Counted from the whole stretch's first letter, positions 1 through 61,972 are shown. The stretch: DNA of 61,972 bases, filler included, from 6 parts of 6 records of this genome joined end to end with filler, not necessarily neighbours in it, one strand, 5' to 3'. Translations and numbers: made by a program. The notes: generated by a model not told the origin, from the letters alone.

Positions 1-679
1 ATACGGAACCGTCGGCAAGTTTCAAGACTTCGTCCCGCGACAGGGGTCGGCGCTCTGTGACCAGGTCCACGAACCAGTCGTAACTGTCGAGAATCATCGC
101 GCGGATCATGGCGCGCGCCTCGTCGCTTGTCGGTTTGAAAGGTGATGGCTCTGCCTTCAGAGGCGATGACTTGATCTCTTCCAGCTTTACACCCAGCTTG
201 TCCATCAGACCGCTCACATCCGGGTATTGGAAGAGGACGCCGATGGAACCCACGATGGAGGATTGCCGCGCGACGATATGATCGGTGGCGCTGGCGATCA
301 TATAACCGGCTGAAGCTGCCAGCGTACCCACCTGCGCCGCCACGGGCTTCTCGCTGGCCAGCCGCCGAACCTCCTCGTAGATCGCCTCGCCCCCGGCCGT
401 GGTGCCGCCAGGTGAGTCGATAGTCAGGATTACGCCTTTCACTGATGGGGCTTCGCGGATGCGCTGGAGCCTCTCCAGCAGTTCGTCATCTTCGAAGATC
501 GTTCCGGAAATCTTGACCTGCGCGATATGGTTCGCAGAAACATCCACCGCGCTTCCCATGATCTGACGCGTTGCGAACGCGATCGCCAGCACGATGACGG
601 CAAAGGCCACAACCCGCCAGAATGTAAGCTTGCGCCGCAGTCGCCGCCGGTCGATCAGTTCATCCGCTCGAGTGGACAT
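1..679 (-). CDS. sppA: Signal peptide peptidase SppA (S49), 3' end truncated by window edge
   Basis: Manual translation from ATG at 679: MSTRADELIDRRRLRRKLTFWR, then TM segment, IDSPGG, AASAGYMIAS, SIVGSIGV (S49 motifs); absent from ORF track because no stop is in the window. Confidence 0.9.
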   Translation of the reverse strand, partial: MSTRADELIDRRRLRRKLTFWRVVAFAVIVLAIAFATRQIMGSAVDVSANHIAQVKISGTIFEDDELLERLQRIREAPSVKGVILTIDSPGGTTAGGEAIYEEVRRLASEKPVAAQVGTLAASAGYMIASATDHIVARQSSIVGSIGVLFQYPDVSGLMDKLGVKLEEIKSSPLKAEPSPFKPTSDEARAMIRAMILDSYDWFVDLVTERRPLSRDEVLKLADGSV

Positions 680-1042
680 GACATCCTCGCTTTCACCCGG
701 TTTCGGTCCAAACCAAGCGCCTTTTAGTGCAAAGGCCAATCTGGAGCCACCGCCTTTGTACAAGATTTTGCGTCGAGTACACGTCATGGGCGAGAAAGGC
801 GCAAAAATTGCGCCTAAATCATTGTCGTTAATCCAAAAATAGCCATATTGGGATTGAATGGAGTATGAAGGGGCGAGTTTGGAACTCGGGGTTTTGTGGC
901 TGCGCTGTTTCGGTCGGAAGCCGGGTTGGGTTGTATCGCCTCATGGATCGTGCGTTCCTCATCGGATCGTCATCGGTAGTATCCGGGAGGGCTCAGACCT
1001 AATCGGCTGATTGGTCTGCTGTAGCGCACACGGAAAAATAGA

Positions 1043-1747
1043 ATGAGTGAATCAGTCAACAGCAGCGCCAAAGCGGCGAAGAGCGGGCGCGGGCAGGCAA
1101 TCCGTAGCAGCGAGCGCGGTGCGGAAGCCTTCGAGCAGGCATCACGGCATTCGCAGCGTGTGCGACTTCTCAAACGCGTTCTTCCGGCAGCGGCTCTTGT
1201 GATCACCGTTGTGTTCGTCGGATATTCCTACGTCTTTTCCGGGACGCGCGGTGCGATAGATCTGGCAAGCGCATCGATCGAGGGCGGATCACTGGTCATG
1301 TCCAGCCCCGAATTGAACGGCTTCACCAATGACGACCGCCCCTACAAGATGACAGCCGAGCGCGCACGCCAGAAGCTGGGCGGTGAGGATGTCATCGAGC
1401 TGGAGGGCATTCGCGCCCATGTGCCGGTTGATGCCGACAATTTCGCCACCATCCAGGCGAGTGACGGCATCTATGATCGGAGCAATAATCGTCTGGACAT
1501 CACCAGCAAGATTTCGCTACGCACCACTTCAGGTATTGTTGCCACGCTGGACTCTGCGGAAATCGATATCGAAAACAGCAGCCTCGCCTCTTCGAAGCCG
1601 GTGGAAATCGAGCTTGAAGGAACGAAGATTGCAGCCGATTCCTTCGCAGCGGAAGACGGTGGCAAAGTGTTTGTATTCGATAAACGCGTTCGCGTTACAA
1701 TCGACCCGTCGCGGCTTCGCGAAACAGCGGCAGCAGCGGGAAATTGA
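1043..1747 (+). CDS. lptC: LPS export periplasmic protein LptC
   Basis: Single N-terminal TM, beta-rich C-terminus, directly upstream of lptA-lptB. Confidence 0.85.
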   Translation: MSESVNSSAKAAKSGRGQAIRSSERGAEAFEQASRHSQRVRLLKRVLPAAALVITVVFVGYSYVFSGTRGAIDLASASIEGGSLVMSSPELNGFTNDDRPYKMTAERARQKLGGEDVIELEGIRAHVPVDADNFATIQASDGIYDRSNNRLDITSKISLRTTSGIVATLDSAEIDIENSSLASSKPVEIELEGTKIAADSFAAEDGGKVFVFDKRVRVTIDPSRLRETAAAAGN

Positions 1748-1791
1748 ACCACGGTCACCGGCGCGATGACCAGGCAATGGAGAGGAACACA

Positions 1792-2349
1792 ATGCGCATC
1801 GGAAGCTTTTCCAGGCTCGCCTCTGGCGTGCTTCTTCTGGCGGGAGTGTCCTCTGCCGCTCTTGCGCAGGATTCCCAGAGTCGCCTGACCGGCCTCCAGC
1901 TTTCCGGTGACAAACCCATTCAGATCGAGAGTGAGCGCCTTGAAGTGCGCGAGAGCGAGAATGTTGCGGTGTTCTCCGGAAACGTGTCCGTCGTGCAGGG
2001 GCCGACCCTGCTCAAGGCGGGGCGCATGAAGGTGTATTACCTGAAAGATGGCGGCTCTGCTGCAACCGGAAGCGCGAATATCGACCGACTTGAGGTGGAC
2101 GGCAATGTCTACGTGAAGTCGGAGAAGCAGGTCGCCACCGGCGACAGCGCCACTTTCGACATGGCGACCGAGGTGCTCGTGCTCTCGGGCAAGGAGGTTG
2201 TGCTTTCGGAGGGCGAGAACGTCATCGTCGGTTGCCGCCTCACAGTGCAGATGAAGAGCGGTCAGGCAAAGCTTGATGGCTGCAAGGGCGGTGGTTCTGG
2301 CGGCCGTGTGAAAATGCTGCTCACCCCTGGCTCCCAGAACAGGCAGTAA
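1792..2349 (+). CDS. lptA: LptA/OstA family LPS transport protein
   Basis: Signal peptide, PIQIESERLEV...AVFSGNVSVVQG, GRVKMLL; SD GGAGAGG precedes ATG 1792. Confidence 0.9.
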   Translation: MRIGSFSRLASGVLLLAGVSSAALAQDSQSRLTGLQLSGDKPIQIESERLEVRESENVAVFSGNVSVVQGPTLLKAGRMKVYYLKDGGSAATGSANIDRLEVDGNVYVKSEKQVATGDSATFDMATEVLVLSGKEVVLSEGENVIVGCRLTVQMKSGQAKLDGCKGGGSGGRVKMLLTPGSQNRQ

Positions 2350-2355
2350 CCCACA

Positions 2356-3159
2356 TTGATTTCCAAGTTGCGTAAGAAGCGGCCGGCAAAAGAGCCCGCG
2401 GCGGAGAATCCGGCCAGGGGCAAGCTGCCCAACTACAAGGGCACGCTCATCGCTCGTGGCCTGACCAAGGCGTACAAGGGCCGCCAGGTCGTCAGCGGAG
2501 TTTCCATCGGCGTGCGCGCCGGCGAGGCCGTAGGCCTGCTCGGCCCCAATGGCGCAGGCAAGACCACGTGCTTCTATATGGTTACGGGCCTTGTTCCAGT
2601 GGACCAGGGCACAATCCATATCGACGGGCACGACGTTACGGGAATGCCCATGTATCGCCGCGCGCGGCTGGGCATCGGCTACCTGCCTCAGGAAGCCTCG
2701 ATCTTTCGCGGCCTGACGGTGGAACAGAATATCCGCGCGATCCTGGAAGTTGTCGAACCCAGCCGCAAGGAACGCGACAAGAACCTCGACGCGCTGCTTG
2801 ATGAGTTCAACATCAGCCATCTTCGCAAGTCGCCATCGGTCGCGCTTTCCGGCGGCGAGCGGCGGAGGCTGGAAATCGCCCGCGCGCTCGCCAGCCGTCC
2901 CAACTTCATGCTGCTCGACGAGCCGTTCGCCGGCATCGACCCCATCGCCGTGACCGACATCCAACAGCTCGTGCGCCATCTCACCGCGCGCGGCATCGGC
3001 GTCCTGATCACCGATCACAATGTGCGCGAGACGCTCGGACTGATCGACCGGGCCTATATTATTCATGCCGGCCAGGTGCTTACCCACGGACGTCCCAACG
3101 ACATTGTCGGCAATGCCGATGTACGCCGTCTTTACCTCGGCGAAGGCTTCACCCTTTAA
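2356..3159 (+). CDS. lptB: LPS export ABC transporter ATP-binding protein
   Basis: [39 protein letters not shown]-terminal YLGEGF. Confidence 0.95.
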
Positions 3160-3177
3160 CCATTCCCCTCTTTCAAC

Positions 3178-3199
3178 TTGACAAGCAAAAGTCGGGCCA
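3178..3199. promoter_or_regulatory. rpoN promoter -35 (TTGACA) abutting an inversely oriented sigma54 -24/-12 site
   Basis: TTGACA at 3178-3183; minus strand of 3184-3199 reads TGGCCCGACTTTTGCT (GG-N10-GC). Confidence 0.7.
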
Positions 3200-3255
3200 A
3201 TTGAATCCGGCTTTCTCCCGGCTCTCCCAGCCGGGCTCAATCGGGGCTGGTTTTT

Positions 3256-4749
3256 ATGGTGCTTGCGCCAAAACTCCATCTGCGTCAGACGCAATCGCTC
3301 GTTATGACGCCGCAACTGCTGCAGTCGATCAAGCTGCTGCAGATGACACATCTGGAGCTTGAACGCTTCCTCGATTCCGAGATCGAGCGGAATCCGTTGC
3401 TGGAGCGCGGCGAAGCCAATTCGGAAGAACGCACCGAAACCTCGCAGAACGAGCCGGAACTGCGCGAAAACACAGCCGAATCCATTTCGGACAAGCTGGA
3501 CTCCTCACTGGAAAACCTGTTTCCGGATGATCCAGGTACAAAGGAGCGCATCGGCTCCGATCTCTCAGCGCAATGGAAATCGGCGAGTGGCAACGGGCTC
3601 CAAAGCAGCAGCGGCACCGCTTTCGACCTGGAGAGCACAACAGCCGCCGCCCCAACCCTGCGCGACCACGTAAATGGCCAGATCGCGCTGGCCTTCACTG
3701 ACCCCGCGCAATTGCTCATCGCCCATGAACTCGCCGATGGCCTGGATGAGGCAGGCTATCTCGCCCTTGACATCGAAGAACTCACCCAGCGTATCGGCGC
3801 CGCAGCTGAAACCGTCCAGGCAACGCTTTCTACCTGCCAGACATTCGACCCGCCGGGCCTCTTCGCGCGTGATCTGGCGGAGTGTCTCGCACTGCAATTG
3901 ATCGCTCAGGATCGATACGATCCCGCCATGAAGGCGATGGTGGACAATCTCGAGCTTCTGGCAAAGCGCGATTTTCGCACACTCGGGCGCCTGTGCGGCG
4001 TGGATGCAGAGGATCTGGCGGACATGCTTTCGGAAATCCGGGCGCTTGACCCCAAGCCCGGCATGGCGTTCTCGGGCGGCACCGCAGACCCGGTCGTGCC
4101 TGACATCGTCGTCAGGGCGGCAAGCGATGGAAGCTGGACGGTAGAGCTCAATCCTGAAACCCTGCCACGGGTTCTCGTCAACGAACCATACTACGCGAAG
4201 GTTTCCCGTCACGCCCGCGAAGGCGAACGCCAGTTTCTCAACGAATGCCTGCAGAGCGCCAACTGGCTCGCCCGCAGCCTCGACCAGCGGGCAAAGACCA
4301 TCATGAAAGTCGCCTCCGAGATTGTACGCCAACAGGATGCCTTTCTGATCCACGGTGTCAGCCATCTGCGCCCACTCAACCTGCGCACCGTCGCGGAAGC
4401 GATCGGGATGCATGAATCGACCGTAAGCCGCGTGACCGTAAACAAGTACATGATGACCCCCCGCGGCACATTCGAGTTGAGATATTTCTTCACATCGGCA
4501 CTCGGCTCCGCATCCGGCGGTGACGCGCACTCGTCGGAATCGGTCCGCGATCGCATTCGCTCGCTTATTGATGCCGAGGCGCCCTCCGCAGTGCTTTCTG
4601 ACGACGCCCTTGTGGATATGCTGCGCGAAGAAGGCATCGACATTGCCCGCCGTACCGTTGCCAAGTACCGGGAAGCGCTCAATATTCCGTCGTCGGTGCA
4701 GCGCCGCCGCGAGAAGAAGATGCTGGCGGCTGCAGGCACGCGCGCCTGA
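3256..4749 (+). CDS. rpoN: RNA polymerase sigma-54 factor
   Basis: MTPQLLQSIKLLQ, HESTVSRV, RpoN box ARRTVAKYRE. Confidence 0.97.
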   Translation: MVLAPKLHLRQTQSLVMTPQLLQSIKLLQMTHLELERFLDSEIERNPLLERGEANSEERTETSQNEPELRENTAESISDKLDSSLENLFPDDPGTKERIGSDLSAQWKSASGNGLQSSSGTAFDLESTTAAAPTLRDHVNGQIALAFTDPAQLLIAHELADGLDEAGYLALDIEELTQRIGAAAETVQATLSTCQTFDPPGLFARDLAECLALQLIAQDRYDPAMKAMVDNLELLAKRDFRTLGRLCGVDAEDLADMLSEIRALDPKPGMAFSGGTADPVVPDIVVRAASDGSWTVELNPETLPRVLVNEPYYAKVSRHAREGERQFLNECLQSANWLARSLDQRAKTIMKVASEIVRQQDAFLIHGVSHLRPLNLRTVAEAIGMHESTVSRVTVNKYMMTPRGTFELRYFFTSALGSASGGDAHSSESVRDRIRSLIDAEAPSAVLSDDALVDMLREEGIDIARRTVAKYREALNIPSSVQRRREKKMLAAAGTRA

Positions 4750-4766
4750 TTGCGCCTGCGGTTGAA

Positions 4767-4795
4767 TTGACAAGGGCGACGGAAGCCACTAGAAG
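4767..4795 (+). promoter_or_regulatory. Sigma70-like promoter of hpf-ptsN
   Basis: TTGACA-17nt-TAGAAG. Confidence 0.5.
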
Positions 4796-4972
4796 CCCGC
4801 CCGCATGGACTACCAGGCCTTGAGAGCCTTCGACTTTTGTCCGCAGTGCCAGCAACCGAAGAAGGGATACGCGGCCGACTTACATCACAATCCGCCGCGG
4901 CACCTTGTACATGCAAGCCACACGTATAAACTCGATTCGTTCGGTGTCTGATCAGGAAAGGTCTGTTTTCAG

Positions 4973-5548
4973 ATGAGCTTACGTATTTCCGGAAAGCATA
5001 TGGACATCGGCGAGGCGTTTCGCTCGCGTATCGAGGAGCGGATCGGCGAAGCCGTCGACAAGTATTTCGATGGTGGGTTTGCCGGTCGCGTAACGGTTGA
5101 AAAGTCGGGTTCTCGTTTTGCCGCCGATTGTATGATCCATCTCGACACAGGCATGGTGTTGCAGGGCACTGGCCAGGCGCAGGAGCCGCAATCCGCTTTC
5201 GATGCTGCCGCCGAGCGTATCGAAAAGCGTTTGCGCCGCTACAAGCGCCGGCTGAAGTCCCACAACAACGGCCAGACTGTCGATCCGATGGACATTGCGT
5301 ATCGCGTCATGGCGCCGGTGGCCGAAGATGAAGAAGAGGTCCCGGAAGATTACGCGCCCACCGTGGTCGCCGAATCGAAGATGGCTCTGCAGACCATGTC
5401 TGTCGCCTCCGCCGTCATCGAGCTCGACACCAAGGACAATCCTGTCTTCGTGTTCCGCAATGCCGGAAACAACGAAGTGAACATTGTCTACCGCCGCGCC
5501 GATGGAAACATCGGCTGGATCGACCCATCGGCAGTGGCAAGCGCATAG
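4973..5548 (+). CDS. hpf: Ribosome hibernation promoting factor (long HPF/RaiA)
   Basis: RISGKHMDIG, KRLRRYKRRLK, VYRRADGNIGWID; downstream of rpoN. Confidence 0.93.
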   Translation: MSLRISGKHMDIGEAFRSRIEERIGEAVDKYFDGGFAGRVTVEKSGSRFAADCMIHLDTGMVLQGTGQAQEPQSAFDAAAERIEKRLRRYKRRLKSHNNGQTVDPMDIAYRVMAPVAEDEEEVPEDYAPTVVAESKMALQTMSVASAVIELDTKDNPVFVFRNAGNNEVNIVYRRADGNIGWIDPSAVASA

Positions 5549-5618
5549 GTTCCGTGCCAGCCTCAGCGCCGGTCATGCAGCATGACCGGCGAACAGACAA
5601 AGCAGAGGATGCATAGAC

Positions 5619-6083
5619 ATGGATCTGAGCGATCTGATCGACCAGAAGGCCGTGATCCCCGCCCTGAAGGCCAATTCGAAGAAGCAGCTCCTGCAGCTTC
5701 TGGCCGAAAAGGCCGCCGCAGTGACCGGCCTGCCGGAACGCGAAGTTTTCGATACCATTTTGCAAAGAGAGCGCCTGGGTTCCACCGGCGTTGGCAATGG
5801 CGTCGCCATTCCGCACGGCAAACTGCCCGGCATCGACCGCATCACCGGCGTGTTCGCGCGCCTGGAGACCCCTGTCGACTTCGAGGCCATCGACGACCAG
5901 CCCGTCGACCTCGTTTTCCTTCTTCTTGCGCCCGAAGGAGCCGGAGCCGATCATCTCAAGGCGCTATCGCGTATCGCGCGCGTTCTGCGCGATGCCGACA
6001 ATACGGCCAAGATACGCGGCACCAAGGACGCGGCTGCCATTCACAGCTTCCTGTCGCAGACGCCCGCCTCCAACGCCGCCTGA
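5619..6083 (+). CDS. ptsN: PTS IIA-like nitrogen regulatory protein
   Basis: RERLGSTGVGNGVAIPHG, HLKALSRIAR. Confidence 0.95.
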   Translation: MDLSDLIDQKAVIPALKANSKKQLLQLLAEKAAAVTGLPEREVFDTILQRERLGSTGVGNGVAIPHGKLPGIDRITGVFARLETPVDFEAIDDQPVDLVFLLLAPEGAGADHLKALSRIARVLRDADNTAKIRGTKDAAAIHSFLSQTPASNAA

Positions 6084-6136
6084 ACACTCAGCGCTTTTGG
6101 CGGCGGGACCATTGGTTCTCCTCGTAGACGGCTTTC

Positions 6137-6280
6137 TCACATGGAGAGGGCCGTTTCCTTTTCGACGACCGGAAGCTGGTGAAACGGATTGGCCGGATCG
6201 TTGCCGCGGCGGATGTGCATGCGCCGTTCGGCCAGATCCATCGCGATCGTGCAGACCGTGCCCTTGCGGCCAAGGAACCC
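6137..6280 (-). CDS. C-terminal fragment, probable peptidase C45 (Ntn hydrolase) family
   Basis: Manual translation GTVCTIAMDLAERRMHIRRGNDP...stop resembles C45 C-termini; 5' part cut by linker. Confidence 0.45.
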   Translation of the reverse strand, partial: GFLGRKGTVCTIAMDLAERRMHIRRGNDPANPFHQLPVVEKETALSM

Positions 6281-6281
6281 T

Positions 6282-6381
6282 NNNNNNNNNNNNNNNNNNN
6301 NNNNNNNNNNNNNNNNNNNNNNNNNTTAATTAATTAANNNNNNNNNNNNNNNNNNNNNNNNNNNNNNNNNNNNNNNNNNNN
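6282..6381. other. Artificial contig linker
   Basis: N-run + TTAATTAATTAA (stops in all six frames) + N-run, 100 nt. Confidence 0.98.
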
Positions 6382-6671
6382 GAGACGCTTTGCTCGGCTT
6401 TCCCAGAGGATGTGTGAAGTGCGGAGAGGGAGACGCTTTGCTTGGCCCGTCCAGAAGGAACGAGAGCTTGGTTGTTGCTTTGCTTGGCTGGTTTGGAGGG
6501 GAGCGGGGGGGCTGCGTGACGACGCTTGGTGATTGAGGTTACAGTGGAAGGAGCCACTGATTCCTCCCAGAAAGCAAAGGTTTGCTGTTCGGGAGCCTGT
6601 TCCAACACGCCGGTGGACGCGGTCAATCGGCGTGGAACGGAGATACTTTTGGTGGAAATGCTGTTTGGCAT
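6382..6671 (-). CDS. N-terminal low-complexity part of a truncated hypothetical protein
   Basis: Open frame from ATG 6671 into the linker; contains QQTFAF and an internal repeat (GAGACGCTTTGCTYGGC at 6382 and 6430). Confidence 0.45.
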
Positions 6672-6709
6672 CGTCTTGCTGCCTGCCTCGTTTGGTCAGT
6701 CCATTGATC

Positions 6710-6731
6710 CTAGCAAACATTTGCTAGCAAA
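6710..6731. promoter_or_regulatory. Palindromic operator candidate between divergent genes
   Basis: CTAGCAAA-CA-TTTGCTAG (6710-6727) overlapping TTTGCTAGCAAA (6720-6731). Confidence 0.5.
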
Positions 6732-6769
6732 TCCCTTTTTTCGCGAGAAATCACCCTCGCCGATTTCAC

Positions 6770-7129
6770 ATGCTCCAGAAAATCCGCTGGTTTTTGTCGT
6801 TGGCGGCCGTCTTGGTCGTCGTCATCGTGGCGTTTCAAAACCAAGACGCGGTGCCGCTAACCATTCTGTTTTTCAGTGGCGAATACCCACTGACGTTGCT
6901 GCTGCTGGGCAGTTCCGGCGTCAGCTTTGTACTCGGGTGTTTGATGACCGCGTGGAGAATCCGCAGTCGCCACAAGGCTCAAATCGCCCGGGAATCCGAG
7001 GCCAAAAAGGGATCCGAAGCCAAAAAAGCGGAAGCTACTGCGAAAGAGACGTCTTCCACGAAGAAGAAAAGTGTCGCGGGCAACGAGTCAGCCGAAGCTT
7101 CCATCGGCTTGGATCAGGAAGCGACCTGA
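6770..7129 (+). CDS. LapA/DUF1049 family membrane protein
   Basis: Two TM helices, AFQNQDAVPL..F motif, charged tail. Confidence 0.75.
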   Translation: MLQKIRWFLSLAAVLVVVIVAFQNQDAVPLTILFFSGEYPLTLLLLGSSGVSFVLGCLMTAWRIRSRHKAQIARESEAKKGSEAKKAEATAKETSSTKKKSVAGNESAEASIGLDQEAT

Positions 7130-7479
7130 ACGTTGTCGTCGGCAGCGTCAAAGTCGCTGGCCTTCTGCTGCGACGCGGCACGGCGACGGGCCACCAAATC
7201 GTGGCGACGCAAAACGGCTTGAGCAAGATCGCCGATTCGCTGGATGGGGCGTTCGGTCGACGCCTGCTGAGCTTTGAGCTGCTCCCGGCCTTCGCGGATC
7301 AATTCGGCGAGAGCCAACAAAGTGTTGTCCGACCCATTGGACTTCGATGCCGCGACGATTGGCATCACGGATGATTGAGTTGCCGGTGCGGTGTGAGTTG
7401 CCGGTGCCGCGGTTGCGGAGACCGATGCGATCACGGGGGAAACCGGTGCGATGGCGTCGAAGAGAGAAAGCTGAGTCAT
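7114..7479 (-). CDS. Hypothetical protein with N-terminal QLSLF motif
   Basis: ATG 7479 preceded by GAAGG; MTQLSLFD, Ala/Thr linker, helical C-terminus. Confidence 0.6.
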   Translation of the reverse strand: MTQLSLFDAIAPVSPVIASVSATAAPATHTAPATQSSVMPIVAASKSNGSDNTLLALAELIREGREQLKAQQASTERPIQRIGDLAQAVLRRHDLVARRRAASQQKASDFDAADDNVQVAS

Positions 7480-7833
7480 TCGAAAAACCTTCGTCAGTGG
7501 GGCGGGAGGCCGGAGTGACGTGTGGGTCACGTCTCACTGAAAAGATTGTTCGCAAGGTCCGTGACACGTTTGGTCACGCGGGAAGAGCGTTCGAATGTGA
7601 CGGTTGTGAGGATCGCACTTCCAGGGGGTGTTCGATCTCCCCGGTCGTTCGTAAAACGTTTGCCTCTAACGACTTGGGGAACTAATGTGACCCATGCTTT
7701 ATTGGCCGCTCTGGCTACCGGTGCATCGCATTTGCACGGTGGACATGGCCGCTGGCATCTCACTTATCCCCAACCCTGCCACCCCAGTTAGTCAGCTCGT
7801 CGACAGTTTTCGCTGCCGTGGACGAGCGATCTG

Positions 7834-8742
7834 GTGCGTGAGCGCTGCACAACTGGCGTTCCTTTGCTCTGGAAACCTGCACCTCTTTCTGCTGTCAAAC
7901 AATCGACACGTTCGGTGGCAATCTCATTGGCTGCCGTGGGGGCGATCGCATTGGCCACGTCATTGGCATGTGTCGCCACCGAAACCACTCAACTGATGTT
8001 GGTTTTGTCATCGATCGGTCGTGACACAATCGTTTGGACGAATTGGGGATTGGCGTTGTTGTTGTTTATGGCAACGACCGCGTATGTGTTTCCGATCTTG
8101 TCGCGAGCCTTTGGTGTGCGGGTCAAGCATTGGTTTCCCCTGCTGACTCGTCGCAAATTGCGGTTGTCGGACCTGGCGACTGAGCGACGTGCGCTTCGCG
8201 GGTGTTTGATTGTCTTGGCTGCATTTCCATTGCAAACGAGTTTGGCTCATTCGGTCATGTTGCGAGCCACTCGCGGGGACTCACCCACGCCACTCGTGCC
8301 GGCTTGGTCGTTCTTGATATTGGCCGTTGTGATGATGATCGTCGGGGCGGTGATTCATTTTCGATTGCCCAAAATTTATTTGAAGTGTCGTTTCGATTCG
8401 CTTCTCAATGGACTTCGGCACTATTCTCGCGGCGTTGCGCTTCGCAGTTTCATCGCTCAGTGGGACAACCCAACTCGAGAAATCTACACGGCATGCCGAG
8501 TCAGCCGCCGAGTCGCATGGGCATATCGCGCCGGCATCCTGATTTCCGCCGCATGCTTCACCGCCGCCGGTTGCTTGGTCGCGCGAGTCGAACTGCCATG
8601 GGCATTGGATGAATTGGGGACCGTGATCGCCATTGCCTGCATTTTCAGTTTGTGGCCGACCGCGGTGCGAATGGTGAACTGGAGCGGTTTGGTTCTCGAT
8701 CCCATTTGTGGCGGTCCAGACGAATTCGATGAGTACGAGTGA
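7834..8742 (+). CDS. Hypothetical multi-pass membrane protein (start uncertain)
   Basis: Several hydrophobic segments; first gene of a co-oriented run. Confidence 0.6.
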   Translation: MRERCTTGVPLLWKPAPLSAVKQSTRSVAISLAAVGAIALATSLACVATETTQLMLVLSSIGRDTIVWTNWGLALLLFMATTAYVFPILSRAFGVRVKHWFPLLTRRKLRLSDLATERRALRGCLIVLAAFPLQTSLAHSVMLRATRGDSPTPLVPAWSFLILAVVMMIVGAVIHFRLPKIYLKCRFDSLLNGLRHYSRGVALRSFIAQWDNPTREIYTACRVSRRVAWAYRAGILISAACFTAAGCLVARVELPWALDELGTVIAIACIFSLWPTAVRMVNWSGLVLDPICGGPDEFDEYE

Positions 8743-8839
8743 CTGATCGCCGGTCGGTCAAAAAGACGCACACGGGTGAAAACCTGCTGATTCGGCTACA
8801 ATCGTCCCCGTCATTGCCAAGAGGCGATCAACTCGACGT

Positions 8840-9304
8840 TTGACGAGACCGGGAGGCAGACGATTGGAATTCCTCGAAATCGAATGGTGCACGCCGCTGT
8901 ACCAGGAGGCATTGGATCTGAGGCATCGGGTGCTGCGCGAACCTTTGGGGCTCCGTCTGACGGCCGAGGAATTGGATGGCGAATACGCGGATTTGCACTT
9001 CGGATTGCGAAATGGATCTGAAAACCTGGTGGCCGTTTTGTCAGCAAAACCTCTGACATCCAGTGCTGTCAAATTGCGTCAAATGGCGGTTGATCCGGAA
9101 AAACAAGGCGAGGGACTCGGCGCGAAATTGCTTGGAGAGGTCGAGTCGGCATTGGAGAAAAAGGGCTACTCGCAATTCCAACTGAACGCTCGAGAAACTG
9201 CGATTGGTTTCTATGAAAAGGCGGGCTACACCGCTGTGGGAGAAACCTTCACTGAAATTTCTCTGCCGCATCGCAAGATGGTGAAGCCGCATGTCGACGT
9301 CTGA
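8840..9304 (+). CDS. GNAT N-acetyltransferase
   Basis: LRQMAV..QGEGLG, NARETAIGFYEKAGY. Confidence 0.88.
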   Translation: MTRPGGRRLEFLEIEWCTPLYQEALDLRHRVLREPLGLRLTAEELDGEYADLHFGLRNGSENLVAVLSAKPLTSSAVKLRQMAVDPEKQGEGLGAKLLGEVESALEKKGYSQFQLNARETAIGFYEKAGYTAVGETFTEISLPHRKMVKPHVDV

Positions 9305-9767
9305 ACCCTCCACCGCCGACATCGTTTCGGGCCTGATGAATCAATGCACCGTCGGTTCGCTGGCAACACAGATGGCGGATTCCGATGCATCGCCACGACC
9401 ATATGTGTCGCTTGTCACGGTGGCTCGAGTCGGTGAAACTTCGATGGCGATGCTGCTAAGCGGTCTGGCAAAACACACTCAGAACCTGGCGAAGTGCCCC
9501 GCCGTGTCGCTCCTACTTTGCGAAGAGACTTCTCCTGATTCCGATCCAATGGCCGCTCCGCGTGCCACATTGATGGGTCAAATTGTTCGCTTGCCGCATG
9601 AAGATGATATGAATGTTCGGGACGCCTTCTTGCAGAAGCACCCGAATTCGCGAATGGTGGCGGGGTTCGGGGATTTCTTCTTTCACGTGATGCACATCGA
9701 AGAATGCCATGTGATCGCAGGGTTTGGGCGAATTGAAACCCTCTCGTCTTCTTGTCTACGGGTTTGA
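9291..9767 (+). CDS. Pyridoxamine 5'-phosphate oxidase-like/HugZ split-barrel protein
   Basis: GSLAT, PYVSLV, LSGLAKHTQNL, FGDF, AGFGR. Confidence 0.82.
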   Translation: MSTSEPSTADIVSGLMNQCTVGSLATQMADSDASPRPYVSLVTVARVGETSMAMLLSGLAKHTQNLAKCPAVSLLLCEETSPDSDPMAAPRATLMGQIVRLPHEDDMNVRDAFLQKHPNSRMVAGFGDFFFHVMHIEECHVIAGFGRIETLSSSCLRV

Positions 9768-9820
9768 CGGACCCACCTCGTTCCTGTCTTTTGCTCATCT
9801 CAGTATTTGGTCAATTGTTC

Positions 9821-10231
9821 ATGAATTCGTCGTCTCTTCCTTCTGATGATGCCGCGGAGAAGCAGCCTGGACCCGAGGACATGTCCAAATTTCGCGTGGC
9901 GAACCCACCTGATTCCGCCCAATTGACTCAATTTGTGACCACAATCAAGAACGCGGAACAGCAGGTCGGAGAGAATATCATTGAGGCGTTGAAGCATCCT
10001 GGAACCGTCGCGGTGCTGACCACGGCTGTTTTGGGACCCGATGGTCAACAGCGAGTGTTGTCGATGGCACTCGATGCTGACCGCATGAATCAGGTCCAAG
10101 AAATCCTGCAAACGTCGGTGGAAGAACGCGAAGACGAAGAACGTTGCTATGGTTTTCATTGCTTGGTGAAAACGAAGGCGGCAATGGAACAGCCAAGCGC
10201 CGACGAAGACGCATCGTCTCAAACGAATTGA
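9821..10231 (+). CDS. Hypothetical protein
   Basis: Co-oriented ORF, ATG 9821, C-terminal CYGFHC. Confidence 0.6.
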   Translation: MNSSSLPSDDAAEKQPGPEDMSKFRVANPPDSAQLTQFVTTIKNAEQQVGENIIEALKHPGTVAVLTTAVLGPDGQQRVLSMALDADRMNQVQEILQTSVEEREDEERCYGFHCLVKTKAAMEQPSADEDASSQTN

Positions 10232-10285
10232 TCCACTCCGAATTCTTTTGCATTTCACTCGTCCTCTCATCTTGCGTGATTCGTT

Positions 10286-11302
10286 TTGTATTCTCCTACT
10301 CAACATGTGACGCCCGCCGCGGAAGCGTTGACGGTGGCCCAAAATCCCAAGTCCACGTTGCCGGACGAGTTGCAGCTCCCGTGGCGTCATCTGCAAGAGG
10401 TGTCCACTCGGCTACGGCAAGTGATCCGCGGGAAGGACGATGTCATCGAAGCGGTCTTGATCGCCTTGCTCGCCGAAGGGTCCGTGTTGCTCGAAGACGT
10501 TCCCGGTGTTGGTAAGACAACGCTCGCGAAATCTGTTTCGCGTTTGATTGATCTGGAATATCAACGCATTCAGTGCACGCCCGATTTGTTGCCCGCGGAC
10601 ATTTTGGGTGGGCCGATCTACTTGCAGTCCAAAGGTGAGTTTGAATTCCGTCCGGGACCGGTGTTCTGCAATCTGTTGGTTGCCGATGAAGTCAACCGAG
10701 CCTCACCACGAACGCAAAGCGCACTGCTGGAGGCGATGGCGGAATCGCAAGTCACGATTGACGGTGAACGTTACGATCTGAAGCATCCGTTCATGGTGAT
10801 CGCGACTCAGAATCCGGCGGGATTCGAAGGCACGTTCCCGTTGCCCGAGTCACAGCTGGACCGGTTCTTGTTTCGTTTGTCGATGGATTATCCCGACACC
10901 GAAAGCGAGATCGATCTGTTGCTGGATCAATCCGAAGCGGAACCGGTTGCCGCTTTGCAACCTGTGATGCAGGCCGAAGAATTGACTTTGTTGCAAACCT
11001 GGGTGCGTCAAATTCGAACCGATCGAAAGGTTGCCGCTTACGTGGTCGCATTGGCCACAGCCACGCGACAAGATTCTCGTTTGCGGGTTGGATGCAGTCC
11101 GCGGGGCAGCAAAATGTTGATGCGAGCATCGCAGGCTCGCGCCGTGTTGATGGGCCGAGACTTTGTTTTGCCCGATGATGTTCAACAATTGGGAACGGCG
11201 GTGTTGGCTCACCGTGTGAGCACTCGCCACGGAACCGCGACGTCGAACGAGAGTCGCCAAATCGTCGCGTCCATCGTGGATCAAGTTCCGGTTCCAGTTT
11301 GA
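10286..11302 (+). CDS. MoxR family AAA+ ATPase
   Basis: EDVPGVGKT, RIQCTPDLLPAD, ADEVNRASPRTQSALLEAM, ATQNP, LPESQLDRF. Confidence 0.95.
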   Translation: MYSPTQHVTPAAEALTVAQNPKSTLPDELQLPWRHLQEVSTRLRQVIRGKDDVIEAVLIALLAEGSVLLEDVPGVGKTTLAKSVSRLIDLEYQRIQCTPDLLPADILGGPIYLQSKGEFEFRPGPVFCNLLVADEVNRASPRTQSALLEAMAESQVTIDGERYDLKHPFMVIATQNPAGFEGTFPLPESQLDRFLFRLSMDYPDTESEIDLLLDQSEAEPVAALQPVMQAEELTLLQTWVRQIRTDRKVAAYVVALATATRQDSRLRVGCSPRGSKMLMRASQARAVLMGRDFVLPDDVQQLGTAVLAHRVSTRHGTATSNESRQIVASIVDQVPVPV

Positions 11303-11312
11303 AAGACGACCA

Positions 11313-12644
11313 ATGAAACGGGACGCCTCCGCATCGCGAAAAACGCATTGGTCACGACGTCGCTTGGCTTTAAAAGCTCTTCGATGGTGCAACCCCATCG
11401 TGTGGTGGCTGGCGTTGCGGCGAAGCATGACTGGCGGCTCGGTGACGTTGTTGTTGATGGGCATCGTGTCGCTGAACATCGTTTGGGGGTATCCCTGGAT
11501 GGGCATGTTCGCCAGTTGCTTTGCAATGTTTGTGGTGGGTTGGATCGTCAACCGACTCATGTCGCCTCGTTTGAAAGTGACTTTGGACGTGCCATTGGCG
11601 GTGCGAGCCGGTGAAAGCTTTGTGGCTCGTATCTCATTGATCCACGAAGGTCGCTTGCCGGCAATGAGTCTCTGCGCGGGGCTGGATCACAGTCGCCGAA
11701 AGCATGGTCGACGCGATATCGAGATGCCGTTGGATGCGTCTGCGATGCAGTGGATTCCTGACATTGCTCCGGGAGCAACATCGACGATTGAGCAATCGTT
11801 GACGTTTCTCAGGCGAGGTGTGCATGAAATGCCTCCGGTCCGAGTTGAGTCGTTGTTTCCTTTTCACTTGTTCCGATCGACCCAGTGGCTCGACAGTGGC
11901 GAGTCGATGGTCATCACGCCGCGACGACTGGATTGGGACAGCGAAATGGCTTGGCAAATGATTCACGCGAGCCTGCGTGGATTGGCCGTTGGATTGTCGC
12001 AAGGTGACCACCAGCACTATGTCGGCAGCCGCGAATATCGCGCTGGCATGCCCGTGCGTCGGTGGGATTTCGCATCGTGGGCTCGCCTGGGCAAACCGAT
12101 CTTGCGAGAGTTCAATTCCGCGGCAAAGCAGACCGTCACGGTATTCATCGACACCACGCCCGTTGAATCGGATGTTGCGGTCGCGCCAATCTCACGATGG
12201 CGTCGATACACGGATGACGAAGACGCGTCGCTGGAGCGTTTGTTGTCGATCGCTTCAGCAGGACTGGAGACTCTGGTCGGAGCGAACGTGCAAGTGCGTT
12301 TGGTTGTCCCATGGCAGGCACCCTCGGTGATTCAAAGCCAAGAGCGGAATGGGAAGTTGCGTTCGGTGTTGTGCGAGGGAGCTTCCGACCCGACGCCATT
12401 GCTGATGGCGTTGGCCGAGGCTGAGCCGGTTGATGCTAGCATGGCACAAGACGTCTTGCATGCGATGCCGCAGGCGGGTGGCGCATTCCACGGGGTCGTG
12501 TTTTCGCGTCGCGAAAGAGAGGCGGCCGATCTGTCACATTTGCCGGATTTGATGTGGTTGAACATCAACGAGGATTCACGGGACGGCTTTGGTGGCACGG
12601 CCGTTTCGACGATCGATAACGACCCGGCGAAGGTGCTGGCATGA
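11313..12644 (+). CDS. DUF58 domain protein
   Basis: REYRAGMPVRRWDFASWARLGKPILREF; follows MoxR. Confidence 0.9.
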   Translation: MKRDASASRKTHWSRRRLALKALRWCNPIVWWLALRRSMTGGSVTLLLMGIVSLNIVWGYPWMGMFASCFAMFVVGWIVNRLMSPRLKVTLDVPLAVRAGESFVARISLIHEGRLPAMSLCAGLDHSRRKHGRRDIEMPLDASAMQWIPDIAPGATSTIEQSLTFLRRGVHEMPPVRVESLFPFHLFRSTQWLDSGESMVITPRRLDWDSEMAWQMIHASLRGLAVGLSQGDHQHYVGSREYRAGMPVRRWDFASWARLGKPILREFNSAAKQTVTVFIDTTPVESDVAVAPISRWRRYTDDEDASLERLLSIASAGLETLVGANVQVRLVVPWQAPSVIQSQERNGKLRSVLCEGASDPTPLLMALAEAEPVDASMAQDVLHAMPQAGGAFHGVVFSRREREAADLSHLPDLMWLNINEDSRDGFGGTAVSTIDNDPAKVLA

Positions 12645-14899
12645 CATCTTTGATGCACGAAGAACCGATGGAGTGGCGTGATTGGTTGTCGGATGATCGC
12701 GTTGTGCTGGGTGCGCTGACCATTGGTTTGGCTTGGTTCTTGGGCGGCACGTTTGTGACTTCGCCCGCATGTATCTTGGTCGCCACAATCAGCTTGGTTG
12801 TTGTGGTCTTTGTCCGCCTTCGTTGGCCGGAACCAATCTTGTCGAACGCCAGTTGGAAAATGCGAGCGGCTCGCGGTGGCGTGTTGTTTTTAGCAATGAT
12901 CGGTTCGATTCTGATTGTCTTTGCATGGCGTTTCTATCCCGCGTTGCAAGGCACGCCCAACGTGTTGTTGGTTGCGGTCGATTCGATTGGCCATGCGGCT
13001 TTCATGCTGATGTGCGTGTTGTGGATGCATTGGCCACGTCGTGGCCACGTCATGATGTTGGTGTTAGGGATGACCGTGGTGTTGATGTCGGTCGCTGGGG
13101 GCGGACTCAGTACAACCGTCACGGCACAATCCGCGTTGGGGTTGACCGTGTGCATCGGCTTTGTGTTGGCGACGCGGGCGATGAACAGTGGTTTGTCAAA
13201 GGAACAAGCAGCCGCAGGACCACATTCGTATGAGGAAACCCCCAAGCGAATTGGCGGGGCGCTGTATCGGTTCATGGCATTGTTCGCGATGTTAATCGCC
13301 GCGTCCGCAACCACCCATGCCACGATATGGTTCCTGCCGGATGTTCAAGCGGGCGTGATGGCCCAACTAAACGATCGTTTGGAAGCGACTTCGAGTCGAG
13401 GTTGGGGCGGAACGGATCGCTATGTCACCGGATCACGTTTGGGCAACGTTCGCGAGTCGATTCTTAGCGACCCAGCAGCAATCGCGTTGAAAGGTTTTGC
13501 CGAGACTAAACCTGGTTACCTTCGCGGGAATGTTTACGATTCCTACAGCAACGGACGTTGGCGAACGTCTCGCAAGTGGATCTTTCAATCACCTCCCGGC
13601 AGCGGTGTCCGGCGTGTTGCGGAAGCTCGCTTTCTGCGTCCCGATGGGGTTGCGACGATGTCGCTTCAAAACACGGACGATCATTTTCGACAACGTTATT
13701 CCATGCGAATTGGATCGGTTGAAGACGAAGTCGATCCATCGATCGAGTTGATGAACTGGAACGGTGTTGAGTCAACAGACATTGCCGGCGGACGCTTTGT
13801 CGGGACCGTTGAGATTCACGGTGAACCGAGCAAAGGACAAAAAGTGTTCTTGCCCGCGGCGACTCGGTGGATTGAGTTGGCGGGTGAAGGCGTCGGAATC
13901 ACGCCGCATGGATTGCTGGGGTACGGAGTGGATGTTCGTTGGCCTTGGGTGGCTGGAGTTCAAGAAAATCCTCCGGCCGAAGTGTTGGGTGAGGAGGATC
14001 GCGAAGCTTTGTTGCGTGTGGAATCTGAGTTTCAGTCGCAACTCAAAATGTTGACCGAAGGTTTGATGGATGGTGTGAAGACCAACGCCGAACGTGCGGA
14101 TCGGGTCGCTCAGTTCTTCAAACTGAACTACGAGTACTCACTTGATCCGATCACCGTTCCACCGAAGGTCGATCCGTTGACTCACTTCATTCAAAGTCGG
14201 CATCCGGCTCACTGCGAGTTGTTTGCCAGCGCGACCGCGTTGATGTTGCGGACGGTAGGTGTTCCAACTCGTTACGTGACGGGCTACGTCATGGACGAAC
14301 TGGACGATGCGGGGGAGGCGTATCTGGCTCGTAACCGAGACGCGCACGCTTGGGTCGAGTACTACGACGAGGACGCATCACGATGGTTGCCGGTCGAGTC
14401 GACGCCGGGGCGTTCTTATCTCTCCATGCAGCACCAGGAAGTGTCGCTGCCGGGTGCCGGTGGCGGCGGAAGCAATGAGCAAACCGAGGACGTTACACGA
14501 AGTTGGTTTGCTCCCATCTTGAGTTGGTGGGCGTCCATGCGAGCGACCGATACTCTGGTCACGTTGTTCCGTTGGTTGCAGGTGCCTTTGTTGATTTTCC
14601 TGGTCACGGTGTTGTGGCGACGAAACCGAACCAAGCCTGGTGACCAACGCAGTGTCCAGTTGGCTGCCGAACGTCGCCGGATGGACCGGCGCATTCGTCG
14701 GCTTGGTTGGGTGCGACGGCCGAGTGAAACCCTGCACACGTTTGCCAGCCGGTTGGAATTCGAAGCGATCGCAAGTCCAGCCGGGGAAGAGCTTTTGAAA
14801 GCCGCGAACTGGTATCGCGAACACGCGGTGGAGTGTTACCGCGGTGTTCCGATGACGACACCGCTCACTCGGCAGGACGTCTCAGTCGTTCAAACGTGA
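12641..14899 (+). CDS. TgpA-like membrane transglutaminase-domain protein (DUF3488)
   Basis: N-terminal TMs, YLRG, HCELFASA, PTRYVTGY, AHAWVEYY triad motifs. Confidence 0.9.
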   Translation: MTSLMHEEPMEWRDWLSDDRVVLGALTIGLAWFLGGTFVTSPACILVATISLVVVVFVRLRWPEPILSNASWKMRAARGGVLFLAMIGSILIVFAWRFYPALQGTPNVLLVAVDSIGHAAFMLMCVLWMHWPRRGHVMMLVLGMTVVLMSVAGGGLSTTVTAQSALGLTVCIGFVLATRAMNSGLSKEQAAAGPHSYEETPKRIGGALYRFMALFAMLIAASATTHATIWFLPDVQAGVMAQLNDRLEATSSRGWGGTDRYVTGSRLGNVRESILSDPAAIALKGFAETKPGYLRGNVYDSYSNGRWRTSRKWIFQSPPGSGVRRVAEARFLRPDGVATMSLQNTDDHFRQRYSMRIGSVEDEVDPSIELMNWNGVESTDIAGGRFVGTVEIHGEPSKGQKVFLPAATRWIELAGEGVGITPHGLLGYGVDVRWPWVAGVQENPPAEVLGEEDREALLRVESEFQSQLKMLTEGLMDGVKTNAERADRVAQFFKLNYEYSLDPITVPPKVDPLTHFIQSRHPAHCELFASATALMLRTVGVPTRYVTGYVMDELDDAGEAYLARNRDAHAWVEYYDEDASRWLPVESTPGRSYLSMQHQEVSLPGAGGGGSNEQTEDVTRSWFAPILSWWASMRATDTLVTLFRWLQVPLLIFLVTVLWRRNRTKPGDQRSVQLAAERRRMDRRIRRLGWVRRPSETLHTFASRLEFEAIASPAGEELLKAANWYREHAVECYRGVPMTTPLTRQDVSVVQT

Positions 14900-15269
14900 A
14901 CAAGCCTGAGGAATGCCCGTCGCTGAAGCCGATGTTGTACGCATAGGTTCCCACCGGACGCATCGATTCAATGGTCAGCGGACGAGCTTCCGCCGCGCTC
15001 AAGACGGGCAACCCCAGCGATTGCGGAGGTTTGTTGCCGCTTGCCGCGTCAGAATTCTTATCCGTCAACGTCACCGCTTCGTGCCCGCCAGTTTCGCCTC
15101 GTTTTTCGCGACAGGTCGCACATGGGCAAGCGTCGCGCAGTTCCCGAGCGGTCCAGGATGACGATTGGCCATCGTTCCAAAGAATGCGGATCCCGCGTTC
15201 GCCTTCACGCTCTATCGCGGTGGGAGAATATTCGACCGGATCTTGAATGTTGCGTTTGGGAGCATTCAT
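14865..15269 (-). CDS. DUF971 (GBBH-like N-terminal) protein
   Basis: [30 protein letters not shown]. Confidence 0.88.
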
Positions 15270-17281
15270 CGGGCACTGGCCTGCTGGTGAGACGTCTCTG
15301 AGTTTTGTGCTGCAAGTGCAGCTTGACCAGCATTCAATGTCTCGATGATTTTGTCCACGTCATAGGTGCATCCACCCCACGATCCACCACCGACTTGTTG
15401 AAGTGCCGCCCACAATCTCGTGTCGTCGGGGATGTTCTCATCTCGATCCAATCCTTCCGCAATCGGGCGGGTTTGCAAAGCTTCGATGGGATCGGTGCCG
15501 TCGATCGTGGCGACCAAGTCCACTCGTCCATCCAATGTGTTGCGATCGATGATGATCTCGACCGTGTCACCGTCACGCACTCGACCGATTGGACCGCCCG
15601 CGAGAGCTTCGGGGCCAACATGACCAACGCATGCACCCGTGCTGACGCCGGAGAACCTCGCGTCTGTGACGAGTGCGACATGCTTTCCGAACGACAAGTA
15701 CTTCAATGCGGATGTGATCTGGTAAGTCTCTTCCATTCCGCATCCAATCGGGCCACGGCCGATCAAGACAATCACATCCCCGGCTTCGATTGGTTTTTCC
15801 GATTGCCCCTTCACCGCCGCAATCGCATCGCTTTCTTTTGAGAAGACCCGGGCTCGTCCGCGTTTGCGATACACGCCATCCGCATCAATCACGGTTGGGT
15901 CAATCGAGGTGGCCTTGATGACCGAACCTTCCGGGCACAGGTTGCCTGATGGGAAGCAAACCGTGCTTGTCAGACCGCGTTCCTTGGCGATCGCAGGCGG
16001 CAAGATAACTTCATCTGGATCGACTCCGTCCGCGGCACGCAATCGTTCGCGGCAAACTTCGCGGCGTTCCGAGTTCTGCCATTTATCCAGCAATTCATTC
16101 CAAGTCATTCCGGCGACTGTTTTTTCGTCCGAGTTCCACAGGCCCGCTTCGCGAAGGTGCCAAGCGACTTCTGGGACCCCGCCGGCCAAAAACAGCCGAA
16201 CGGTTGGATGGCCGACGGGTCCATTGGGCAAACAATCCACAAACCGTGGAACGGATTGATTGATACGTCGGAAGTCATCCGCGGTTGGTCGTCGTCGTCC
16301 GGCGGCTGCCGCCACCGCGGGAATGTGTAGCAATAGGTTGGTGCTTCCGCCCACCGCTGCGTGCATCAACATTGCATTTTCAAACGCTTTGTCAGTCAGC
16401 ACATCATGGAGTGATAATCCGGAGGCATGCATCGCCGCGGCCGTCGCTGCTGCGTCACGAGCTAGTCGAGTCCAGATCGGTTGTCCGCTGGGAGCCAGTG
16501 CCGCATGAGGGACGGTCATCCCGAGGGCTTCCGCGATCACTTGGCTGGTGGCTGCTGTACCGAGAAACTGGCATCCTCCACCGGGAGTGCCGCAGGCTTT
16601 GCAACCTGCAACCGATGCTTCTTCCAGAGTCATTTCGCCGCGGCTATAGCGAGCCCCGATCGTTTGAACTTTGCCCGCGTCTTCGCCGACCGTTGGCGGC
16701 AATGTCACTCCGCCGGGAACCAAAACATTCGCGAGGTGACCAGTGCCGGCGAGAGCCATCATCATGGCGGGCAGCCCTTTGTCACACGTCGCGATGCCGA
16801 TCACCCCTTTGCGACGCGGAAGCGATCGGATCAGTCGTCGCATGACAATCGCGGCGTCGTTCCGGTACGGCAACGAGTCAAACATGCCGTGGGTGCCCTG
16901 CGTGCGACCATCGCACGGGTCGCTCACAAACGCGGCGAATGGAACTCCACCGTCGCGTTCAATTTGCTCGGCGGCGGCTTGTCCCAGCAGGCCGACTTCC
17001 CAGTGCCCGGTGTGGTAACCGAGAGCTTGCGGTGTGCCATCGGGGTTGCGCACTCCGCCCTGAGTGCTGAGGATCAAATACTGATCGCCGAGGACTCGAC
17101 GTGGATCGAATCCCATTCCGACACTTTGCGTGAGCCCAAACAGGTCACCGCTGGTCCAGGATCGAAGGATCTCGTCGGAAAGCGGAAGTTTGCCATCGGG
17201 CCCATCCGCTTTGGTTGCCAATGTCTCGGGGGCATCCAAAGCAGCAAAGTAATCTGAAGGGTCAATCACTACGTCGGCCAC
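15266..17281 (-). CDS. YjhG/YagF-type sugar-acid (D-xylonate) dehydratase, IlvD/Edd family
   Basis: [48 protein letters not shown]. Confidence 0.9.
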
Positions 17282-17936
17282 TGGTGAGAATCAGGAGGTA
17301 ATATGCCAGCGTCATGATCGATTGCAATGTCGCGGCAACGTAAGTCAACGCGGCAGCGTTCAGAACCTTTGCGACATACTGTTCTTCCTGCGCCGTGATC
17401 AAACCATACTCGACCAAGTGCTCTCGAGCACGACTGGATGCATTGAATTCCACCGGCAAATTGACGACTTGGAAAAACACCACAGCCGAGAACAGGATGA
17501 CCCCAATCCACATCAATGGTGCGAACGACATGATCGCACCAACGAAAAGTAGCGTCGCACCGATCCCACTGCCGAAATTCGCGGCCGGAACGGCAAAGTT
17601 GCGTACAACTAACGGAGCGTAGTGCTGCGCGTCCTGGAATGCGTGCCCGGCTTCGTGGCAAGCCACACCGAGTGCAGCCATCGAACGCCCTGAGTAAACG
17701 TCTTCGCTGAGTCGCAGCACTTTGGATCGCGGGTCGTAGTGGTCCGACAATTGACCAGCGATCCGTTCGATTCCAACGGATTGCAAGCCGGCACGGTCCA
17801 GCATGCGACGAGCGGCTTCGGCACCCGACATTCGTGCCGGCACCTCTGCCATCGCTGCGAACGACGATTTCACCTTCCACTGCGCATACAGGCCCAGCAA
17901 AAACGGAGGCAAAACAAAAAGGAAGTAGATACCCAT
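17262..17936 (-). CDS. YugP-like membrane zinc metallopeptidase
   Basis: [31 protein letters not shown]. Confidence 0.92.
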
Positions 17937-18152
17937 CGAAGGAATGTTCCCTAAAACATCGATAGCAAACGCGATCGGTCGTCCGGGTAGCCTTTCTGAA
18001 AAGGTCGCCAAACGCCGAGGATCAGCCGTTCTGACAGCCGAAAAGGTTCATTTTCAGCGGCAGATCGCCAATTGGGCAGGCACTCGCTGCGCCACAGCCT
18101 TCAATACGCAATTGCCGCACCAACGTTCGCGGCAATCCATTGTTTCAATTTG

Positions 18153-18605
18153 TCACGCGTACAGTTGGTAGAGCATCAGATAGACCAAAACGCCCGTGAC
18201 CGAAACGTACATCCAAATGGGATAGGCAATTCGGACCAGCTTTTTGTGAGCCACGATGCGACCGTTCTTGGCCAGGTAGATCGCTCGCAACGCAAGGAAC
18301 GGCACCGCGATGGCAAGCAGAATGTGTGGGATCAAGATCGACAAATACGTGTATCGAGCGGCATCGGGCGCGTCCGTCGGAAATCGACGGTTGAACTCAC
18401 CCGTCGATTGATACAACGCGAATTTATGGAACAGATAGCACAACAAGAACAAAATGCTGACGCCAAACGCACGCAGCATCATCTGTTTGTGAATCTTCGC
18501 TCGGCCATTCTTGATGTAGTACAAGCCAAGGGCGAGCAAGATCGTTGCGATCAAATTCAGAGCCGCGTTGAGGTGCGGCAAATTGGCCGCCAGAGTATCC
18601 CACAT
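18153..18605 (-). CDS. DUF420 membrane protein
   Basis: LPHLNAALN, HKQMM, WMYVSVTGV. Confidence 0.9.
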   Translation of the reverse strand: MWDTLAANLPHLNAALNLIATILLALGLYYIKNGRAKIHKQMMLRAFGVSILFLLCYLFHKFALYQSTGEFNRRFPTDAPDAARYTYLSILIPHILLAIAVPFLALRAIYLAKNGRIVAHKKLVRIAYPIWMYVSVTGVLVYLMLYQLYA

Positions 18606-18608
18606 GAA

Positions 18609-19304
18609 TCAAGACTTCTTCGAGGAGGCTTCTTCCTGGAGCATCGATTCGATGCTCTCTTTCAGTGCTTCCAGTTGACGTTTTTCAGGCCAGTTGTAGA
18701 AGCCCTCGATCTTTCCATCCGGATCGACCAAGACAAATCGCTCGGTGTGAAATTGTTTGTTGACGGGTTGCTGGAAAATCTCCGCACCGATTCGGCGGAT
18801 GTAGTTCAGCTCACCAGTCAAGAACAACCATTGGTCTGGATCGGCTCCAAATCGTGCGGCGTACTCGCGGAGGACCTCGGGGGTGTCGTTCTCAGGATCG
18901 ACCGAGATCGCGACGAAGCGAACGCCCTGCCCTTCGAACTCGTCCTGCAGTTCTTTCAGTTTTTGATTCTGAGACACACAAATGCTCGGGCAAGTGCTGA
19001 AGAAGAAACTGACCACATACGGTGCCCCCTTCAGATCGGCGGTCGAAACCATTTCGCCACTGCGTTCAAGCAACTCGAATTCGCTGAGCCATTCGGCATC
19101 TTCAGGTGGTTTGGACGGAGTGTCGTTGGCAACGTCCTCGGGGCGAAGCGTCGCGTTGTCCACCACCGCGTTGTCGTTGCCATAAATCACTTCGTCCGGC
19201 CCCGGGCCGTCGGAGGGAGCGGTCGAGTGACGCATTTGCCGACCGATCAGTCCAAGGGCAACCCCGGCAACGAGGATCAGTGCGACGTGAGTGACTATTT
19301 TCAT
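18609..19304 (-). CDS. SCO1/SenC copper chaperone
   Basis: FFSTCPSIC, ISVDPENDTP, WLFLTG, FHT. Confidence 0.92.
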   Translation of the reverse strand: MKIVTHVALILVAGVALGLIGRQMRHSTAPSDGPGPDEVIYGNDNAVVDNATLRPEDVANDTPSKPPEDAEWLSEFELLERSGEMVSTADLKGAPYVVSFFFSTCPSICVSQNQKLKELQDEFEGQGVRFVAISVDPENDTPEVLREYAARFGADPDQWLFLTGELNYIRRIGAEIFQQPVNKQFHTERFVLVDPDGKIEGFYNWPEKRQLEALKESIESMLQEEASSKKS

Positions 19305-19649
19305 GGCGAATTGCCCGGACAGGAGTTGGGTTTGCTCGTGAGTGCTTTCGAACCGAGCAGTCGATGATCGACGCTCTGCATTGTAGTGCCACACCGCAGA
19401 ATTCTTAACCGTCGTTTCCCATTTGCGGATGAGGAGGCGTGTACCGGTCAGTCAGATCGTACGATCCTCGGCACGCCACAGTTCCTCGAATCAGGGGGGT
19501 GAAATAACATCAAATCGCGTTTTGACCCCATCCGGTGGGCTAGTCTTCCGAGGTTGGAATTCGCCAGCCATTTTGTCGCAGTTGAAGACAAAGCTTCCAG
19601 GGAAGCCATTTGCCTGGAATCCACCGAAGAGCGTGTGCCCCACAATCTC

Positions 19650-20738
19650 ATGATTTCCACTTCCCGAACTTTTCCGTCTCTGCGTTTTTGTTGCTTTGCC
19701 TGCATCTCGATCTTGTGCTGCGCGAGCATCTGCATGGCGCACCTACCGAAATCTGCTGCGCCAGACATCGAAGCATCGGAACCGAACGTTCGCAAGAACG
19801 AGCAAGGTGGTGACGGCATTGATCAGCGAGTCGATGGGGAACGATTTGGCAGTGTCGCGAACGTGAAGAAACCTCCCGTGCTCGACACAGCATTCATCGA
19901 AAACAAATTGCCGAGTGGCACCGAGTACATCAGTAATGTCGTCTTCAAAGAAGTTGACGGGCTGGAGCTGAAGCTTGACTTGTTGTTGCCGGAGAAACGA
20001 ACCGACGCACACTTGCCGACCGCGGTGTGGATCCACGGCGGCGCGTGGACGCGAGGCAACAAGGCTCGCGACTTCCACCGTTTTGATCAGTTGGCGTCAC
20101 GAATATTGCAGGAAGGCGTGGCATTGGTGTCGATCGAGTATCGCCTGTCCGACCAAACCTCGTTTCCCGAGCCTGTTCTCGATTGCACCGACGCACTCGC
20201 CTTTTTAAGTCGCAATCGTGAAAAGTATGGTTTGGACACGGATCGCACGATTGTTCTCGGCAGTTCCGCCGGCGGTCACTTGGCGTCTTTGATCGGAACC
20301 AATCTCACCAGTGATCACACCCGGTTCATCAGCGATCCATCTCAGCCGATGGCCAAAATTCGAGGCGTTGTTGACTTTTACGGACCAACGGACTTGGTCA
20401 TGTTGCAGTCCAAACGCGGCGAAATCGACTTTCAAAACGATCCCTCACCTGAAGCTCGATTCCTAGGGCATTCACCGTTGATGCGTCCTGATCTCGCCCG
20501 GGCCGCTTCGCCGGTCACCTATGTCAGCGTGAACTCACCACCGTTCTTGATCTTTCACGGTGACCTGGACTCACGCGTGCCGATGATGCAGAGTATCTAC
20601 TTGGATTCCATGTTGAGGGTCAACGGTGTCGAGAGCCGGTTGGTCGAGGTTGAAGGGGCTCGTCATGGCGACGAGAAATTCGACGAAACGAATTACAATG
20701 ACATCGCCATTGAATTCATTCGATCGTTGCTTCAGTGA
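19650..20738 (+). CDS. Secreted alpha/beta hydrolase (BD-FAE/HSL-like esterase)
   Basis: IHGGAW, GSSAGG, HGDLD, ARHG; signal-like N-terminus. Confidence 0.88.
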   Translation: MISTSRTFPSLRFCCFACISILCCASICMAHLPKSAAPDIEASEPNVRKNEQGGDGIDQRVDGERFGSVANVKKPPVLDTAFIENKLPSGTEYISNVVFKEVDGLELKLDLLLPEKRTDAHLPTAVWIHGGAWTRGNKARDFHRFDQLASRILQEGVALVSIEYRLSDQTSFPEPVLDCTDALAFLSRNREKYGLDTDRTIVLGSSAGGHLASLIGTNLTSDHTRFISDPSQPMAKIRGVVDFYGPTDLVMLQSKRGEIDFQNDPSPEARFLGHSPLMRPDLARAASPVTYVSVNSPPFLIFHGDLDSRVPMMQSIYLDSMLRVNGVESRLVEVEGARHGDEKFDETNYNDIAIEFIRSLLQ

Positions 20739-20749
20739 GGACTCATTGG

Positions 20750-21943
20750 CTACTTTGAGTTGCCAATTCGTTTTCGACCGGTGACGGTGGACAGATCGTG
20801 TTTGGAACCGTGGCGTTGCCCGCGATTCGCAGCATCTGGATCATGTTGGTCTCGGCCGCTGCCCCTGGACATCACCAGCGAGATGCCACACTCGAGCTTG
20901 AGCCAATCCAATGCGGCCTGTTTGACCGCGAGTGTGCGAGCGTGGATCAATGCCGATTGACTGAAGGCTTGATCTTCAGCCATGGCATTTGGTGTTTGCG
21001 AAACTTGCTTGGGCATTCCGCCCACATAGCCTTCCGCGTACGACGCTCCGCTGCCGCGAGAATGACCGCCGTATTGCAACTGAGCTGCGGTAGCGATGGT
21101 CAGCAGCAACTCGCGAAATAGCAGGATGCAATTCTTGACATCGTCGACAGGACCATAAAACCAAAACAACGTTCGGTTCTGTTTGCGGCCGTAGTACCAT
21201 TGCACCATCGGAAAGATCTCTTCGCTGACATACGCTGCCAGCGACTTTTCCCACGCGCAGGCTCGGCGTCCGTTCACCGGGCAAGCCATCCTCGTGTAAG
21301 AAACACTTTCGATGTTGTCGTCTTCGGTGATGTCTTCGCGTGACAAGTTGTGACGCAGCATCAGACTTTGCATCATTCGCAAAGCGTTTCGCTTTTCACC
21401 CTCGGTGCTGGCATGATTGCTGGCGGTTGTGTCCAGAGCACGCAAACGGCGAAGGATCTTTTCGAATTCGTTTTGAGTCAGCAGTTGCTCGCTGTCCTGC
21501 GGTCGTTGAGGCCCGATGGCCGGCAGAGTTGAATCAGACGGAGCACCCGCGAATGTCCAGTAGTTCACGATGGCATAGTCGTCATCGTCCATTGGATTCC
21601 ACGTGTCATGAATCTCATGGTCGATGAGGCAGCAAAAGTGACCGCCACGCCGCGTGTTGTGTTTCTCAAGATGTGCAACGACGACACCGCGAGGCAAATG
21701 CTCGGCGTGGAAGCTGAGTCCGTTGCCGTGATGTCGGCGCCATTGATTGGCACGAAGGTATTCATCCCCCACCGAGCTGCAGACTCCGTTGCGAACGGTT
21801 TTGTTCGCGGATTTGCCCAGTGATTGGTAAATGTCGCGATAGCTTGTTCCCGTTGCGATCGCGATTGCCCGGGTCACACAATCTCCCGCTAAACCAACAA
21901 ATCCTGCCGAGGATCGTCCGCCGTCGTTCCAGATAAATTCCAT
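20750..21943 (-). CDS. Fusion of a papain-like (C39-like) domain and a DUF2786 domain
   Basis: GDCVTRAIAIATG...GHFCCLID...HDTW; then KILRRLRAL...EGEKRNALRMMQSLMLRHNL. Confidence 0.7.
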   Translation of the reverse strand: MEFIWNDGGRSSAGFVGLAGDCVTRAIAIATGTSYRDIYQSLGKSANKTVRNGVCSSVGDEYLRANQWRRHHGNGLSFHAEHLPRGVVVAHLEKHNTRRGGHFCCLIDHEIHDTWNPMDDDDYAIVNYWTFAGAPSDSTLPAIGPQRPQDSEQLLTQNEFEKILRRLRALDTTASNHASTEGEKRNALRMMQSLMLRHNLSREDITEDDNIESVSYTRMACPVNGRRACAWEKSLAAYVSEEIFPMVQWYYGRKQNRTLFWFYGPVDDVKNCILLFRELLLTIATAAQLQYGGHSRGSGASYAEGYVGGMPKQVSQTPNAMAEDQAFSQSALIHARTLAVKQAALDWLKLECGISLVMSRGSGRDQHDPDAANRGQRHGSKHDLSTVTGRKRIGNSK

Positions 21944-22014
21944 TGCGGTGTCGCGAAAATATTTATAAAGGACGCAGGTTAATGTGAATCAGGATCGACA
22001 TCAACGTCGATGGA

Positions 22015-22896
22015 TCAAACCATTGTATCGGCTTTGCGGCTTCCTCGCATAAGACGCCAAGCGATCACCACAACAACGATCGTGGCGATCACGGTCACGG
22101 TCCAACAGGTCGTTGAAGAAGGAGCAAATCCAGCCGATGACAAATCCAACGTAGGATTCAACAGTCGACGCAGTTCCAGCATCGAATAACTCAAAGGGTT
22201 CAGTTGCATGATGCCCGCGAGTACCCAGCCGCCCCAATCGCCCATTGTTGCCGTTCCAGATTCGATGACCGGTCCAGAAAGGCTCCATGCGGGAATCGGA
22301 AAGAAGGTCCCGGCCAACAACCACATCGGCATCAGGCCCAGCATCATGATGGCGTGAAAGCCTTGCGTGCTTTCCATCGGCCACGCGACGATCATTCCAA
22401 GTGCGCACATCGCAATCGCGATGATTGCCAGCAAGAGCAACAGCCACGGAAACGTCCATGCGATCGAAGCTGCACCGACCAAGTACACCAGCAACAAAAA
22501 GATCAACGCTTGTGCCCAGGCGATCGCGGCGCCGCCCAGCACTTTGCCGACCAGAACGGGAAAACGTCCCGCGGGAGAAACCAGCACCGATTGCATGAAG
22601 CCTTCTCGGCGATCTTCGATCACCGAGATCGTCGCGAAAATAGCGGTGAAGAGAACGATCAGCCCAATCGTGCCCGGCAGAAAGAATTGCGAGAAGCTTT
22701 CGCCTCCGGCTGATTCGAACGAGCCACGCAGCCCAGTTCCAAACAGCAACCAAAACAAAAGCGGTTGCACGATCGCGGCGGTCACCCGGTTTCGTTGGCG
22801 AAAGAACCGCGTCCATTCGCGTCTCGCCAGCATCCACGCGGCGCCCATGCGAGCGGAGGTGGTCATGCCTGAATCGGTCATCGCAGGAGAACTCAT
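22015..22896 (-). CDS. ABC-2 type permease
   Basis: REWTRFFRQ, IEDRREGF, NPLSY. Confidence 0.92.
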   Translation of the reverse strand: MSSPAMTDSGMTTSARMGAAWMLARREWTRFFRQRNRVTAAIVQPLLFWLLFGTGLRGSFESAGGESFSQFFLPGTIGLIVLFTAIFATISVIEDRREGFMQSVLVSPAGRFPVLVGKVLGGAAIAWAQALIFLLLVYLVGAASIAWTFPWLLLLLAIIAIAMCALGMIVAWPMESTQGFHAIMMLGLMPMWLLAGTFFPIPAWSLSGPVIESGTATMGDWGGWVLAGIMQLNPLSYSMLELRRLLNPTLDLSSAGFAPSSTTCWTVTVIATIVVVVIAWRLMRGSRKADTMV

Positions 22897-23867
22897 TGGA
22901 ATTGTTTCCCCGTTCGGGCGACGAAGACATCTTCGAGATTTGGGCGTCCGATGCTGATCGACTGGACGGCATCACCCAACGCTTCCGAAACTTTGGTAAC
23001 TATCTCCGGTGCATCGCATGGCATGCGAAGAGTCTCGCCGACAATTTGAGTTTCCAAATTCAGCTCACTCTCCAGAATTGCTTTTGCGTCAGCCAGATCG
23101 TCCGGGACGATGGTCAGCACGCCGCCACCCAGGTCGGCTCGCAATCGCGAAGGGGCGTCGTCGGCAATCTTCTTGCCTTGGTCTAGCAGGATTACACGGT
23201 TGGCCTTGGCGGCCTCTTCCATCAAATGAGTTGTTAGTAAAACCGCCACACCGTCGTTGGCCAATTGTTGCAATGCGTCCCACAGCGACAGGCGAGCTCC
23301 CGGGTCGAGTCCCGTGCTGGGTTCATCGAGCAGCATGACTCGTGGTCGGTGCAGCAAGCCTTTTGCCAGTTCCACACGACGTTTCAATCCGCCCGAAAGT
23401 GTTTGGCAAAGATCTCGCCGTCGATCGGTCAACGAGAATTGTTCCAGCAGAGCATCGCAGCGTTTGGACAATTCGCGTCCCGACAAACCGTACAACGCGC
23501 CTTGGCAGCGAAGGTTTTCATCGACCGTCAGTTTGATGTCCAAACTGGGTGACTGAAAAATGATTCCGATGCGGCTGCGAACGGCGTCCACGTGTTCGGC
23601 AATGTTCAGCCCATCGATGGTGACGCTGCCGCGTTGAATTGGCAGCAATGTGCTGAGGACTCGAAACAGGGTCGTCTTTCCGCTGCCGTTCTTGCCGAGC
23701 ACGGCGACGATTTCACCCGCCCGAACCGAGAGGTCGATTCCGTCAACGGCGACGTTATCGCCATAGCGGTGATGCAAATCGCGAATGTCACAAAGGACAT
23801 CGCCCAACGCTGACGCGGACTCATTCGGCGCGTCGATGGGACTGGTAGCAGTCGAAGTCGTTGTCAT
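22893..23867 (-). CDS. ABC transporter ATP-binding protein
   Basis: GKNGSGKTT, LSGGLKRR, LLDEPSTGLD. Confidence 0.93.
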   Translation of the reverse strand: MTTTSTATSPIDAPNESASALGDVLCDIRDLHHRYGDNVAVDGIDLSVRAGEIVAVLGKNGSGKTTLFRVLSTLLPIQRGSVTIDGLNIAEHVDAVRSRIGIIFQSPSLDIKLTVDENLRCQGALYGLSGRELSKRCDALLEQFSLTDRRRDLCQTLSGGLKRRVELAKGLLHRPRVMLLDEPSTGLDPGARLSLWDALQQLANDGVAVLLTTHLMEEAAKANRVILLDQGKKIADDAPSRLRADLGGGVLTIVPDDLADAKAILESELNLETQIVGETLRMPCDAPEIVTKVSEALGDAVQSISIGRPNLEDVFVARTGKQFQ

Positions 23868-23877
23868 GAATGATTTT

Positions 23878-25047
23878 TTACAGTGAAGCTCGAAGAGTCA
23901 TCACCAAGAGAACGGCGGGCAGAACGACCAGCGACCAACGCAGCATCTTGCGAGCGGTTTTGTCGTTGGGGTTTGCACGGAAATTCAGGGAGGCTCGCAG
24001 GAGAGGCCAAGAAGCGGCCAGGATCAAAACCGTTGCCAAGACGCTGGCGGCCGATGCGACCCATTGCCCATCGGGGAACCAAGCCAGGACCACGCCACAA
24101 GTTGCGAGAGCGACGCTGCCCAGAATGCTTTGCCACGCCGCATGTCGCCCGGTGGGTTCAACGGTCGTCGTCATGCAGAAACCCGCCTTGGCGTATTGCG
24201 TTCGGTACAACCAAGCGATGGCCATGAAGTGTGGGTACTGCCAACACGCCAGCACGCCGAACAACATCCATCCGGGCAATTCGGTCAAGGTGCCGCCGGC
24301 GGCGGTGTAACCGATGAACACCGGAAGAGCCCCGGCAATCGCGCCGACGGTCGTGTTCCAAGCGGTGCGGGTTTTCATCGGAGTGTAAACCAACACGTAA
24401 ATGAGCCAGGTTGCGATGCCAACGCACGCGGGGACCAGGCCGTTGCCCAGCCACAGAATGATTGATCCGGCGATTCCGCTGGCGGCGGTCAAAGCAACCG
24501 CGACGGCGTAGCTCATCCGGCCACCAGGGACGGGGCGGTTTGCAGTTCGCGGCATGTTTCGGTCGATTCGGCATTCCCAAACTTGGTTAGCCGCACCCGC
24601 ACTGCCCGCGATCAAAGCGGTTCCGATCATCAACCAGAACCAATCGATCAACGTCAGTGTCGCGCTGCCCGCGATCAAAGCTGATGCCACGGTCGTGACC
24701 AGGATCATCGTGACGATGCGAGGTTTGGTCAGCTCAATCACATCGGCGAAGACGCTGCGATCGACCCCAGCGGCGACATCGGCTTTCGCTTCTGCGCCAG
24801 CGTTCAGGGATTCGGCGTTCGAGTTGGTTTCTTGCACGGGAATTTCATCATTCAACGTGCTGGCTCGATCGGTCGAGGGACGCGGGCGGGAAACAGTTTT
24901 CATCCGCGGCGTCGGTTCCAGCACGGCGGTCGATCCGCTCGCAGAAACGCTGCGTGGAAGCGAGCCCAAGTTTTGGAGAGACCGGTCATCAAGGGACAGA
25001 CCGCTCCCGGCGACAATCTCGAGCGTTTCGCGGCAATCAGATGCCAT
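23878..25047 (-). CDS. cyoE: Heme o synthase (protoheme IX farnesyltransferase)
   Basis: LTKPRI, DRNMPRTANRP, YTPMK, WQYPHF. Confidence 0.93.
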   Translation of the reverse strand: MASDCRETLEIVAGSGLSLDDRSLQNLGSLPRSVSASGSTAVLEPTPRMKTVSRPRPSTDRASTLNDEIPVQETNSNAESLNAGAEAKADVAAGVDRSVFADVIELTKPRIVTMILVTTVASALIAGSATLTLIDWFWLMIGTALIAGSAGAANQVWECRIDRNMPRTANRPVPGGRMSYAVAVALTAASGIAGSIILWLGNGLVPACVGIATWLIYVLVYTPMKTRTAWNTTVGAIAGALPVFIGYTAAGGTLTELPGWMLFGVLACWQYPHFMAIAWLYRTQYAKAGFCMTTTVEPTGRHAAWQSILGSVALATCGVVLAWFPDGQWVASAASVLATVLILAASWPLLRASLNFRANPNDKTARKMLRWSLVVLPAVLLVMTLRASL

Positions 25048-25060
25048 GATCGTTCCGGAT

Positions 25061-26131
25061 TCAGGATGAGACAGAAAAGGATAAAACGCGGCGGCGGCGT
25101 AGCAACCGGACTAACAGGAGCGATGAAACCGCCAAAATCAGCGACCCCGTCGCGACGTGCCCCGTCACAATCCACGCGTCCAACACGTTTTTGCTGTGCA
25201 GGAGATACGAGTCAGCAACTGAAAGCGAAGCCAGCATCTGTGGGTAGCCGTAGTTAACGATCCAGGTCGCGAACCCCAAGCCGATTTGAATGGCCACAAA
25301 GCATATCAAGGCACCCGCCGGTCGCGACAGCGTCAAATCGCCGCAGCGTCGCATTCGCCAGTAAGCCACGCCGGTCGTCAGCCACAAAACAAAGGCGATC
25401 GTGATGTGCGTCTTGACGATATGAGCGAACCCAACCGGGCTGAATCCGGGCAAGGCATGACGCATCATCGCGCCCAAAACCAGCTGCATGTAGGCCAAAA
25501 CTAACAGCGAAATCGGCCAAAATGCCGTCGGTGTCCGCTCAGAAGTTCCCTCGGCGGATTGTCGCACCGAATCAGCCAACCATCTCCTGCCGGTGACGCA
25601 GGCGGCGATCACGCACAACACAAAAAACGCGGGGCCGACGCAACCGTGGATCATCGCCAGTGTCCGGGCACTCAGCGTCACCCGCAAACCGCCCAGAACA
25701 CCCTGCCCGATCACGGCCGCCAAAACCAGCACGGACAGGCCAATTGCCCAGCGGCGTTTTTCCGTGTTGAGCGAGGCGATCACCAATCCGATCGCGATGA
25801 ATCCGACCAACGCGGCCAGCAGCCGGTGACCGTGCTCAATGAACAGATCAAATGGTCCAAACAACCAAGTCGAGAGCGGATACAGAAGCAGGTTGTACCC
25901 GTATGTCCCAGGCCAATCTGGCACCGACATCCCGGCGTCGTAGGTCGTCACCAAACCGCCGACCCAAATCAATGGCCAGGTCAAACAAACCATCACGCGA
26001 GTGAGCCGGAACGGCCATTTCGGGACCGATTGAGCGGTTGGCTCGTTCGCGGCGTCTTCGCCGTGCGAATCGGCCGGTGTCTCAGGCACGTGCGGCAAAG
26101 TTCTGTTTTCGGAATCAGCAACTTCGCTCAT
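25061..26131 (-). CDS. ctaA: COX15/CtaA heme A synthase
   Basis: GGLVTTYDAGMSVPDWP, EHGHR, QGVLGGLRV, conserved His residues; adjacent to cyoE. Confidence 0.88.
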   Translation of the reverse strand: MSEVADSENRTLPHVPETPADSHGEDAANEPTAQSVPKWPFRLTRVMVCLTWPLIWVGGLVTTYDAGMSVPDWPGTYGYNLLLYPLSTWLFGPFDLFIEHGHRLLAALVGFIAIGLVIASLNTEKRRWAIGLSVLVLAAVIGQGVLGGLRVTLSARTLAMIHGCVGPAFFVLCVIAACVTGRRWLADSVRQSAEGTSERTPTAFWPISLLVLAYMQLVLGAMMRHALPGFSPVGFAHIVKTHITIAFVLWLTTGVAYWRMRRCGDLTLSRPAGALICFVAIQIGLGFATWIVNYGYPQMLASLSVADSYLLHSKNVLDAWIVTGHVATGSLILAVSSLLLVRLLRRRRVLSFSVSS

Positions 26132-26215
26132 CGCTGTCCTCGTCGGTCAAAAATCTGTTCTCCCGCGATTCCGCCGATCACGCATCCGCCCGCACCAAAT
26201 CCAGCTCCGGCGACA

Positions 26216-26315
26216 NNNNNNNNNNNNNNNNNNNNNNNNNNNNNNNNNNNNNNNNNNNNTTAATTAATTAANNNNNNNNNNNNNNNNNNNNNNNNNNNNN
26301 NNNNNNNNNNNNNNN
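26216..26315. other. Artificial contig linker
   Basis: N-run + TTAATTAATTAA + N-run. Confidence 0.98.
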
Positions 26316-27163
26316 TAGATGGACTGGTCGTCATCGCCCACACAGCAGATGTTTTTGGAAGCCTGTGCCAGCAGCCGTAGCCACAGATATTGTGCAACGT
26401 TGGTATCCTGGTACTCGTCCACCAGAATATAACGGAACTGATTGTGATACTCGCGCAGTACATCCGGGTTGCTTTGGAACAGCGTGATAACATGCATCAA
26501 AAGGTCGCCAAAGTCACAGGCGTTCAGGACCTGCAAGCGTTCCTGATACTGTTCATAAAGTGTGCTGCCCAGCCCGTTTGCGAAGGCAAAAGCTTCCCCT
26601 TGGGGCACTTTGGCTGTTGAGAGCGCGCGGTTTTTCCAGCGATCAATAAGCCCCGCGAGCGTGCGGGCGGGCCAGCGTTTCTCATCAATATTCTCGGCCT
26701 GAATCAGCTGCTTGAGCAGCCTGATCTGGTCATCGGTATCAAGAATGGTGAAGTTGGATTTGAGGCCGACAAGCTCTGCATGCTTGCGCAATATTTTCAC
26801 GCAGACCGAGTGAAACGTACCAATCCACATACCTTCAACTGGGCGGTTGATAACGCGCGCAACGCGGTTTTGCATCTCCTTGGCGGCCTTGTTGGTAAAG
26901 GTAACTGCAAGGATATTCCAGGGTGCCGCGCGGCCCGTGGCCATCAAATGACCGAGCCTTGTAGTGAGGACGCGGGTTTTGCCAGTGCCCGCACCTGCCA
27001 GCACCAGAAGCGGACCGTCTGTCGCCAAAACCGCTTCCCGCTGAGGCGCGTTCAAGCCTTCAATATACGGCGGCGGGATATCGGCGCGCGGTGCTAGGGC
27101 GGGGGCAGGCGCTTGGGTGTCGCCGTTATCCAGATCATCAAGGTCAAAAGGGTCGCTCATCAT
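26316..27163 (-). CDS. uvrD: UvrD/PcrA helicase, 3' truncated
   Basis: AGAGTGKT, TFTNKAA, GTFHS, VDEYQDTN, VGDDDQSI. Confidence 0.95.
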
Positions 27164-27238
27164 TGGGGGTCTATAGCACCCAATGGGAGGCACGAAAAGG
27201 GCGGCGATGGTGTGGGGTGAAATTCTTCACAGGCGAGT

Positions 27239-29047
27239 TTAAACACGGCGGCGCAGGCGGGTGTCGCCGCCCTGGCTTTCTAGCAGGGCACGATTATATT
27301 CCTGCATTACATCGCGGTGCCGGATAAGCCCGACAACTGTGTGGCTGCTGTCGGCAGAGACCACCGGCAGTGTTTCCTCCCCGCTGACATCAAGTTTATG
27401 CAGCGCGACTTGAAGCGGTTGGTTTGCCTTCACGGTTTGTGGAAGGTCACGCATATATTCGCCCACGATATGGGTGCGGGCAGTGTCGCCTTCAAAAATG
27501 TCCGCAGGCAGTTGGCCAAAGCTCAGAACACCAACCATGGCACCGGTCTCGTTTGTGACTATGAGCATGCCGCCGCCTTGGGTAACGAGAAGCTCACGCG
27601 CCTTGATGGCGGGTTCCGTGTCGCGCACGGTGAAAAAGTCGCGTGTCATATGATCTGCTACCCGGGCGGATTTCAAAAGGTAGGTCGCTTTGCCGCCTTC
27701 AAGCCGGATCCCCCGGTTTGCAAGCTGCATCAGGAAGAAGGATCGCTCATAAAAGGTGCTGGTGACCATGCTGGCAACGGCAGATGCGATCATGACTGCA
27801 ATGGTGACATTATAGTCCCCGGTAATCTCAAACACGATAAGCATAGTTGAAATGGGCGCGCCCAGTACGGCGGATGCTACGGCCCCCATGCCAACAACCG
27901 CATAAAGGCCGGGCGTGGATGCAAGCTCAGGGAACACGGCGCCAGCGGCGATGCCAAACGCGCCGCCAACCATGGCGCCCAAGAAGAGGGAAGGGGAGAA
28001 GACCCCGCCCCCAAACCGGCCGCCATAACAAATGATGGCGGCAACCATTTTTGCAATTACGAGCGAAATTAGCAGTTCAAAACCATACTCGCCGTTTAGT
28101 GCCTTGCTTGTTGCCTCATACCCCACGCTCAGAACTTCGGGGAAATAAAGCGCGATCAAACCAACACAGAGCCCCGCGATAGCCGGTTGAAGCCAATAGG
28201 GCACCTTGCTGATTTTGCCACGTATTTTGTCAGCCCAGTCGAGGCCCGACATGAAAATGACCGCCGCCAATGCTGATGCGATACCTAATATGAAAAACGC
28301 GGGAAACTCCCAAAAGCTTGTGATGGCATATTCGGCTGTGTGGAACGCTGGGAAGTTGCCAAGATGCGCGCGACTGATAAGTGTGCCCGCGATGGCGGAA
28401 ATCACCACAGGGGCGAAGGCGTGCAAGGCATAGTGCCCGATAATAACTTCAAGCGCGAAGAAAACACCGGCGATGGGCGCATTGAAAGATGCAGCAACAG
28501 CTGCCGCAACACCGCACCCAAGCAGGGTGCGCGCGATGGACGGGTTGAGGTGTAATATGCGGGTGACAACCGCTGCCAGTGTTGCGCCTATATGCACAAC
28601 CGGCCCCTCGCGGCCAAGGGATGCGCCAGAGCCCAGAGAAATCAGCGTTGTTCCTGCGCTTACAAAACCTTCCTTGAAGTTAAGTTTGCCTTCCCGGATG
28701 GCCGCCGCTTCAATCACGTCAGATACGGCGCGGGTTTGGTGTGTGGGCAAAAAACGTAACAGTTGCCCAACAACAAGACCGCCAATAACCGGAATGGCAA
28801 TGAGATGGTACCAGGGTAGAGAAGCTGCGCCTGTCGCGAGTTCGGCTTCATTTTGGCCAAAGCTGAATAAAAGGAGTTCACCGATGCCCAGGTAAAAGCC
28901 GATAGCGGCATAGCCTGCAATCACGCCAACCAAGGCCGCTATGGCCGTGATGGCGCCAAATTCATATCCGCCTGCGCTAAAAAGCGAGGCTCGGATACGT
29001 CGCCGTTGCCGTTGGAACCAGTTACGTTTGATATGCTCCTGCGGCAT
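27239..29047 (-). CDS. ClC family chloride channel/transporter with CBS pair
   Basis: GREGP, FNAPIAG, GGVFSPSL, C-terminal CBS domains. Confidence 0.92.
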   Translation of the reverse strand: MPQEHIKRNWFQRQRRRIRASLFSAGGYEFGAITAIAALVGVIAGYAAIGFYLGIGELLLFSFGQNEAELATGAASLPWYHLIAIPVIGGLVVGQLLRFLPTHQTRAVSDVIEAAAIREGKLNFKEGFVSAGTTLISLGSGASLGREGPVVHIGATLAAVVTRILHLNPSIARTLLGCGVAAAVAASFNAPIAGVFFALEVIIGHYALHAFAPVVISAIAGTLISRAHLGNFPAFHTAEYAITSFWEFPAFFILGIASALAAVIFMSGLDWADKIRGKISKVPYWLQPAIAGLCVGLIALYFPEVLSVGYEATSKALNGEYGFELLISLVIAKMVAAIICYGGRFGGGVFSPSLFLGAMVGGAFGIAAGAVFPELASTPGLYAVVGMGAVASAVLGAPISTMLIVFEITGDYNVTIAVMIASAVASMVTSTFYERSFFLMQLANRGIRLEGGKATYLLKSARVADHMTRDFFTVRDTEPAIKARELLVTQGGGMLIVTNETGAMVGVLSFGQLPADIFEGDTARTHIVGEYMRDLPQTVKANQPLQVALHKLDVSGEETLPVVSADSSHTVVGLIRHRDVMQEYNRALLESQGGDTRLRRRV

Positions 29048-29320
29048 GATTAGCGATTCCTCGTCATGCTGAAACAGGTCTCGCCCATAAAGGGCCGTGT
29101 GGTTGCCAAATGAAAAGCTATTTGCGGTGTTCTTCTGGTGATCATGGTACCCAAATCAAGTGTCTTTTCCGCAGCTTAGTGTCAGAAATTCAAAAGGTTA
29201 AGAATTTTCGCCGTAAGCTTGCCTAATTGATGTGAATACTTGGGATGGTCACTTGCATTCAGCGTTCTCATTGCGCACTCTGACGGTGGAGATGCGCGTG
29301 GCGTGCAACGGAGGATTGGA

Positions 29321-32300
29321 ATGAAAAAAGGCAAAATCACAAAAATCCTTACATGGCTTGTGGGCAGCCTGGTCGGGCTGGTCGTGATAGCTTCCGTTGC
29401 GGTTGGATTTCTTGACTGGAATCAGTATCGCGGCAGGCTTGCTTCTCTTATTTCAGAGCAAACCGGCATGCGCGTGGAACTCGCGGGCGATATTCGGCTT
29501 GGCTTGTTGCCGAGGCCATCAATGTCTGCCGAGCAAGTTCGAATGTTCCCGATGCAGGATGGTGTGGTCGAGCCTGTGGCGACGGCAGAGCTGATTGAGG
29601 CAAGGCTTGGTATCTCGGCGCTCCTGAAGGGTGGGTTGGATATTCAGCATCTGGGCCTGAACGGTCTGGCGGTTACACTTGAAGAACGCGAGAACGGCAG
29701 CATCAGCCTTCGCGGCTGGCCGGAGGCCCCGGCTGAAGATGAGGTGGCTGAAACCGCAGCACCTATCAAGTTAAACCGGCTGGAACTTCAGGGCGGCAAA
29801 ATCACCCTTATGAACGCTGACGGTACGACGCGTGTTTTTGAAGAAATACAGCTCGACTTTTCCGGCAGCTTGCCTGACGGGCCCTTTGAGTGGGAGGGCG
29901 GGTTAAAAACAGCAGGCCAGCAGGTAACGACTGTTGGTAAGCTCAGGCCTTCCCGTGAAGAGGGTGTGACCTCTGTGAAAGTAGAGGCAGCGCTTGCAGG
30001 TGGTTTGGCGGATATTTCAGGCAGGCTGGACGACGGCAGTTTTGCAGGCCGGGTACAGCTGGGTGGTGACGCGCTGGGGCGCTTTGTGGCCGCCGCAACT
30101 GCCATGGGTACAGGCACGCCAGGTAGCGCTATGTTGCCGAACGAGGCCTTTGAACTTGATTTGCAAGTTGAGCGCACTTCCGGCGTGACCCGTGTAACCT
30201 CTCGTACATTTAAGGCTGCGGAGACACAGGGCCGGGTTGATCTGACACTGGCTGAACGTACGGGTAAAACCCATGTGGGTGGCACGCTCTCCCTCGGCAT
30301 TGTTGATCTTCAGCCGTGGATGGACGCTGTGCAACAGGCGAGTGGCTCGCCAAGCACAGAGCAGGCAAGCAACACAGCGGCACCACCGGAGTTGCCTGTT
30401 TCTGGTAGCATTGATGTCACCATTGAAGGTGTTCGCGTATTGGACGGTTTGATCCAGCAGGTAGATTTCGCACTCGGCGTTGGTGATGCGGGCCTCTTCG
30501 TCGGTGACGCGCAGGCGCTTTTCCCTGGTGCAACCAGTGTCAATTTCTCTGGTCGTATCGGGGCTGATATGCGTGGCAGCGGCAACCTGAACGCGACCTC
30601 GGGCAACTTGCAGGACATGTTGCGCTGGCTCGGCTATGACCCAAGCGGGCAATTGGCGCCCGGGCGTCTCGCTACAGCGGATTTTGCTGGAAAGCTGGAG
30701 CTTGATGGCAGCCGGTGGTTGGTATCCAACATCAAAAGCCGACTGGATACGACCAACATCAGTGGTGGTATCGTGGGGACCCTGAACGGCGGTTGGCCAA
30801 CAAATGTGACCCTGCAGGCCGATAACATTAATCTGGACGCCTATCTCCCTGAGAATAAACCGGCTTCCGCAGGAACAGCGGCTGAACCCGCGCAAAAAAC
30901 AGCCGAGCTGTTTGCCATGTTGCCGGAAAGCACGTTACGCTTCGGTTTTAAGGCATCTGCCATTCAATGGGCGGGACAATCGTTCCGGGATTTCAGTGTT
31001 GATGCGCAAGTCGCCAACTCCGGCGTTAAGGTAAATTCGCTGACACTGAAAGGCGGCAAGGGCACACTGCAATTGGCCGCGCAACTGCGCCCCGCAGGCT
31101 CCGACATAGAAATAGACGGTGACGCGAAGCTGGCGGACTGGCCGATGCCTTTCGTGCTGGCGGTAATGCCCGACATGCAGCCCTTTATTCGGGCGAGTGG
31201 CATGAGCGGCTTTGATGGTAGCTTCAGGCTTTCAGGCCCTCTCTCCAACCTGCATCTCTCCGCCAACGCATCAAACGGTGAGGCCCGGCAGATAGCTGCG
31301 AACGGCACCGTTGCGTATGTGGCGGATAGTCCGCTCGCGTTTGATATCCGCGGCACGCTCAAACATGAGAACCTGCGGGCGCTGGCCTCCCAAACCGGGT
31401 TTGAAATCAATGGTGGTGCCGCCGCAGACCTGACCTTCAGTGCCAGTCAAAAGGCGAATGCCCCCATCAAGATGGATATCAGTGGCGAATTTGCAGGCGG
31501 CCAATTGCTTGCCAAGGGCGAACAGGGCGAAAGCAGAAGCACCTGGCAGGTTACCTATGACCACAAGCGTGCGCAGGCCGCGGCGCGTAAATTCTTGCCT
31601 GCCATGACTGTACCAAACCCGGCCCAACCGCTTCGTGTTGCGGCAAACGTAAGCCTGTCGGAAGGTGCTTGGGCGCTAGAGACGCTGGACGTTCGTAACG
31701 GAGACGCGCAAATCGCGGGTAACGTGGGCTCAGACAACAAAAGCCGGTTATATGGCAGGCTCAGGGGCTCAGGCTTTGTGTTCAATAACCTGACAGGGAA
31801 CGCGGCCAATAAGCAGCCCGCACCGGCACAGGAAGGCGAACCCTTCAATTTCGAGGCTCTACGTGGCTACTCCGGCCAGGTTGATCTGGCCCTTGAAGGC
31901 GTTACTCTTGCGGGCCAGAAGGTGCAGGCACCGGGTGCGGCGCTCACCGCTGGTGATGGCTTGATCAGGCTTGATCTCGGCAGTAGTGCTCTGCTCAATG
32001 GTCAGCCTGTGACGGTTGCGGTCGATCTCGATGTCAGCGGAGCGCCAACGGTGCAGGGCAACATTGTTGTCAAAGAACTGGATATCGCATCCATGCTGCT
32101 GTCAGAGGGGTTCGGCAGGATTGCTGATGGTGTGGCATCCTTCAACTTCAATTTCAATGCAAGCGGCGAGACACCGGAAGCCATGCTGGGTAAACTGCGT
32201 GGCCGAGGGGAAATTACCGGCCGAGCGGGCGCCTTGAACTTTCTGAGTGTACCTTCGCTTGTGCGGGAGATGTCGCAAGCTTCAACACCCACCGGGTTCC

Positions 32301-32806
32301 TCACCTCAATCGGAGGTTTCCTGCGGCAAGGTAAAACCAATTTCGCGGCCCTTGAGACACGCTTCACACTTGATGGCGGTGTGGCACTTGTTGAGACACT
32401 TTCCGCAAGTGGCCCTTGGGGTGCCTTGTCTCTCGATGGGCAGGTGAACTTTAGCGAGAGCTTGATGGACCTGAAGGGGCAGCTCAATCTGACCAGTCCG
32501 CAAGATGCACCGGTTATCCCGGTTAAATACTCGGGCTCCCTCAACAACCCCTCCACGAACTGGACAAGCCGCGCGCTTGAAAGTTTTGTGATTGCGGGTA
32601 TCGAACGACGCATCCGCACCAGCCTGTTCAAAGAGCAGGAAAACCGCGAAGCGACCACTGGTGAGGCCGCTAACAACCCTGCCGGTGAGGTGTTTAGCCG
32701 CGCGTTCGGTTTCCTGAACAACCTGAAAAAAGCGCAGGAAGAAAAAAAGAAGAAAGAAGCTGAGGCCAAAAAGGCTGAAGAAGAAAAAGACGGTGACGGC
32801 ACCTAG
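29321..32806 (+). CDS. AsmA family protein
   Basis: N-terminal TM followed by DWNQYR...TG, long beta-rich body, AsmA-like C-terminus. Confidence 0.85.
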   Translation: MKKGKITKILTWLVGSLVGLVVIASVAVGFLDWNQYRGRLASLISEQTGMRVELAGDIRLGLLPRPSMSAEQVRMFPMQDGVVEPVATAELIEARLGISALLKGGLDIQHLGLNGLAVTLEERENGSISLRGWPEAPAEDEVAETAAPIKLNRLELQGGKITLMNADGTTRVFEEIQLDFSGSLPDGPFEWEGGLKTAGQQVTTVGKLRPSREEGVTSVKVEAALAGGLADISGRLDDGSFAGRVQLGGDALGRFVAAATAMGTGTPGSAMLPNEAFELDLQVERTSGVTRVTSRTFKAAETQGRVDLTLAERTGKTHVGGTLSLGIVDLQPWMDAVQQASGSPSTEQASNTAAPPELPVSGSIDVTIEGVRVLDGLIQQVDFALGVGDAGLFVGDAQALFPGATSVNFSGRIGADMRGSGNLNATSGNLQDMLRWLGYDPSGQLAPGRLATADFAGKLELDGSRWLVSNIKSRLDTTNISGGIVGTLNGGWPTNVTLQADNINLDAYLPENKPASAGTAAEPAQKTAELFAMLPESTLRFGFKASAIQWAGQSFRDFSVDAQVANSGVKVNSLTLKGGKGTLQLAAQLRPAGSDIEIDGDAKLADWPMPFVLAVMPDMQPFIRASGMSGFDGSFRLSGPLSNLHLSANASNGEARQIAANGTVAYVADSPLAFDIRGTLKHENLRALASQTGFEINGGAAADLTFSASQKANAPIKMDISGEFAGGQLLAKGEQGESRSTWQVTYDHKRAQAAARKFLPAMTVPNPAQPLRVAANVSLSEGAWALETLDVRNGDAQIAGNVGSDNKSRLYGRLRGSGFVFNNLTGNAANKQPAPAQEGEPFNFEALRGYSGQVDLALEGVTLAGQKVQAPGAALTAGDGLIRLDLGSSALLNGQPVTVAVDLDVSGAPTVQGNIVVKELDIASMLLSEGFGRIADGVASFNFNFNASGETPEAMLGKLRGRGEITGRAGALNFLSVPSLVREMSQASTPTGFLTSIGGFLRQGKTNFAALETRFTLDGGVALVETLSASGPWGALSLDGQVNFSESLMDLKGQLNLTSPQDAPVIPVKYSGSLNNPSTNWTSRALESFVIAGIERRIRTSLFKEQENREATTGEAANNPAGEVFSRAFGFLNNLKKAQEEKKKKEAEAKKAEEEKDGDGT

Positions 32807-33054
32807 CCGGTTGGCGTCTTTTTCTCCAGCGTCTGCAATATAAAGGCGCGGATGGCGCCTGAAAGGGAGCCGCTCCGCGCTTCGTCCAATTGGCGAACCA
32901 ACTCGTTCACTGATGTCTTGCGGTCTTGGGCAATCTTTCGCAGGTGCCGCCAGAAACAAACCTCCAATGAAATTGATGTACGGTGCCCCGAAAGGGTCAC
33001 CGAGTGTTTCTCAAGCTTTGCATCATCAAGATCGTACATGCGGCGATCTTGCAT
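32803..33054 (-). CDS. Ribbon-helix-helix (RHH_4) protein
   Basis: KHSVTLSGHRTSISLE..FW...LSGAIR. Confidence 0.88.
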   Translation of the reverse strand: MQDRRMYDLDDAKLEKHSVTLSGHRTSISLEVCFWRHLRKIAQDRKTSVNELVRQLDEARSGSLSGAIRAFILQTLEKKTPTG

Positions 33055-33093
33055 CTTGGTGAAAATTGGTCAAGCAGCTTGACGCTTGATGCA

Positions 33094-33119
33094 GAAAACA
33101 ATAAGAACAAAAATAGAAC
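33094..33119 (+). promoter_or_regulatory. Alphaproteobacterial LexA (SOS) box
   Basis: GAAC-N7-GAAC at 33105-33119 plus a third half-site GAAA 11 nt upstream; TTGACG at 33079. Confidence 0.75.
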
Positions 33120-33149
33120 AAATACAATTGAGCCACAGCGAGAAACACG

Positions 33150-34268
33150 GTGGAACCTTTCAAAAATTACTTCAATCAAGACCTTATTGGGAAAACAGCC
33201 GATATATTCGAGCGAGCCTGCGAGGGCTTTGACAAACAGCGGTTTATAGAGCTGTCGACGACCGGGCTTGACACACTTGAGTTGAAAGAACGCGCGACCC
33301 AGATCATGCATGCGCTCGACCAGACCCTGCCAGCGCCATTTGATGAATTTGAAGAAGTGGTGCTCGCGAGCCTTCACGAAAGTGAAGACCCAAACGGGGA
33401 GGGTCTTACGTTCGACGGCACCGGCTTGATGGGGTTTGCTGCGTGGCCTGTCACTGACCTAGTTACCCACCGAGGGCTGCACCAACCTGAAAAAGCACTG
33501 CCGCTTCTTAAGGAGGTGACCAAGCGTTTTACTGCCGAGTTTGCTATCCGGCCGTTTCTTGTTGAACATCGGGACTACACGCTTTCGGTGCTCAATGGCT
33601 GGGTGGACGACCGAAGCCGTCACGTAAGGCGTTTGGTGAGTGAGGGGACACGACCCCGTTTGCCTTGGGGCCTTCGGCTCAATGAGTTCGTTGTTGACCC
33701 CGCGCCCATATTACCATTCCTGAAGGCGTTACGGGATGATGGGGAGGACTATGTTCGTCGCTCGGTCGCCAATAGCTTGAATGACATAGCCAAGGACCAC
33801 CCCGCGATGGTGGCAGCGATCGCGCATGATTGGCTTGAAGGAGCGTCTGTTGAGCGCGTGCGCCTTGTTCGCCATGCTTGCAGAACGCTTTTGAAAGCTG
33901 GGGACGAGAACACGCTTGCGGCCTTTGGATACAAAGCCGTTGAGGGGCTTACCTGCGAACTTTCTGTCTTGACCCCGAAGGTAGTGTTTGGAGACGCGCT
34001 TGAATTCGACATCAATGTCAGGGCGCCGGATAAAGCGGCGCCGGTAATGGTCGATTACGCTATTCATTTTGTGAAGTCGAACGGGGGGACGGCTCCAAAA
34101 GTCTTCAAATGGAAAGACGCGAAACTCAAGGACGGTGGCTTGAAGGCTGAACGTCGTCACGTAATCAAGCCCATTACCACGCGCCGCTACTATGAAGGGC
34201 TTCATAGGCTTGAAATTATCATCAACGGCGTTTCCGTGGCAGAAGCTGACTTTGAGCTTCACCTTTAG
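33150..34268 (+). CDS. alkC: AlkC-type HEAT-like-repeat DNA alkylation repair glycosylase with C-terminal Ig-like domain
   Basis: TAEFAIRPF, HVRRLVSEGTRPRLPW, YVRRSVANSLND, C-terminal KVFKW...TTRRYYEG. Confidence 0.85.
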   Translation: MEPFKNYFNQDLIGKTADIFERACEGFDKQRFIELSTTGLDTLELKERATQIMHALDQTLPAPFDEFEEVVLASLHESEDPNGEGLTFDGTGLMGFAAWPVTDLVTHRGLHQPEKALPLLKEVTKRFTAEFAIRPFLVEHRDYTLSVLNGWVDDRSRHVRRLVSEGTRPRLPWGLRLNEFVVDPAPILPFLKALRDDGEDYVRRSVANSLNDIAKDHPAMVAAIAHDWLEGASVERVRLVRHACRTLLKAGDENTLAAFGYKAVEGLTCELSVLTPKVVFGDALEFDINVRAPDKAAPVMVDYAIHFVKSNGGTAPKVFKWKDAKLKDGGLKAERRHVIKPITTRRYYEGLHRLEIIINGVSVAEADFELHL

Positions 34269-34369
34269 CGCCGGATAGCCCGGCGCGCTACAAGTGCTCT
34301 CAGTTGGGCAGAGTGAATAGAAATCCTTTTGATGCTTAAAACTACTTCTTGTTTGATATCTAGTTCATA

Positions 34370-34389
34370 ATATAGCAATTAAGCTATAT
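34370..34389. promoter_or_regulatory. Probable ArsR autoregulatory operator
   Basis: ATATAGC-N6-GCTATAT overlapping the start codon. Confidence 0.6.
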
Positions 34390-34702
34390 GGCTATGTATG
34401 TAGATATTGAGACAGGGTTAAAGGCGCTCGCGAGCGACAAGCGTTTGTATGTTCTTGAGCTTCTGAAAGACCCTACTGCGAATTTTCCGCCACAGGTGGA
34501 CGGTGATCTCATTACAGACGGCGTGTGCGCGAACTGGCTGACAGAACGACTTGAGGTTAGCCAGCCTACGGCCGCCCGGCACCTCAAGGTGCTGGTGGCT
34601 GCCGGGTTTATCCTCCCTACCCGAAAAAAGGGCTGGGTATTTTACAGGCGCGATGAAGACGCCATTAACCGGTTTAAAACAGCGATAAGCGAGGCAGTTT
34701 GA
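34388..34702 (+). CDS. ArsR/SmtB family regulator
   Basis: KALASDKRL, GVC, SQPTAARHLKVL, GWVFYRRDE. Confidence 0.9.
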   Translation: MAMYVDIETGLKALASDKRLYVLELLKDPTANFPPQVDGDLITDGVCANWLTERLEVSQPTAARHLKVLVAAGFILPTRKKGWVFYRRDEDAINRFKTAISEAV

Positions 34703-36066
34703 TGGATACGACCTATGAACGCGATTTGAAGCACGCGGCGAGTTTGGCTCAAGATTATCTGGCAAATGTGCCTGAGATGTCTGTGTTTCCGAGCGCAGAG
34801 GCGCGAGCCGGACTGGCTGGTTTTGACGAAAGATTACCGGTGGATGGCGCGAGCGCGGAAGAAACGCTTGATCTGTTGCACCGGGTAGGCAGCCCCGCCA
34901 CAGCAGTCACAACCGGGAGCCGGTATTTCGGTTTTGTGGTTGGAGGCGCTTTGCCAGTAACCGTTGCGGCAAACTGGCTTGCAACAGCCTGGGACCAAAG
35001 CCCGTCGTCCGAGATGAATTCGCCCGCGGGTGTAAAGCTCGAAACCGTCGCGGGTGGTTGGCTTATTGACCTCTTTGATTTGCCCGCATCAACCGGTGTG
35101 GGTATGACCACGGGCGCGACCATGGCAAACTTTACGGGGCTGGCGGCGGGCCGTACTGCGCTTCTCTCTAACGCAGGCTGGAATGTGGAAGAGCAGGGCC
35201 TGTATGGCGCACCGGAGGTCAAGGTTGTGGTCTCTGAAGAAGTGCATGTGACAGTTGAGAAAGCGCTTTCCATGCTTGGGTTTGGCAAAAACCGGGTCAT
35301 TAAAGTGCCGACAGATAGCAATGGCGCCATGATCTTCGAAGAAATTCCAACACTTGATGCACTTACGCTCGTTTGCACCCAAGCCGGAAATGTAAACACT
35401 GGCGCGATTGACCCTATTGGCGAGATCGCAAAGGAAGCCGGGAAAGTTGGCGCGTGGGTTCATGTTGACGGGGCCTTTGGCATATGGGCCAAGCTTCTTG
35501 AAAGCCATCAACAGTATTTCAAGGGCATTGAACTGGCGCATAGCTTCGCAACCGACGCGCATAAATGGCTGAATACGCCATATGACTGCGGCATCGTGTT
35601 ATGTCGTGATGCTTCAATGCTGCACCAGGCCATGGCAACAACGGCGCCTTATTTCAGGGCAGATGGCCAAAATGCGCCAAAGGATATGGTGCCTGAGTTT
35701 TCCCGTCGTGCGCGCGGTGTGGAGGTGTGGGCCGCACTCCGGACACTGGGGCGGAGCGGTGTCGCAGCTATGATCGACCGGTGCTGTGCTCATGCGCGGT
35801 ACTTTGCAGACGGTCTGCGCGCCATCGGTTTTGAGGTGCTGAATGATGTGATGCTCAATCAGGTCGTAGCTACAATCGGAAGCGCAGAGGAATTGGTAGC
35901 AATCCGCTCACATGTGGAAGAATCTGGTGAATGCTGGTTTGGGCCAACTGTCTGGAAGGGGCGGCACGCCATCCGCATCAGTGTATCAAGCTGGCGCACG
36001 ACGGGAGCGGATGTTGACCGGTCGCTTGCGGCGATTGAAAAAGCCACGAAGGTTATACTGGGCTAG
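34699..36066 (+). CDS. Group II PLP-dependent decarboxylase
   Basis: RYFGFV, GNVNTGAID, HVDGAFG, TDAHKWL. Confidence 0.9.
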   Translation: MMDTTYERDLKHAASLAQDYLANVPEMSVFPSAEARAGLAGFDERLPVDGASAEETLDLLHRVGSPATAVTTGSRYFGFVVGGALPVTVAANWLATAWDQSPSSEMNSPAGVKLETVAGGWLIDLFDLPASTGVGMTTGATMANFTGLAAGRTALLSNAGWNVEEQGLYGAPEVKVVVSEEVHVTVEKALSMLGFGKNRVIKVPTDSNGAMIFEEIPTLDALTLVCTQAGNVNTGAIDPIGEIAKEAGKVGAWVHVDGAFGIWAKLLESHQQYFKGIELAHSFATDAHKWLNTPYDCGIVLCRDASMLHQAMATTAPYFRADGQNAPKDMVPEFSRRARGVEVWAALRTLGRSGVAAMIDRCCAHARYFADGLRAIGFEVLNDVMLNQVVATIGSAEELVAIRSHVEESGECWFGPTVWKGRHAIRISVSSWRTTGADVDRSLAAIEKATKVILG

Positions 36067-36524
36067 CTGATTTTCTCCGGGCGCCAAAAGCAAACACCAC
36101 GCTCTGAATAATCAGCCCCCATCCGCTTATAAAGGCGGATGGCGCCCTCGTTATCAGTGTTGACCTGCCACTTTACCGGCAGGTCGCGCTTTTTGGCAAT
36201 TTGGCCAATGGCGTTAAGGAGCTTACCACCTAGACCTTTGCCGCGCGCGGCAGGGTCAACATACAGATCATCAAGGATCAAGACATCCTTGCCAGACCAG
36301 ATGTGGAAGCGAGAGGTATAGGTCACGGCACCAAGAATTTTGCTATGCTCTTCCGCTACCATGACATGAAAGCGGGGAGGGTGCGAAAGTGCCCCTTCTG
36401 TAAAAGCGTTTTCTGAAACTTTAAGATAGTGGCTTGCGTTTTCATGGGCGGCCAATGCGGTAATCAATGCATAGGCCGCCTTTAGGTCAGCTTCGGACGC
36501 TGCATCCCTGATCGTCACAGTCAT
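36063..36524 (-). CDS. GNAT acetyltransferase (SSAT-like)
   Basis: LDDLYVDPAARGKGLG, NEGAIRLYKRMG. Confidence 0.88.
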   Translation of the reverse strand: MTVTIRDAASEADLKAAYALITALAAHENASHYLKVSENAFTEGALSHPPRFHVMVAEEHSKILGAVTYTSRFHIWSGKDVLILDDLYVDPAARGKGLGGKLLNAIGQIAKKRDLPVKWQVNTDNEGAIRLYKRMGADYSERGVCFWRPEKIS

Positions 36525-36542
36525 TGCAACATCCCCTGGGGC

Positions 36543-38153
36543 TTAAAGGTCTTTAAAGAAGTCATTGCCCTTGTCGTCAACAACGATGAAGGCTGGAAAA
36601 TCTTCCACATCAATCTTCCATACGGCTTCCATGCCAAGGTCTTCAAAATCCAGTACTTCAACCTTGCGGATGTTGTTTTTCGCGAGGATGGCGGCGGGGC
36701 CGCCAATAGAGCCAAGGTAGAAGCCGCCATTCTCACCGCAGGCTTTTGTCACCTCACGGGAGCGGTTGCCCTTGGCGAGGCTGATCATGCTGCCGCCCAG
36801 CTTCTGGAAGGGACCAACATAGCTGTCCATGCGGCCCGCCGTTGTTGGGCCGAAGGAGCCTGAGGCGTAGCCTTCAGGTGTTTTCGCGGGGCCAGCATAA
36901 TAGATGATATGATCTTTGAAGTAGGCAGGCATTTCTGCGCCGTCTTCCATCATGGCCTGAATGCGGGCATGCGCCAGATCACGTGCAACAACAATAGTGC
37001 CGGAGAGGCTGAGCCTCGTTTTGATGGGATATTGGGTCAGTTGCGCCAGAATGTCCTTCATCGGTCGGTTAAGGTCGATTTTCACCACCTCTTCTGAAAG
37101 ATGCGCGTCCACGACCTCAGGCAAATATTTTGCCGGGTCGGCTTCAAGTTGTTCCAGGAAAATGCCGTCTTTGGTGATTTTTCCTTTGGCTTGCCTGTCA
37201 GCTGAACAGGAAACACCGATACCCACGGGTAGGCTAGCGCCGTGTCGTGGCAGGCGGATAATACGCACGTCGTGGCAGAAATATTTACCGCCAAACTGAG
37301 CGCCAATGCCCATTTTCTGGGTCATTTTGTGGACTTTTTCTTCCATCTCTACGTCACGGAAGGCGCGGCCTGTGACGTCACCCTCGGTGGGAAGCTCGTC
37401 GTAGTAGCGCGCAGAGGCCTTTTTCACTGTCGCAAGGTTCTGCTCGGCCGAGAGGCCACCAATCACAATCGCAAGATGGTAGGGTGGGCAGGCTGAGGTA
37501 CCCAGAGTTTTGATTTTCTCCTCAAGAAATGCGAGCATGCGGTCTTCGCGGAGTGTGGCGGGTGTCTGCTGGAAGAGGAAAGTCTTGTTCGCGCTTCCGC
37601 CGCCTTTGGCGAGGAACAGGAATTTATATTCGTTACCTTCGTTGGCGTAGATATCGATCTGAGCTGGCGTGTTATTCTTGGTATTTACTTCCTTATACAT
37701 GGAAAGCGGAGCCATCTGGCTATAGCGCAGGTTGGTTTCCGTATACGTGCGCATAACGCCTTTGGTCAGTGGTGCGGCATCGTTGCCGTCTGTCCATACA
37801 TGCTGGCCTTTGTTGCCAACAATGATGGCAGTGCCAGTGTCCTGACAGCCGGGCAATATGCGGCCTGCTGCGATATTCGCGTTTTTGAGTAGCTCCTTTG
37901 CGACAAAACGGTCGTTTTCGCTTGCCTCGTCATCTTTGAGGATGTTCGCGAGCTGTTGCAGGTGACCGGGGCGCAGCAAATGAGCGATGTCGGACATGGC
38001 TTCACGTGCCAACAGCTCCAACCCTTCATCAGCAACCTTCAGGATTTCTCGCCCATCCACATTAACGGTGGAGACGAAGTCTGAGGTGAGTTTGCGATAA
38101 GGGGTTTTATCCTTTCCTGACTGGAAAAGATCGCTGTAAGACCAATCGCTCAT
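36543..38153 (-). CDS. fumA: Class I (Fe-S) fumarate hydratase
   Basis: [38 protein letters not shown]. Confidence 0.93.
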
Positions 38154-38233
38154 GATGGACGTCTCTTTCAATTTGGGAGCCCAAGGCGGGCTTTAGTGCT
38201 GACAGAATACTGAGTGGTCGGCGCCGGATATGG

Positions 38234-38779
38234 TCATTTTTTCCGGAAAGCGTCGAGTGTTACCACGTTATCGGTGCCGGTTTGTGTACCGCTGGTGCCT
38301 TCTGCGGGTGTGTCGTCCGCAGGCACATCATCACCTGCGATGTCTTGACTACTTACATCCGCGATTGCGCCTTCAGGTGCGTCTTCAAAGTCAGCCGCGT
38401 CGGCGTCTTCGTCGTCAAAGTCAGCATCTTCATGGAACTGAAGCGCAAATTGTACACTAGGGTCGACAAAACCAACCACTGCATCGAAGGGGATGTGTAG
38501 ATGCTCGGGCTTCTGGTTGAAAGAAAGGCCAACCATGAAATGGTCTTCCTCTACTTTAAGGCCCCAGAATTTGTGCTGAAGCACGATGGTCATCTCTTCC
38601 GGGAAGCGACTGACCAGATGAGCAGGTATATCAACACCATCAGCCTGCGTTTTGAACGCGATATAAAAATGATGCTCGCCTTGCAAGCCATTCTTCTCGG
38701 TATCAGTCAACACAGCGCGAACAACTCCGCGAAGTGCTTCCTGCACCTTTGCATCATAATCAATATAAGTATCTGACAT
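38234..38779 (-). CDS. sspB: ClpXP adaptor SspB (alphaproteobacterial type)
   Basis: GEHHFYIAF, EMTIVLQH, DPSVQFALQF, C-terminal VVTLDAFRKK. Confidence 0.93.
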   Translation of the reverse strand: MSDTYIDYDAKVQEALRGVVRAVLTDTEKNGLQGEHHFYIAFKTQADGVDIPAHLVSRFPEEMTIVLQHKFWGLKVEEDHFMVGLSFNQKPEHLHIPFDAVVGFVDPSVQFALQFHEDADFDDEDADAADFEDAPEGAIADVSSQDIAGDDVPADDTPAEGTSGTQTGTDNVVTLDAFRKK

Positions 38780-38925
38780 GCTGGCCAAGCTCCCCGTTAC
38801 AATACACTCGGTTTGGGCTCCTTATAATGCCAAGCCGGATAGGCGTGAAGGGATATTTCAGGCTTTTTCCCGTAAAGTATCAAAAAAAACTCTGAATGTG
38901 CGTCGTCAAAATTAGCGCATAGGGT

Positions 38926-38941
38926 GTTATTTAATCGTTAA
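38926..38941 (-). promoter_or_regulatory. CtrA-box-like site in sspB/luxR intergenic region
   Basis: Minus strand TTAA-N7-ATAAC (one mismatch to TTAA-N7-TTAAC). Confidence 0.35.
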
Positions 38942-39125
38942 ACGGAAATTAGTGTAAAAAGACCTGTTTCTGTATATCTCGTTCGAGGTTAAGGTTTATG
39001 TCACCAACAGCGCCGTTATTATAAGACGGCTTTTTTGATGATCTTCAACAGCTTAGGTGGGTGATGAGCTGGATTTTTTGAAGGTCGCGTCGTTGGAGCT
39101 GATACACTGAATAGCGTATCGGTGA

Positions 39126-39899
39126 ATGGCGAAGCACACTGGTAAGCGAACTTGGCGTATGGATCTCGAATATTTTCGGTTGGCAGTGGAGTTTATTGAA
39201 GCTTCCAAGAAAGTGAAAACGCTGGAGGCGCTGAGCGCTGCGTTCCAGAAGTCCTATCGACCGCTGGGTTTTGACCATTATGCCTGTATATCCTGTGTTG
39301 AGTTCGGCTCCATGCCAGAGGGCGCGGTTTTTATAGCCGACTATCCAGCTGATTGGTCCAATCACTATCTAGAAGAACATTTTGGTCGCACGGACCGCAT
39401 TTTGCAGGTCTCTCTAAAGGAACATATGCCCTTCAATTGGGATAGTTCCGGCGCGCTGTTTGATGCCCCAGGAACAACGGGAAATAAAGAGGGAACCTCA
39501 AGTAAAGTCACGGGCGAGGGCATGTTGTTCGGTATCACCGTGCCCATACATATTGTTGGATCCTTTCCCGGTGCGGTTAACGTTGTTGGTTCAAAACGAC
39601 AGGTTGACGCTGCCGCTGAGCATTCCATTCACCTGATGAGCGTGTATCTGCATGATGCTGCGCTCAGGTTGGCAAAAAAAGAAAACCGAGCGATGCGGCC
39701 CCTGATCAAGCTCACACCGCGTGAGCGGGAATGCTTGCAGTGGGTGGCAGCAGGGAAGACAGACTGGGAGATTGCGGGCATTCTTTCCATCGCTGAACGT
39801 ACCGTCCACAACCATATTGAAGGTGCGAAAGCAAAACTGGAGGTTAACTCTCGGGTTCAGGCCGTTGTGAAGGCATTTTTGAGCAATTTAATTTACTGA
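39126..39899 (+). CDS. LuxR family regulator 1 (autoinducer-binding domain + HTH)
   Basis: YPADWSNHY...D, FNW, LTPRERECLQWVAAGKTDWEIA; alternative start at 39159. Confidence 0.92.
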   Translation: MAKHTGKRTWRMDLEYFRLAVEFIEASKKVKTLEALSAAFQKSYRPLGFDHYACISCVEFGSMPEGAVFIADYPADWSNHYLEEHFGRTDRILQVSLKEHMPFNWDSSGALFDAPGTTGNKEGTSSKVTGEGMLFGITVPIHIVGSFPGAVNVVGSKRQVDAAAEHSIHLMSVYLHDAALRLAKKENRAMRPLIKLTPRERECLQWVAAGKTDWEIAGILSIAERTVHNHIEGAKAKLEVNSRVQAVVKAFLSNLIY

Positions 39900-40039
39900 G
39901 ATGGCCCCCGCGGGCTATAAGGTGTGAACGATTGGGGAATCGTACAAATTGATTGGTCCCGCTGTATTGGGGCAAGGAGCTGAAGAGAGAGGTGCTGCCT
40001 GGCGAGCGGTGCCATGGTGACGTGCTTGAAAGGTAGGAT

Positions 40040-40780
40040 ATGGGCAACCTTCAAAGCTTTCAAATCGCGCTCGATTTTATTGATGGAGCCAAAACGACCG
40101 GCGACCTCGAAAGTCTTGGCCAGTTGTTTCAAACAAGCACCGCGCGGCTTGGCTTTGATCATTACGCCTGTGTCTCCTGCGTCGCATTTGATACCTTGCC
40201 TGAAAACGCAGTCTTTCTCGCCCATTATCCAGACGACTGGACCAAATATTATCTTGAAAAGAAGTATGATCGGATCGACAAGATCCTTCAGCTTTCCCTT
40301 GGCACAAGCATGCCGTTCAACTGGGAAAATGAAACCGTTGTGAAAGGCCGCTCCGGCGAGCAGCAACGCTTCTTTGATGAGGCAGAAGACGCTGGCCTTG
40401 TGTACGGAGTTACTGTTCCCATTCATGTGGTTGGCTCATATCCTGGCGCCGTAAACATCGTGGGTGAATACAGCCAGCATGACCCTTCCGTTGAGCATGC
40501 TCTTCACCTTATGAGCGTTTACATGCATGACCGGGCCGTCAAGCTCGGGGACGAAGGACAACACCCGACGGCTGACCGGCAGGAGTTAAGCCCTAGGGAG
40601 CTTGAATGTTTGCGCTGGGTGTCGGCTGGAAAAACGGACTGGGAAATCTCCAGCATCCTCCACATCGCCGAGCGTACAGTGCATGCGCATATTGAGAATG
40701 CAAAGCGCAAGCTGGGCGTGCACACGCGCCTTCAGGCAGTGGTCAAGGCGTTCCTGGCGACAAATTTCTACTCTGGGTAG
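40040..40780 (+). CDS. LuxR family regulator 2
   Basis: YPDDWTKYY...YDRID, FNW, LSPRELECLRWVSAGKTDWEIS. Confidence 0.93.
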   Translation: MGNLQSFQIALDFIDGAKTTGDLESLGQLFQTSTARLGFDHYACVSCVAFDTLPENAVFLAHYPDDWTKYYLEKKYDRIDKILQLSLGTSMPFNWENETVVKGRSGEQQRFFDEAEDAGLVYGVTVPIHVVGSYPGAVNIVGEYSQHDPSVEHALHLMSVYMHDRAVKLGDEGQHPTADRQELSPRELECLRWVSAGKTDWEISSILHIAERTVHAHIENAKRKLGVHTRLQAVVKAFLATNFYSG

Positions 40781-40882
40781 TTAATATTCAACGCGGTGGA
40801 AAAACCTAGTCTGATTAGCTAATAGCCCGCTACCCCGGGAAATCCGATCATGGAGGCCACCTAAATCACCAAGGAGGCTAAT

Positions 40883-41518
40883 ATGATCCACGTCGTGGGT
40901 GCTCATAACAAAGCCAGATACAAAGGTTATTTGAGAGAGCTTTGGCAGCAACGCTATGATGTCTTTGTAGAGAAGATGGGATGGACACTTGATTGTGCCG
41001 ACGGGATAGAGCGCGATCAGTTCGACCGTCCCGATACTGTTTATCTTCTGTGCATAGACAGCAAAGGTAAACTCAAGGGCGCCATGCGCCTCCTTCCCAC
41101 AGCCAAGCCGCATCTGATGAGTGAAGTGTTCCCTGGCCTGTGTGCTGAGGGCGTCCCAACCGGCAAGACAACCTGGGAAATTTCGCGCTTTTACAGCCTG
41201 ACCGGCCGCCATTTGATGCTGGAACGAGACCGCACGGTGTCTGAGCTGGTCTGTGGCCTATACGAATTTGCCCTGATGTCTGAGATCACGCACGTCAGTT
41301 GTGTGGCGAGCATGGTGCTTTTTCCGACCATTTTGAAAGCTGGCTGGGATGTAACACCGCTTGGTCTGCCATCAGTTTCAGACGGTGAGGTTGTGCTCGC
41401 CTTTCTGATTGACTTGAACGAACGCGACTACAGGACTGTCGCGAAGAACCGCAACATTGAAGGCAGTGTGCTGCAGGCAGGCTCATTGCAGGAAGAGCAG
41501 TTGGAGATTGCAGTATGA
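40883..41518 (+). CDS. LuxI family acyl-homoserine lactone synthase
   Basis: RYDVF...GW, ERDQFD, RLLPT, WEISRF; SD AGGAGG. Confidence 0.93.
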   Translation: MIHVVGAHNKARYKGYLRELWQQRYDVFVEKMGWTLDCADGIERDQFDRPDTVYLLCIDSKGKLKGAMRLLPTAKPHLMSEVFPGLCAEGVPTGKTTWEISRFYSLTGRHLMLERDRTVSELVCGLYEFALMSEITHVSCVASMVLFPTILKAGWDVTPLGLPSVSDGEVVLAFLIDLNERDYRTVAKNRNIEGSVLQAGSLQEEQLEIAV

Positions 41519-41853
41519 CTATAGCGGATACCAGATTAGGCCCGGTGCAGCCATCCATCATCAACAAGGCTGCTGAGCAACTATTTTTCCTGTTCGGGCA
41601 ACTTGACCCAGCGCGGGTGGAATCGATCGTTGAGCGGGTGGAATATGCCATTGGTGTGCCACACGGCGACGCGATTACGGCAATTGGCCATAATACTCGC
41701 CGAGCTGTTCTTGAGCAGGCGGTAGCAAGGCTGCTCTACGCAATCGCAGGTCTGTCATATGAGGACATCCTGTTCGCACTTACCTATGCCGAAACACAGG
41801 CCATGATTGATGGCGCGCAGGACGATGTGCCGGCAGAGGTGCACTACTGCTGA
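41515..41853 (+). CDS. Hypothetical protein translationally coupled to luxI
   Basis: ATGA start/stop overlap with luxI; 112 aa; followed by hairpins. Confidence 0.7.
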   Translation: MTIADTRLGPVQPSIINKAAEQLFFLFGQLDPARVESIVERVEYAIGVPHGDAITAIGHNTRRAVLEQAVARLLYAIAGLSYEDILFALTYAETQAMIDGAQDDVPAEVHYC

Positions 41854-41912
41854 AGATATAAGTCTCTGGTGTCTCTATCCGGCTATTCAGGACCACCGGG
41901 TAGAGATCTTAG

Positions 41913-41957
41913 ACCGCCGAGCCGGGAGTGGTGACCCGCGCTCGGCGGTTCTTATTT
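41913..41957 (+). terminator. Intrinsic terminator of luxI operon
   Basis: ACCGCCGAGC...GCTCGGCGGT stem followed by TCTTATTT. Confidence 0.6.
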
Positions 41958-42029
41958 AGTGACCACTGAGCGCAAACCAAAAACGGATTCGTCCAACCGA
42001 AGCTAGGTTCATAAGGTGATTTAAGGGGA

Positions 42030-42312
42030 AGAGAAGTGGGCCGTTCTGTTGCTAGGTGGCCCAACCCCCACCTGAAGGCGTCAACCCTCAGGAATTTATA
42101 AATGTAGTCCTTGTGACTGCTTACGCAGCAACAGCGAACTCGACGTCATTGTCGTTAGCATTTATTAAAGGTGGCCCATTACAGCGGTGCCATCCTGGGC
42201 GAAAGGCATAACATCTTTCGATACACGTCGATCCTGGTTCGCCCCCGTCAGCAAAGGTCAGACATGGATCTCTGGCCGTTCCTGGTGGAGGCGCCGGGCA
42301 CTGCCCCCGGGT
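42030..42312 (-). ncRNA. ssrA: Permuted two-piece tmRNA (5' part cut by linker); tag ANDNDVEFAVAA
   Basis: Minus strand: T-arm and CGCCTCCACCA ending at 42283, 36-nt intervening segment, GGGGGCG start at 42246 (G3.U70 pair), tag frame 42159-42121; 3' boundary approximate. Confidence 0.95.
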
Positions 42313-42412
42313 NNNNNNNNNNNNNNNNNNNNNNNNNNNNNNNNNNNNNNNNNNNNTTAATTAATTAANNNNNNNNNNNNNNNNNNNNNNNNNNNNNNNN
42401 NNNNNNNNNNNN
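42313..42412. other. Artificial contig linker
   Basis: N-run + TTAATTAATTAA + N-run. Confidence 0.98.
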
Positions 42413-42414
42413 AC

Positions 42415-42801
42415 AACGACGAATGGTCCTACAACAAGATTATTGATTTGGGGCACATGTCGAAAAAAGATCTTGACTATTGCATCGAGAACCTCCTGGA
42501 TGAGAACAATAACTTTGACCGTATGGCCGATATTTTTCAGGTGATTCAGTCGGTATATCCGCCTGCGAAGGTGGATGAACTGAACGGCAGGAAAACCATC
42601 TTCTTAAATTCCAGGGGCGCCACGTCAGTGTATGCAGATCAGGATGCACTTTTGGTTGTTGATGGAGTCATCACTCAGAACATCTCAGGCATTCACCCTA
42701 CCAAGGTGAAAGCTGTGAAGGTGCTCGTCGGTACGGAGACTTCCTTTTATGGTACACGTGGTGCCAATGGCGTAGTTGAGATTCTTCTGAAGAACAATTA
42801 A
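42415..42801 (+). CDS. TonB-dependent receptor plug-domain protein, 5' truncated
   Basis: ALLVVDG, YGTRGANGVVEI, ends directly after the plug domain. Confidence 0.8.
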   Translation, partial: NDEWSYNKIIDLGHMSKKDLDYCIENLLDENNNFDRMADIFQVIQSVYPPAKVDELNGRKTIFLNSRGATSVYADQDALLVVDGVITQNISGIHPTKVKAVKVLVGTETSFYGTRGANGVVEILLKNN

Positions 42802-42848
42802 CACGCCACTCTAAATCATCCTTTTCATTCATAAAACCCAGGTAGGTC

Positions 42849-45029
42849 ATGACTAAATCTATTCTCGTTGGCTTGCTGTTTATTTCTATTTATTGCGGTT
42901 ATGCGCAGCAGCAAATAGTTGTCACGGTTTCTCCAACGACGAATGTCTCCATAAACGGTCATCTGGATCTTGATCGCACGAAGTATTTCAACCTGAGCAG
43001 TGCTGCAGATCAAATCTCAAGGATCAAAGACACGGCCATTGAGGATTATTTGTTCAAAGACCTGGGCGCTACCATGGGTCGTCAATTGTCTATGGTGAAA
43101 AGCGAACGGGATTGGAGCAATGCTGTGCGCGAAGATGCTAACCGGCCGGGCTATCTGGACATTGACTATTACGTTTCCAGAAAGAATCCCAACGATGCGG
43201 GTTTGGATGCATACAAAACCTTATGGGGCGATCGGCAGGGGCTGGCCACACACGACAGTCATGACGCTTATCCTGATTTTATGGAGCAGTGGGGTGTGGA
43301 CGAATCAGATAAATTTCCAGTCAACACCGACGCATCTGCGGAAATGGTGGCCTATATGCTCAAGCATCGCTATACTGATTTTCAGCGCCCAACCTATTTT
43401 GAACTGGTCAATGAACCCCACTGGAAGGTGTGGTCCGATCAACGATTTGTTGATTTCCATACCAAAGCAAAGGCGAAAGTGCTGGAGCTGGGTGTGGACA
43501 CCCGGGTGGGTGGCCCGTGTTATTCGGTATCTTATTTCTACAGAAATGAATACACCGGCACAAAGAACCTGATCAAATTCATCGACGATACCCAGTTCGG
43601 GCTGGATTTTTACTCCTTCCACAGCTACGACTACATGAAGTGGGACGATAGTGCACAGGATTTTGTGGGTTCTATCACTTCCGGTTTGCCTTTTGAAGGT
43701 GTGTTTGATGCGCTTGCAGCCTATACCTACAACAAGTACGGAAGGGAACTCAACTATGTATGCAGTGAGCATGGTGCCTATATAAGTGATTCGGGAAACC
43801 GCGATGATGCCCTGAACATGCTCGGGGAGAAGTATTTCCCGGGATCGGGTTTTGACTATGAAATGGAGAAACGAACCATCGACAATTTCGTCATGGTGAA
43901 TGGGGCCATTGCCAACACGCTTACCTTTATGAACCACCCGCACATCGTGCAAAAATCAGTGCCGTTCATTCTATTGGAATCTGCCGGATGGGACACGCGC
44001 TATTATTCCAGCCTCTTGGTAAAAAAGGATTTCAACAAACAAAGCACCACTTGGGTACAGTCGCGATTAATCGATTATTACAAGTTTTTTGACGGGGTAA
44101 AGGGGAGAAGAGTGGAAGCCCATACAGCCGATACCGACATTCAGCAACTTTCGTTTGTTGATGGTAGCAGCCTGATCGTGCTCCTGCATAACCAAAGCAA
44201 TGTGGCTGGCGAAATCGATGTGAAAATTGCCGGTTTTGACCAAGCATTGGATCATATTAAGATCAGAAGACTAAGTCGCGCAGTGGACTTCCGTCCGGTT
44301 TTTGAAGAAAAAACCATTACCTCTTTAAACGACCTAAGCATCGGCGCTCAGGAATCCATAGCCCTTTTTGTAACTTATAAGGAAGACATTCCAGCTACTG
44401 TGGAGCTCGATGAAATCGCCCATTACAGTGCCCAAAGTTCGGTGCAGTTTTCAGGTTCGAAGGTTTTTCAGGTAAACATCCCCGATCATAAAAGAGCCCA
44501 GTACGGTTTGGTTCGAGTTGGGGTAAACAGGAAAGCCGATTTCTCGCGCGAGGTGAGTATCAAGCTAAATGGCCATGTGCTGGCAGTGCCCGTGGAGGAA
44601 AGTGCAACTAGGATCACGCAAAATGCGCAAGACTACTCCACCACCAAAATCGTCAAAGTACCCGGTGATTGGCTCAAAGCCGAAAACGAGGTGGAAGTTT
44701 CCTTTCCAGATGGCAAGTCTGGCGGGGTAGGTGCCATAGTGATCCGTGCGGCAATAGGTGCTGAAGAGCGAGAAGAATCAGTTTTGGATACCAAAAAAGG
44801 TGGGTTTGGTTTTAATATATATCCCAATCCTGCACAGAGAATGCTTCACTTCACCGCAGACCAGACAGGACAGGTACAGATCATGGACTTGTCCGGAAAG
44901 CGGGTTTGGTCAGGCGATGTTACTGCGGGTAGCAACACTTTGGATATAGCCACACTTCAAACAGGCAACTACGTGCTCCAGCTCATTCTTCCAGGTAGCG
45001 TACACACTAATAAATTGGTAATCAGATAA
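42849..45029 (+). CDS. GH86-like beta-porphyranase/agarase with T9SS sorting domain
   Basis: Signal peptide, LDRTKYFN, clan-A-like NEP and SEHG motifs, C-terminal IYPNPA...KLVI. Confidence 0.7.
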   Translation: MTKSILVGLLFISIYCGYAQQQIVVTVSPTTNVSINGHLDLDRTKYFNLSSAADQISRIKDTAIEDYLFKDLGATMGRQLSMVKSERDWSNAVREDANRPGYLDIDYYVSRKNPNDAGLDAYKTLWGDRQGLATHDSHDAYPDFMEQWGVDESDKFPVNTDASAEMVAYMLKHRYTDFQRPTYFELVNEPHWKVWSDQRFVDFHTKAKAKVLELGVDTRVGGPCYSVSYFYRNEYTGTKNLIKFIDDTQFGLDFYSFHSYDYMKWDDSAQDFVGSITSGLPFEGVFDALAAYTYNKYGRELNYVCSEHGAYISDSGNRDDALNMLGEKYFPGSGFDYEMEKRTIDNFVMVNGAIANTLTFMNHPHIVQKSVPFILLESAGWDTRYYSSLLVKKDFNKQSTTWVQSRLIDYYKFFDGVKGRRVEAHTADTDIQQLSFVDGSSLIVLLHNQSNVAGEIDVKIAGFDQALDHIKIRRLSRAVDFRPVFEEKTITSLNDLSIGAQESIALFVTYKEDIPATVELDEIAHYSAQSSVQFSGSKVFQVNIPDHKRAQYGLVRVGVNRKADFSREVSIKLNGHVLAVPVEESATRITQNAQDYSTTKIVKVPGDWLKAENEVEVSFPDGKSGGVGAIVIRAAIGAEEREESVLDTKKGGFGFNIYPNPAQRMLHFTADQTGQVQIMDLSGKRVWSGDVTAGSNTLDIATLQTGNYVLQLILPGSVHTNKLVIR

Positions 45030-45254
45030 CTTCCCTGAATGAATAATTGATCATAGGGAATTGATAATGGATAATTCGCAAGAATGGAATGTTTAATGGG
45101 GCAGGTAAAGGTTTTCGGGCTCCCGCATCAGTTCTTAAAACGCTACCATGCTATCATGACAAATCAAGCTTGCATCAATCAGGAACCTCGTCTTCCTTTT
45201 ATCCCTGGTTGGCCTCTAAATACCTAGAACATAGTTGCTTTCAGGTGCTAACCA

Positions 45255-45380
45255 CATTATATATGGCTTCTCAGATCTTTATGTTTTATAAAAATGCCAT
45301 ATATCATTTTGAAAAAAGATATATAGGGTTTTTGAAAAAGGTACATAGTATTTCTGAAAAAGCTATATAGCTTTTTATCA
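45255..45380. repeat. Degenerate ~22-nt tandem array ending in a perfect 20-bp palindrome
   Basis: ATATATCATTTTGAAAAAAG / ATATATAGGGTTTTTGAAAAAG / GTACATAGTATTTCTGAAAAAG; AAAAAGCTATATAGCTTTTT at 45357-45376. Confidence 0.55.
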
Positions 45381-45703
45381 GATAAAAACGCTGAATAAGG
45401 TAGTTTCACCTTATAAGCCCTACTCCAGATGCCTATCACGTATAAAGTTGCAGCTGTGCAGTCGGGAATAGGAGGCCAACTGAGGTGTTATTCTTTGCTC
45501 ACAGATTGTTTGGTTACCAACCTGAACGAGCGCTGTGATCGCATCTCCTGTAGCCGATCGACTCCACCAAGCGGCCACTACCTGTCAGACTTGTAACCTA
45601 AGCATGCCTTTGCCATTCCGGCGAAAGCCAAATAAAGCAAGAGCAACTTAATCTCCCAGAAAAACCTGTCAGCAACAAAGTGGTTTGGTCAACCTTCCCC
45701 ACT

Positions 45704-48700
45704 TCATTTTGTCACGATGACCCTGTTTGTCAGTGTAGACGAGGTGTTAGTTGAAATGACCGTGTATATCCCCGGCTTCCAGTGGGACGATGGGAGGGTG
45801 GTGGTCTCTTTTTCTATTTTACCGGTGTAGATTTTTTTACCGGTTAGGTCATATACGTTCAGTGTGTATTCGGTCGGTTCCCGGAGTTGTATGAGCAGGT
45901 CTTTGCCATTGGATGGATTTGGGTAGATGATCCATGGCGACATCTGATCGTCGATTGCAAGGGTTTCATCTTCTTCCTCTTCTTCGGTAGGATCTTGCGC
46001 CACACCCTCCACAATGTCCAGCTCCGCCACCGCCGTGAACGGTTTCGTTGCTATGTTCTGTGTTTCACTAAGCGCTACAAGGCGCAGGTATCTCCCGGAC
46101 TTCACTTTGTCTAGTGTGATGATATGAAGCAACTTGTAGTTGGTGGCCAGATCCGAAGGCCATTCCAGTTCACCGGCTTTTGCGGCAGTGCCCCAATCCG
46201 TGGTGCTGTTGCTCACGTAGATTTCGTATTTGCCTATCGCCCCATTTGGGCCGTAGGCATCCTGCCGATGCAGGTAGTGCACTTCCTTCACATCAAGTTC
46301 TTCTTTGAAGTCAATGTGCAGCTCATGCGGAAAACCCGGTTGTGCGTTTTTCCATTCCGTATGCCAAAAGGTAGCAGGATCACCGTCGATGGCTCGGTTC
46401 TTATGCCCTGGTTCTGCTTCACTATCCGCATAGATCACTTCCCAGCCTAATTTATTTTTATACTTGTATGTAGGACCCAATAGCTCCAGTTTTCCAAATT
46501 TTCGGGTGTCCGAGCCTGCAGTGTTTGATTTGGTGTCGTTGGCCCAGCTGATGGCGTTTTCCAAACCCGCACCGTCATTGTCGTTTACCTGTATTTCAAA
46601 GCCGAAAGAAGTGCCTTTGGTAATCGGGGTTAGACCTATAGCACTCCAGGGAATTATTGCTTCCAGGACATATCCGTCGCTGGTTTCTTTGGATACATAG
46701 TCAAAACCCGTTTTGGTTGCCTTGATCCAGTTTTCAGAGCCGCTGACGGGGCTTCCAGTTGCTCCATAGTTCAGGCGTATTTGCAAAGCATCTGAGCCAT
46801 AAGCACCCAAATCATTGGTTTCATTGTCCGGATTAAAAAAGAGCTCAATGTGATCCGTTTCGGCATAGTCATCATTACCGGAAGCTGCCGTTTTTGTGTC
46901 GTCTTTCACATCGGCAAGTACATAGAGATACTCTGTGTCGTATGCCAGTTGGAAGTGGAAGGACAGGTCTGTTTCGCTGGGGAGTTCTTTTCCGGCGCTT
47001 TCGTAGCTTCCTTTCTCAGCTTTCACATAATCCCAGTTTTCATCTACGGTTCCGTCGATCAAAAAGGGTTCATCTACCTGATTGGCTCCAAAACCTTTGG
47101 GTGTTGCCCAGACCTTGCCTGAGCCTCCGCTACTTCCACAGCCGCTTCCGGTGGCCGGTGTGTCAAGGTTCGTGGCAATATCACCTTTTCCTGGAAGGTA
47201 AAGGACAAAGCGGTCTATCGGGTGGTTTTTTGACCTGCCGGCAATGAACACACTGTAAGTTCCCGGATTATCAAACCGGGCAAATACCTGCATTCCATTC
47301 ACCCCGCCGTGCTCGCCCTGAGAGTTCCACGACCATTCATTCAGGTTCTGAATCCATACTTTGGCATAATGATCGCCAATATTGGTTTTCGTTCCATCCT
47401 TGGTTCCGTAGTATTCATCCGCCTCAATTTTCAGCCAGCTATCATTTTCCTGATCAAAAGCCGCAGCGGTTTTACCGTTGCGCGACCGCCATTTGAACTG
47501 ATAGGTGCCCGGTGTGTTGATCTCGATTTTATACTCCAATATGCTCGCTTCAGGCACAGATCCGTAACTGTTTCCTCCTGTGTATTCGATGTGTCCTTCG
47601 CCAAGGGCATTCACACTGAAGGAATTGGTTTTCGCCCAGGCGCTGTTTAGCTCGATGGATTCCGCTTCTACGACCACATACCCATCTTTTTCTGCAAAGG
47701 CATCTCCGGTGCAAACAGAAGGCGTGATGGCCAGCTTGAGCCAGCGTGCCCGGCTCCATTCCTGTCCATCTGCGGAAGCCGTTTTGCCTTCCACCTTGAT
47801 TTCTGCGTTGTTTTCGATCAACACATTTTCAATAACCAGATTGAAGGTTTCACCAACTTCCCAGCTTTGGGTACTCAATGGAATTTTATAAGCGCCTACT
47901 TCTGCATTGTCCACAAAGACTTTAAACTCCGACTGTCCGTCGCTTTCGCCCACGCCATGAAAGGTCATGTTGTAGGTGCAGGACTCACCGGTAAAAGTTG
48001 TCGTGGCTGTAGCCGTTGCGGGGAGCTTATTCACCTCGTCGGGCCTTATTGCCAATATGTTTGTGCCAGTGAAAGTATCCACGTAAAAACCGCCCATATT
48101 AAAGTCTACTGAGTTTATTGACACTTCACTTCCACAACCAGCACTCGCTGTTACTTCGATGATTTTTGTGGTTTTATCAAAGCCATCTTTATCATCATAA
48201 ATGATCAGTTCCACCTCAAACCGACCTGCCTGCTCAAACGTGTGTGTGACGGTAGCACCCGTTGCAGTTATTCCATCGTCAAAATTCCAGGCATAGCTGC
48301 TTATCGTGCCATCTTCGTCGCTTGATGCCGTGGCATCAAAGGAGACTGAAAGAGGTGCTTTTCCCGATTCAGCATCTGTTGTGAAACTGGCAATGGGATT
48401 GATATTTGTTTCGCTGCTTTGACGCGTCACTAGGGCAGCCCAGTCTTTGGACGTGTCGGAAGGTGGGTTTCCAAGTGCTTTTGCCCCGGTTCCTGTTATG
48501 GTTGTTATCGAGCCGTCTTGAAGTGCCCCACCAGTTCTTGGGTCGAACCATTTCACCTGATATGTTCCGTTAATATTGATGGTCAGGTTGGCCGACCCAC
48601 CGGAAGGCAAATAAGCCAGGTAGGTTTTTCCCTCATCGGCAAGCGCCCATCCCGTGCTTATGAGCGCATCTGCAGGCGATAGTTGTGTGACAGGGAGGGT

Positions 48701-50557
48701 AGCAAAGAACTCGATAGCCACTTTCACATAATCCCAACTCTTGTCCCTGCTCCGGTAATCCTGGCAGGTAAGATCCGAATTGGGCAACTGATATCCGAAA
48801 TAATATTCCACCCCGGCACCACCGGCCATTAAGTTTCCCCAGAGGGTTTGCTGTCGTATTCCGTCCAAAGAAGGACTGCCAGTGTAGCTGTCGTCCGGAA
48901 CTCCGGTATTGGCACTTCCTTGTTCGTCGTTGGCCACCACCCATTTTTTACCGGCCTTTTCGGATTTTTCTACCCAATTTTTTGTGGAAGCATGCACTTG
49001 GTTCCAACCGGTTTGAATAGAAGCACCCGTGATTTCGGACGCATCGCCCAGCAAAGAGCTATATACCTGATCTTGCTGGTCTGGGTAGGAATGGATCACG
49101 ATGTGGTTTTGATAGGGGTCATGTTCATGGAAGTATTTTGCCATGTCCTTTCGTTGCTGAACCGTTTGGGTGTTTTCTTCGCCCAGGTTCCAATTCAGGG
49201 CCAGGTGATGTGCAAAACGAGCAATCAATTCGCGGTAATAAAGTTTTCGGGTCACTCCCAGATCGCCACCGTCCAGTAGCTGGTCGTTTTCGGTTTCCTG
49301 TGTTTTGAAATGTAAATAAAGCCCCAGCTTGTCGGCGTGTTCAAATACAATTTCCCATTGGTCCAGTTTGGAGCAATCGAAATGTTTGAAATCTGAATTG
49401 TTAATGTAGGGAAATACGTTTTTATCATCTCCTCCAATATTCATGGTTAGGAAGGAAAAGGCGTTTAACCCTTCACTTTCAAGGTAATTAAGCGCGCCAA
49501 TGATCTCTGTTCCCTTGTTTCCCTGCCAGCTTGGGTCTCCTGATTTCCAATCGTTTTGATGCGCCGACCAGGATTTTCTGCGTCCACCTTCGTTGGGAGT
49601 ATTATCAAAGTCTTCGTAAGCGAGGAAGTTTTCAGGGGCGTCTGGCCCGCCCTTCACAAAATAGTCCTTTGAGCCTGTGAACTGAAGAAAATGTTCGCCT
49701 ACATATTGCAGACGGCCTTTCGATCGGAAATCACGACCTGTTTTGTCCGATTCAGCGATGGTGAGAATCCCGGACTTTCCATCTATGGAGCTAATAGGGT
49801 CACCGGCTGTGGGGTCATCCGAAACGGCAATGTTTCGCCCGATCCGGAAGGAAGCAGTGTACGTCCATTCCCCGATAGTGGGAGGGGCGAAATGAACCCG
49901 CCATTTATTTCCGGTAGCAACACTGCTTTCGCCAGCGTTTCCATCTGCAGCAAAATAGCCAGGCACTTTAATCGATTGTTCATTTTGGGTAAAGGTCACA
50001 TCCAAACGGAAGTCGAGTGCAGGGTTCGGGTCGTTGCTCGTTTCGCTGTAGGTCGGGCCGTCGAAAGTGAGGGTGGTTTTGTGCCATTTTTTTAGTTCAC
50101 CAGAGATCACTACTTCACCGGTTCCTAATTCGGTGGGTTTTACAATTTCCGTGGTTGTTTCTTCAACGGTAAAACTTAGTTCAATGCTACCACCTTCTGC
50201 GCCAGTTCCACCTGATCCAGCGTAAGCGGTGGCTTTGATGGTGTGCGGACCCAACGAAGGTGTCCAAACCCAATAAACACCATCTGTATCCCCGGCTAAA
50301 GCATAAGGAGGTGTGCTTTCCGTTCTAAAAGCAGCACCATCCAACCAAAACTTCACGCTACCTACGGTTCCACTTGTATTTGCGCGAACGTTGAGCGCAT
50401 TGCCAAGTTCGGTCAGGTTAATTACCTGGTTGTTTGTGAGCACGGTAATTTCCGTATTGGTACTGGCATTCATTAAAGTAAGGCTGGTAACAGATTGCCC
50501 AAGGGCGCCTAATGTGAGCAGAATGAGGGCGGTTAGTGCAAGGAAGTGTTTAGACAT
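45704..50557 (-). CDS. Multimodular secreted DUF5060 protein (putative GH TIM barrel, PKD, CBM9-like, F5/8-CBM32, T9SS domain)
   Basis: VPGYFAADG, WNLGEEN, VANDEQG, WFDPRTGG, SYAWNFDDG, AYDTEYLY..DVKDD, AIDGDPATFWHTEW, IYPNPS. Confidence 0.8.
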   Translation of the reverse strand: MSKHFLALTALILLTLGALGQSVTSLTLMNASTNTEITVLTNNQVINLTELGNALNVRANTSGTVGSVKFWLDGAAFRTESTPPYALAGDTDGVYWVWTPSLGPHTIKATAYAGSGGTGAEGGSIELSFTVEETTTEIVKPTELGTGEVVISGELKKWHKTTLTFDGPTYSETSNDPNPALDFRLDVTFTQNEQSIKVPGYFAADGNAGESSVATGNKWRVHFAPPTIGEWTYTASFRIGRNIAVSDDPTAGDPISSIDGKSGILTIAESDKTGRDFRSKGRLQYVGEHFLQFTGSKDYFVKGGPDAPENFLAYEDFDNTPNEGGRRKSWSAHQNDWKSGDPSWQGNKGTEIIGALNYLESEGLNAFSFLTMNIGGDDKNVFPYINNSDFKHFDCSKLDQWEIVFEHADKLGLYLHFKTQETENDQLLDGGDLGVTRKLYYRELIARFAHHLALNWNLGEENTQTVQQRKDMAKYFHEHDPYQNHIVIHSYPDQQDQVYSSLLGDASEITGASIQTGWNQVHASTKNWVEKSEKAGKKWVVANDEQGSANTGVPDDSYTGSPSLDGIRQQTLWGNLMAGGAGVEYYFGYQLPNSDLTCQDYRSRDKSWDYVKVAIEFFATLPVTQLSPADALISTGWALADEGKTYLAYLPSGGSANLTININGTYQVKWFDPRTGGALQDGSITTITGTGAKALGNPPSDTSKDWAALVTRQSSETNINPIASFTTDAESGKAPLSVSFDATASSDEDGTISSYAWNFDDGITATGATVTHTFEQAGRFEVELIIYDDKDGFDKTTKIIEVTASAGCGSEVSINSVDFNMGGFYVDTFTGTNILAIRPDEVNKLPATATATTTFTGESCTYNMTFHGVGESDGQSEFKVFVDNAEVGAYKIPLSTQSWEVGETFNLVIENVLIENNAEIKVEGKTASADGQEWSRARWLKLAITPSVCTGDAFAEKDGYVVVEAESIELNSAWAKTNSFSVNALGEGHIEYTGGNSYGSVPEASILEYKIEINTPGTYQFKWRSRNGKTAAAFDQENDSWLKIEADEYYGTKDGTKTNIGDHYAKVWIQNLNEWSWNSQGEHGGVNGMQVFARFDNPGTYSVFIAGRSKNHPIDRFVLYLPGKGDIATNLDTPATGSGCGSSGGSGKVWATPKGFGANQVDEPFLIDGTVDENWDYVKAEKGSYESAGKELPSETDLSFHFQLAYDTEYLYVLADVKDDTKTAASGNDDYAETDHIELFFNPDNETNDLGAYGSDALQIRLNYGATGSPVSGSENWIKATKTGFDYVSKETSDGYVLEAIIPWSAIGLTPITKGTSFGFEIQVNDNDGAGLENAISWANDTKSNTAGSDTRKFGKLELLGPTYKYKNKLGWEVIYADSEAEPGHKNRAIDGDPATFWHTEWKNAQPGFPHELHIDFKEELDVKEVHYLHRQDAYGPNGAIGKYEIYVSNSTTDWGTAAKAGELEWPSDLATNYKLLHIITLDKVKSGRYLRLVALSETQNIATKPFTAVAELDIVEGVAQDPTEEEEEDETLAIDDQMSPWIIYPNPSNGKDLLIQLREPTEYTLNVYDLTGKKIYTGKIEKETTTLPSSHWKPGIYTVISTNTSSTLTNRVIVTK

Positions 50558-50809
50558 GCTGAGAGATTTTTGAGTTATGCTCTCAATTTTGTGTTTTGTA
50601 TTCAAAATTAGTTGCGCAAAGGGTTGCCATTTGAATAGTAGATCCTTGCATCCATTCTTGTAAAAACCCAGATATACAATTATCTTATACTGAAGCATTT
50701 GGCCTAAGTGGGGTGGTGCGCATATTGAAGGGGTTTTTGAATGTTTTTTTTGGAAAATGGGCTATCAACAGACTTTAAAATGACTACATATAAAAACAGG
50801 GGCATGATA

Positions 50810-50950
50810 ATGACTAATTACCTTAGGCCTGATTGGCATTTATTTTCGAAAACCCTTTCTGTGGGCTTTTTCCTACTCGTGGGTTTGTTTTCAGCGTGTA
50901 GGCAAAATGAGCCAATCAACAGGCCGAATATTGTATTGATCATAGCCGAT
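50810..50950 (+). CDS. Sulfatase lipoprotein, N-terminal fragment
   Basis: Lipobox FSAC, then RPNIVLIIAD. Confidence 0.7.
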
Positions 50951-51050
50951 NNNNNNNNNNNNNNNNNNNNNNNNNNNNNNNNNNNNNNNNNNNNTTAATT
51001 AATTAANNNNNNNNNNNNNNNNNNNNNNNNNNNNNNNNNNNNNNNNNNNN
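50951..51050. other. Artificial contig linker
   Basis: N-run + TTAATTAATTAA + N-run. Confidence 0.98.
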
Positions 51051-51051
51051 C

Positions 51052-51771
51052 ATCAAATATTTTGTAGTGTCGGAGAATGAATTGGAAAATGAATACAAAG
51101 TCTTTCCTTCATCCGGACTGGTCATTGGTTTTCAATACAAGGGACAACTTGCTACAATAAAAGAAAATACAGAAAACAAACTGAATTCGGCTGGAATAAC
51201 AGGAATTACTGACAGCTACAAAGTGTTCAAAAATTCGGCAGATATAGGAACTGTTTTGGTTTACTTTACCGAAATTGGTTTTACACATTTTGCTTCACAT
51301 CCAGCCAACGAACTCTTTAATTTAAGCCTTTCGCTTAACGACATTTTTGATAAAAACAGCATAATAGAAGTTGAAGAAAAATTAGCAATTGCCAACCCAG
51401 ACAAACTTCGAATAAAAATCGTTGAACAGTTTTTAGCATCCCAGCTCAAAGACATTCAAACAGACAAATTAATAGTTGAAGCCGTTAAACTTATTTACCA
51501 AAGTAATGGAACTATCCGTATAAAAGAGCTGAATGAAAAGCTATTTATCAGCCAAAGCCCATTTGAAAAGCGGTTTAGAAAAGTGGTTGGAACAACAGCT
51601 AAAAAATTTGCTTCCATTGTTCGCTTCAACACAGTTCTTGACAATCTGAGCGAAACCAAAACACTGTCAGAAATCTGTTACGAAAACAATTTCTTCGACC
51701 AAGCACACTTTATCAAAAACTTCAAACAATTTACGGGCGACACTCCCGAAAACTTCAAACGCTTCTTGTAA
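51052..51771 (+). CDS. AraC family regulator, 5' truncated
   Basis: FEKRFRKVVG, FFDQAHFIKNFKQFTGDTP. Confidence 0.92.
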   Translation: MKYFVVSENELENEYKVFPSSGLVIGFQYKGQLATIKENTENKLNSAGITGITDSYKVFKNSADIGTVLVYFTEIGFTHFASHPANELFNLSLSLNDIFDKNSIIEVEEKLAIANPDKLRIKIVEQFLASQLKDIQTDKLIVEAVKLIYQSNGTIRIKELNEKLFISQSPFEKRFRKVVGTTAKKFASIVRFNTVLDNLSETKTLSEICYENNFFDQAHFIKNFKQFTGDTPENFKRFL

Positions 51772-51948
51772 AAAAACGATTTTTTACAATTACAGGGTTA
51801 TCCATCTTTTCATCTTTGCATTGTAAACTTAATGTAAAGGCATTTGGTAAAATCAACTCTAAGATCGACAATCATATTATTATCAAGTTTGAGCATTATG
51901 GTTGCGTGTAATTCAACAAATCGTTTAACAATTAAAAATCAAGAAAAA

Positions 51949-52338
51949 ATGTTTACAATAACACAAATCAAATCAGCTCACAGCAAAGTAAAATCAGGTG
52001 CGGATTTTCCTTCGTATATCCAAGACCTAAAAAAGTTAGGTGTAACGTACTATGAAACTTTTGTAGCTGATGGACATACCGACTACTATGGAGTAAATGA
52101 TTACAAAATCACATCCCCTGCAAAATATGAGGCATTAACAGTAGCAGAAAAGTCTAACGAAGAACAGTTTAAAACAGACTTAAAAATTCATCAAGATGGC
52201 AAGACCAATTATCCGACTTTCTGTTCTGACTGTGCCAAGTCAGGTATTGAAAAGTGGGCGGTTTGTATGGAAAAAATGACCTGCACTTATTATGACAAAG
52301 CAGGAAATGAAATGTTGGTGGAAGAAATTCCGAAATAA
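51949..52338 (+). CDS. DUF1398 family protein
   Basis: MFTITQIKSAHSKVKSGADFPSYIQDLKKLGV, HQDGKT.Y, CTYYD; possible TTG start at 51844. Confidence 0.85.
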   Translation: MFTITQIKSAHSKVKSGADFPSYIQDLKKLGVTYYETFVADGHTDYYGVNDYKITSPAKYEALTVAEKSNEEQFKTDLKIHQDGKTNYPTFCSDCAKSGIEKWAVCMEKMTCTYYDKAGNEMLVEEIPK

Positions 52339-52344
52339 AAAACT

Positions 52345-52475
52345 GCCTACAACATCAGCTATGACCCCAGCGCCGCTTTTTCCTTCGGAAATCTGTCTTT
52401 TTGTATGGAAAAAAGTCTTAATTTCAGGAAAACGATTTCGGTAAGCGCCGTGGCATAGCTGTAGTCGTTATAGCC
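52345..52475 (+). repeat. attC-like site A (complete hairpin)
   Basis: GCCTACAAC-ATCAGCTATG ... CATAGCTG-TAGTC-GTTATAGCC; starts 6 nt after a stop and ends 15 nt before the next ATG. Confidence 0.7.
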
Positions 52476-52490
52476 AATTAAAACCGCCGT

Positions 52491-52976
52491 ATGTCAGTCT
52501 CTAAAAAAGGAGCAAGAAAGATAACTGTAGAGGGCATTGATTATTTGTTCAAAGTTTCTAAAGTAAAGAAGAAGTCTGATTGGAGAGCAGAAAAAAATGA
52601 GCTAGATGAATCATTTATGAGTTATGCAAGTCAATATGGTCTAGGAAACGTAATGGATGTAACAATAAACATTGTCATTCAGCTTTACAACTTACGTAAA
52701 TCGAGTATGTTTGTTAAGTATCATACAATTCTAGTCGATGGTTTTATGGGAGCTGAACAATTAACACAGATAAAACCAAGCATGGTCGCTCAACTCATTA
52801 GCCATGGATTAGATAACGGATGGAATCCAAATATCGAGGGGGACTTTAGATTAAATTTGGTAGAACAAAGAACGGATAAATTAGAACCGCTAATTCTGGT
52901 ATTACCAAATTCGAATCACCATGATAAAAACTACCAAAACGTTGAAATTCTCTTTGAAATAAAGATTGAACATTAA
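52491..52976 (+). CDS. Hypothetical protein (cassette-like ORF 1)
   Basis: KKGARKITVEG..Y, PSMVA..I..GL..GWNP; no room for a promoter. Confidence 0.75.
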   Translation: MSVSKKGARKITVEGIDYLFKVSKVKKKSDWRAEKNELDESFMSYASQYGLGNVMDVTINIVIQLYNLRKSSMFVKYHTILVDGFMGAEQLTQIKPSMVAQLISHGLDNGWNPNIEGDFRLNLVEQRTDKLEPLILVLPNSNHHDKNYQNVEILFEIKIEH

Positions 52977-53023
52977 CCAAGATTGGTTCAAGCTATAGTA
53001 CATCAGGAAGAAGTACCTAAAAA

Positions 53024-53452
53024 ATGGGAGAACGATTTGAAACTTTTATTACTAGCTTGAGTGACCACGAATTAGTGGTTTATGTTGGTTATCAATATGA
53101 AAGTTTACTTAAGAAATCTCAAGTACGCGTTAGTAAAGAAATAGAGGATCGTGGTCTATCCAAGAAGCAACTTGAAAGGTTGTATAATAAACAATTGGAA
53201 CATACTGAAACAGAATATTTTTGCGAAAGATGTGGCTCTAATAAGTTCTTTAATGATATTGATATTGAGTTTCAAAATAGCGACCACTTCACTTCTGAAA
53301 TTGAGGTTAAAACTAAGAGGTGTCGGATTTGCAACTATAATCCATCAAAAGTAGCTGATAGAAGTTTATTGCATAAGATCAAGAATTTTTTCCTTAGTGA
53401 TCCTAATAAAACCGAAAAGAAAATCAGAACTTATGATTGGTTCGGTAAATAG
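53024..53452 (+). CDS. Hypothetical zinc-ribbon protein (cassette-like ORF 2)
   Basis: CERCGS...CRICNY. Confidence 0.75.
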   Translation: MGERFETFITSLSDHELVVYVGYQYESLLKKSQVRVSKEIEDRGLSKKQLERLYNKQLEHTETEYFCERCGSNKFFNDIDIEFQNSDHFTSEIEVKTKRCRICNYNPSKVADRSLLHKIKNFFLSDPNKTEKKIRTYDWFGK

Positions 53453-53459
53453 TATAAAC

Positions 53460-53650
53460 GCACTATAACATACAACTAACCTCAATCATAGCCCACTTCC
53501 TAATTCATAGGTTCCAGATTGAGATGAAACTGTAAACGCCAATGATAGAAGAACGGTTAAAAAAAGTAATTTTCACAGTAAAAAGTATTGAATTGAACAG
53601 TTATTTAACGCGACGAAATATGGTTTTATTACCATTAACTGCGAATTAAA
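53460..53650 (+). repeat. attC-like site B (left arm intact, right arm degenerate)
   Basis: GCACTATAAC 7 nt after stop; AATCATAGCCCACTTCC nearly shared with site D; right end CCATTAACTGCGAATTAAA. Confidence 0.5.
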
Positions 53651-53684
53651 CATTGAGATTAATAAGGAATTCGAACAATCACTT

Positions 53685-54083
53685 TTATCTTCCTGAAAGA
53701 CTATGTACCATTGGGATCGAATTTAAAAAATCAATCCATTCCTGTAGAATATCAAGGAATTCCTGGATAGGAATGTTTATGTAGTTGGTTCCATTCCAAA
53801 ATGAAACCCTATTTGGTGAAGCAAAAATCTCGGCATGACCATGAAAGCTATATATATCAGATACAAAATTATTCTCTAAACGCTCATCTAAGTTGAAACT
53901 GTTCACTTCATCAATGATTTCCTTAGTGAACTTTGCCCCTCCTTCATTAATGAACTCTGCTAATTCAATGTTTTGAGAATAACCATTCTCGTCAAGTCCA
54001 CATTTCACAAAAGGAAACGGTCCACTCGGTGATGGAACCCGCGTAAATATTAAGTGATATTTCTCTGCCTTGGGGTATTTCAT
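53685..54083 (-). CDS. Hypothetical protein, immunity-protein-like, inverted in array
   Basis: Acidic/aromatic 132-aa ORF ending IPIQEFLDILQEWIDFL. Confidence 0.65.
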   Translation of the reverse strand: MKYPKAEKYHLIFTRVPSPSGPFPFVKCGLDENGYSQNIELAEFINEGGAKFTKEIIDEVNSFNLDERLENNFVSDIYSFHGHAEIFASPNRVSFWNGTNYINIPIQEFLDILQEWIDFLNSIPMVHSLSGR

Positions 54084-54113
54084 GTTCAATCGCGATGATC
54101 AAGATAGAAATAA

Positions 54114-54148
54114 AAGGTATGTTTAGGCAAATGTTAGCAATAATTAAA
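54114..54148 (+). repeat. attC-like site C (right arm only)
   Basis: GGTATGTTTAGGCAAAT-GTTAGCAATA-ATTAAA immediately before ATG 54154. Confidence 0.55.
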
Positions 54149-54153
54149 CGAAC

Positions 54154-54900
54154 ATGAACAAGTCAATTTTGGCACTTTTAGTCTGTTTATTAATCGTGAG
54201 CTGTAGCTCTCGGATTGAGGAGAGTAAAAACGAGCTTCAAAGTCAAGAAAATAAAAGTGAGTCATGGAAATTCGAAAATTACATTGATTCGGTACAAATT
54301 CTATTGACGAATGAATATCAGTTAGATGAATCATTTGGTTATGGAGCCAGCTCTTTCTTAATAAAAGCAAAAGGAGATACCCTTTTATGCACAGCTAAGC
54401 ATCTTTTGGGAGAAGCTATGGGAATAAGCCCAGAAATTAAAACCAATAAGTTTAACTCCAATTTAGGATATTGGAAAGCTTATCCAAGAAATAATAAAAT
54501 TACGAATGATACTATCTCTGTCTCCAAATTGATTACTGAAAAACAGAACGATGTTGATATCATTCTACTCGCTTGTCAACTTGGAAAAGAAAATGCAATC
54601 ATGACACTTACCCCAAGATTTTCAAAACCAACAAAGGAAGAAAGGTTTGAAATAATTGGCTGTGAATATTCTGATACAAAGTGTCATCAACGAAGCTATT
54701 TCGCAACTATGGACTCCTACGAAGGTGGGCAACTACTTCTAAAATCTGAAGTTAAATTTACACCAAGTGGTTTTAGTGGAGCTCCCGTTATAGATTCTAA
54801 GGGATTAGTTATTGGACTCTTATCAGGAGGAGGAGAATTCAACGGAGCACTTTATCTTTCAATTGAACCTCTATCAAAAATTGAAAATTATTTAAAATGA
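54154..54900 (+). CDS. Trypsin-like serine protease lipoprotein (cassette-like)
   Basis: Lipobox IVSC, TAKH, DVDII, GFSGAPV...VIG. Confidence 0.85.
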   Translation: MNKSILALLVCLLIVSCSSRIEESKNELQSQENKSESWKFENYIDSVQILLTNEYQLDESFGYGASSFLIKAKGDTLLCTAKHLLGEAMGISPEIKTNKFNSNLGYWKAYPRNNKITNDTISVSKLITEKQNDVDIILLACQLGKENAIMTLTPRFSKPTKEERFEIIGCEYSDTKCHQRSYFATMDSYEGGQLLLKSEVKFTPSGFSGAPVIDSKGLVIGLLSGGGEFNGALYLSIEPLSKIENYLK

Positions 54901-54902
54901 AA

Positions 54903-54977
54903 TATTGTTAACACAATAGATGAATCATAGCCGACCTCCAGGACGTCAACCATTTTTAGAGCAAATCGTTAGTATTC
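54903..54977 (+). repeat. attC-like site D
   Basis: TATTGTTAAC...AATCATAGCCGACCTCC...TTTAGAGCAAATC-GTTAGTA. Confidence 0.6.
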
Positions 54978-55250
54978 TAGCAGAATTAAAATGCCTCCCG
55001 AAAAATCCCAGACTCCGTTAGTCTACAATTTAGACCAATCCCATTCATTAGATCAATTGGAAAAGAAACTAATGAGGATTTAAACGGAACTCTATCTTCA
55101 CTACCTGCCAAAAAAAATCAACTAAGTCACCCGTAAATGTTGGTGATGTAACATTATGTAACGCCTCTTTTTTGCATTATCATTTTACACGTTGTTAATT
55201 TACACTTAACATTTTCAATTAATGCAATTGCTCCCAAATTATACTACACT

Positions 55251-57130
55251 ATGACCTTAAATTCATCCTTTTCCAAAAGAATAATTTTATCAATTGTATT
55301 TCTTTCATTATACATTTCTTCCGCTTTATCACAATCTGACACACCTTGTGGAGCCCCAGCACTGCCCGTTGGGACATCTTGTTCATACACATTAGGCGAT
55401 GCTGCTGGAGCAACGCGAGCGACCGTAGCGGAAAATGTAGCAGATGCTAATTGCGGTTCTTATAGTCTTCCAACATGGGTGCGTGAAGATACCTGGTTTT
55501 CTTTTGTTGCCCCAGCCAGCGGAACAGTGATTATTGAAACCTTCGCACCTCAGCCAATAGCCTATTCAGATGATTATCCTTATGCAGGAGCCGCAGTTTA
55601 CAGTGGTACTTGTGGCAACTTAACTCAGATGATTTGTGATTATGATGCTGCGCAGAATAACTACCCTGAATTTAACTTAACAGCATTAACACCCGGTGCC
55701 ATTTATTACATCCGTTTTTGGGGAATTAGCAGCACAGTGAAACTTGATAAGACTTACAATATTTGTATTTGGGAACCCGCCCCACCTCCCATCAATGACG
55801 AATGTGCCAATGCTACGTCTGCAGTGGTAAACCCAGGTGTGAACTGTGCTATGAGTACTCCTGGTACAATTCAAGGTGCGACTCAATCACCTCAATCTAA
55901 TTGGTGCGGTGGAACAGTAAACGACGACGTTTGGTTTACATTTGTAGCGACCAATACAACCCATTATTTTAACTTAAACAATATTGCTGGCTCTACTACA
56001 AGTTTAACTTATCAAGTTTTTTCTGGGACATGTGGATCACTTTCGAACGCAACCTGTAATAGTGGAGTAGCAAATGGTCTAACAATAGGTAATACCTATT
56101 ACGTCAGGGTTTGGTCTACAGGAAGCACCTTTGAAACCTCAACTTTTGACTTATGCATCACAAGTCCACCTATTCAGCCGTCCTGTGTAGCAAATCCCGT
56201 TGCAGGAAACACAGCCTGTACAGCAACTCCAATCTGTAATTTGAACGGATATTGCGGAACAACTTCCAGTACCTATTCAGCTAATTATTGGCCAGAACTA
56301 CAAACTCAATTCTGTAATGCAACCATAGAAAATAATTCGTTTCTTACTTTTACAGCCCAAGCTACGACGATTTCCTTTAGTGTTTGGGTATCCAACTGTA
56401 ACCTACCAAATGGGATTCAAATAATGGTTTTTTCTGCCGCAAATTGTGGAAGTGGCCCCGTCACATCGCATACATGCTGGAACCCTGGAAATGTTCCTGT
56501 GGCTCCAACACTTATACAAGCAACTGGACTGACAGTTGGTGACCAATACTACATTATGATCGATGGAAATAGCGGCGCTGTTTGTGACTATGTAATTGGT
56601 GCTAACGAAGGCTTTCAATTACCCGTGGTAGTGTCATCAGTAACCTCTGAAACGAGTATTTGCTTAGGAGAATCTATTGATTTAGTTGCAACTGGAGGAA
56701 CGGGAAACTATACATGGTCGCCATCAACAGGTTTAAATAATACCATTGGTGACACAGTAACATCAACCCCTCTTGCTACGGGCTCGATCACCTATACTGT
56801 AGCGTCAACAATAATCAACTCTGTATGCCCTTCGGCCTCAGGTCAATTTACTTTAACAGTTGGAAACACGGTTTACAGTACCGACACTCAAGTTGGGTGT
56901 GGCTCTTACACATGGATCGATGGCAACACATATACGGCTAGTAATAACACAGCTACTTATACCGTTTTCGGGGGCTCATCCGCGGGTTGCGACTCTATTA
57001 TCACACTCGACTTAACCATATCTAACGGAGCAATTAACAGCACGGATTTTCAAGTTGCTTGTGGATCATATACATGGATTGATGGTATTAACTACACCGC
57101 TAGTAATAACACCGCCACTTTTACCATTGT
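55251..57130 (+). CDS. Large Cys-rich secreted surface protein (likely T9SS substrate), 3' truncated
   Basis: Signal peptide, repeated D.WF.F.A / YY.R.W modules, NDECANA, repeated CGSYTWIDG..YTASNNTAT units. Confidence 0.8.
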
Positions 57131-57230
57131 NNNNNNNNNNNNNNNNNNNNNNNNNNNNNNNNNNNNNNNNNNNNTTAATTAATTAANNNNNNNNNNNNNN
57201 NNNNNNNNNNNNNNNNNNNNNNNNNNNNNN
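57131..57230. other. Artificial contig linker
   Basis: N-run + TTAATTAATTAA + N-run. Confidence 0.98.
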
Positions 57231-57271
57231 CGGACTTCCGTTGCGTGAAGCGGAGAATGGAGCGTCAATCG

Positions 57272-57287
57272 TCAAATTATGGTTAAC
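57272..57287 (+). promoter_or_regulatory. CtrA box upstream of the next (off-contig) cpa gene
   Basis: TCAA-N7-TTAAC; second site TTAA-N7-TTGA near 57307. Confidence 0.5.
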
Positions 57288-57345
57288 GTGAACCTTACAA
57301 AAATGATTAATTCAAAGTTGAACTGTCCCGCGAGGCGCGAAACGC

Positions 57346-57372
57346 AAAAACGCCCCGACCAAAATCGGGGCG
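57346..57372 (-). terminator. Intrinsic terminator after cpaA
   Basis: CGCCCCGA-loop-TCGGGGCG followed by a T-run on the minus strand. Confidence 0.7.
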
Positions 57373-57436
57373 CTATCACGGTTTTGAGCTACTGGAGGCT
57401 TCGGGGCTGGATGTCTCGGGCGACTGGAGTGAGCCC

Positions 57437-57958
57437 CTAGAGCCCCGCCAGCCTGGCGAGCGCCCATTGGACAAAAGGCGTTTCGGGATAGGCGAAGAGG
57501 CCTGCAGTGCCCAATGCAATGCCATAGGGAATCCCCGCCTTGTGATCTGCAAGATTTCGCAACAGGAGATTGTTGACCGACACGTATCCGATATACGAGT
57601 TCCTGAATTTGAGGATCAGGAGTGTGAGGGCGCCCCCCAGGAGCGCTGCGGTCAGAAAATACTGAATGAGAACCGGACTGAACCCAAACCAGATGGCGGT
57701 GGCCGCCATCAGTTTTGCATCGCCGCCACCCATGCCGCCAAAGGCAAAAAGGGCGAAGGTCACGGCCAGAACAACCACGCCTGCTGCCAGATGCAATCCA
57801 ATTTGCGCCCAGTCCATGCCTATCATCGGCGCCGCGACAGCGAAGGTCGCGAGAAGCAATACAGAGACGCGGTTCGCAATGGTCATGGACAACAGGTCCG
57901 AGACCGCGGCAAAAACCATACAGAAGGGAAACACCACAAGAACGATTGCTTCAAGCAT
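57437..57958 (-). CDS. cpaA: Prepilin peptidase CpaA/TadV (A24)
   Basis: SDLLSMTIANR, GGGDAKL, IPYGIA. Confidence 0.92.
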   Translation of the reverse strand: MLEAIVLVVFPFCMVFAAVSDLLSMTIANRVSVLLLATFAVAAPMIGMDWAQIGLHLAAGVVVLAVTFALFAFGGMGGGDAKLMAATAIWFGFSPVLIQYFLTAALLGGALTLLILKFRNSYIGYVSVNNLLLRNLADHKAGIPYGIALGTAGLFAYPETPFVQWALARLAGL

Positions 57959-58100
57959 GCCATGACACCTCAGTTTCCTTTGGATTATCCGGATCGCCGC
58001 TTAAAACTTGATGAACTGACGATTGTGACATCAAACGACGAAGGCCGCTCCTCCATTAGAGAAGCGGCCCCAATCTCTGGAACAATCCAGTCGGACGTTC

Positions 58101-58271
58101 TTAGTTGCCCGGCAGGTCGTCCGCGATGCCCTGGAAGGTGTCGCTCAGCTTGCCGCCGAGTGCGGTGGCGCCAGCAACGATACCAAGAGCGATCAGAGCA
58201 GCCAGAAGGCCGTACTCGATAGCGGTTGCGCCGGACTCGTCTTTCATGAAACGTGCAAACAGATTAGCCAT
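58101..58271 (-). CDS. pilA: Flp type IVb/c pilin (56 aa; below ORF-track cutoff)
   Basis: MANLFARFMKDESGATAIEYGLLAALIALGIVAG; SD GAGGAG. Confidence 0.95.
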   Translation of the reverse strand: MANLFARFMKDESGATAIEYGLLAALIALGIVAGATALGGKLSDTFQGIADDLPGN

Positions 58272-58422
58272 TTGGGAAAACTCCTCTTCCGCGTTTTGTT
58301 CAGCAAGACCGTCAACGTTTTTTGTTGTGTTGATCGGATGGCCTGACCATACGAGGGAGCTCTTTCAACCTGCTTAAGAAACACCCTTACCAAAACCTTG
58401 CCGCCTCAAAGCGCGGGTGTTG

Positions 58423-58538
58423 GTTAACATGTTCATAAAGCACGGGGCCGCACGCGGTTCGCCAGAACACTTTATATATATAATCGGAAATGCTGCCGCC
58501 TTCGCACCTGTTCGGCCGGCACTTAACCCTTGGTTCAC
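58423..58538. promoter_or_regulatory. CtrA-box cluster in the divergent pilA promoter
   Basis: GTTAA-N7-ATAA (58423-58438) and TTAA-N7-TTCAC (58523-58538). Confidence 0.55.
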
Positions 58539-58583
58539 CAATCAGGTTCATACTCTCTTCAGCTTGACGTGGGGAGCAGGGTG

Positions 58584-59024
58584 ATGCGCGCCGTATTTTC
58601 CAAAACCGGAACTGCCTTGAAAACAGTCTGCCTGACCGCCGGTCTGGTTGCACTGCCGGGAATCACCTCGGCAAATGAGGCGGCAATCGAAGTCGTGATG
58701 AACCAGGCGAAAATCGTCAAACTCGCGCGAGAGGCCGACACGATCGTTATCGGCAACCCCGAGATCGCTGACGCGGCCGTACAGGACGCCACGACGATCG
58801 TTCTCACGGGCAAGGGGTTTGGTGTCACCAATCTCGTCGTCCTCGACATTGACGGCCAACCCATAGTCGATGAACAGATCATGGTCAGCCGGCAGTCCGC
58901 CAGTTCCGTACGCATTTACCGCCGCGCGAACGTCCAGACGCTTTCCTGTACTCCTTACTGCGAGAGCTCATACAAGACTGATGCGGAGCGGGCCTCGGAA
59001 GCCGAGATCAGCGCCAACCAGTAA
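58584..59024 (+). CDS. Pilus assembly protein with secretin N-terminal-like domain
   Basis: IVIGNPEIADA, LTGKGFGVTNLVVLD, LSCTPYC. Confidence 0.85.
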   Translation: MRAVFSKTGTALKTVCLTAGLVALPGITSANEAAIEVVMNQAKIVKLAREADTIVIGNPEIADAAVQDATTIVLTGKGFGVTNLVVLDIDGQPIVDEQIMVSRQSASSVRIYRRANVQTLSCTPYCESSYKTDAERASEAEISANQ

Positions 59025-59180
59025 GTCATGCGAGAACGCGGGGCTGGCGGCGCTCGAACAGGCCGAACAAGGTTTGCAAAGCGTAAACCAAAACCCCGCA
59101 ATTTGACCTGCAGTCAAAACCGGAATGCAACCGGGGCTGGTTATAGTCCTCCCTGACAACGCACACTTCAGGGGCCAGTT

Positions 59181-59729
59181 ATGGACGATCAGACAAAAGG
59201 CAAAGCGTGCCGCGCGCCGAACCGGCGCCGCGTGCTGGGCCGGTTCATCAAGAACCAGGAGGGCGTGGCGGCCATCGAGGTCGCCTTTCTCGGTCTTCCG
59301 TTCTTCTTTCTGATCTTTGTGATTCTGGAAGCCTGCATCGGCTTTGCGGCACAACAACTGCTTGCGAACGCAACGGACGACGTTGCGCGATTATTCCGTA
59401 CCGGACAGGTGCGCAGCAGTGAATTGAACGAGACGAAGCTGCGCGATCTGCTATGCGACCGCATGTCCATACTAATGTCGGAGACCTGTCCCGGCCTTGA
59501 GGTCGATCTGCGGCAGTTCGACACTTTCGAAGACGCGGCCAAGTCGAGCCTCGGCTTCAATGACGACGGAAGTATCGATACGAAAACCGATCTGGGCCCC
59601 GCACTGACGAAGAACATGATGCGTGTTTACTACCGCTGGCCGGTGCTCACAAACCTGCTGGCGGACCGGCTTCCTGACGGCAAGCTTCTGCTTTTCTCAT
59701 CAAACACCTGGCAAAACGAGCCGTTCTAA
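59181..59729 (+). CDS. TadE-like pseudopilin
   Basis: EGVAAIEVAF followed by TM, AR..RTGQ, NEPF end. Confidence 0.88.
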   Translation: MDDQTKGKACRAPNRRRVLGRFIKNQEGVAAIEVAFLGLPFFFLIFVILEACIGFAAQQLLANATDDVARLFRTGQVRSSELNETKLRDLLCDRMSILMSETCPGLEVDLRQFDTFEDAAKSSLGFNDDGSIDTKTDLGPALTKNMMRVYYRWPVLTNLLADRLPDGKLLLFSSNTWQNEPF

Positions 59730-59761
59730 CTGTTGGCAATAGGTCGTTGGGGGACCAGGCA

Positions 59762-60394
59762 ATGACAATCGATCAAAACAAACCGACCGCCGTGAAAGCC
59801 GGCTTCTTGTCCACTCTAGGGGACTTTGCGCGCAACAGGCGGGGCGTGGCTGCGATCGAGTTCGCCATCATCGCGCCCATCCTTTTTGCGATGTACTTTC
59901 TGACTTTGGAGTTCGGTCAGGCGATCGACGTCAACAAGAAGCTCAGTCGTGCTGCCAACATGGCAGGTGACCTTGTAGCGCAGCAGCCTTCGATCACCGC
60001 GAGTGAGGTCGATGCCGTCATGAAGATCGGCAGCGCCATCATGAAGCCCTACAATCGGTCGATGCCGACGATGACACTTACCGCGATCGAGGTTACGGAC
60101 GAGACAACTCCGAAGATCAAGGTGGTCTGGTCGCGCGAGTTGAAAAATGGGACGGCTTCCCCCGGCCTTCCCAAAGGCAGCACCACCACGCTGCCCGCCG
60201 AACTGAACATCAAAGGGGCGTTCTATATCCGCGCCACCGCAGCGCTCGGCTACAAGCCCATTCTTACCTGGTCGAAGGATGGCGCTAAATCCACCGGCCT
60301 TACGGCCATGGCGGGCCTTGACAATCTGCAGATGAGCGAACGGTTCTACCTGCGCCCGCGCATGAGCAGCACCATCCCCTGCGACGATTGCTGA
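59762..60394 (+). CDS. TadE/TadG-like pilus assembly protein
   Basis: RGVAAIEFAII, GDLVAQ, YLRPR. Confidence 0.88.
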   Translation: MTIDQNKPTAVKAGFLSTLGDFARNRRGVAAIEFAIIAPILFAMYFLTLEFGQAIDVNKKLSRAANMAGDLVAQQPSITASEVDAVMKIGSAIMKPYNRSMPTMTLTAIEVTDETTPKIKVVWSRELKNGTASPGLPKGSTTTLPAELNIKGAFYIRATAALGYKPILTWSKDGAKSTGLTAMAGLDNLQMSERFYLRPRMSSTIPCDDC

Positions 60395-60442
60395 CAGGCT
60401 ACGAGGCCGCGCACAGGCTCAAAGCCCGACCCAGGGGCAATC

Positions 60443-60546
60443 CAGCACGCCTTCTATCCGAAGAATGCATACGGAACGTTCTTTCTCCCGGTTTGTCCGC
60501 ATCTATGGTGAGATCGGGTGATTCCACCGCATCGTAAAATGCTCTA
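60443..60546 (-). repeat. Possible degenerate Rhizobiales intergenic repeat (RIME/MITE-like)
   Basis: Minus strand TAGAGCATTT...GGTGGAATCACC...ATGCGG resembles dispersed TAGAGC-bounded elements, from memory; single copy in window. Confidence 0.35.
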
Positions 60547-60764
60547 TGTCTTTGGCGAAGGGTAGCAACGGTGATTGGATATGGTGCGCGCATTCCTTTT
60601 CGTAAGGGAATTTTTCGGCGAAAGACTTTCCCCGGACGAACGGAAAGGCCTCGACGGTAAACCGATAGCCGCTCGCCGGCCCAGCTCGGTTTCCCATATC
60701 CGGGAGCATCTGCCCGTTCCCGCCCTGCCCCATGGCAAACCTTTCCCTAGTGAGCATTCCCGAC

Positions 60765-61658
60765 ATGCCTGAACTGCCCGAGGTCGAAACCGTCCGCCGA
60801 GGACTGCAGCCGATCATGGAGGGAGCGCAGATCGATTCCATGGAGTTGCGGCGTCCGGATCTGCGGTTCCCTTTTCCCAGAGGGTTCGCCGAACGGCTTC
60901 GCGGACAGGAGATCATCGCGCTTGGCCGGCGCGCAAAGTACCTCCTCATCCACCTGGAAACCTCCGAGGTGGTGTTGTGCCATCTGGGAATGTCAGGCTC
61001 GTTTCGTGTTGATGAGGATGACAGCACGGAACACACCCCTGGCGAGTTTCATCACCCGCGCTCCAAAGCGGAGAAGCACGATCATGCGGTCTTTCACCTG
61101 ACGGCGGGCGACGGGCGCAGTCTTCGCGTCGTCTACAACGATCCGCGTCGGTTCGGTTTCATGCTTCTGCATGACGAGGGGCCTCTGGACAGCCATCCAC
61201 TTTTGGCCACACTCGGCATCGAACCAACTGGAAACACTCTCGACGGTGAGTTGCTCGCCGAGCGTCTGCGTGGGAAGCGAGCGCCTCTGAAGGCCGTTTT
61301 GCTGGATCAGAGGGTGATCGCCGGGCTTGGCAACATCTATGTTTGCGAAGCGTTGTGGCGCGCAGGGCTCTCACCGAAGCGCAGCGCCGACACGATCGTT
61401 GCCCGGCGCGGACCGTCCGAACGATGCGAACGACTGGCGGTCTCGATCCGAGCCGTTATCGCCGAGGCAATCGCGGCAGGCGGGTCATCCCTGCGGGACT
61501 ACGTGAGAGCGGACGGGTCTCTGGGCTATTTCCAGCATTCCTTCAAGGTATACGGCCGCGAGGGACAATCATGCGCTCATGATGAATGCGACGGCACCGT
61601 TCGCCGCATTGTGCAGAGCGGGCGGTCGACCTTTTATTGTCCGACCTGCCAGCGTTAG
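60765..61658 (+). CDS. mutM: Formamidopyrimidine-DNA glycosylase
   Basis: [33 protein letters not shown]-terminal zinc finger. Confidence 0.97.
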
Positions 61659-61690
61659 CAATTCACGAACAACGGAGAGGAATTCAGATC

Positions 61691-61972
61691 ATGGCATATG
61701 AGACGATTCTGGTTGAAACGCGGGAACGCGTCGGGCTGATCACGCTGAACCGGCCGAAGGCGCTGAACGCGCTCAATTCCAAGGTCCTTGACGAGGTGGT
61801 CACTGCACTGGCGGCTTTCGACGAGAACCCCCGGATCGGCGCCATCGTCATCACCGGGTCGGAAAAAGCTTTCGCTGCCGGCGCCGACATCAAGGAAATG
61901 GCATCAAAATCCTATGTAGACGCCTATATGGAAGACCTCTTCGCAGGATGGGAGGGTCTGACACGCGTGCGC
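61691..61972 (+). CDS. Enoyl-CoA hydratase, 3' truncated
   Basis: [29 protein letters not shown]. Confidence 0.92.

Follow-up and report, generated by a model that had tools for sequence, protein, structure and literature searches.

The region described here lies in an AT-rich contig of 6,080 bp (51051–57130) within the analysed window, a stretch of 61,972 nucleotides in which contigs are joined by N-linkers. The window is not continuous, and the contig ends at 51051 and 57130 bound the context of the region. The nearest relative of this contig is a Cyclobacteriaceae MAG. A gene for an AraC-family regulator and a DUF1398 gene are followed by an imperfect palindrome (site A), the open reading frames P0001–P0004, three further candidate sites (B, C and D) and a gene for a secreted protein, which is probably chromosomal flank (Table 1). 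The GC content is 33.8% over 52482–55250 as compared with 42.6% in the flanking gene. At the Pfam cut-off no family was assigned to P0001 or P0002, and P0003 gave no Pfam match; Atlas look-ups were uninformative for P0001 (best score 0.86) and P0003 (best score 0.89, weak UPF0231 leads only). An Rfam gathering search of the window returned tmRNA only. The initial annotation had seen no integrase in view, and a tblastn search of the window with the tyrosine recombinase of related loci detected no homologue.

Table 1. Genes, site A and candidate sites on contig 51051–57130
Feature	Position	Strand	Remarks
AraC-family regulator gene, first gene of the putative AraC-DUF1398 cassette	51067..51771	+	5' end cut by contig end; Pfam HTH_18 3.8e-14, HTH_AraC 5.4e-09
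P0005, DUF1398 gene, second gene of the putative cassette	51949..52338	+	Pfam DUF1398 6.1e-45; stop TAA 52336-52338
Site A, attC-like imperfect palindrome	52339..52481	+	Fold z -5.0 (bottom strand); R2 23.9 bits
P0001, 161-aa ORF, function unknown, possible cassette gene	52491..52976	+	GC 33.3%
P0002, 142-aa ORF with two CxxC pairs, possibly sharing a cassette with P0001	53024..53452	+	
Site B, candidate	53462..53546	+	Not significant; stem CCTCAATC / GATTGAG; R'-like GTAAACGCCAATGAT
P0003, 132-aa ORF, function unknown	53685..54083	-	Opposite strand
Site C, candidate	54101..54147	+	Only R'-like end GTTAGCAATAATT (54133-54145), 8 nt before P0004 ATG; no hairpin
P0004, 248-aa trypsin-like lipoprotein	54154..54900	+	Pfam Trypsin_2 2.8e-07
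Site D, candidate	54901..54979	+	R''-like AATATTGTTAAC (54901-54912); B/D motif 54923-54939; R'-like GTTAGTA 54968-54974; no hairpin
Secreted protein with T9SS-associated galactose-binding-like domain	55251..57130	+	Cut by contig end; Pfam GBD_T9SS_assoc 1.5e-08

Site A starts at the first base past the DUF1398 stop codon. Its 5' half consists of an extended R'' box, AAAACTGCCTACAAC (52339–52353), with CTACAAC at 52347–52353, and an L''-like box, CAGCTATG (52356–52363); the 3' half consists of an L'-like box, CATAGCTG (52454–52461), and an extended R' box, GTTATAGCCAATTAA (52467–52481), with GTTATAG at 52467–52473. From CTACAAC to GTTATAG, over 127 nt, the sequence forms the imperfect hairpin that the initial annotation had proposed, and all sequences quoted there, for this and the other sites, were found where it had placed them. 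When folded as single-stranded DNA, the bottom strand reaches -28 kcal/mol (z = -5.0), a stability equalled by none of 200 shuffles, and the top strand -19.4 kcal/mol (z = -2.4; 2/200 shuffles as good). The arms are complementary at 12 of 15 positions, a level reached by 3 of 300 shuffles.

The attC sites of integrons are imperfect palindromes of approximately 57–141 nt that run from RYYYAAC to GTTRRRY. In site A the AAC and GTT are present, and each 7-mer departs from the consensus at two positions. The L box (CAGCTATG/CATAGCTG) forms a perfect 8-bp duplex in which no extrahelical base, a feature that the initial annotation had proposed to look for on the folded bottom strand, was seen. The same annotation had considered that the hairpins might act only as terminators; a terminator scan of the contig identified two sites (53063 and 55355) against 3.9 expected, none of them at sites A–D, and no T-run follows site A.

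We analyzed the relationship of site A to repeats elsewhere using a covariance model, R2, constructed from 13 sites of five other loci with the window left out. R2 matches site A over its full length (model positions 1–149) on the plus strand from 52339, with a score of 23.9 bits and E values of 0.013 in 1.24 Mb and 6.5e-5 in the contig; an earlier model of seven sites (R1) did not reach the window, and only the broader R2 did. In the family alignment 84.5% of the cells are paired, as compared with at most 49.1% when the partners are slid, and both sides have changed in 18 of 22 pairs; none of 500 shuffles reached any of the five measures used. As to position and orientation, 27 of the 29 R2 matches with E < 0.05 lie on the gene strand, the two minus-strand matches being re-readings of palindromic plus-strand sites, and 22 of the 24 matches with an upstream gene begin -24 to +18 nt from the stop codon of a plus-strand ORF. 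Within a genome the sites are similar to one another. Of 27 family sites, 15 have the more stable fold on the bottom strand, and the bottom-strand folding preference implied by the initial annotation is accordingly no family trait. Repeats of approximately 140 nt separate gene cassettes in several Bacteroidota, and site A is a real member of this conserved, structured, attC-like family, which separates co-oriented genes in other Bacteroidota arrays. Rfam searches gave two chance-level matches (E up to 1) in the nearest relative (L001) and, across eight further loci, no more than a Flavo-1 RNA. A simple R' pattern, GTTnnnSSCAAT, was discarded as too unspecific (110 matches versus 34 in shuffles, mostly in coding sequence).

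The remaining three sites behave differently in the same tests. Folds of sites B, C and D are no better than those of shuffled sequences (z from -1.3 to +1.5, with 23 to 200 of 200 shuffles equal), z being +1.4 for site C and -0.8 and -1.3 for site D. R2 scores are not significant at site B (8.3 bits; E = 0.49 in the contig), site C (3.2 bits) or site D (3.6 bits, 54940–54979). These sites are thus not supported as hairpins or as family members; only one of the four junctions that the initial annotation had assembled into an array is demonstrated, and a four-site array in the window is therefore not shown. The motifs said to be shared are present as written, AATCATAGCCnACnTCC in B and D (53484 and 54923) and TTTAG(A)GCAAAT(C)GTTAG in C and D (54122 and 54955), with marginal statistics: the local alignment was reached by 22 of 300 shuffles for B–D and by 5 of 300 for C–D. 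Neither motif occurs with at most one mismatch in any of the 67 related loci found for DUF1398. The spacings described earlier, an AAC box 2–7 nt after the stop and a GTT box approximately 10–30 nt before the ATG, hold roughly, except that the distance is 8 nt for DUF1398. AAC and GTT are common in the AT-rich DNA of the contig.

These results raise the possibility that site A alone is meaningful and that the rest of 52482–54980 is an AT-rich islet of orphan genes with chance boxes and motifs. The failure of B, C and D in the fold and model tests and the marginal B–D alignment agree with such a reading, as do the lack of P0001–P0004 homologues in the 67 related loci and the abundance across the contig of inverted 14-nt pairs that match at 11 or more positions (124, versus 67–109 in 30 shuffles), a background that swamps individual pairs. 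Other observations point the opposite way. The boxes flanking P0004, GTTAGCAATAATT and AATATTGTTAAC, are complementary at 12 of 15 positions (6/300 shuffles) and lie exactly where they would be expected, a result that is only nominally significant as one of 16 comparisons. The C–D motif is rarely matched by shuffles, the R'-like ends of sites C and D are similar to the consensus of the family, CGTTAGcgGtAATTtt, the GC content changes at the flank, and the nearest relative holds different cassettes at the equivalent place. The same flanking-box test was not significant for P0001–P0002 (77/300 shuffles; the P0002 boxes GTTATAGCC and CACTATAAC match at 10 of 15 positions) or for P0003 (211/300). 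We consider it rather improbable that site A is the only meaningful element. If the window holds a second cassette, P0004, the one gene here with suggestive flanking inverted boxes, is the strongest candidate, and site B is possibly a shortened, diverged copy of the repeat.

The clearest cassette boundaries come from the AraC-DUF1398 pair, which shares 75–94% nucleotide identity with the same pair in many Bacteroidota loci, where the neighbouring genes differ in every case. Homology between loci starts at the G of GTTGTAGGC (L006, position 9019), exactly at G|TT in an R'-like box; in the window it ends at 52352–52356, fading just past the CTACAAC box. The inner part of the site that follows DUF1398 varies between genomes whose cassettes are 80–94% identical. 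As judged from these alignments, the pair behaves as a cassette common to several genomes. In L005 and L006, the two arrays with a visible start, the 15 nt after G|TT at the 5' edge and the 15 nt ending in AAC at the 3' edge of a cassette are complementary at 13, 11, 11 and 14 of 15 positions, as compared with 7.3 ± 2.0 over 238 other pairings. A G|TT boundary defined by a cassette's own R'/R'' complementarity is thus found in both arrays, and within the window only for P0004.

In the nearest relative (L001) the repeats separate DUF1330 + GNAT, AraC + DUF1398, HEPN + nucleotidyltransferase, Fic and an outer-membrane beta-barrel, names assigned by eye from ORF translations without a family search. 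In this array an identical 62-nt hairpin precedes every copy of a unit of approximately 570 nt, different long sites follow the copies, and the crossover point is therefore ambiguous. We also considered that this unit might be an element of the IS200/IS605 or group II kind that had inserted at CAAC; this was not supported by Rfam, and the ends of the unit, GTTGAACTA and TAGTTCAAC, fit a cassette. A regulator gene (AraC, Crp) is part of many cassettes, and the L006 array includes a SUKH immunity-type gene. Within the L069 array lie a group II intron and a transposase gene of the IS110 family; IS110-family elements and group II introns are known to target attC sites. Some arrays (L007, L013) carry beta-lactamase-fold and other resistance-type genes, and one R2 site in L071 adjoins erm(F).

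A tyrosine recombinase of 274 residues, which is not a canonical IntI, is encoded at the edge of the L005 and L006 arrays, in agreement with the guess of an unrecognised tyrosine recombinase in the initial annotation. Among the seven Bacteroidota loci that carry it, found via the recombinase or DUF1398, R2 sites adjoin the gene in five and are absent in two (L070 and L072). On Bacteroidota plasmids, relatives of the recombinase have four (L069), one (L071) and two (L073) R2 sites within 9 kb. Three DUF1398-anchored loci (L007, L050 and L001) have sites and no recombinase within the examined DNA. The protein is 31% identical to IntI and lacks the IntI-specific insertion: approximately 45 residues of IntI1 189–248 are missing, and the catalytic R, HxxR, H and Y align. 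TIGR02249 matches it in two stretches with 209.9 bits (L006) and 208.1 bits (L005), as compared with a cut-off of 265. Gene and array are divergently oriented in L005 and L006 and co-directional in L069 and L073. In L005 and L006 a conserved, attI-like block ending in GTT lies next to the gene, and a search of the window and 72 further loci, 73 sources in total, with up to five mismatches allowed, did not find this block again. Members of the protein family are also encoded next to IS91 transposases (L070, L074), and membership alone therefore does not imply cassette recombination. A crude regular expression for the catalytic motif proved unreliable, and Pfam was used instead.

The adjacency of recombinase and repeats could be coincidental if the ~140-nt hairpins were REP-like or terminator-like intergenic repeats that stabilise or terminate transcripts, or selfish palindromes. 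Elements at the 3' end of mRNAs would likewise start at the stops of co-oriented genes, covariation is also expected of an RNA hairpin, cassettes with their own regulator resemble ordinary transcription units, and the sites of L007, L050 and L001 have no recombinase in view. Against this stand (i) the terminator scan and the missing T-run at site A, (ii) the cassette-specific R'/R'' complementarity and the homology breakpoint exactly at G|TT, neither of which serves a role in an RNA hairpin, and (iii) the recombinase adjacent in five of seven loci, with a conserved GTT-ending block beside the gene. On balance, we regard an origin as transcript-related or selfish repeats as unlikely.

A second alternative is that the contig is a fragment of a canonical integron (CALIN), with ordinary attC sites and a true IntI elsewhere in the genome. 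The length of site A, its AAC start and GTT end and its succession of R box, spacer and L box would all suit an attC site, and integrons have been reported from Bacteroidota at the phylum level (PMC8618304; PMC9024848). Integrons are nevertheless regarded as nearly absent from Bacteroidota, and for complete genomes of Bacteroidetes the IntegronFinder authors reported no more than In0 elements and a single complete integron, that of Salinibacter (PMC9024848). The recombinases beside the sites lack the IntI1 segment and remain below the TIGR02249 cut-off, R2 does not recognise the two class 1 attC sites in L068, and site A has two departures from consensus in each 7-mer and no extrahelical base, in a family with no bottom-strand bias. 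A canonical origin is in our view very unlikely.

The closest relatives of the repeat/recombinase system are integrons and the Bacteroidales rAID-1 arrays. As in integrons, notably sedentary chromosomal ones such as those with Vibrio VCRs, co-oriented cassettes are each followed by an imperfect palindrome of the 57–141-nt class running from AAC to GTT, with R box, unpaired spacer, L box and variable centre; R-box complementarity is cassette-specific, as would result from crossover at G|TT; sites in one genome are alike, as in integrons with species-specific repeats; and a recombinase of the Xer/IntI branch with an attI-like block lies at the array edge. The system differs from integrons in its recombinase, which has no IntI-specific insertion and scores below the integron-integrase cut-off, in showing neither extrahelical bases nor a bottom-strand bias, in a family model that does not recognise class 1 attC sites, in R boxes that extend to approximately 15 bp, in its many two-gene cassettes including their own regulator, and in the variable orientation of the recombinase gene.

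In rAID-1 (recombinase-associated acquired interbacterial defence), an XerD-like recombinase precedes arrays whose repetitive intergenic sequences have been called "reminiscent of integrons" (10.1101/471110); the genes are short, co-oriented and low in GC, and motifs between them are conserved (10.1101/471110; PMC12247911). By definition the recombinase has 44% or more identity to BF9343_RS08045 and lies upstream of two or more co-directional genes with a GC content of at most 41% (10.1101/471110), and the GC content of the window region lies within this limit. The arrays described here share the Xer-like recombinase, the co-orientation and, in L006, the SUKH immunity-type gene. They differ by occurring in Flavobacteriales, Sphingobacteriales and Cytophagales rather than Bacteroidales, and by their gene content, in which immunity genes do not predominate and which includes regulators, glyoxalases, dehydrogenases and toxin-antitoxin pairs. 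Text passages of the two rAID-1 articles describe no hairpin sites or R-box logic. The idea of a Bacteroidota cassette system, raised in the initial annotation, is not wholly new, since rAID-1 is in print (10.1101/471110).

As in a CALIN, one finds a site together with putative cassettes in the window and no recombinase; a CALIN is defined by at least two matches to the IntegronFinder attC model (PMC9024848), whereas only one site is supported here. In the pdif modules of Acinetobacter plasmids, genes are bounded by inversely oriented sites for Xer-type recombinases. The arrays share this layout, and in contrast to the 28-bp double-stranded pdif sites their junctions are palindromes of approximately 140 nt with covarying inner stems.

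Based on these observations, we propose that contig 51051–57130 probably carries the edge of a Bacteroidota-type, integron-like gene-cassette array, so that the integron-like reading given initially is partly supported. AraC-DUF1398 would be a mobile cassette ending in the box AAAACTGCCTACAAC and followed by its own recombination site, site A, an imperfect palindrome of approximately 127 nt with R box, unpaired spacer, L box and variable centre, that ends in GTTATAGCCAATT; in related genomes the same type of site follows the stop codon of each cassette. The analysis demonstrates how the sites are built, conserved, placed and oriented, where the cassettes begin and end, that the recombinase is adjacent, and of which domains it is made. 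We infer the action of the recombinase on these sites, as well as the exact cut and the choice between a single- and a double-stranded substrate: a small tyrosine recombinase of the Xer/IntI branch without the IntI-specific insertion, located at one end of the array, would excise and insert cassettes through a crossover within or adjacent to the R boxes (G|TT / AAC), and the hairpin or cruciform form of the site would be its substrate. The 2.5 kb after site A (P0001–P0004, 33.8% GC) would most likely represent former or divergent cassettes with shortened or decayed sites.

Finally, we tentatively suggest, as a broader hypothesis held with less confidence, that Flavobacteriia, Sphingobacteriia and Cytophagia share an exchange system parallel to integrons, in which an Xer-like recombinase without the IntI insertion, hairpins of approximately 140 nt and 15-bp R boxes move regulator-effector pairs between classes, and of which rAID-1 may be one branch. 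Integron-finding software would overlook such a shared system, as neither its integrase profile nor its attC model would detect it. If the repeat family is a functional recombination site for an Xer-like enzyme, cassette capture needs no IntI-specific domain, and the presence of a regulator-effector pair at 75–94% nucleotide identity across bacterial classes would be explained. In that case a concrete site model and crossover logic would also become available for rAID-type arrays, whose biogenesis has been described as open (PMC12247911). Given the resistance-type genes and erm(F) nearby, the system may bear on gene flow in environmental Bacteroidota.

The window (61,972 bases) consists of several contigs chained by N44-TTAATTAATTAA-N44 linkers and represents more than one molecule; the joined contigs span GC contents of 34–61%, and the DNA on either side of the Bacteroidota contig is high in GC and Alphaproteobacteria-like. 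A permuted alphaproteobacterial tmRNA gene (42121-42339, minus strand; Rfam RF04321, 71.5 bits; RF01849, 59.2 bits) lies directly against a linker. The contig under study (51051-57130; 6,080 bp, GC ~35%) has the gene content listed in the table, as derived from an ORF listing and Pfam. Its best relative found is L001, a contig from a Cyclobacteriaceae MAG, with 94% identity across 51051-52354 and no detectable similarity beyond, and the initial annotation was therefore right to call it a Bacteroidota fragment.

Coordinates of features in the window and in loci of related genomes
Feature	Position	Strand or remark
Linkers in window	6282-6381, 26216-26315, 42313-42412, 50951-51050, 57131-57230	
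AraC-family regulator, 5'-truncated	51067-51771	
DUF1398 protein	51949-52338	
P0001, ORF of unknown function	52491-52976	
P0002, ORF of unknown function	53024-53452	
P0003	53685-54083	opposite strand
P0004, trypsin-like lipoprotein	54154-54900	
Truncated secreted protein with T9SS-associated domain	55251 to contig end	
L001 units: DUF1330+GNAT, AraC+DUF1398, HEPN+nucleotidyltransferase, Fic, outer-membrane barrel		+; ORF translations judged by eye
L001 ~570-nt unit, copies	2981-3550, 4440-5005, 7177-7381, 1-385, 1394-1535	
L009 ~330-nt repeat, copies	1364-1954, 5187-5767, 8539-8883, 11324-11632, 14016-14263	
L069 IS110-family and group II intron reverse transcriptase genes	13083-14084, 15549-16865	opposite to cassettes

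Four attC-like hairpin sites (A–D) had been proposed, and every motif quoted for them is found in the sequence. Site A begins at the base following the DUF1398 stop codon and is, as claimed, a long imperfect hairpin: folded as DNA, its bottom strand reaches -28 kcal/mol (z -5.0), a value that 0 of 200 shuffles equal, against -19.4 kcal/mol (z -2.4) for the top strand. Extrahelical bases, a suggested check, are absent from its L (inner) box. R2, a covariance model of 13 sites drawn entirely from outside the window, aligns at 52339-52481 with 23.9 bits (E = 0.013 in 1.24 Mb; 6.5e-5 in the contig, searched without filters), placing AAAACTGCCTACAACAT at the consensus 5' box and CGTTATAGCCAATTAA at the consensus 3' box with the outer stem aligned. 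This independent model matches over its full length on the plus strand, and site A is a member of a ~140-nt hairpin repeat family.

The family was traced by using the DUF1398 protein to scan genomes; this returned 67 Bacteroidota loci. The AraC-DUF1398 pair is common to Cytophagales, Flavobacteriales, Sphingobacteriales and others at 75–94% nucleotide identity, and similarity of the relatives to the window ends at 52352-52356, the CTACAAC box. In L001 the pair lies within a row of plus-strand gene units with repeats between them. In a Chryseobacterium MAG (L006) and Epilithonimonas caeni DSM 17710 (L005), a tyrosine recombinase of 274/279 aa, encoded on the minus strand, faces a plus-strand array, where an imperfect palindrome of ~125-135 nt, running from ...YAAC to GTT..., follows each cassette. 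A model of seven well-aligned sites of this type (R1), on which RNAalifold placed 22 pairs, recovered more copies in Parapedobacter, Algoriphagus and a Flavobacteriales MAG. In the 13-site alignment, 84.5% of cells are paired versus at most 49.1% with slid partners, both-side changes occur in 18 of the 22 pairs, and 0 of 500 shuffles reach any of five measures. With R2 at E<0.05, 27 of 29 matches lie on the gene strand, the other two re-reading palindromic sites, and 22 of the 24 with an upstream gene start -24 to +18 nt from the stop codon of a plus-strand ORF. The inner portions of the post-DUF1398 sites vary between genomes, and the family has no stability bias towards the bottom strand (15 of 27 sites). 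A different intergenic repeat of ~330 nt recurs every ~3 kb around the pair in Flavobacterium procerum (L009); it begins ATTCATAGAGCCAAAG, carries a terminator-like hairpin at its end (GGCGCCAATTG...CAATTGGCGCC, then Ts) and has no Rfam match, and a Flavo-1 RNA lies at 14310-14388 of that locus.

Within single cassettes of L005 and L006, the 15-nt stretch that follows G|TT at the start and the one that closes with AAC at the far end are complementary at 13, 11, 11 and 14 of 15 positions (for example, GTTGTGCGAT versus ATCGCACAAC), and all other pairings average 7.3 ± 2.0. Such cassette-specific complementarity is a signature of predicted circular cassettes with a putative crossover at G|TT. 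The AraC-DUF1398 module is bounded likewise (GTTGTAGGCAATTTT ... AAAACTGCCTACAAC); its inter-locus homology begins exactly at the G of GTTGTAGGCAATTTT (L006 9019; L001 1598; L007 9021), and its neighbours are different in each locus. The upstream GTT...CAATTT box is missing in 14 of 23 listed loci (L004, L009, L061, L020, L021 and others), and the pair therefore occurs in two contexts, as a cassette with its box and at chromosomal positions that lack one; some loci have DUF1398 without AraC. A block common to L005 and L006, CGCAATGCGTAWATTTGGGWGTT, adjoins the recombinase gene, and the two diverge past it, as would be seen at an attI site. L001 also holds five whole or partial repeats of a ~570-nt unit, comprising a 62-nt hairpin (CAAC...GTTGAAC, z -4.9), ~500 nt with an opposite-strand ORF of 64-68 aa, and the end ...TAGTTCAAC; the unit ends are complementary (9 of 9). 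The same 62-nt hairpin is always upstream, with different long sites downstream, an arrangement at odds with a simple cassette of ORF followed by site, and one that leaves the putative crossover point ambiguous.

The recombinase scores 246.6 bits with NCBIfam NF040815 ("site-specific tyrosine recombinase/integron integrase"), above the cut-off of 220, and falls below the integron-integrase model TIGR02249 (209.9 versus a cut-off of 265). It shares 31% identity with IntI1 and keeps the catalytic residues, without ~45 residues of IntI1 189-248, an insertion called essential for integron function in passages of a tyrosine-recombinase survey (PMC8138268). Judged by its sequence, the enzyme is not a canonical IntI. 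Since its protein family also accompanies IS91 transposases, the family name alone proves nothing. Recombinases of the same NCBIfam family adjoin IS91-family transposase genes, with no R2 sites nearby, on plasmids of Chryseobacterium oryzae (L070 10753-12695) and Clostridium tagluense (L074 174-2211).

Bacteroidota plasmids independently yielded relatives of the recombinase, again with R2 sites nearby: four on the plasmid of Chryseobacterium sp. SNU WT5 (36-54 bits), a single 68-bit site in Flagellimonas and two in Persicobacter. No R2 site lay near the relatives in C. oryzae, Arenibacter and the Clostridium outgroup. On the Flagellimonas marinaquae plasmid (L071 7032-9804), the 68-bit site (7592-7743, minus strand) directly precedes a dihydrofolate-reductase-family gene, and erm(F) sits between the site and a xerA-type recombinase gene. 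Genes for an IS110-family transposase and a group II intron reverse transcriptase adjoin R2-type sites inside the SNU WT5 array (L069), and a partial site (13031-13097) stops about at the start of the IS110 gene. IS110-family elements and group II introns are known to target attC sites. Box complementarity, the homology breakpoint, the attI-like block, the plasmid relatives and the IS110 and intron genes are evidence that the family's sites are putative recombination sites and more than hairpins.

Sites B, C and D, proposed as further hairpins of this kind, did not withstand analysis: together with the 47-nt P0001-P0002 spacer they fold no better than shuffles, and their R2 scores (B, 53462-53546, 8.3 bits; C, 3.2; D, 3.6) are not significant. 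The alignments keep consensus-like R' (outer-box) ends (GTAAACGCCAATGAT, GTTAGCAATAATT, GTTAGTATTCT) with the hairpin mostly absent and, at this non-significant level, would fit shortened remnants. The motifs shared by B/D and C/D are present as quoted and weak, local alignments being matched in 22 and 5 of 300 shuffles; a search of the 67 related loci that allowed one mismatch found neither. A terminator scan gave no terminator-like site at A, B, C or D, an inverted-pair scan across the whole contig was not above shuffles, and the flanking-box test was nominally positive for P0004 only (GTTAGCAATAATT / AATATTGTTAAC, 12 of 15, a value reached by 6 of 300 shuffles; this was one of 16 comparisons). 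The 2.5 kb 3' of site A have a GC content of 33.8% versus 42.6% in the flank, and the AT-rich orphan genes there may be decayed cassettes.

The architecture would work like that of an integron, although the enzyme falls short of an integron integrase, and class 1 attC sites are not recognised by R2. Among published systems, rAID-1 of Bacteroidales comes nearest, and L006 carries a SUKH immunity-type cassette; the biogenesis of rAID-1 is described as open in passages of PMC12247911. In0 and a single complete integron, that of Salinibacter, are all that IntegronFinder 2.0 reports for Bacteroidetes (PMC9024848), and Bacteroidota appear among integron-bearing phyla in reviews (excerpts of PMC8618304; 10.1101/2022.02.06.479319). 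Full-text searches of the literature outside subscription journals, and outside the figures and supplementary files of the rAID papers, gave no account of attC-like hairpin repeats accompanied by such a recombinase in Flavobacteriia, Sphingobacteriia or Cytophagia. Of the integron-like array first proposed, the observation is confirmed in part and the interpretation supported in part, for site A and its own cassette; B, C and D are not supported. We conclude that one intact site of a putative integron-like, Xer-type cassette system is present in the window, along with the cassette to which this site belongs.
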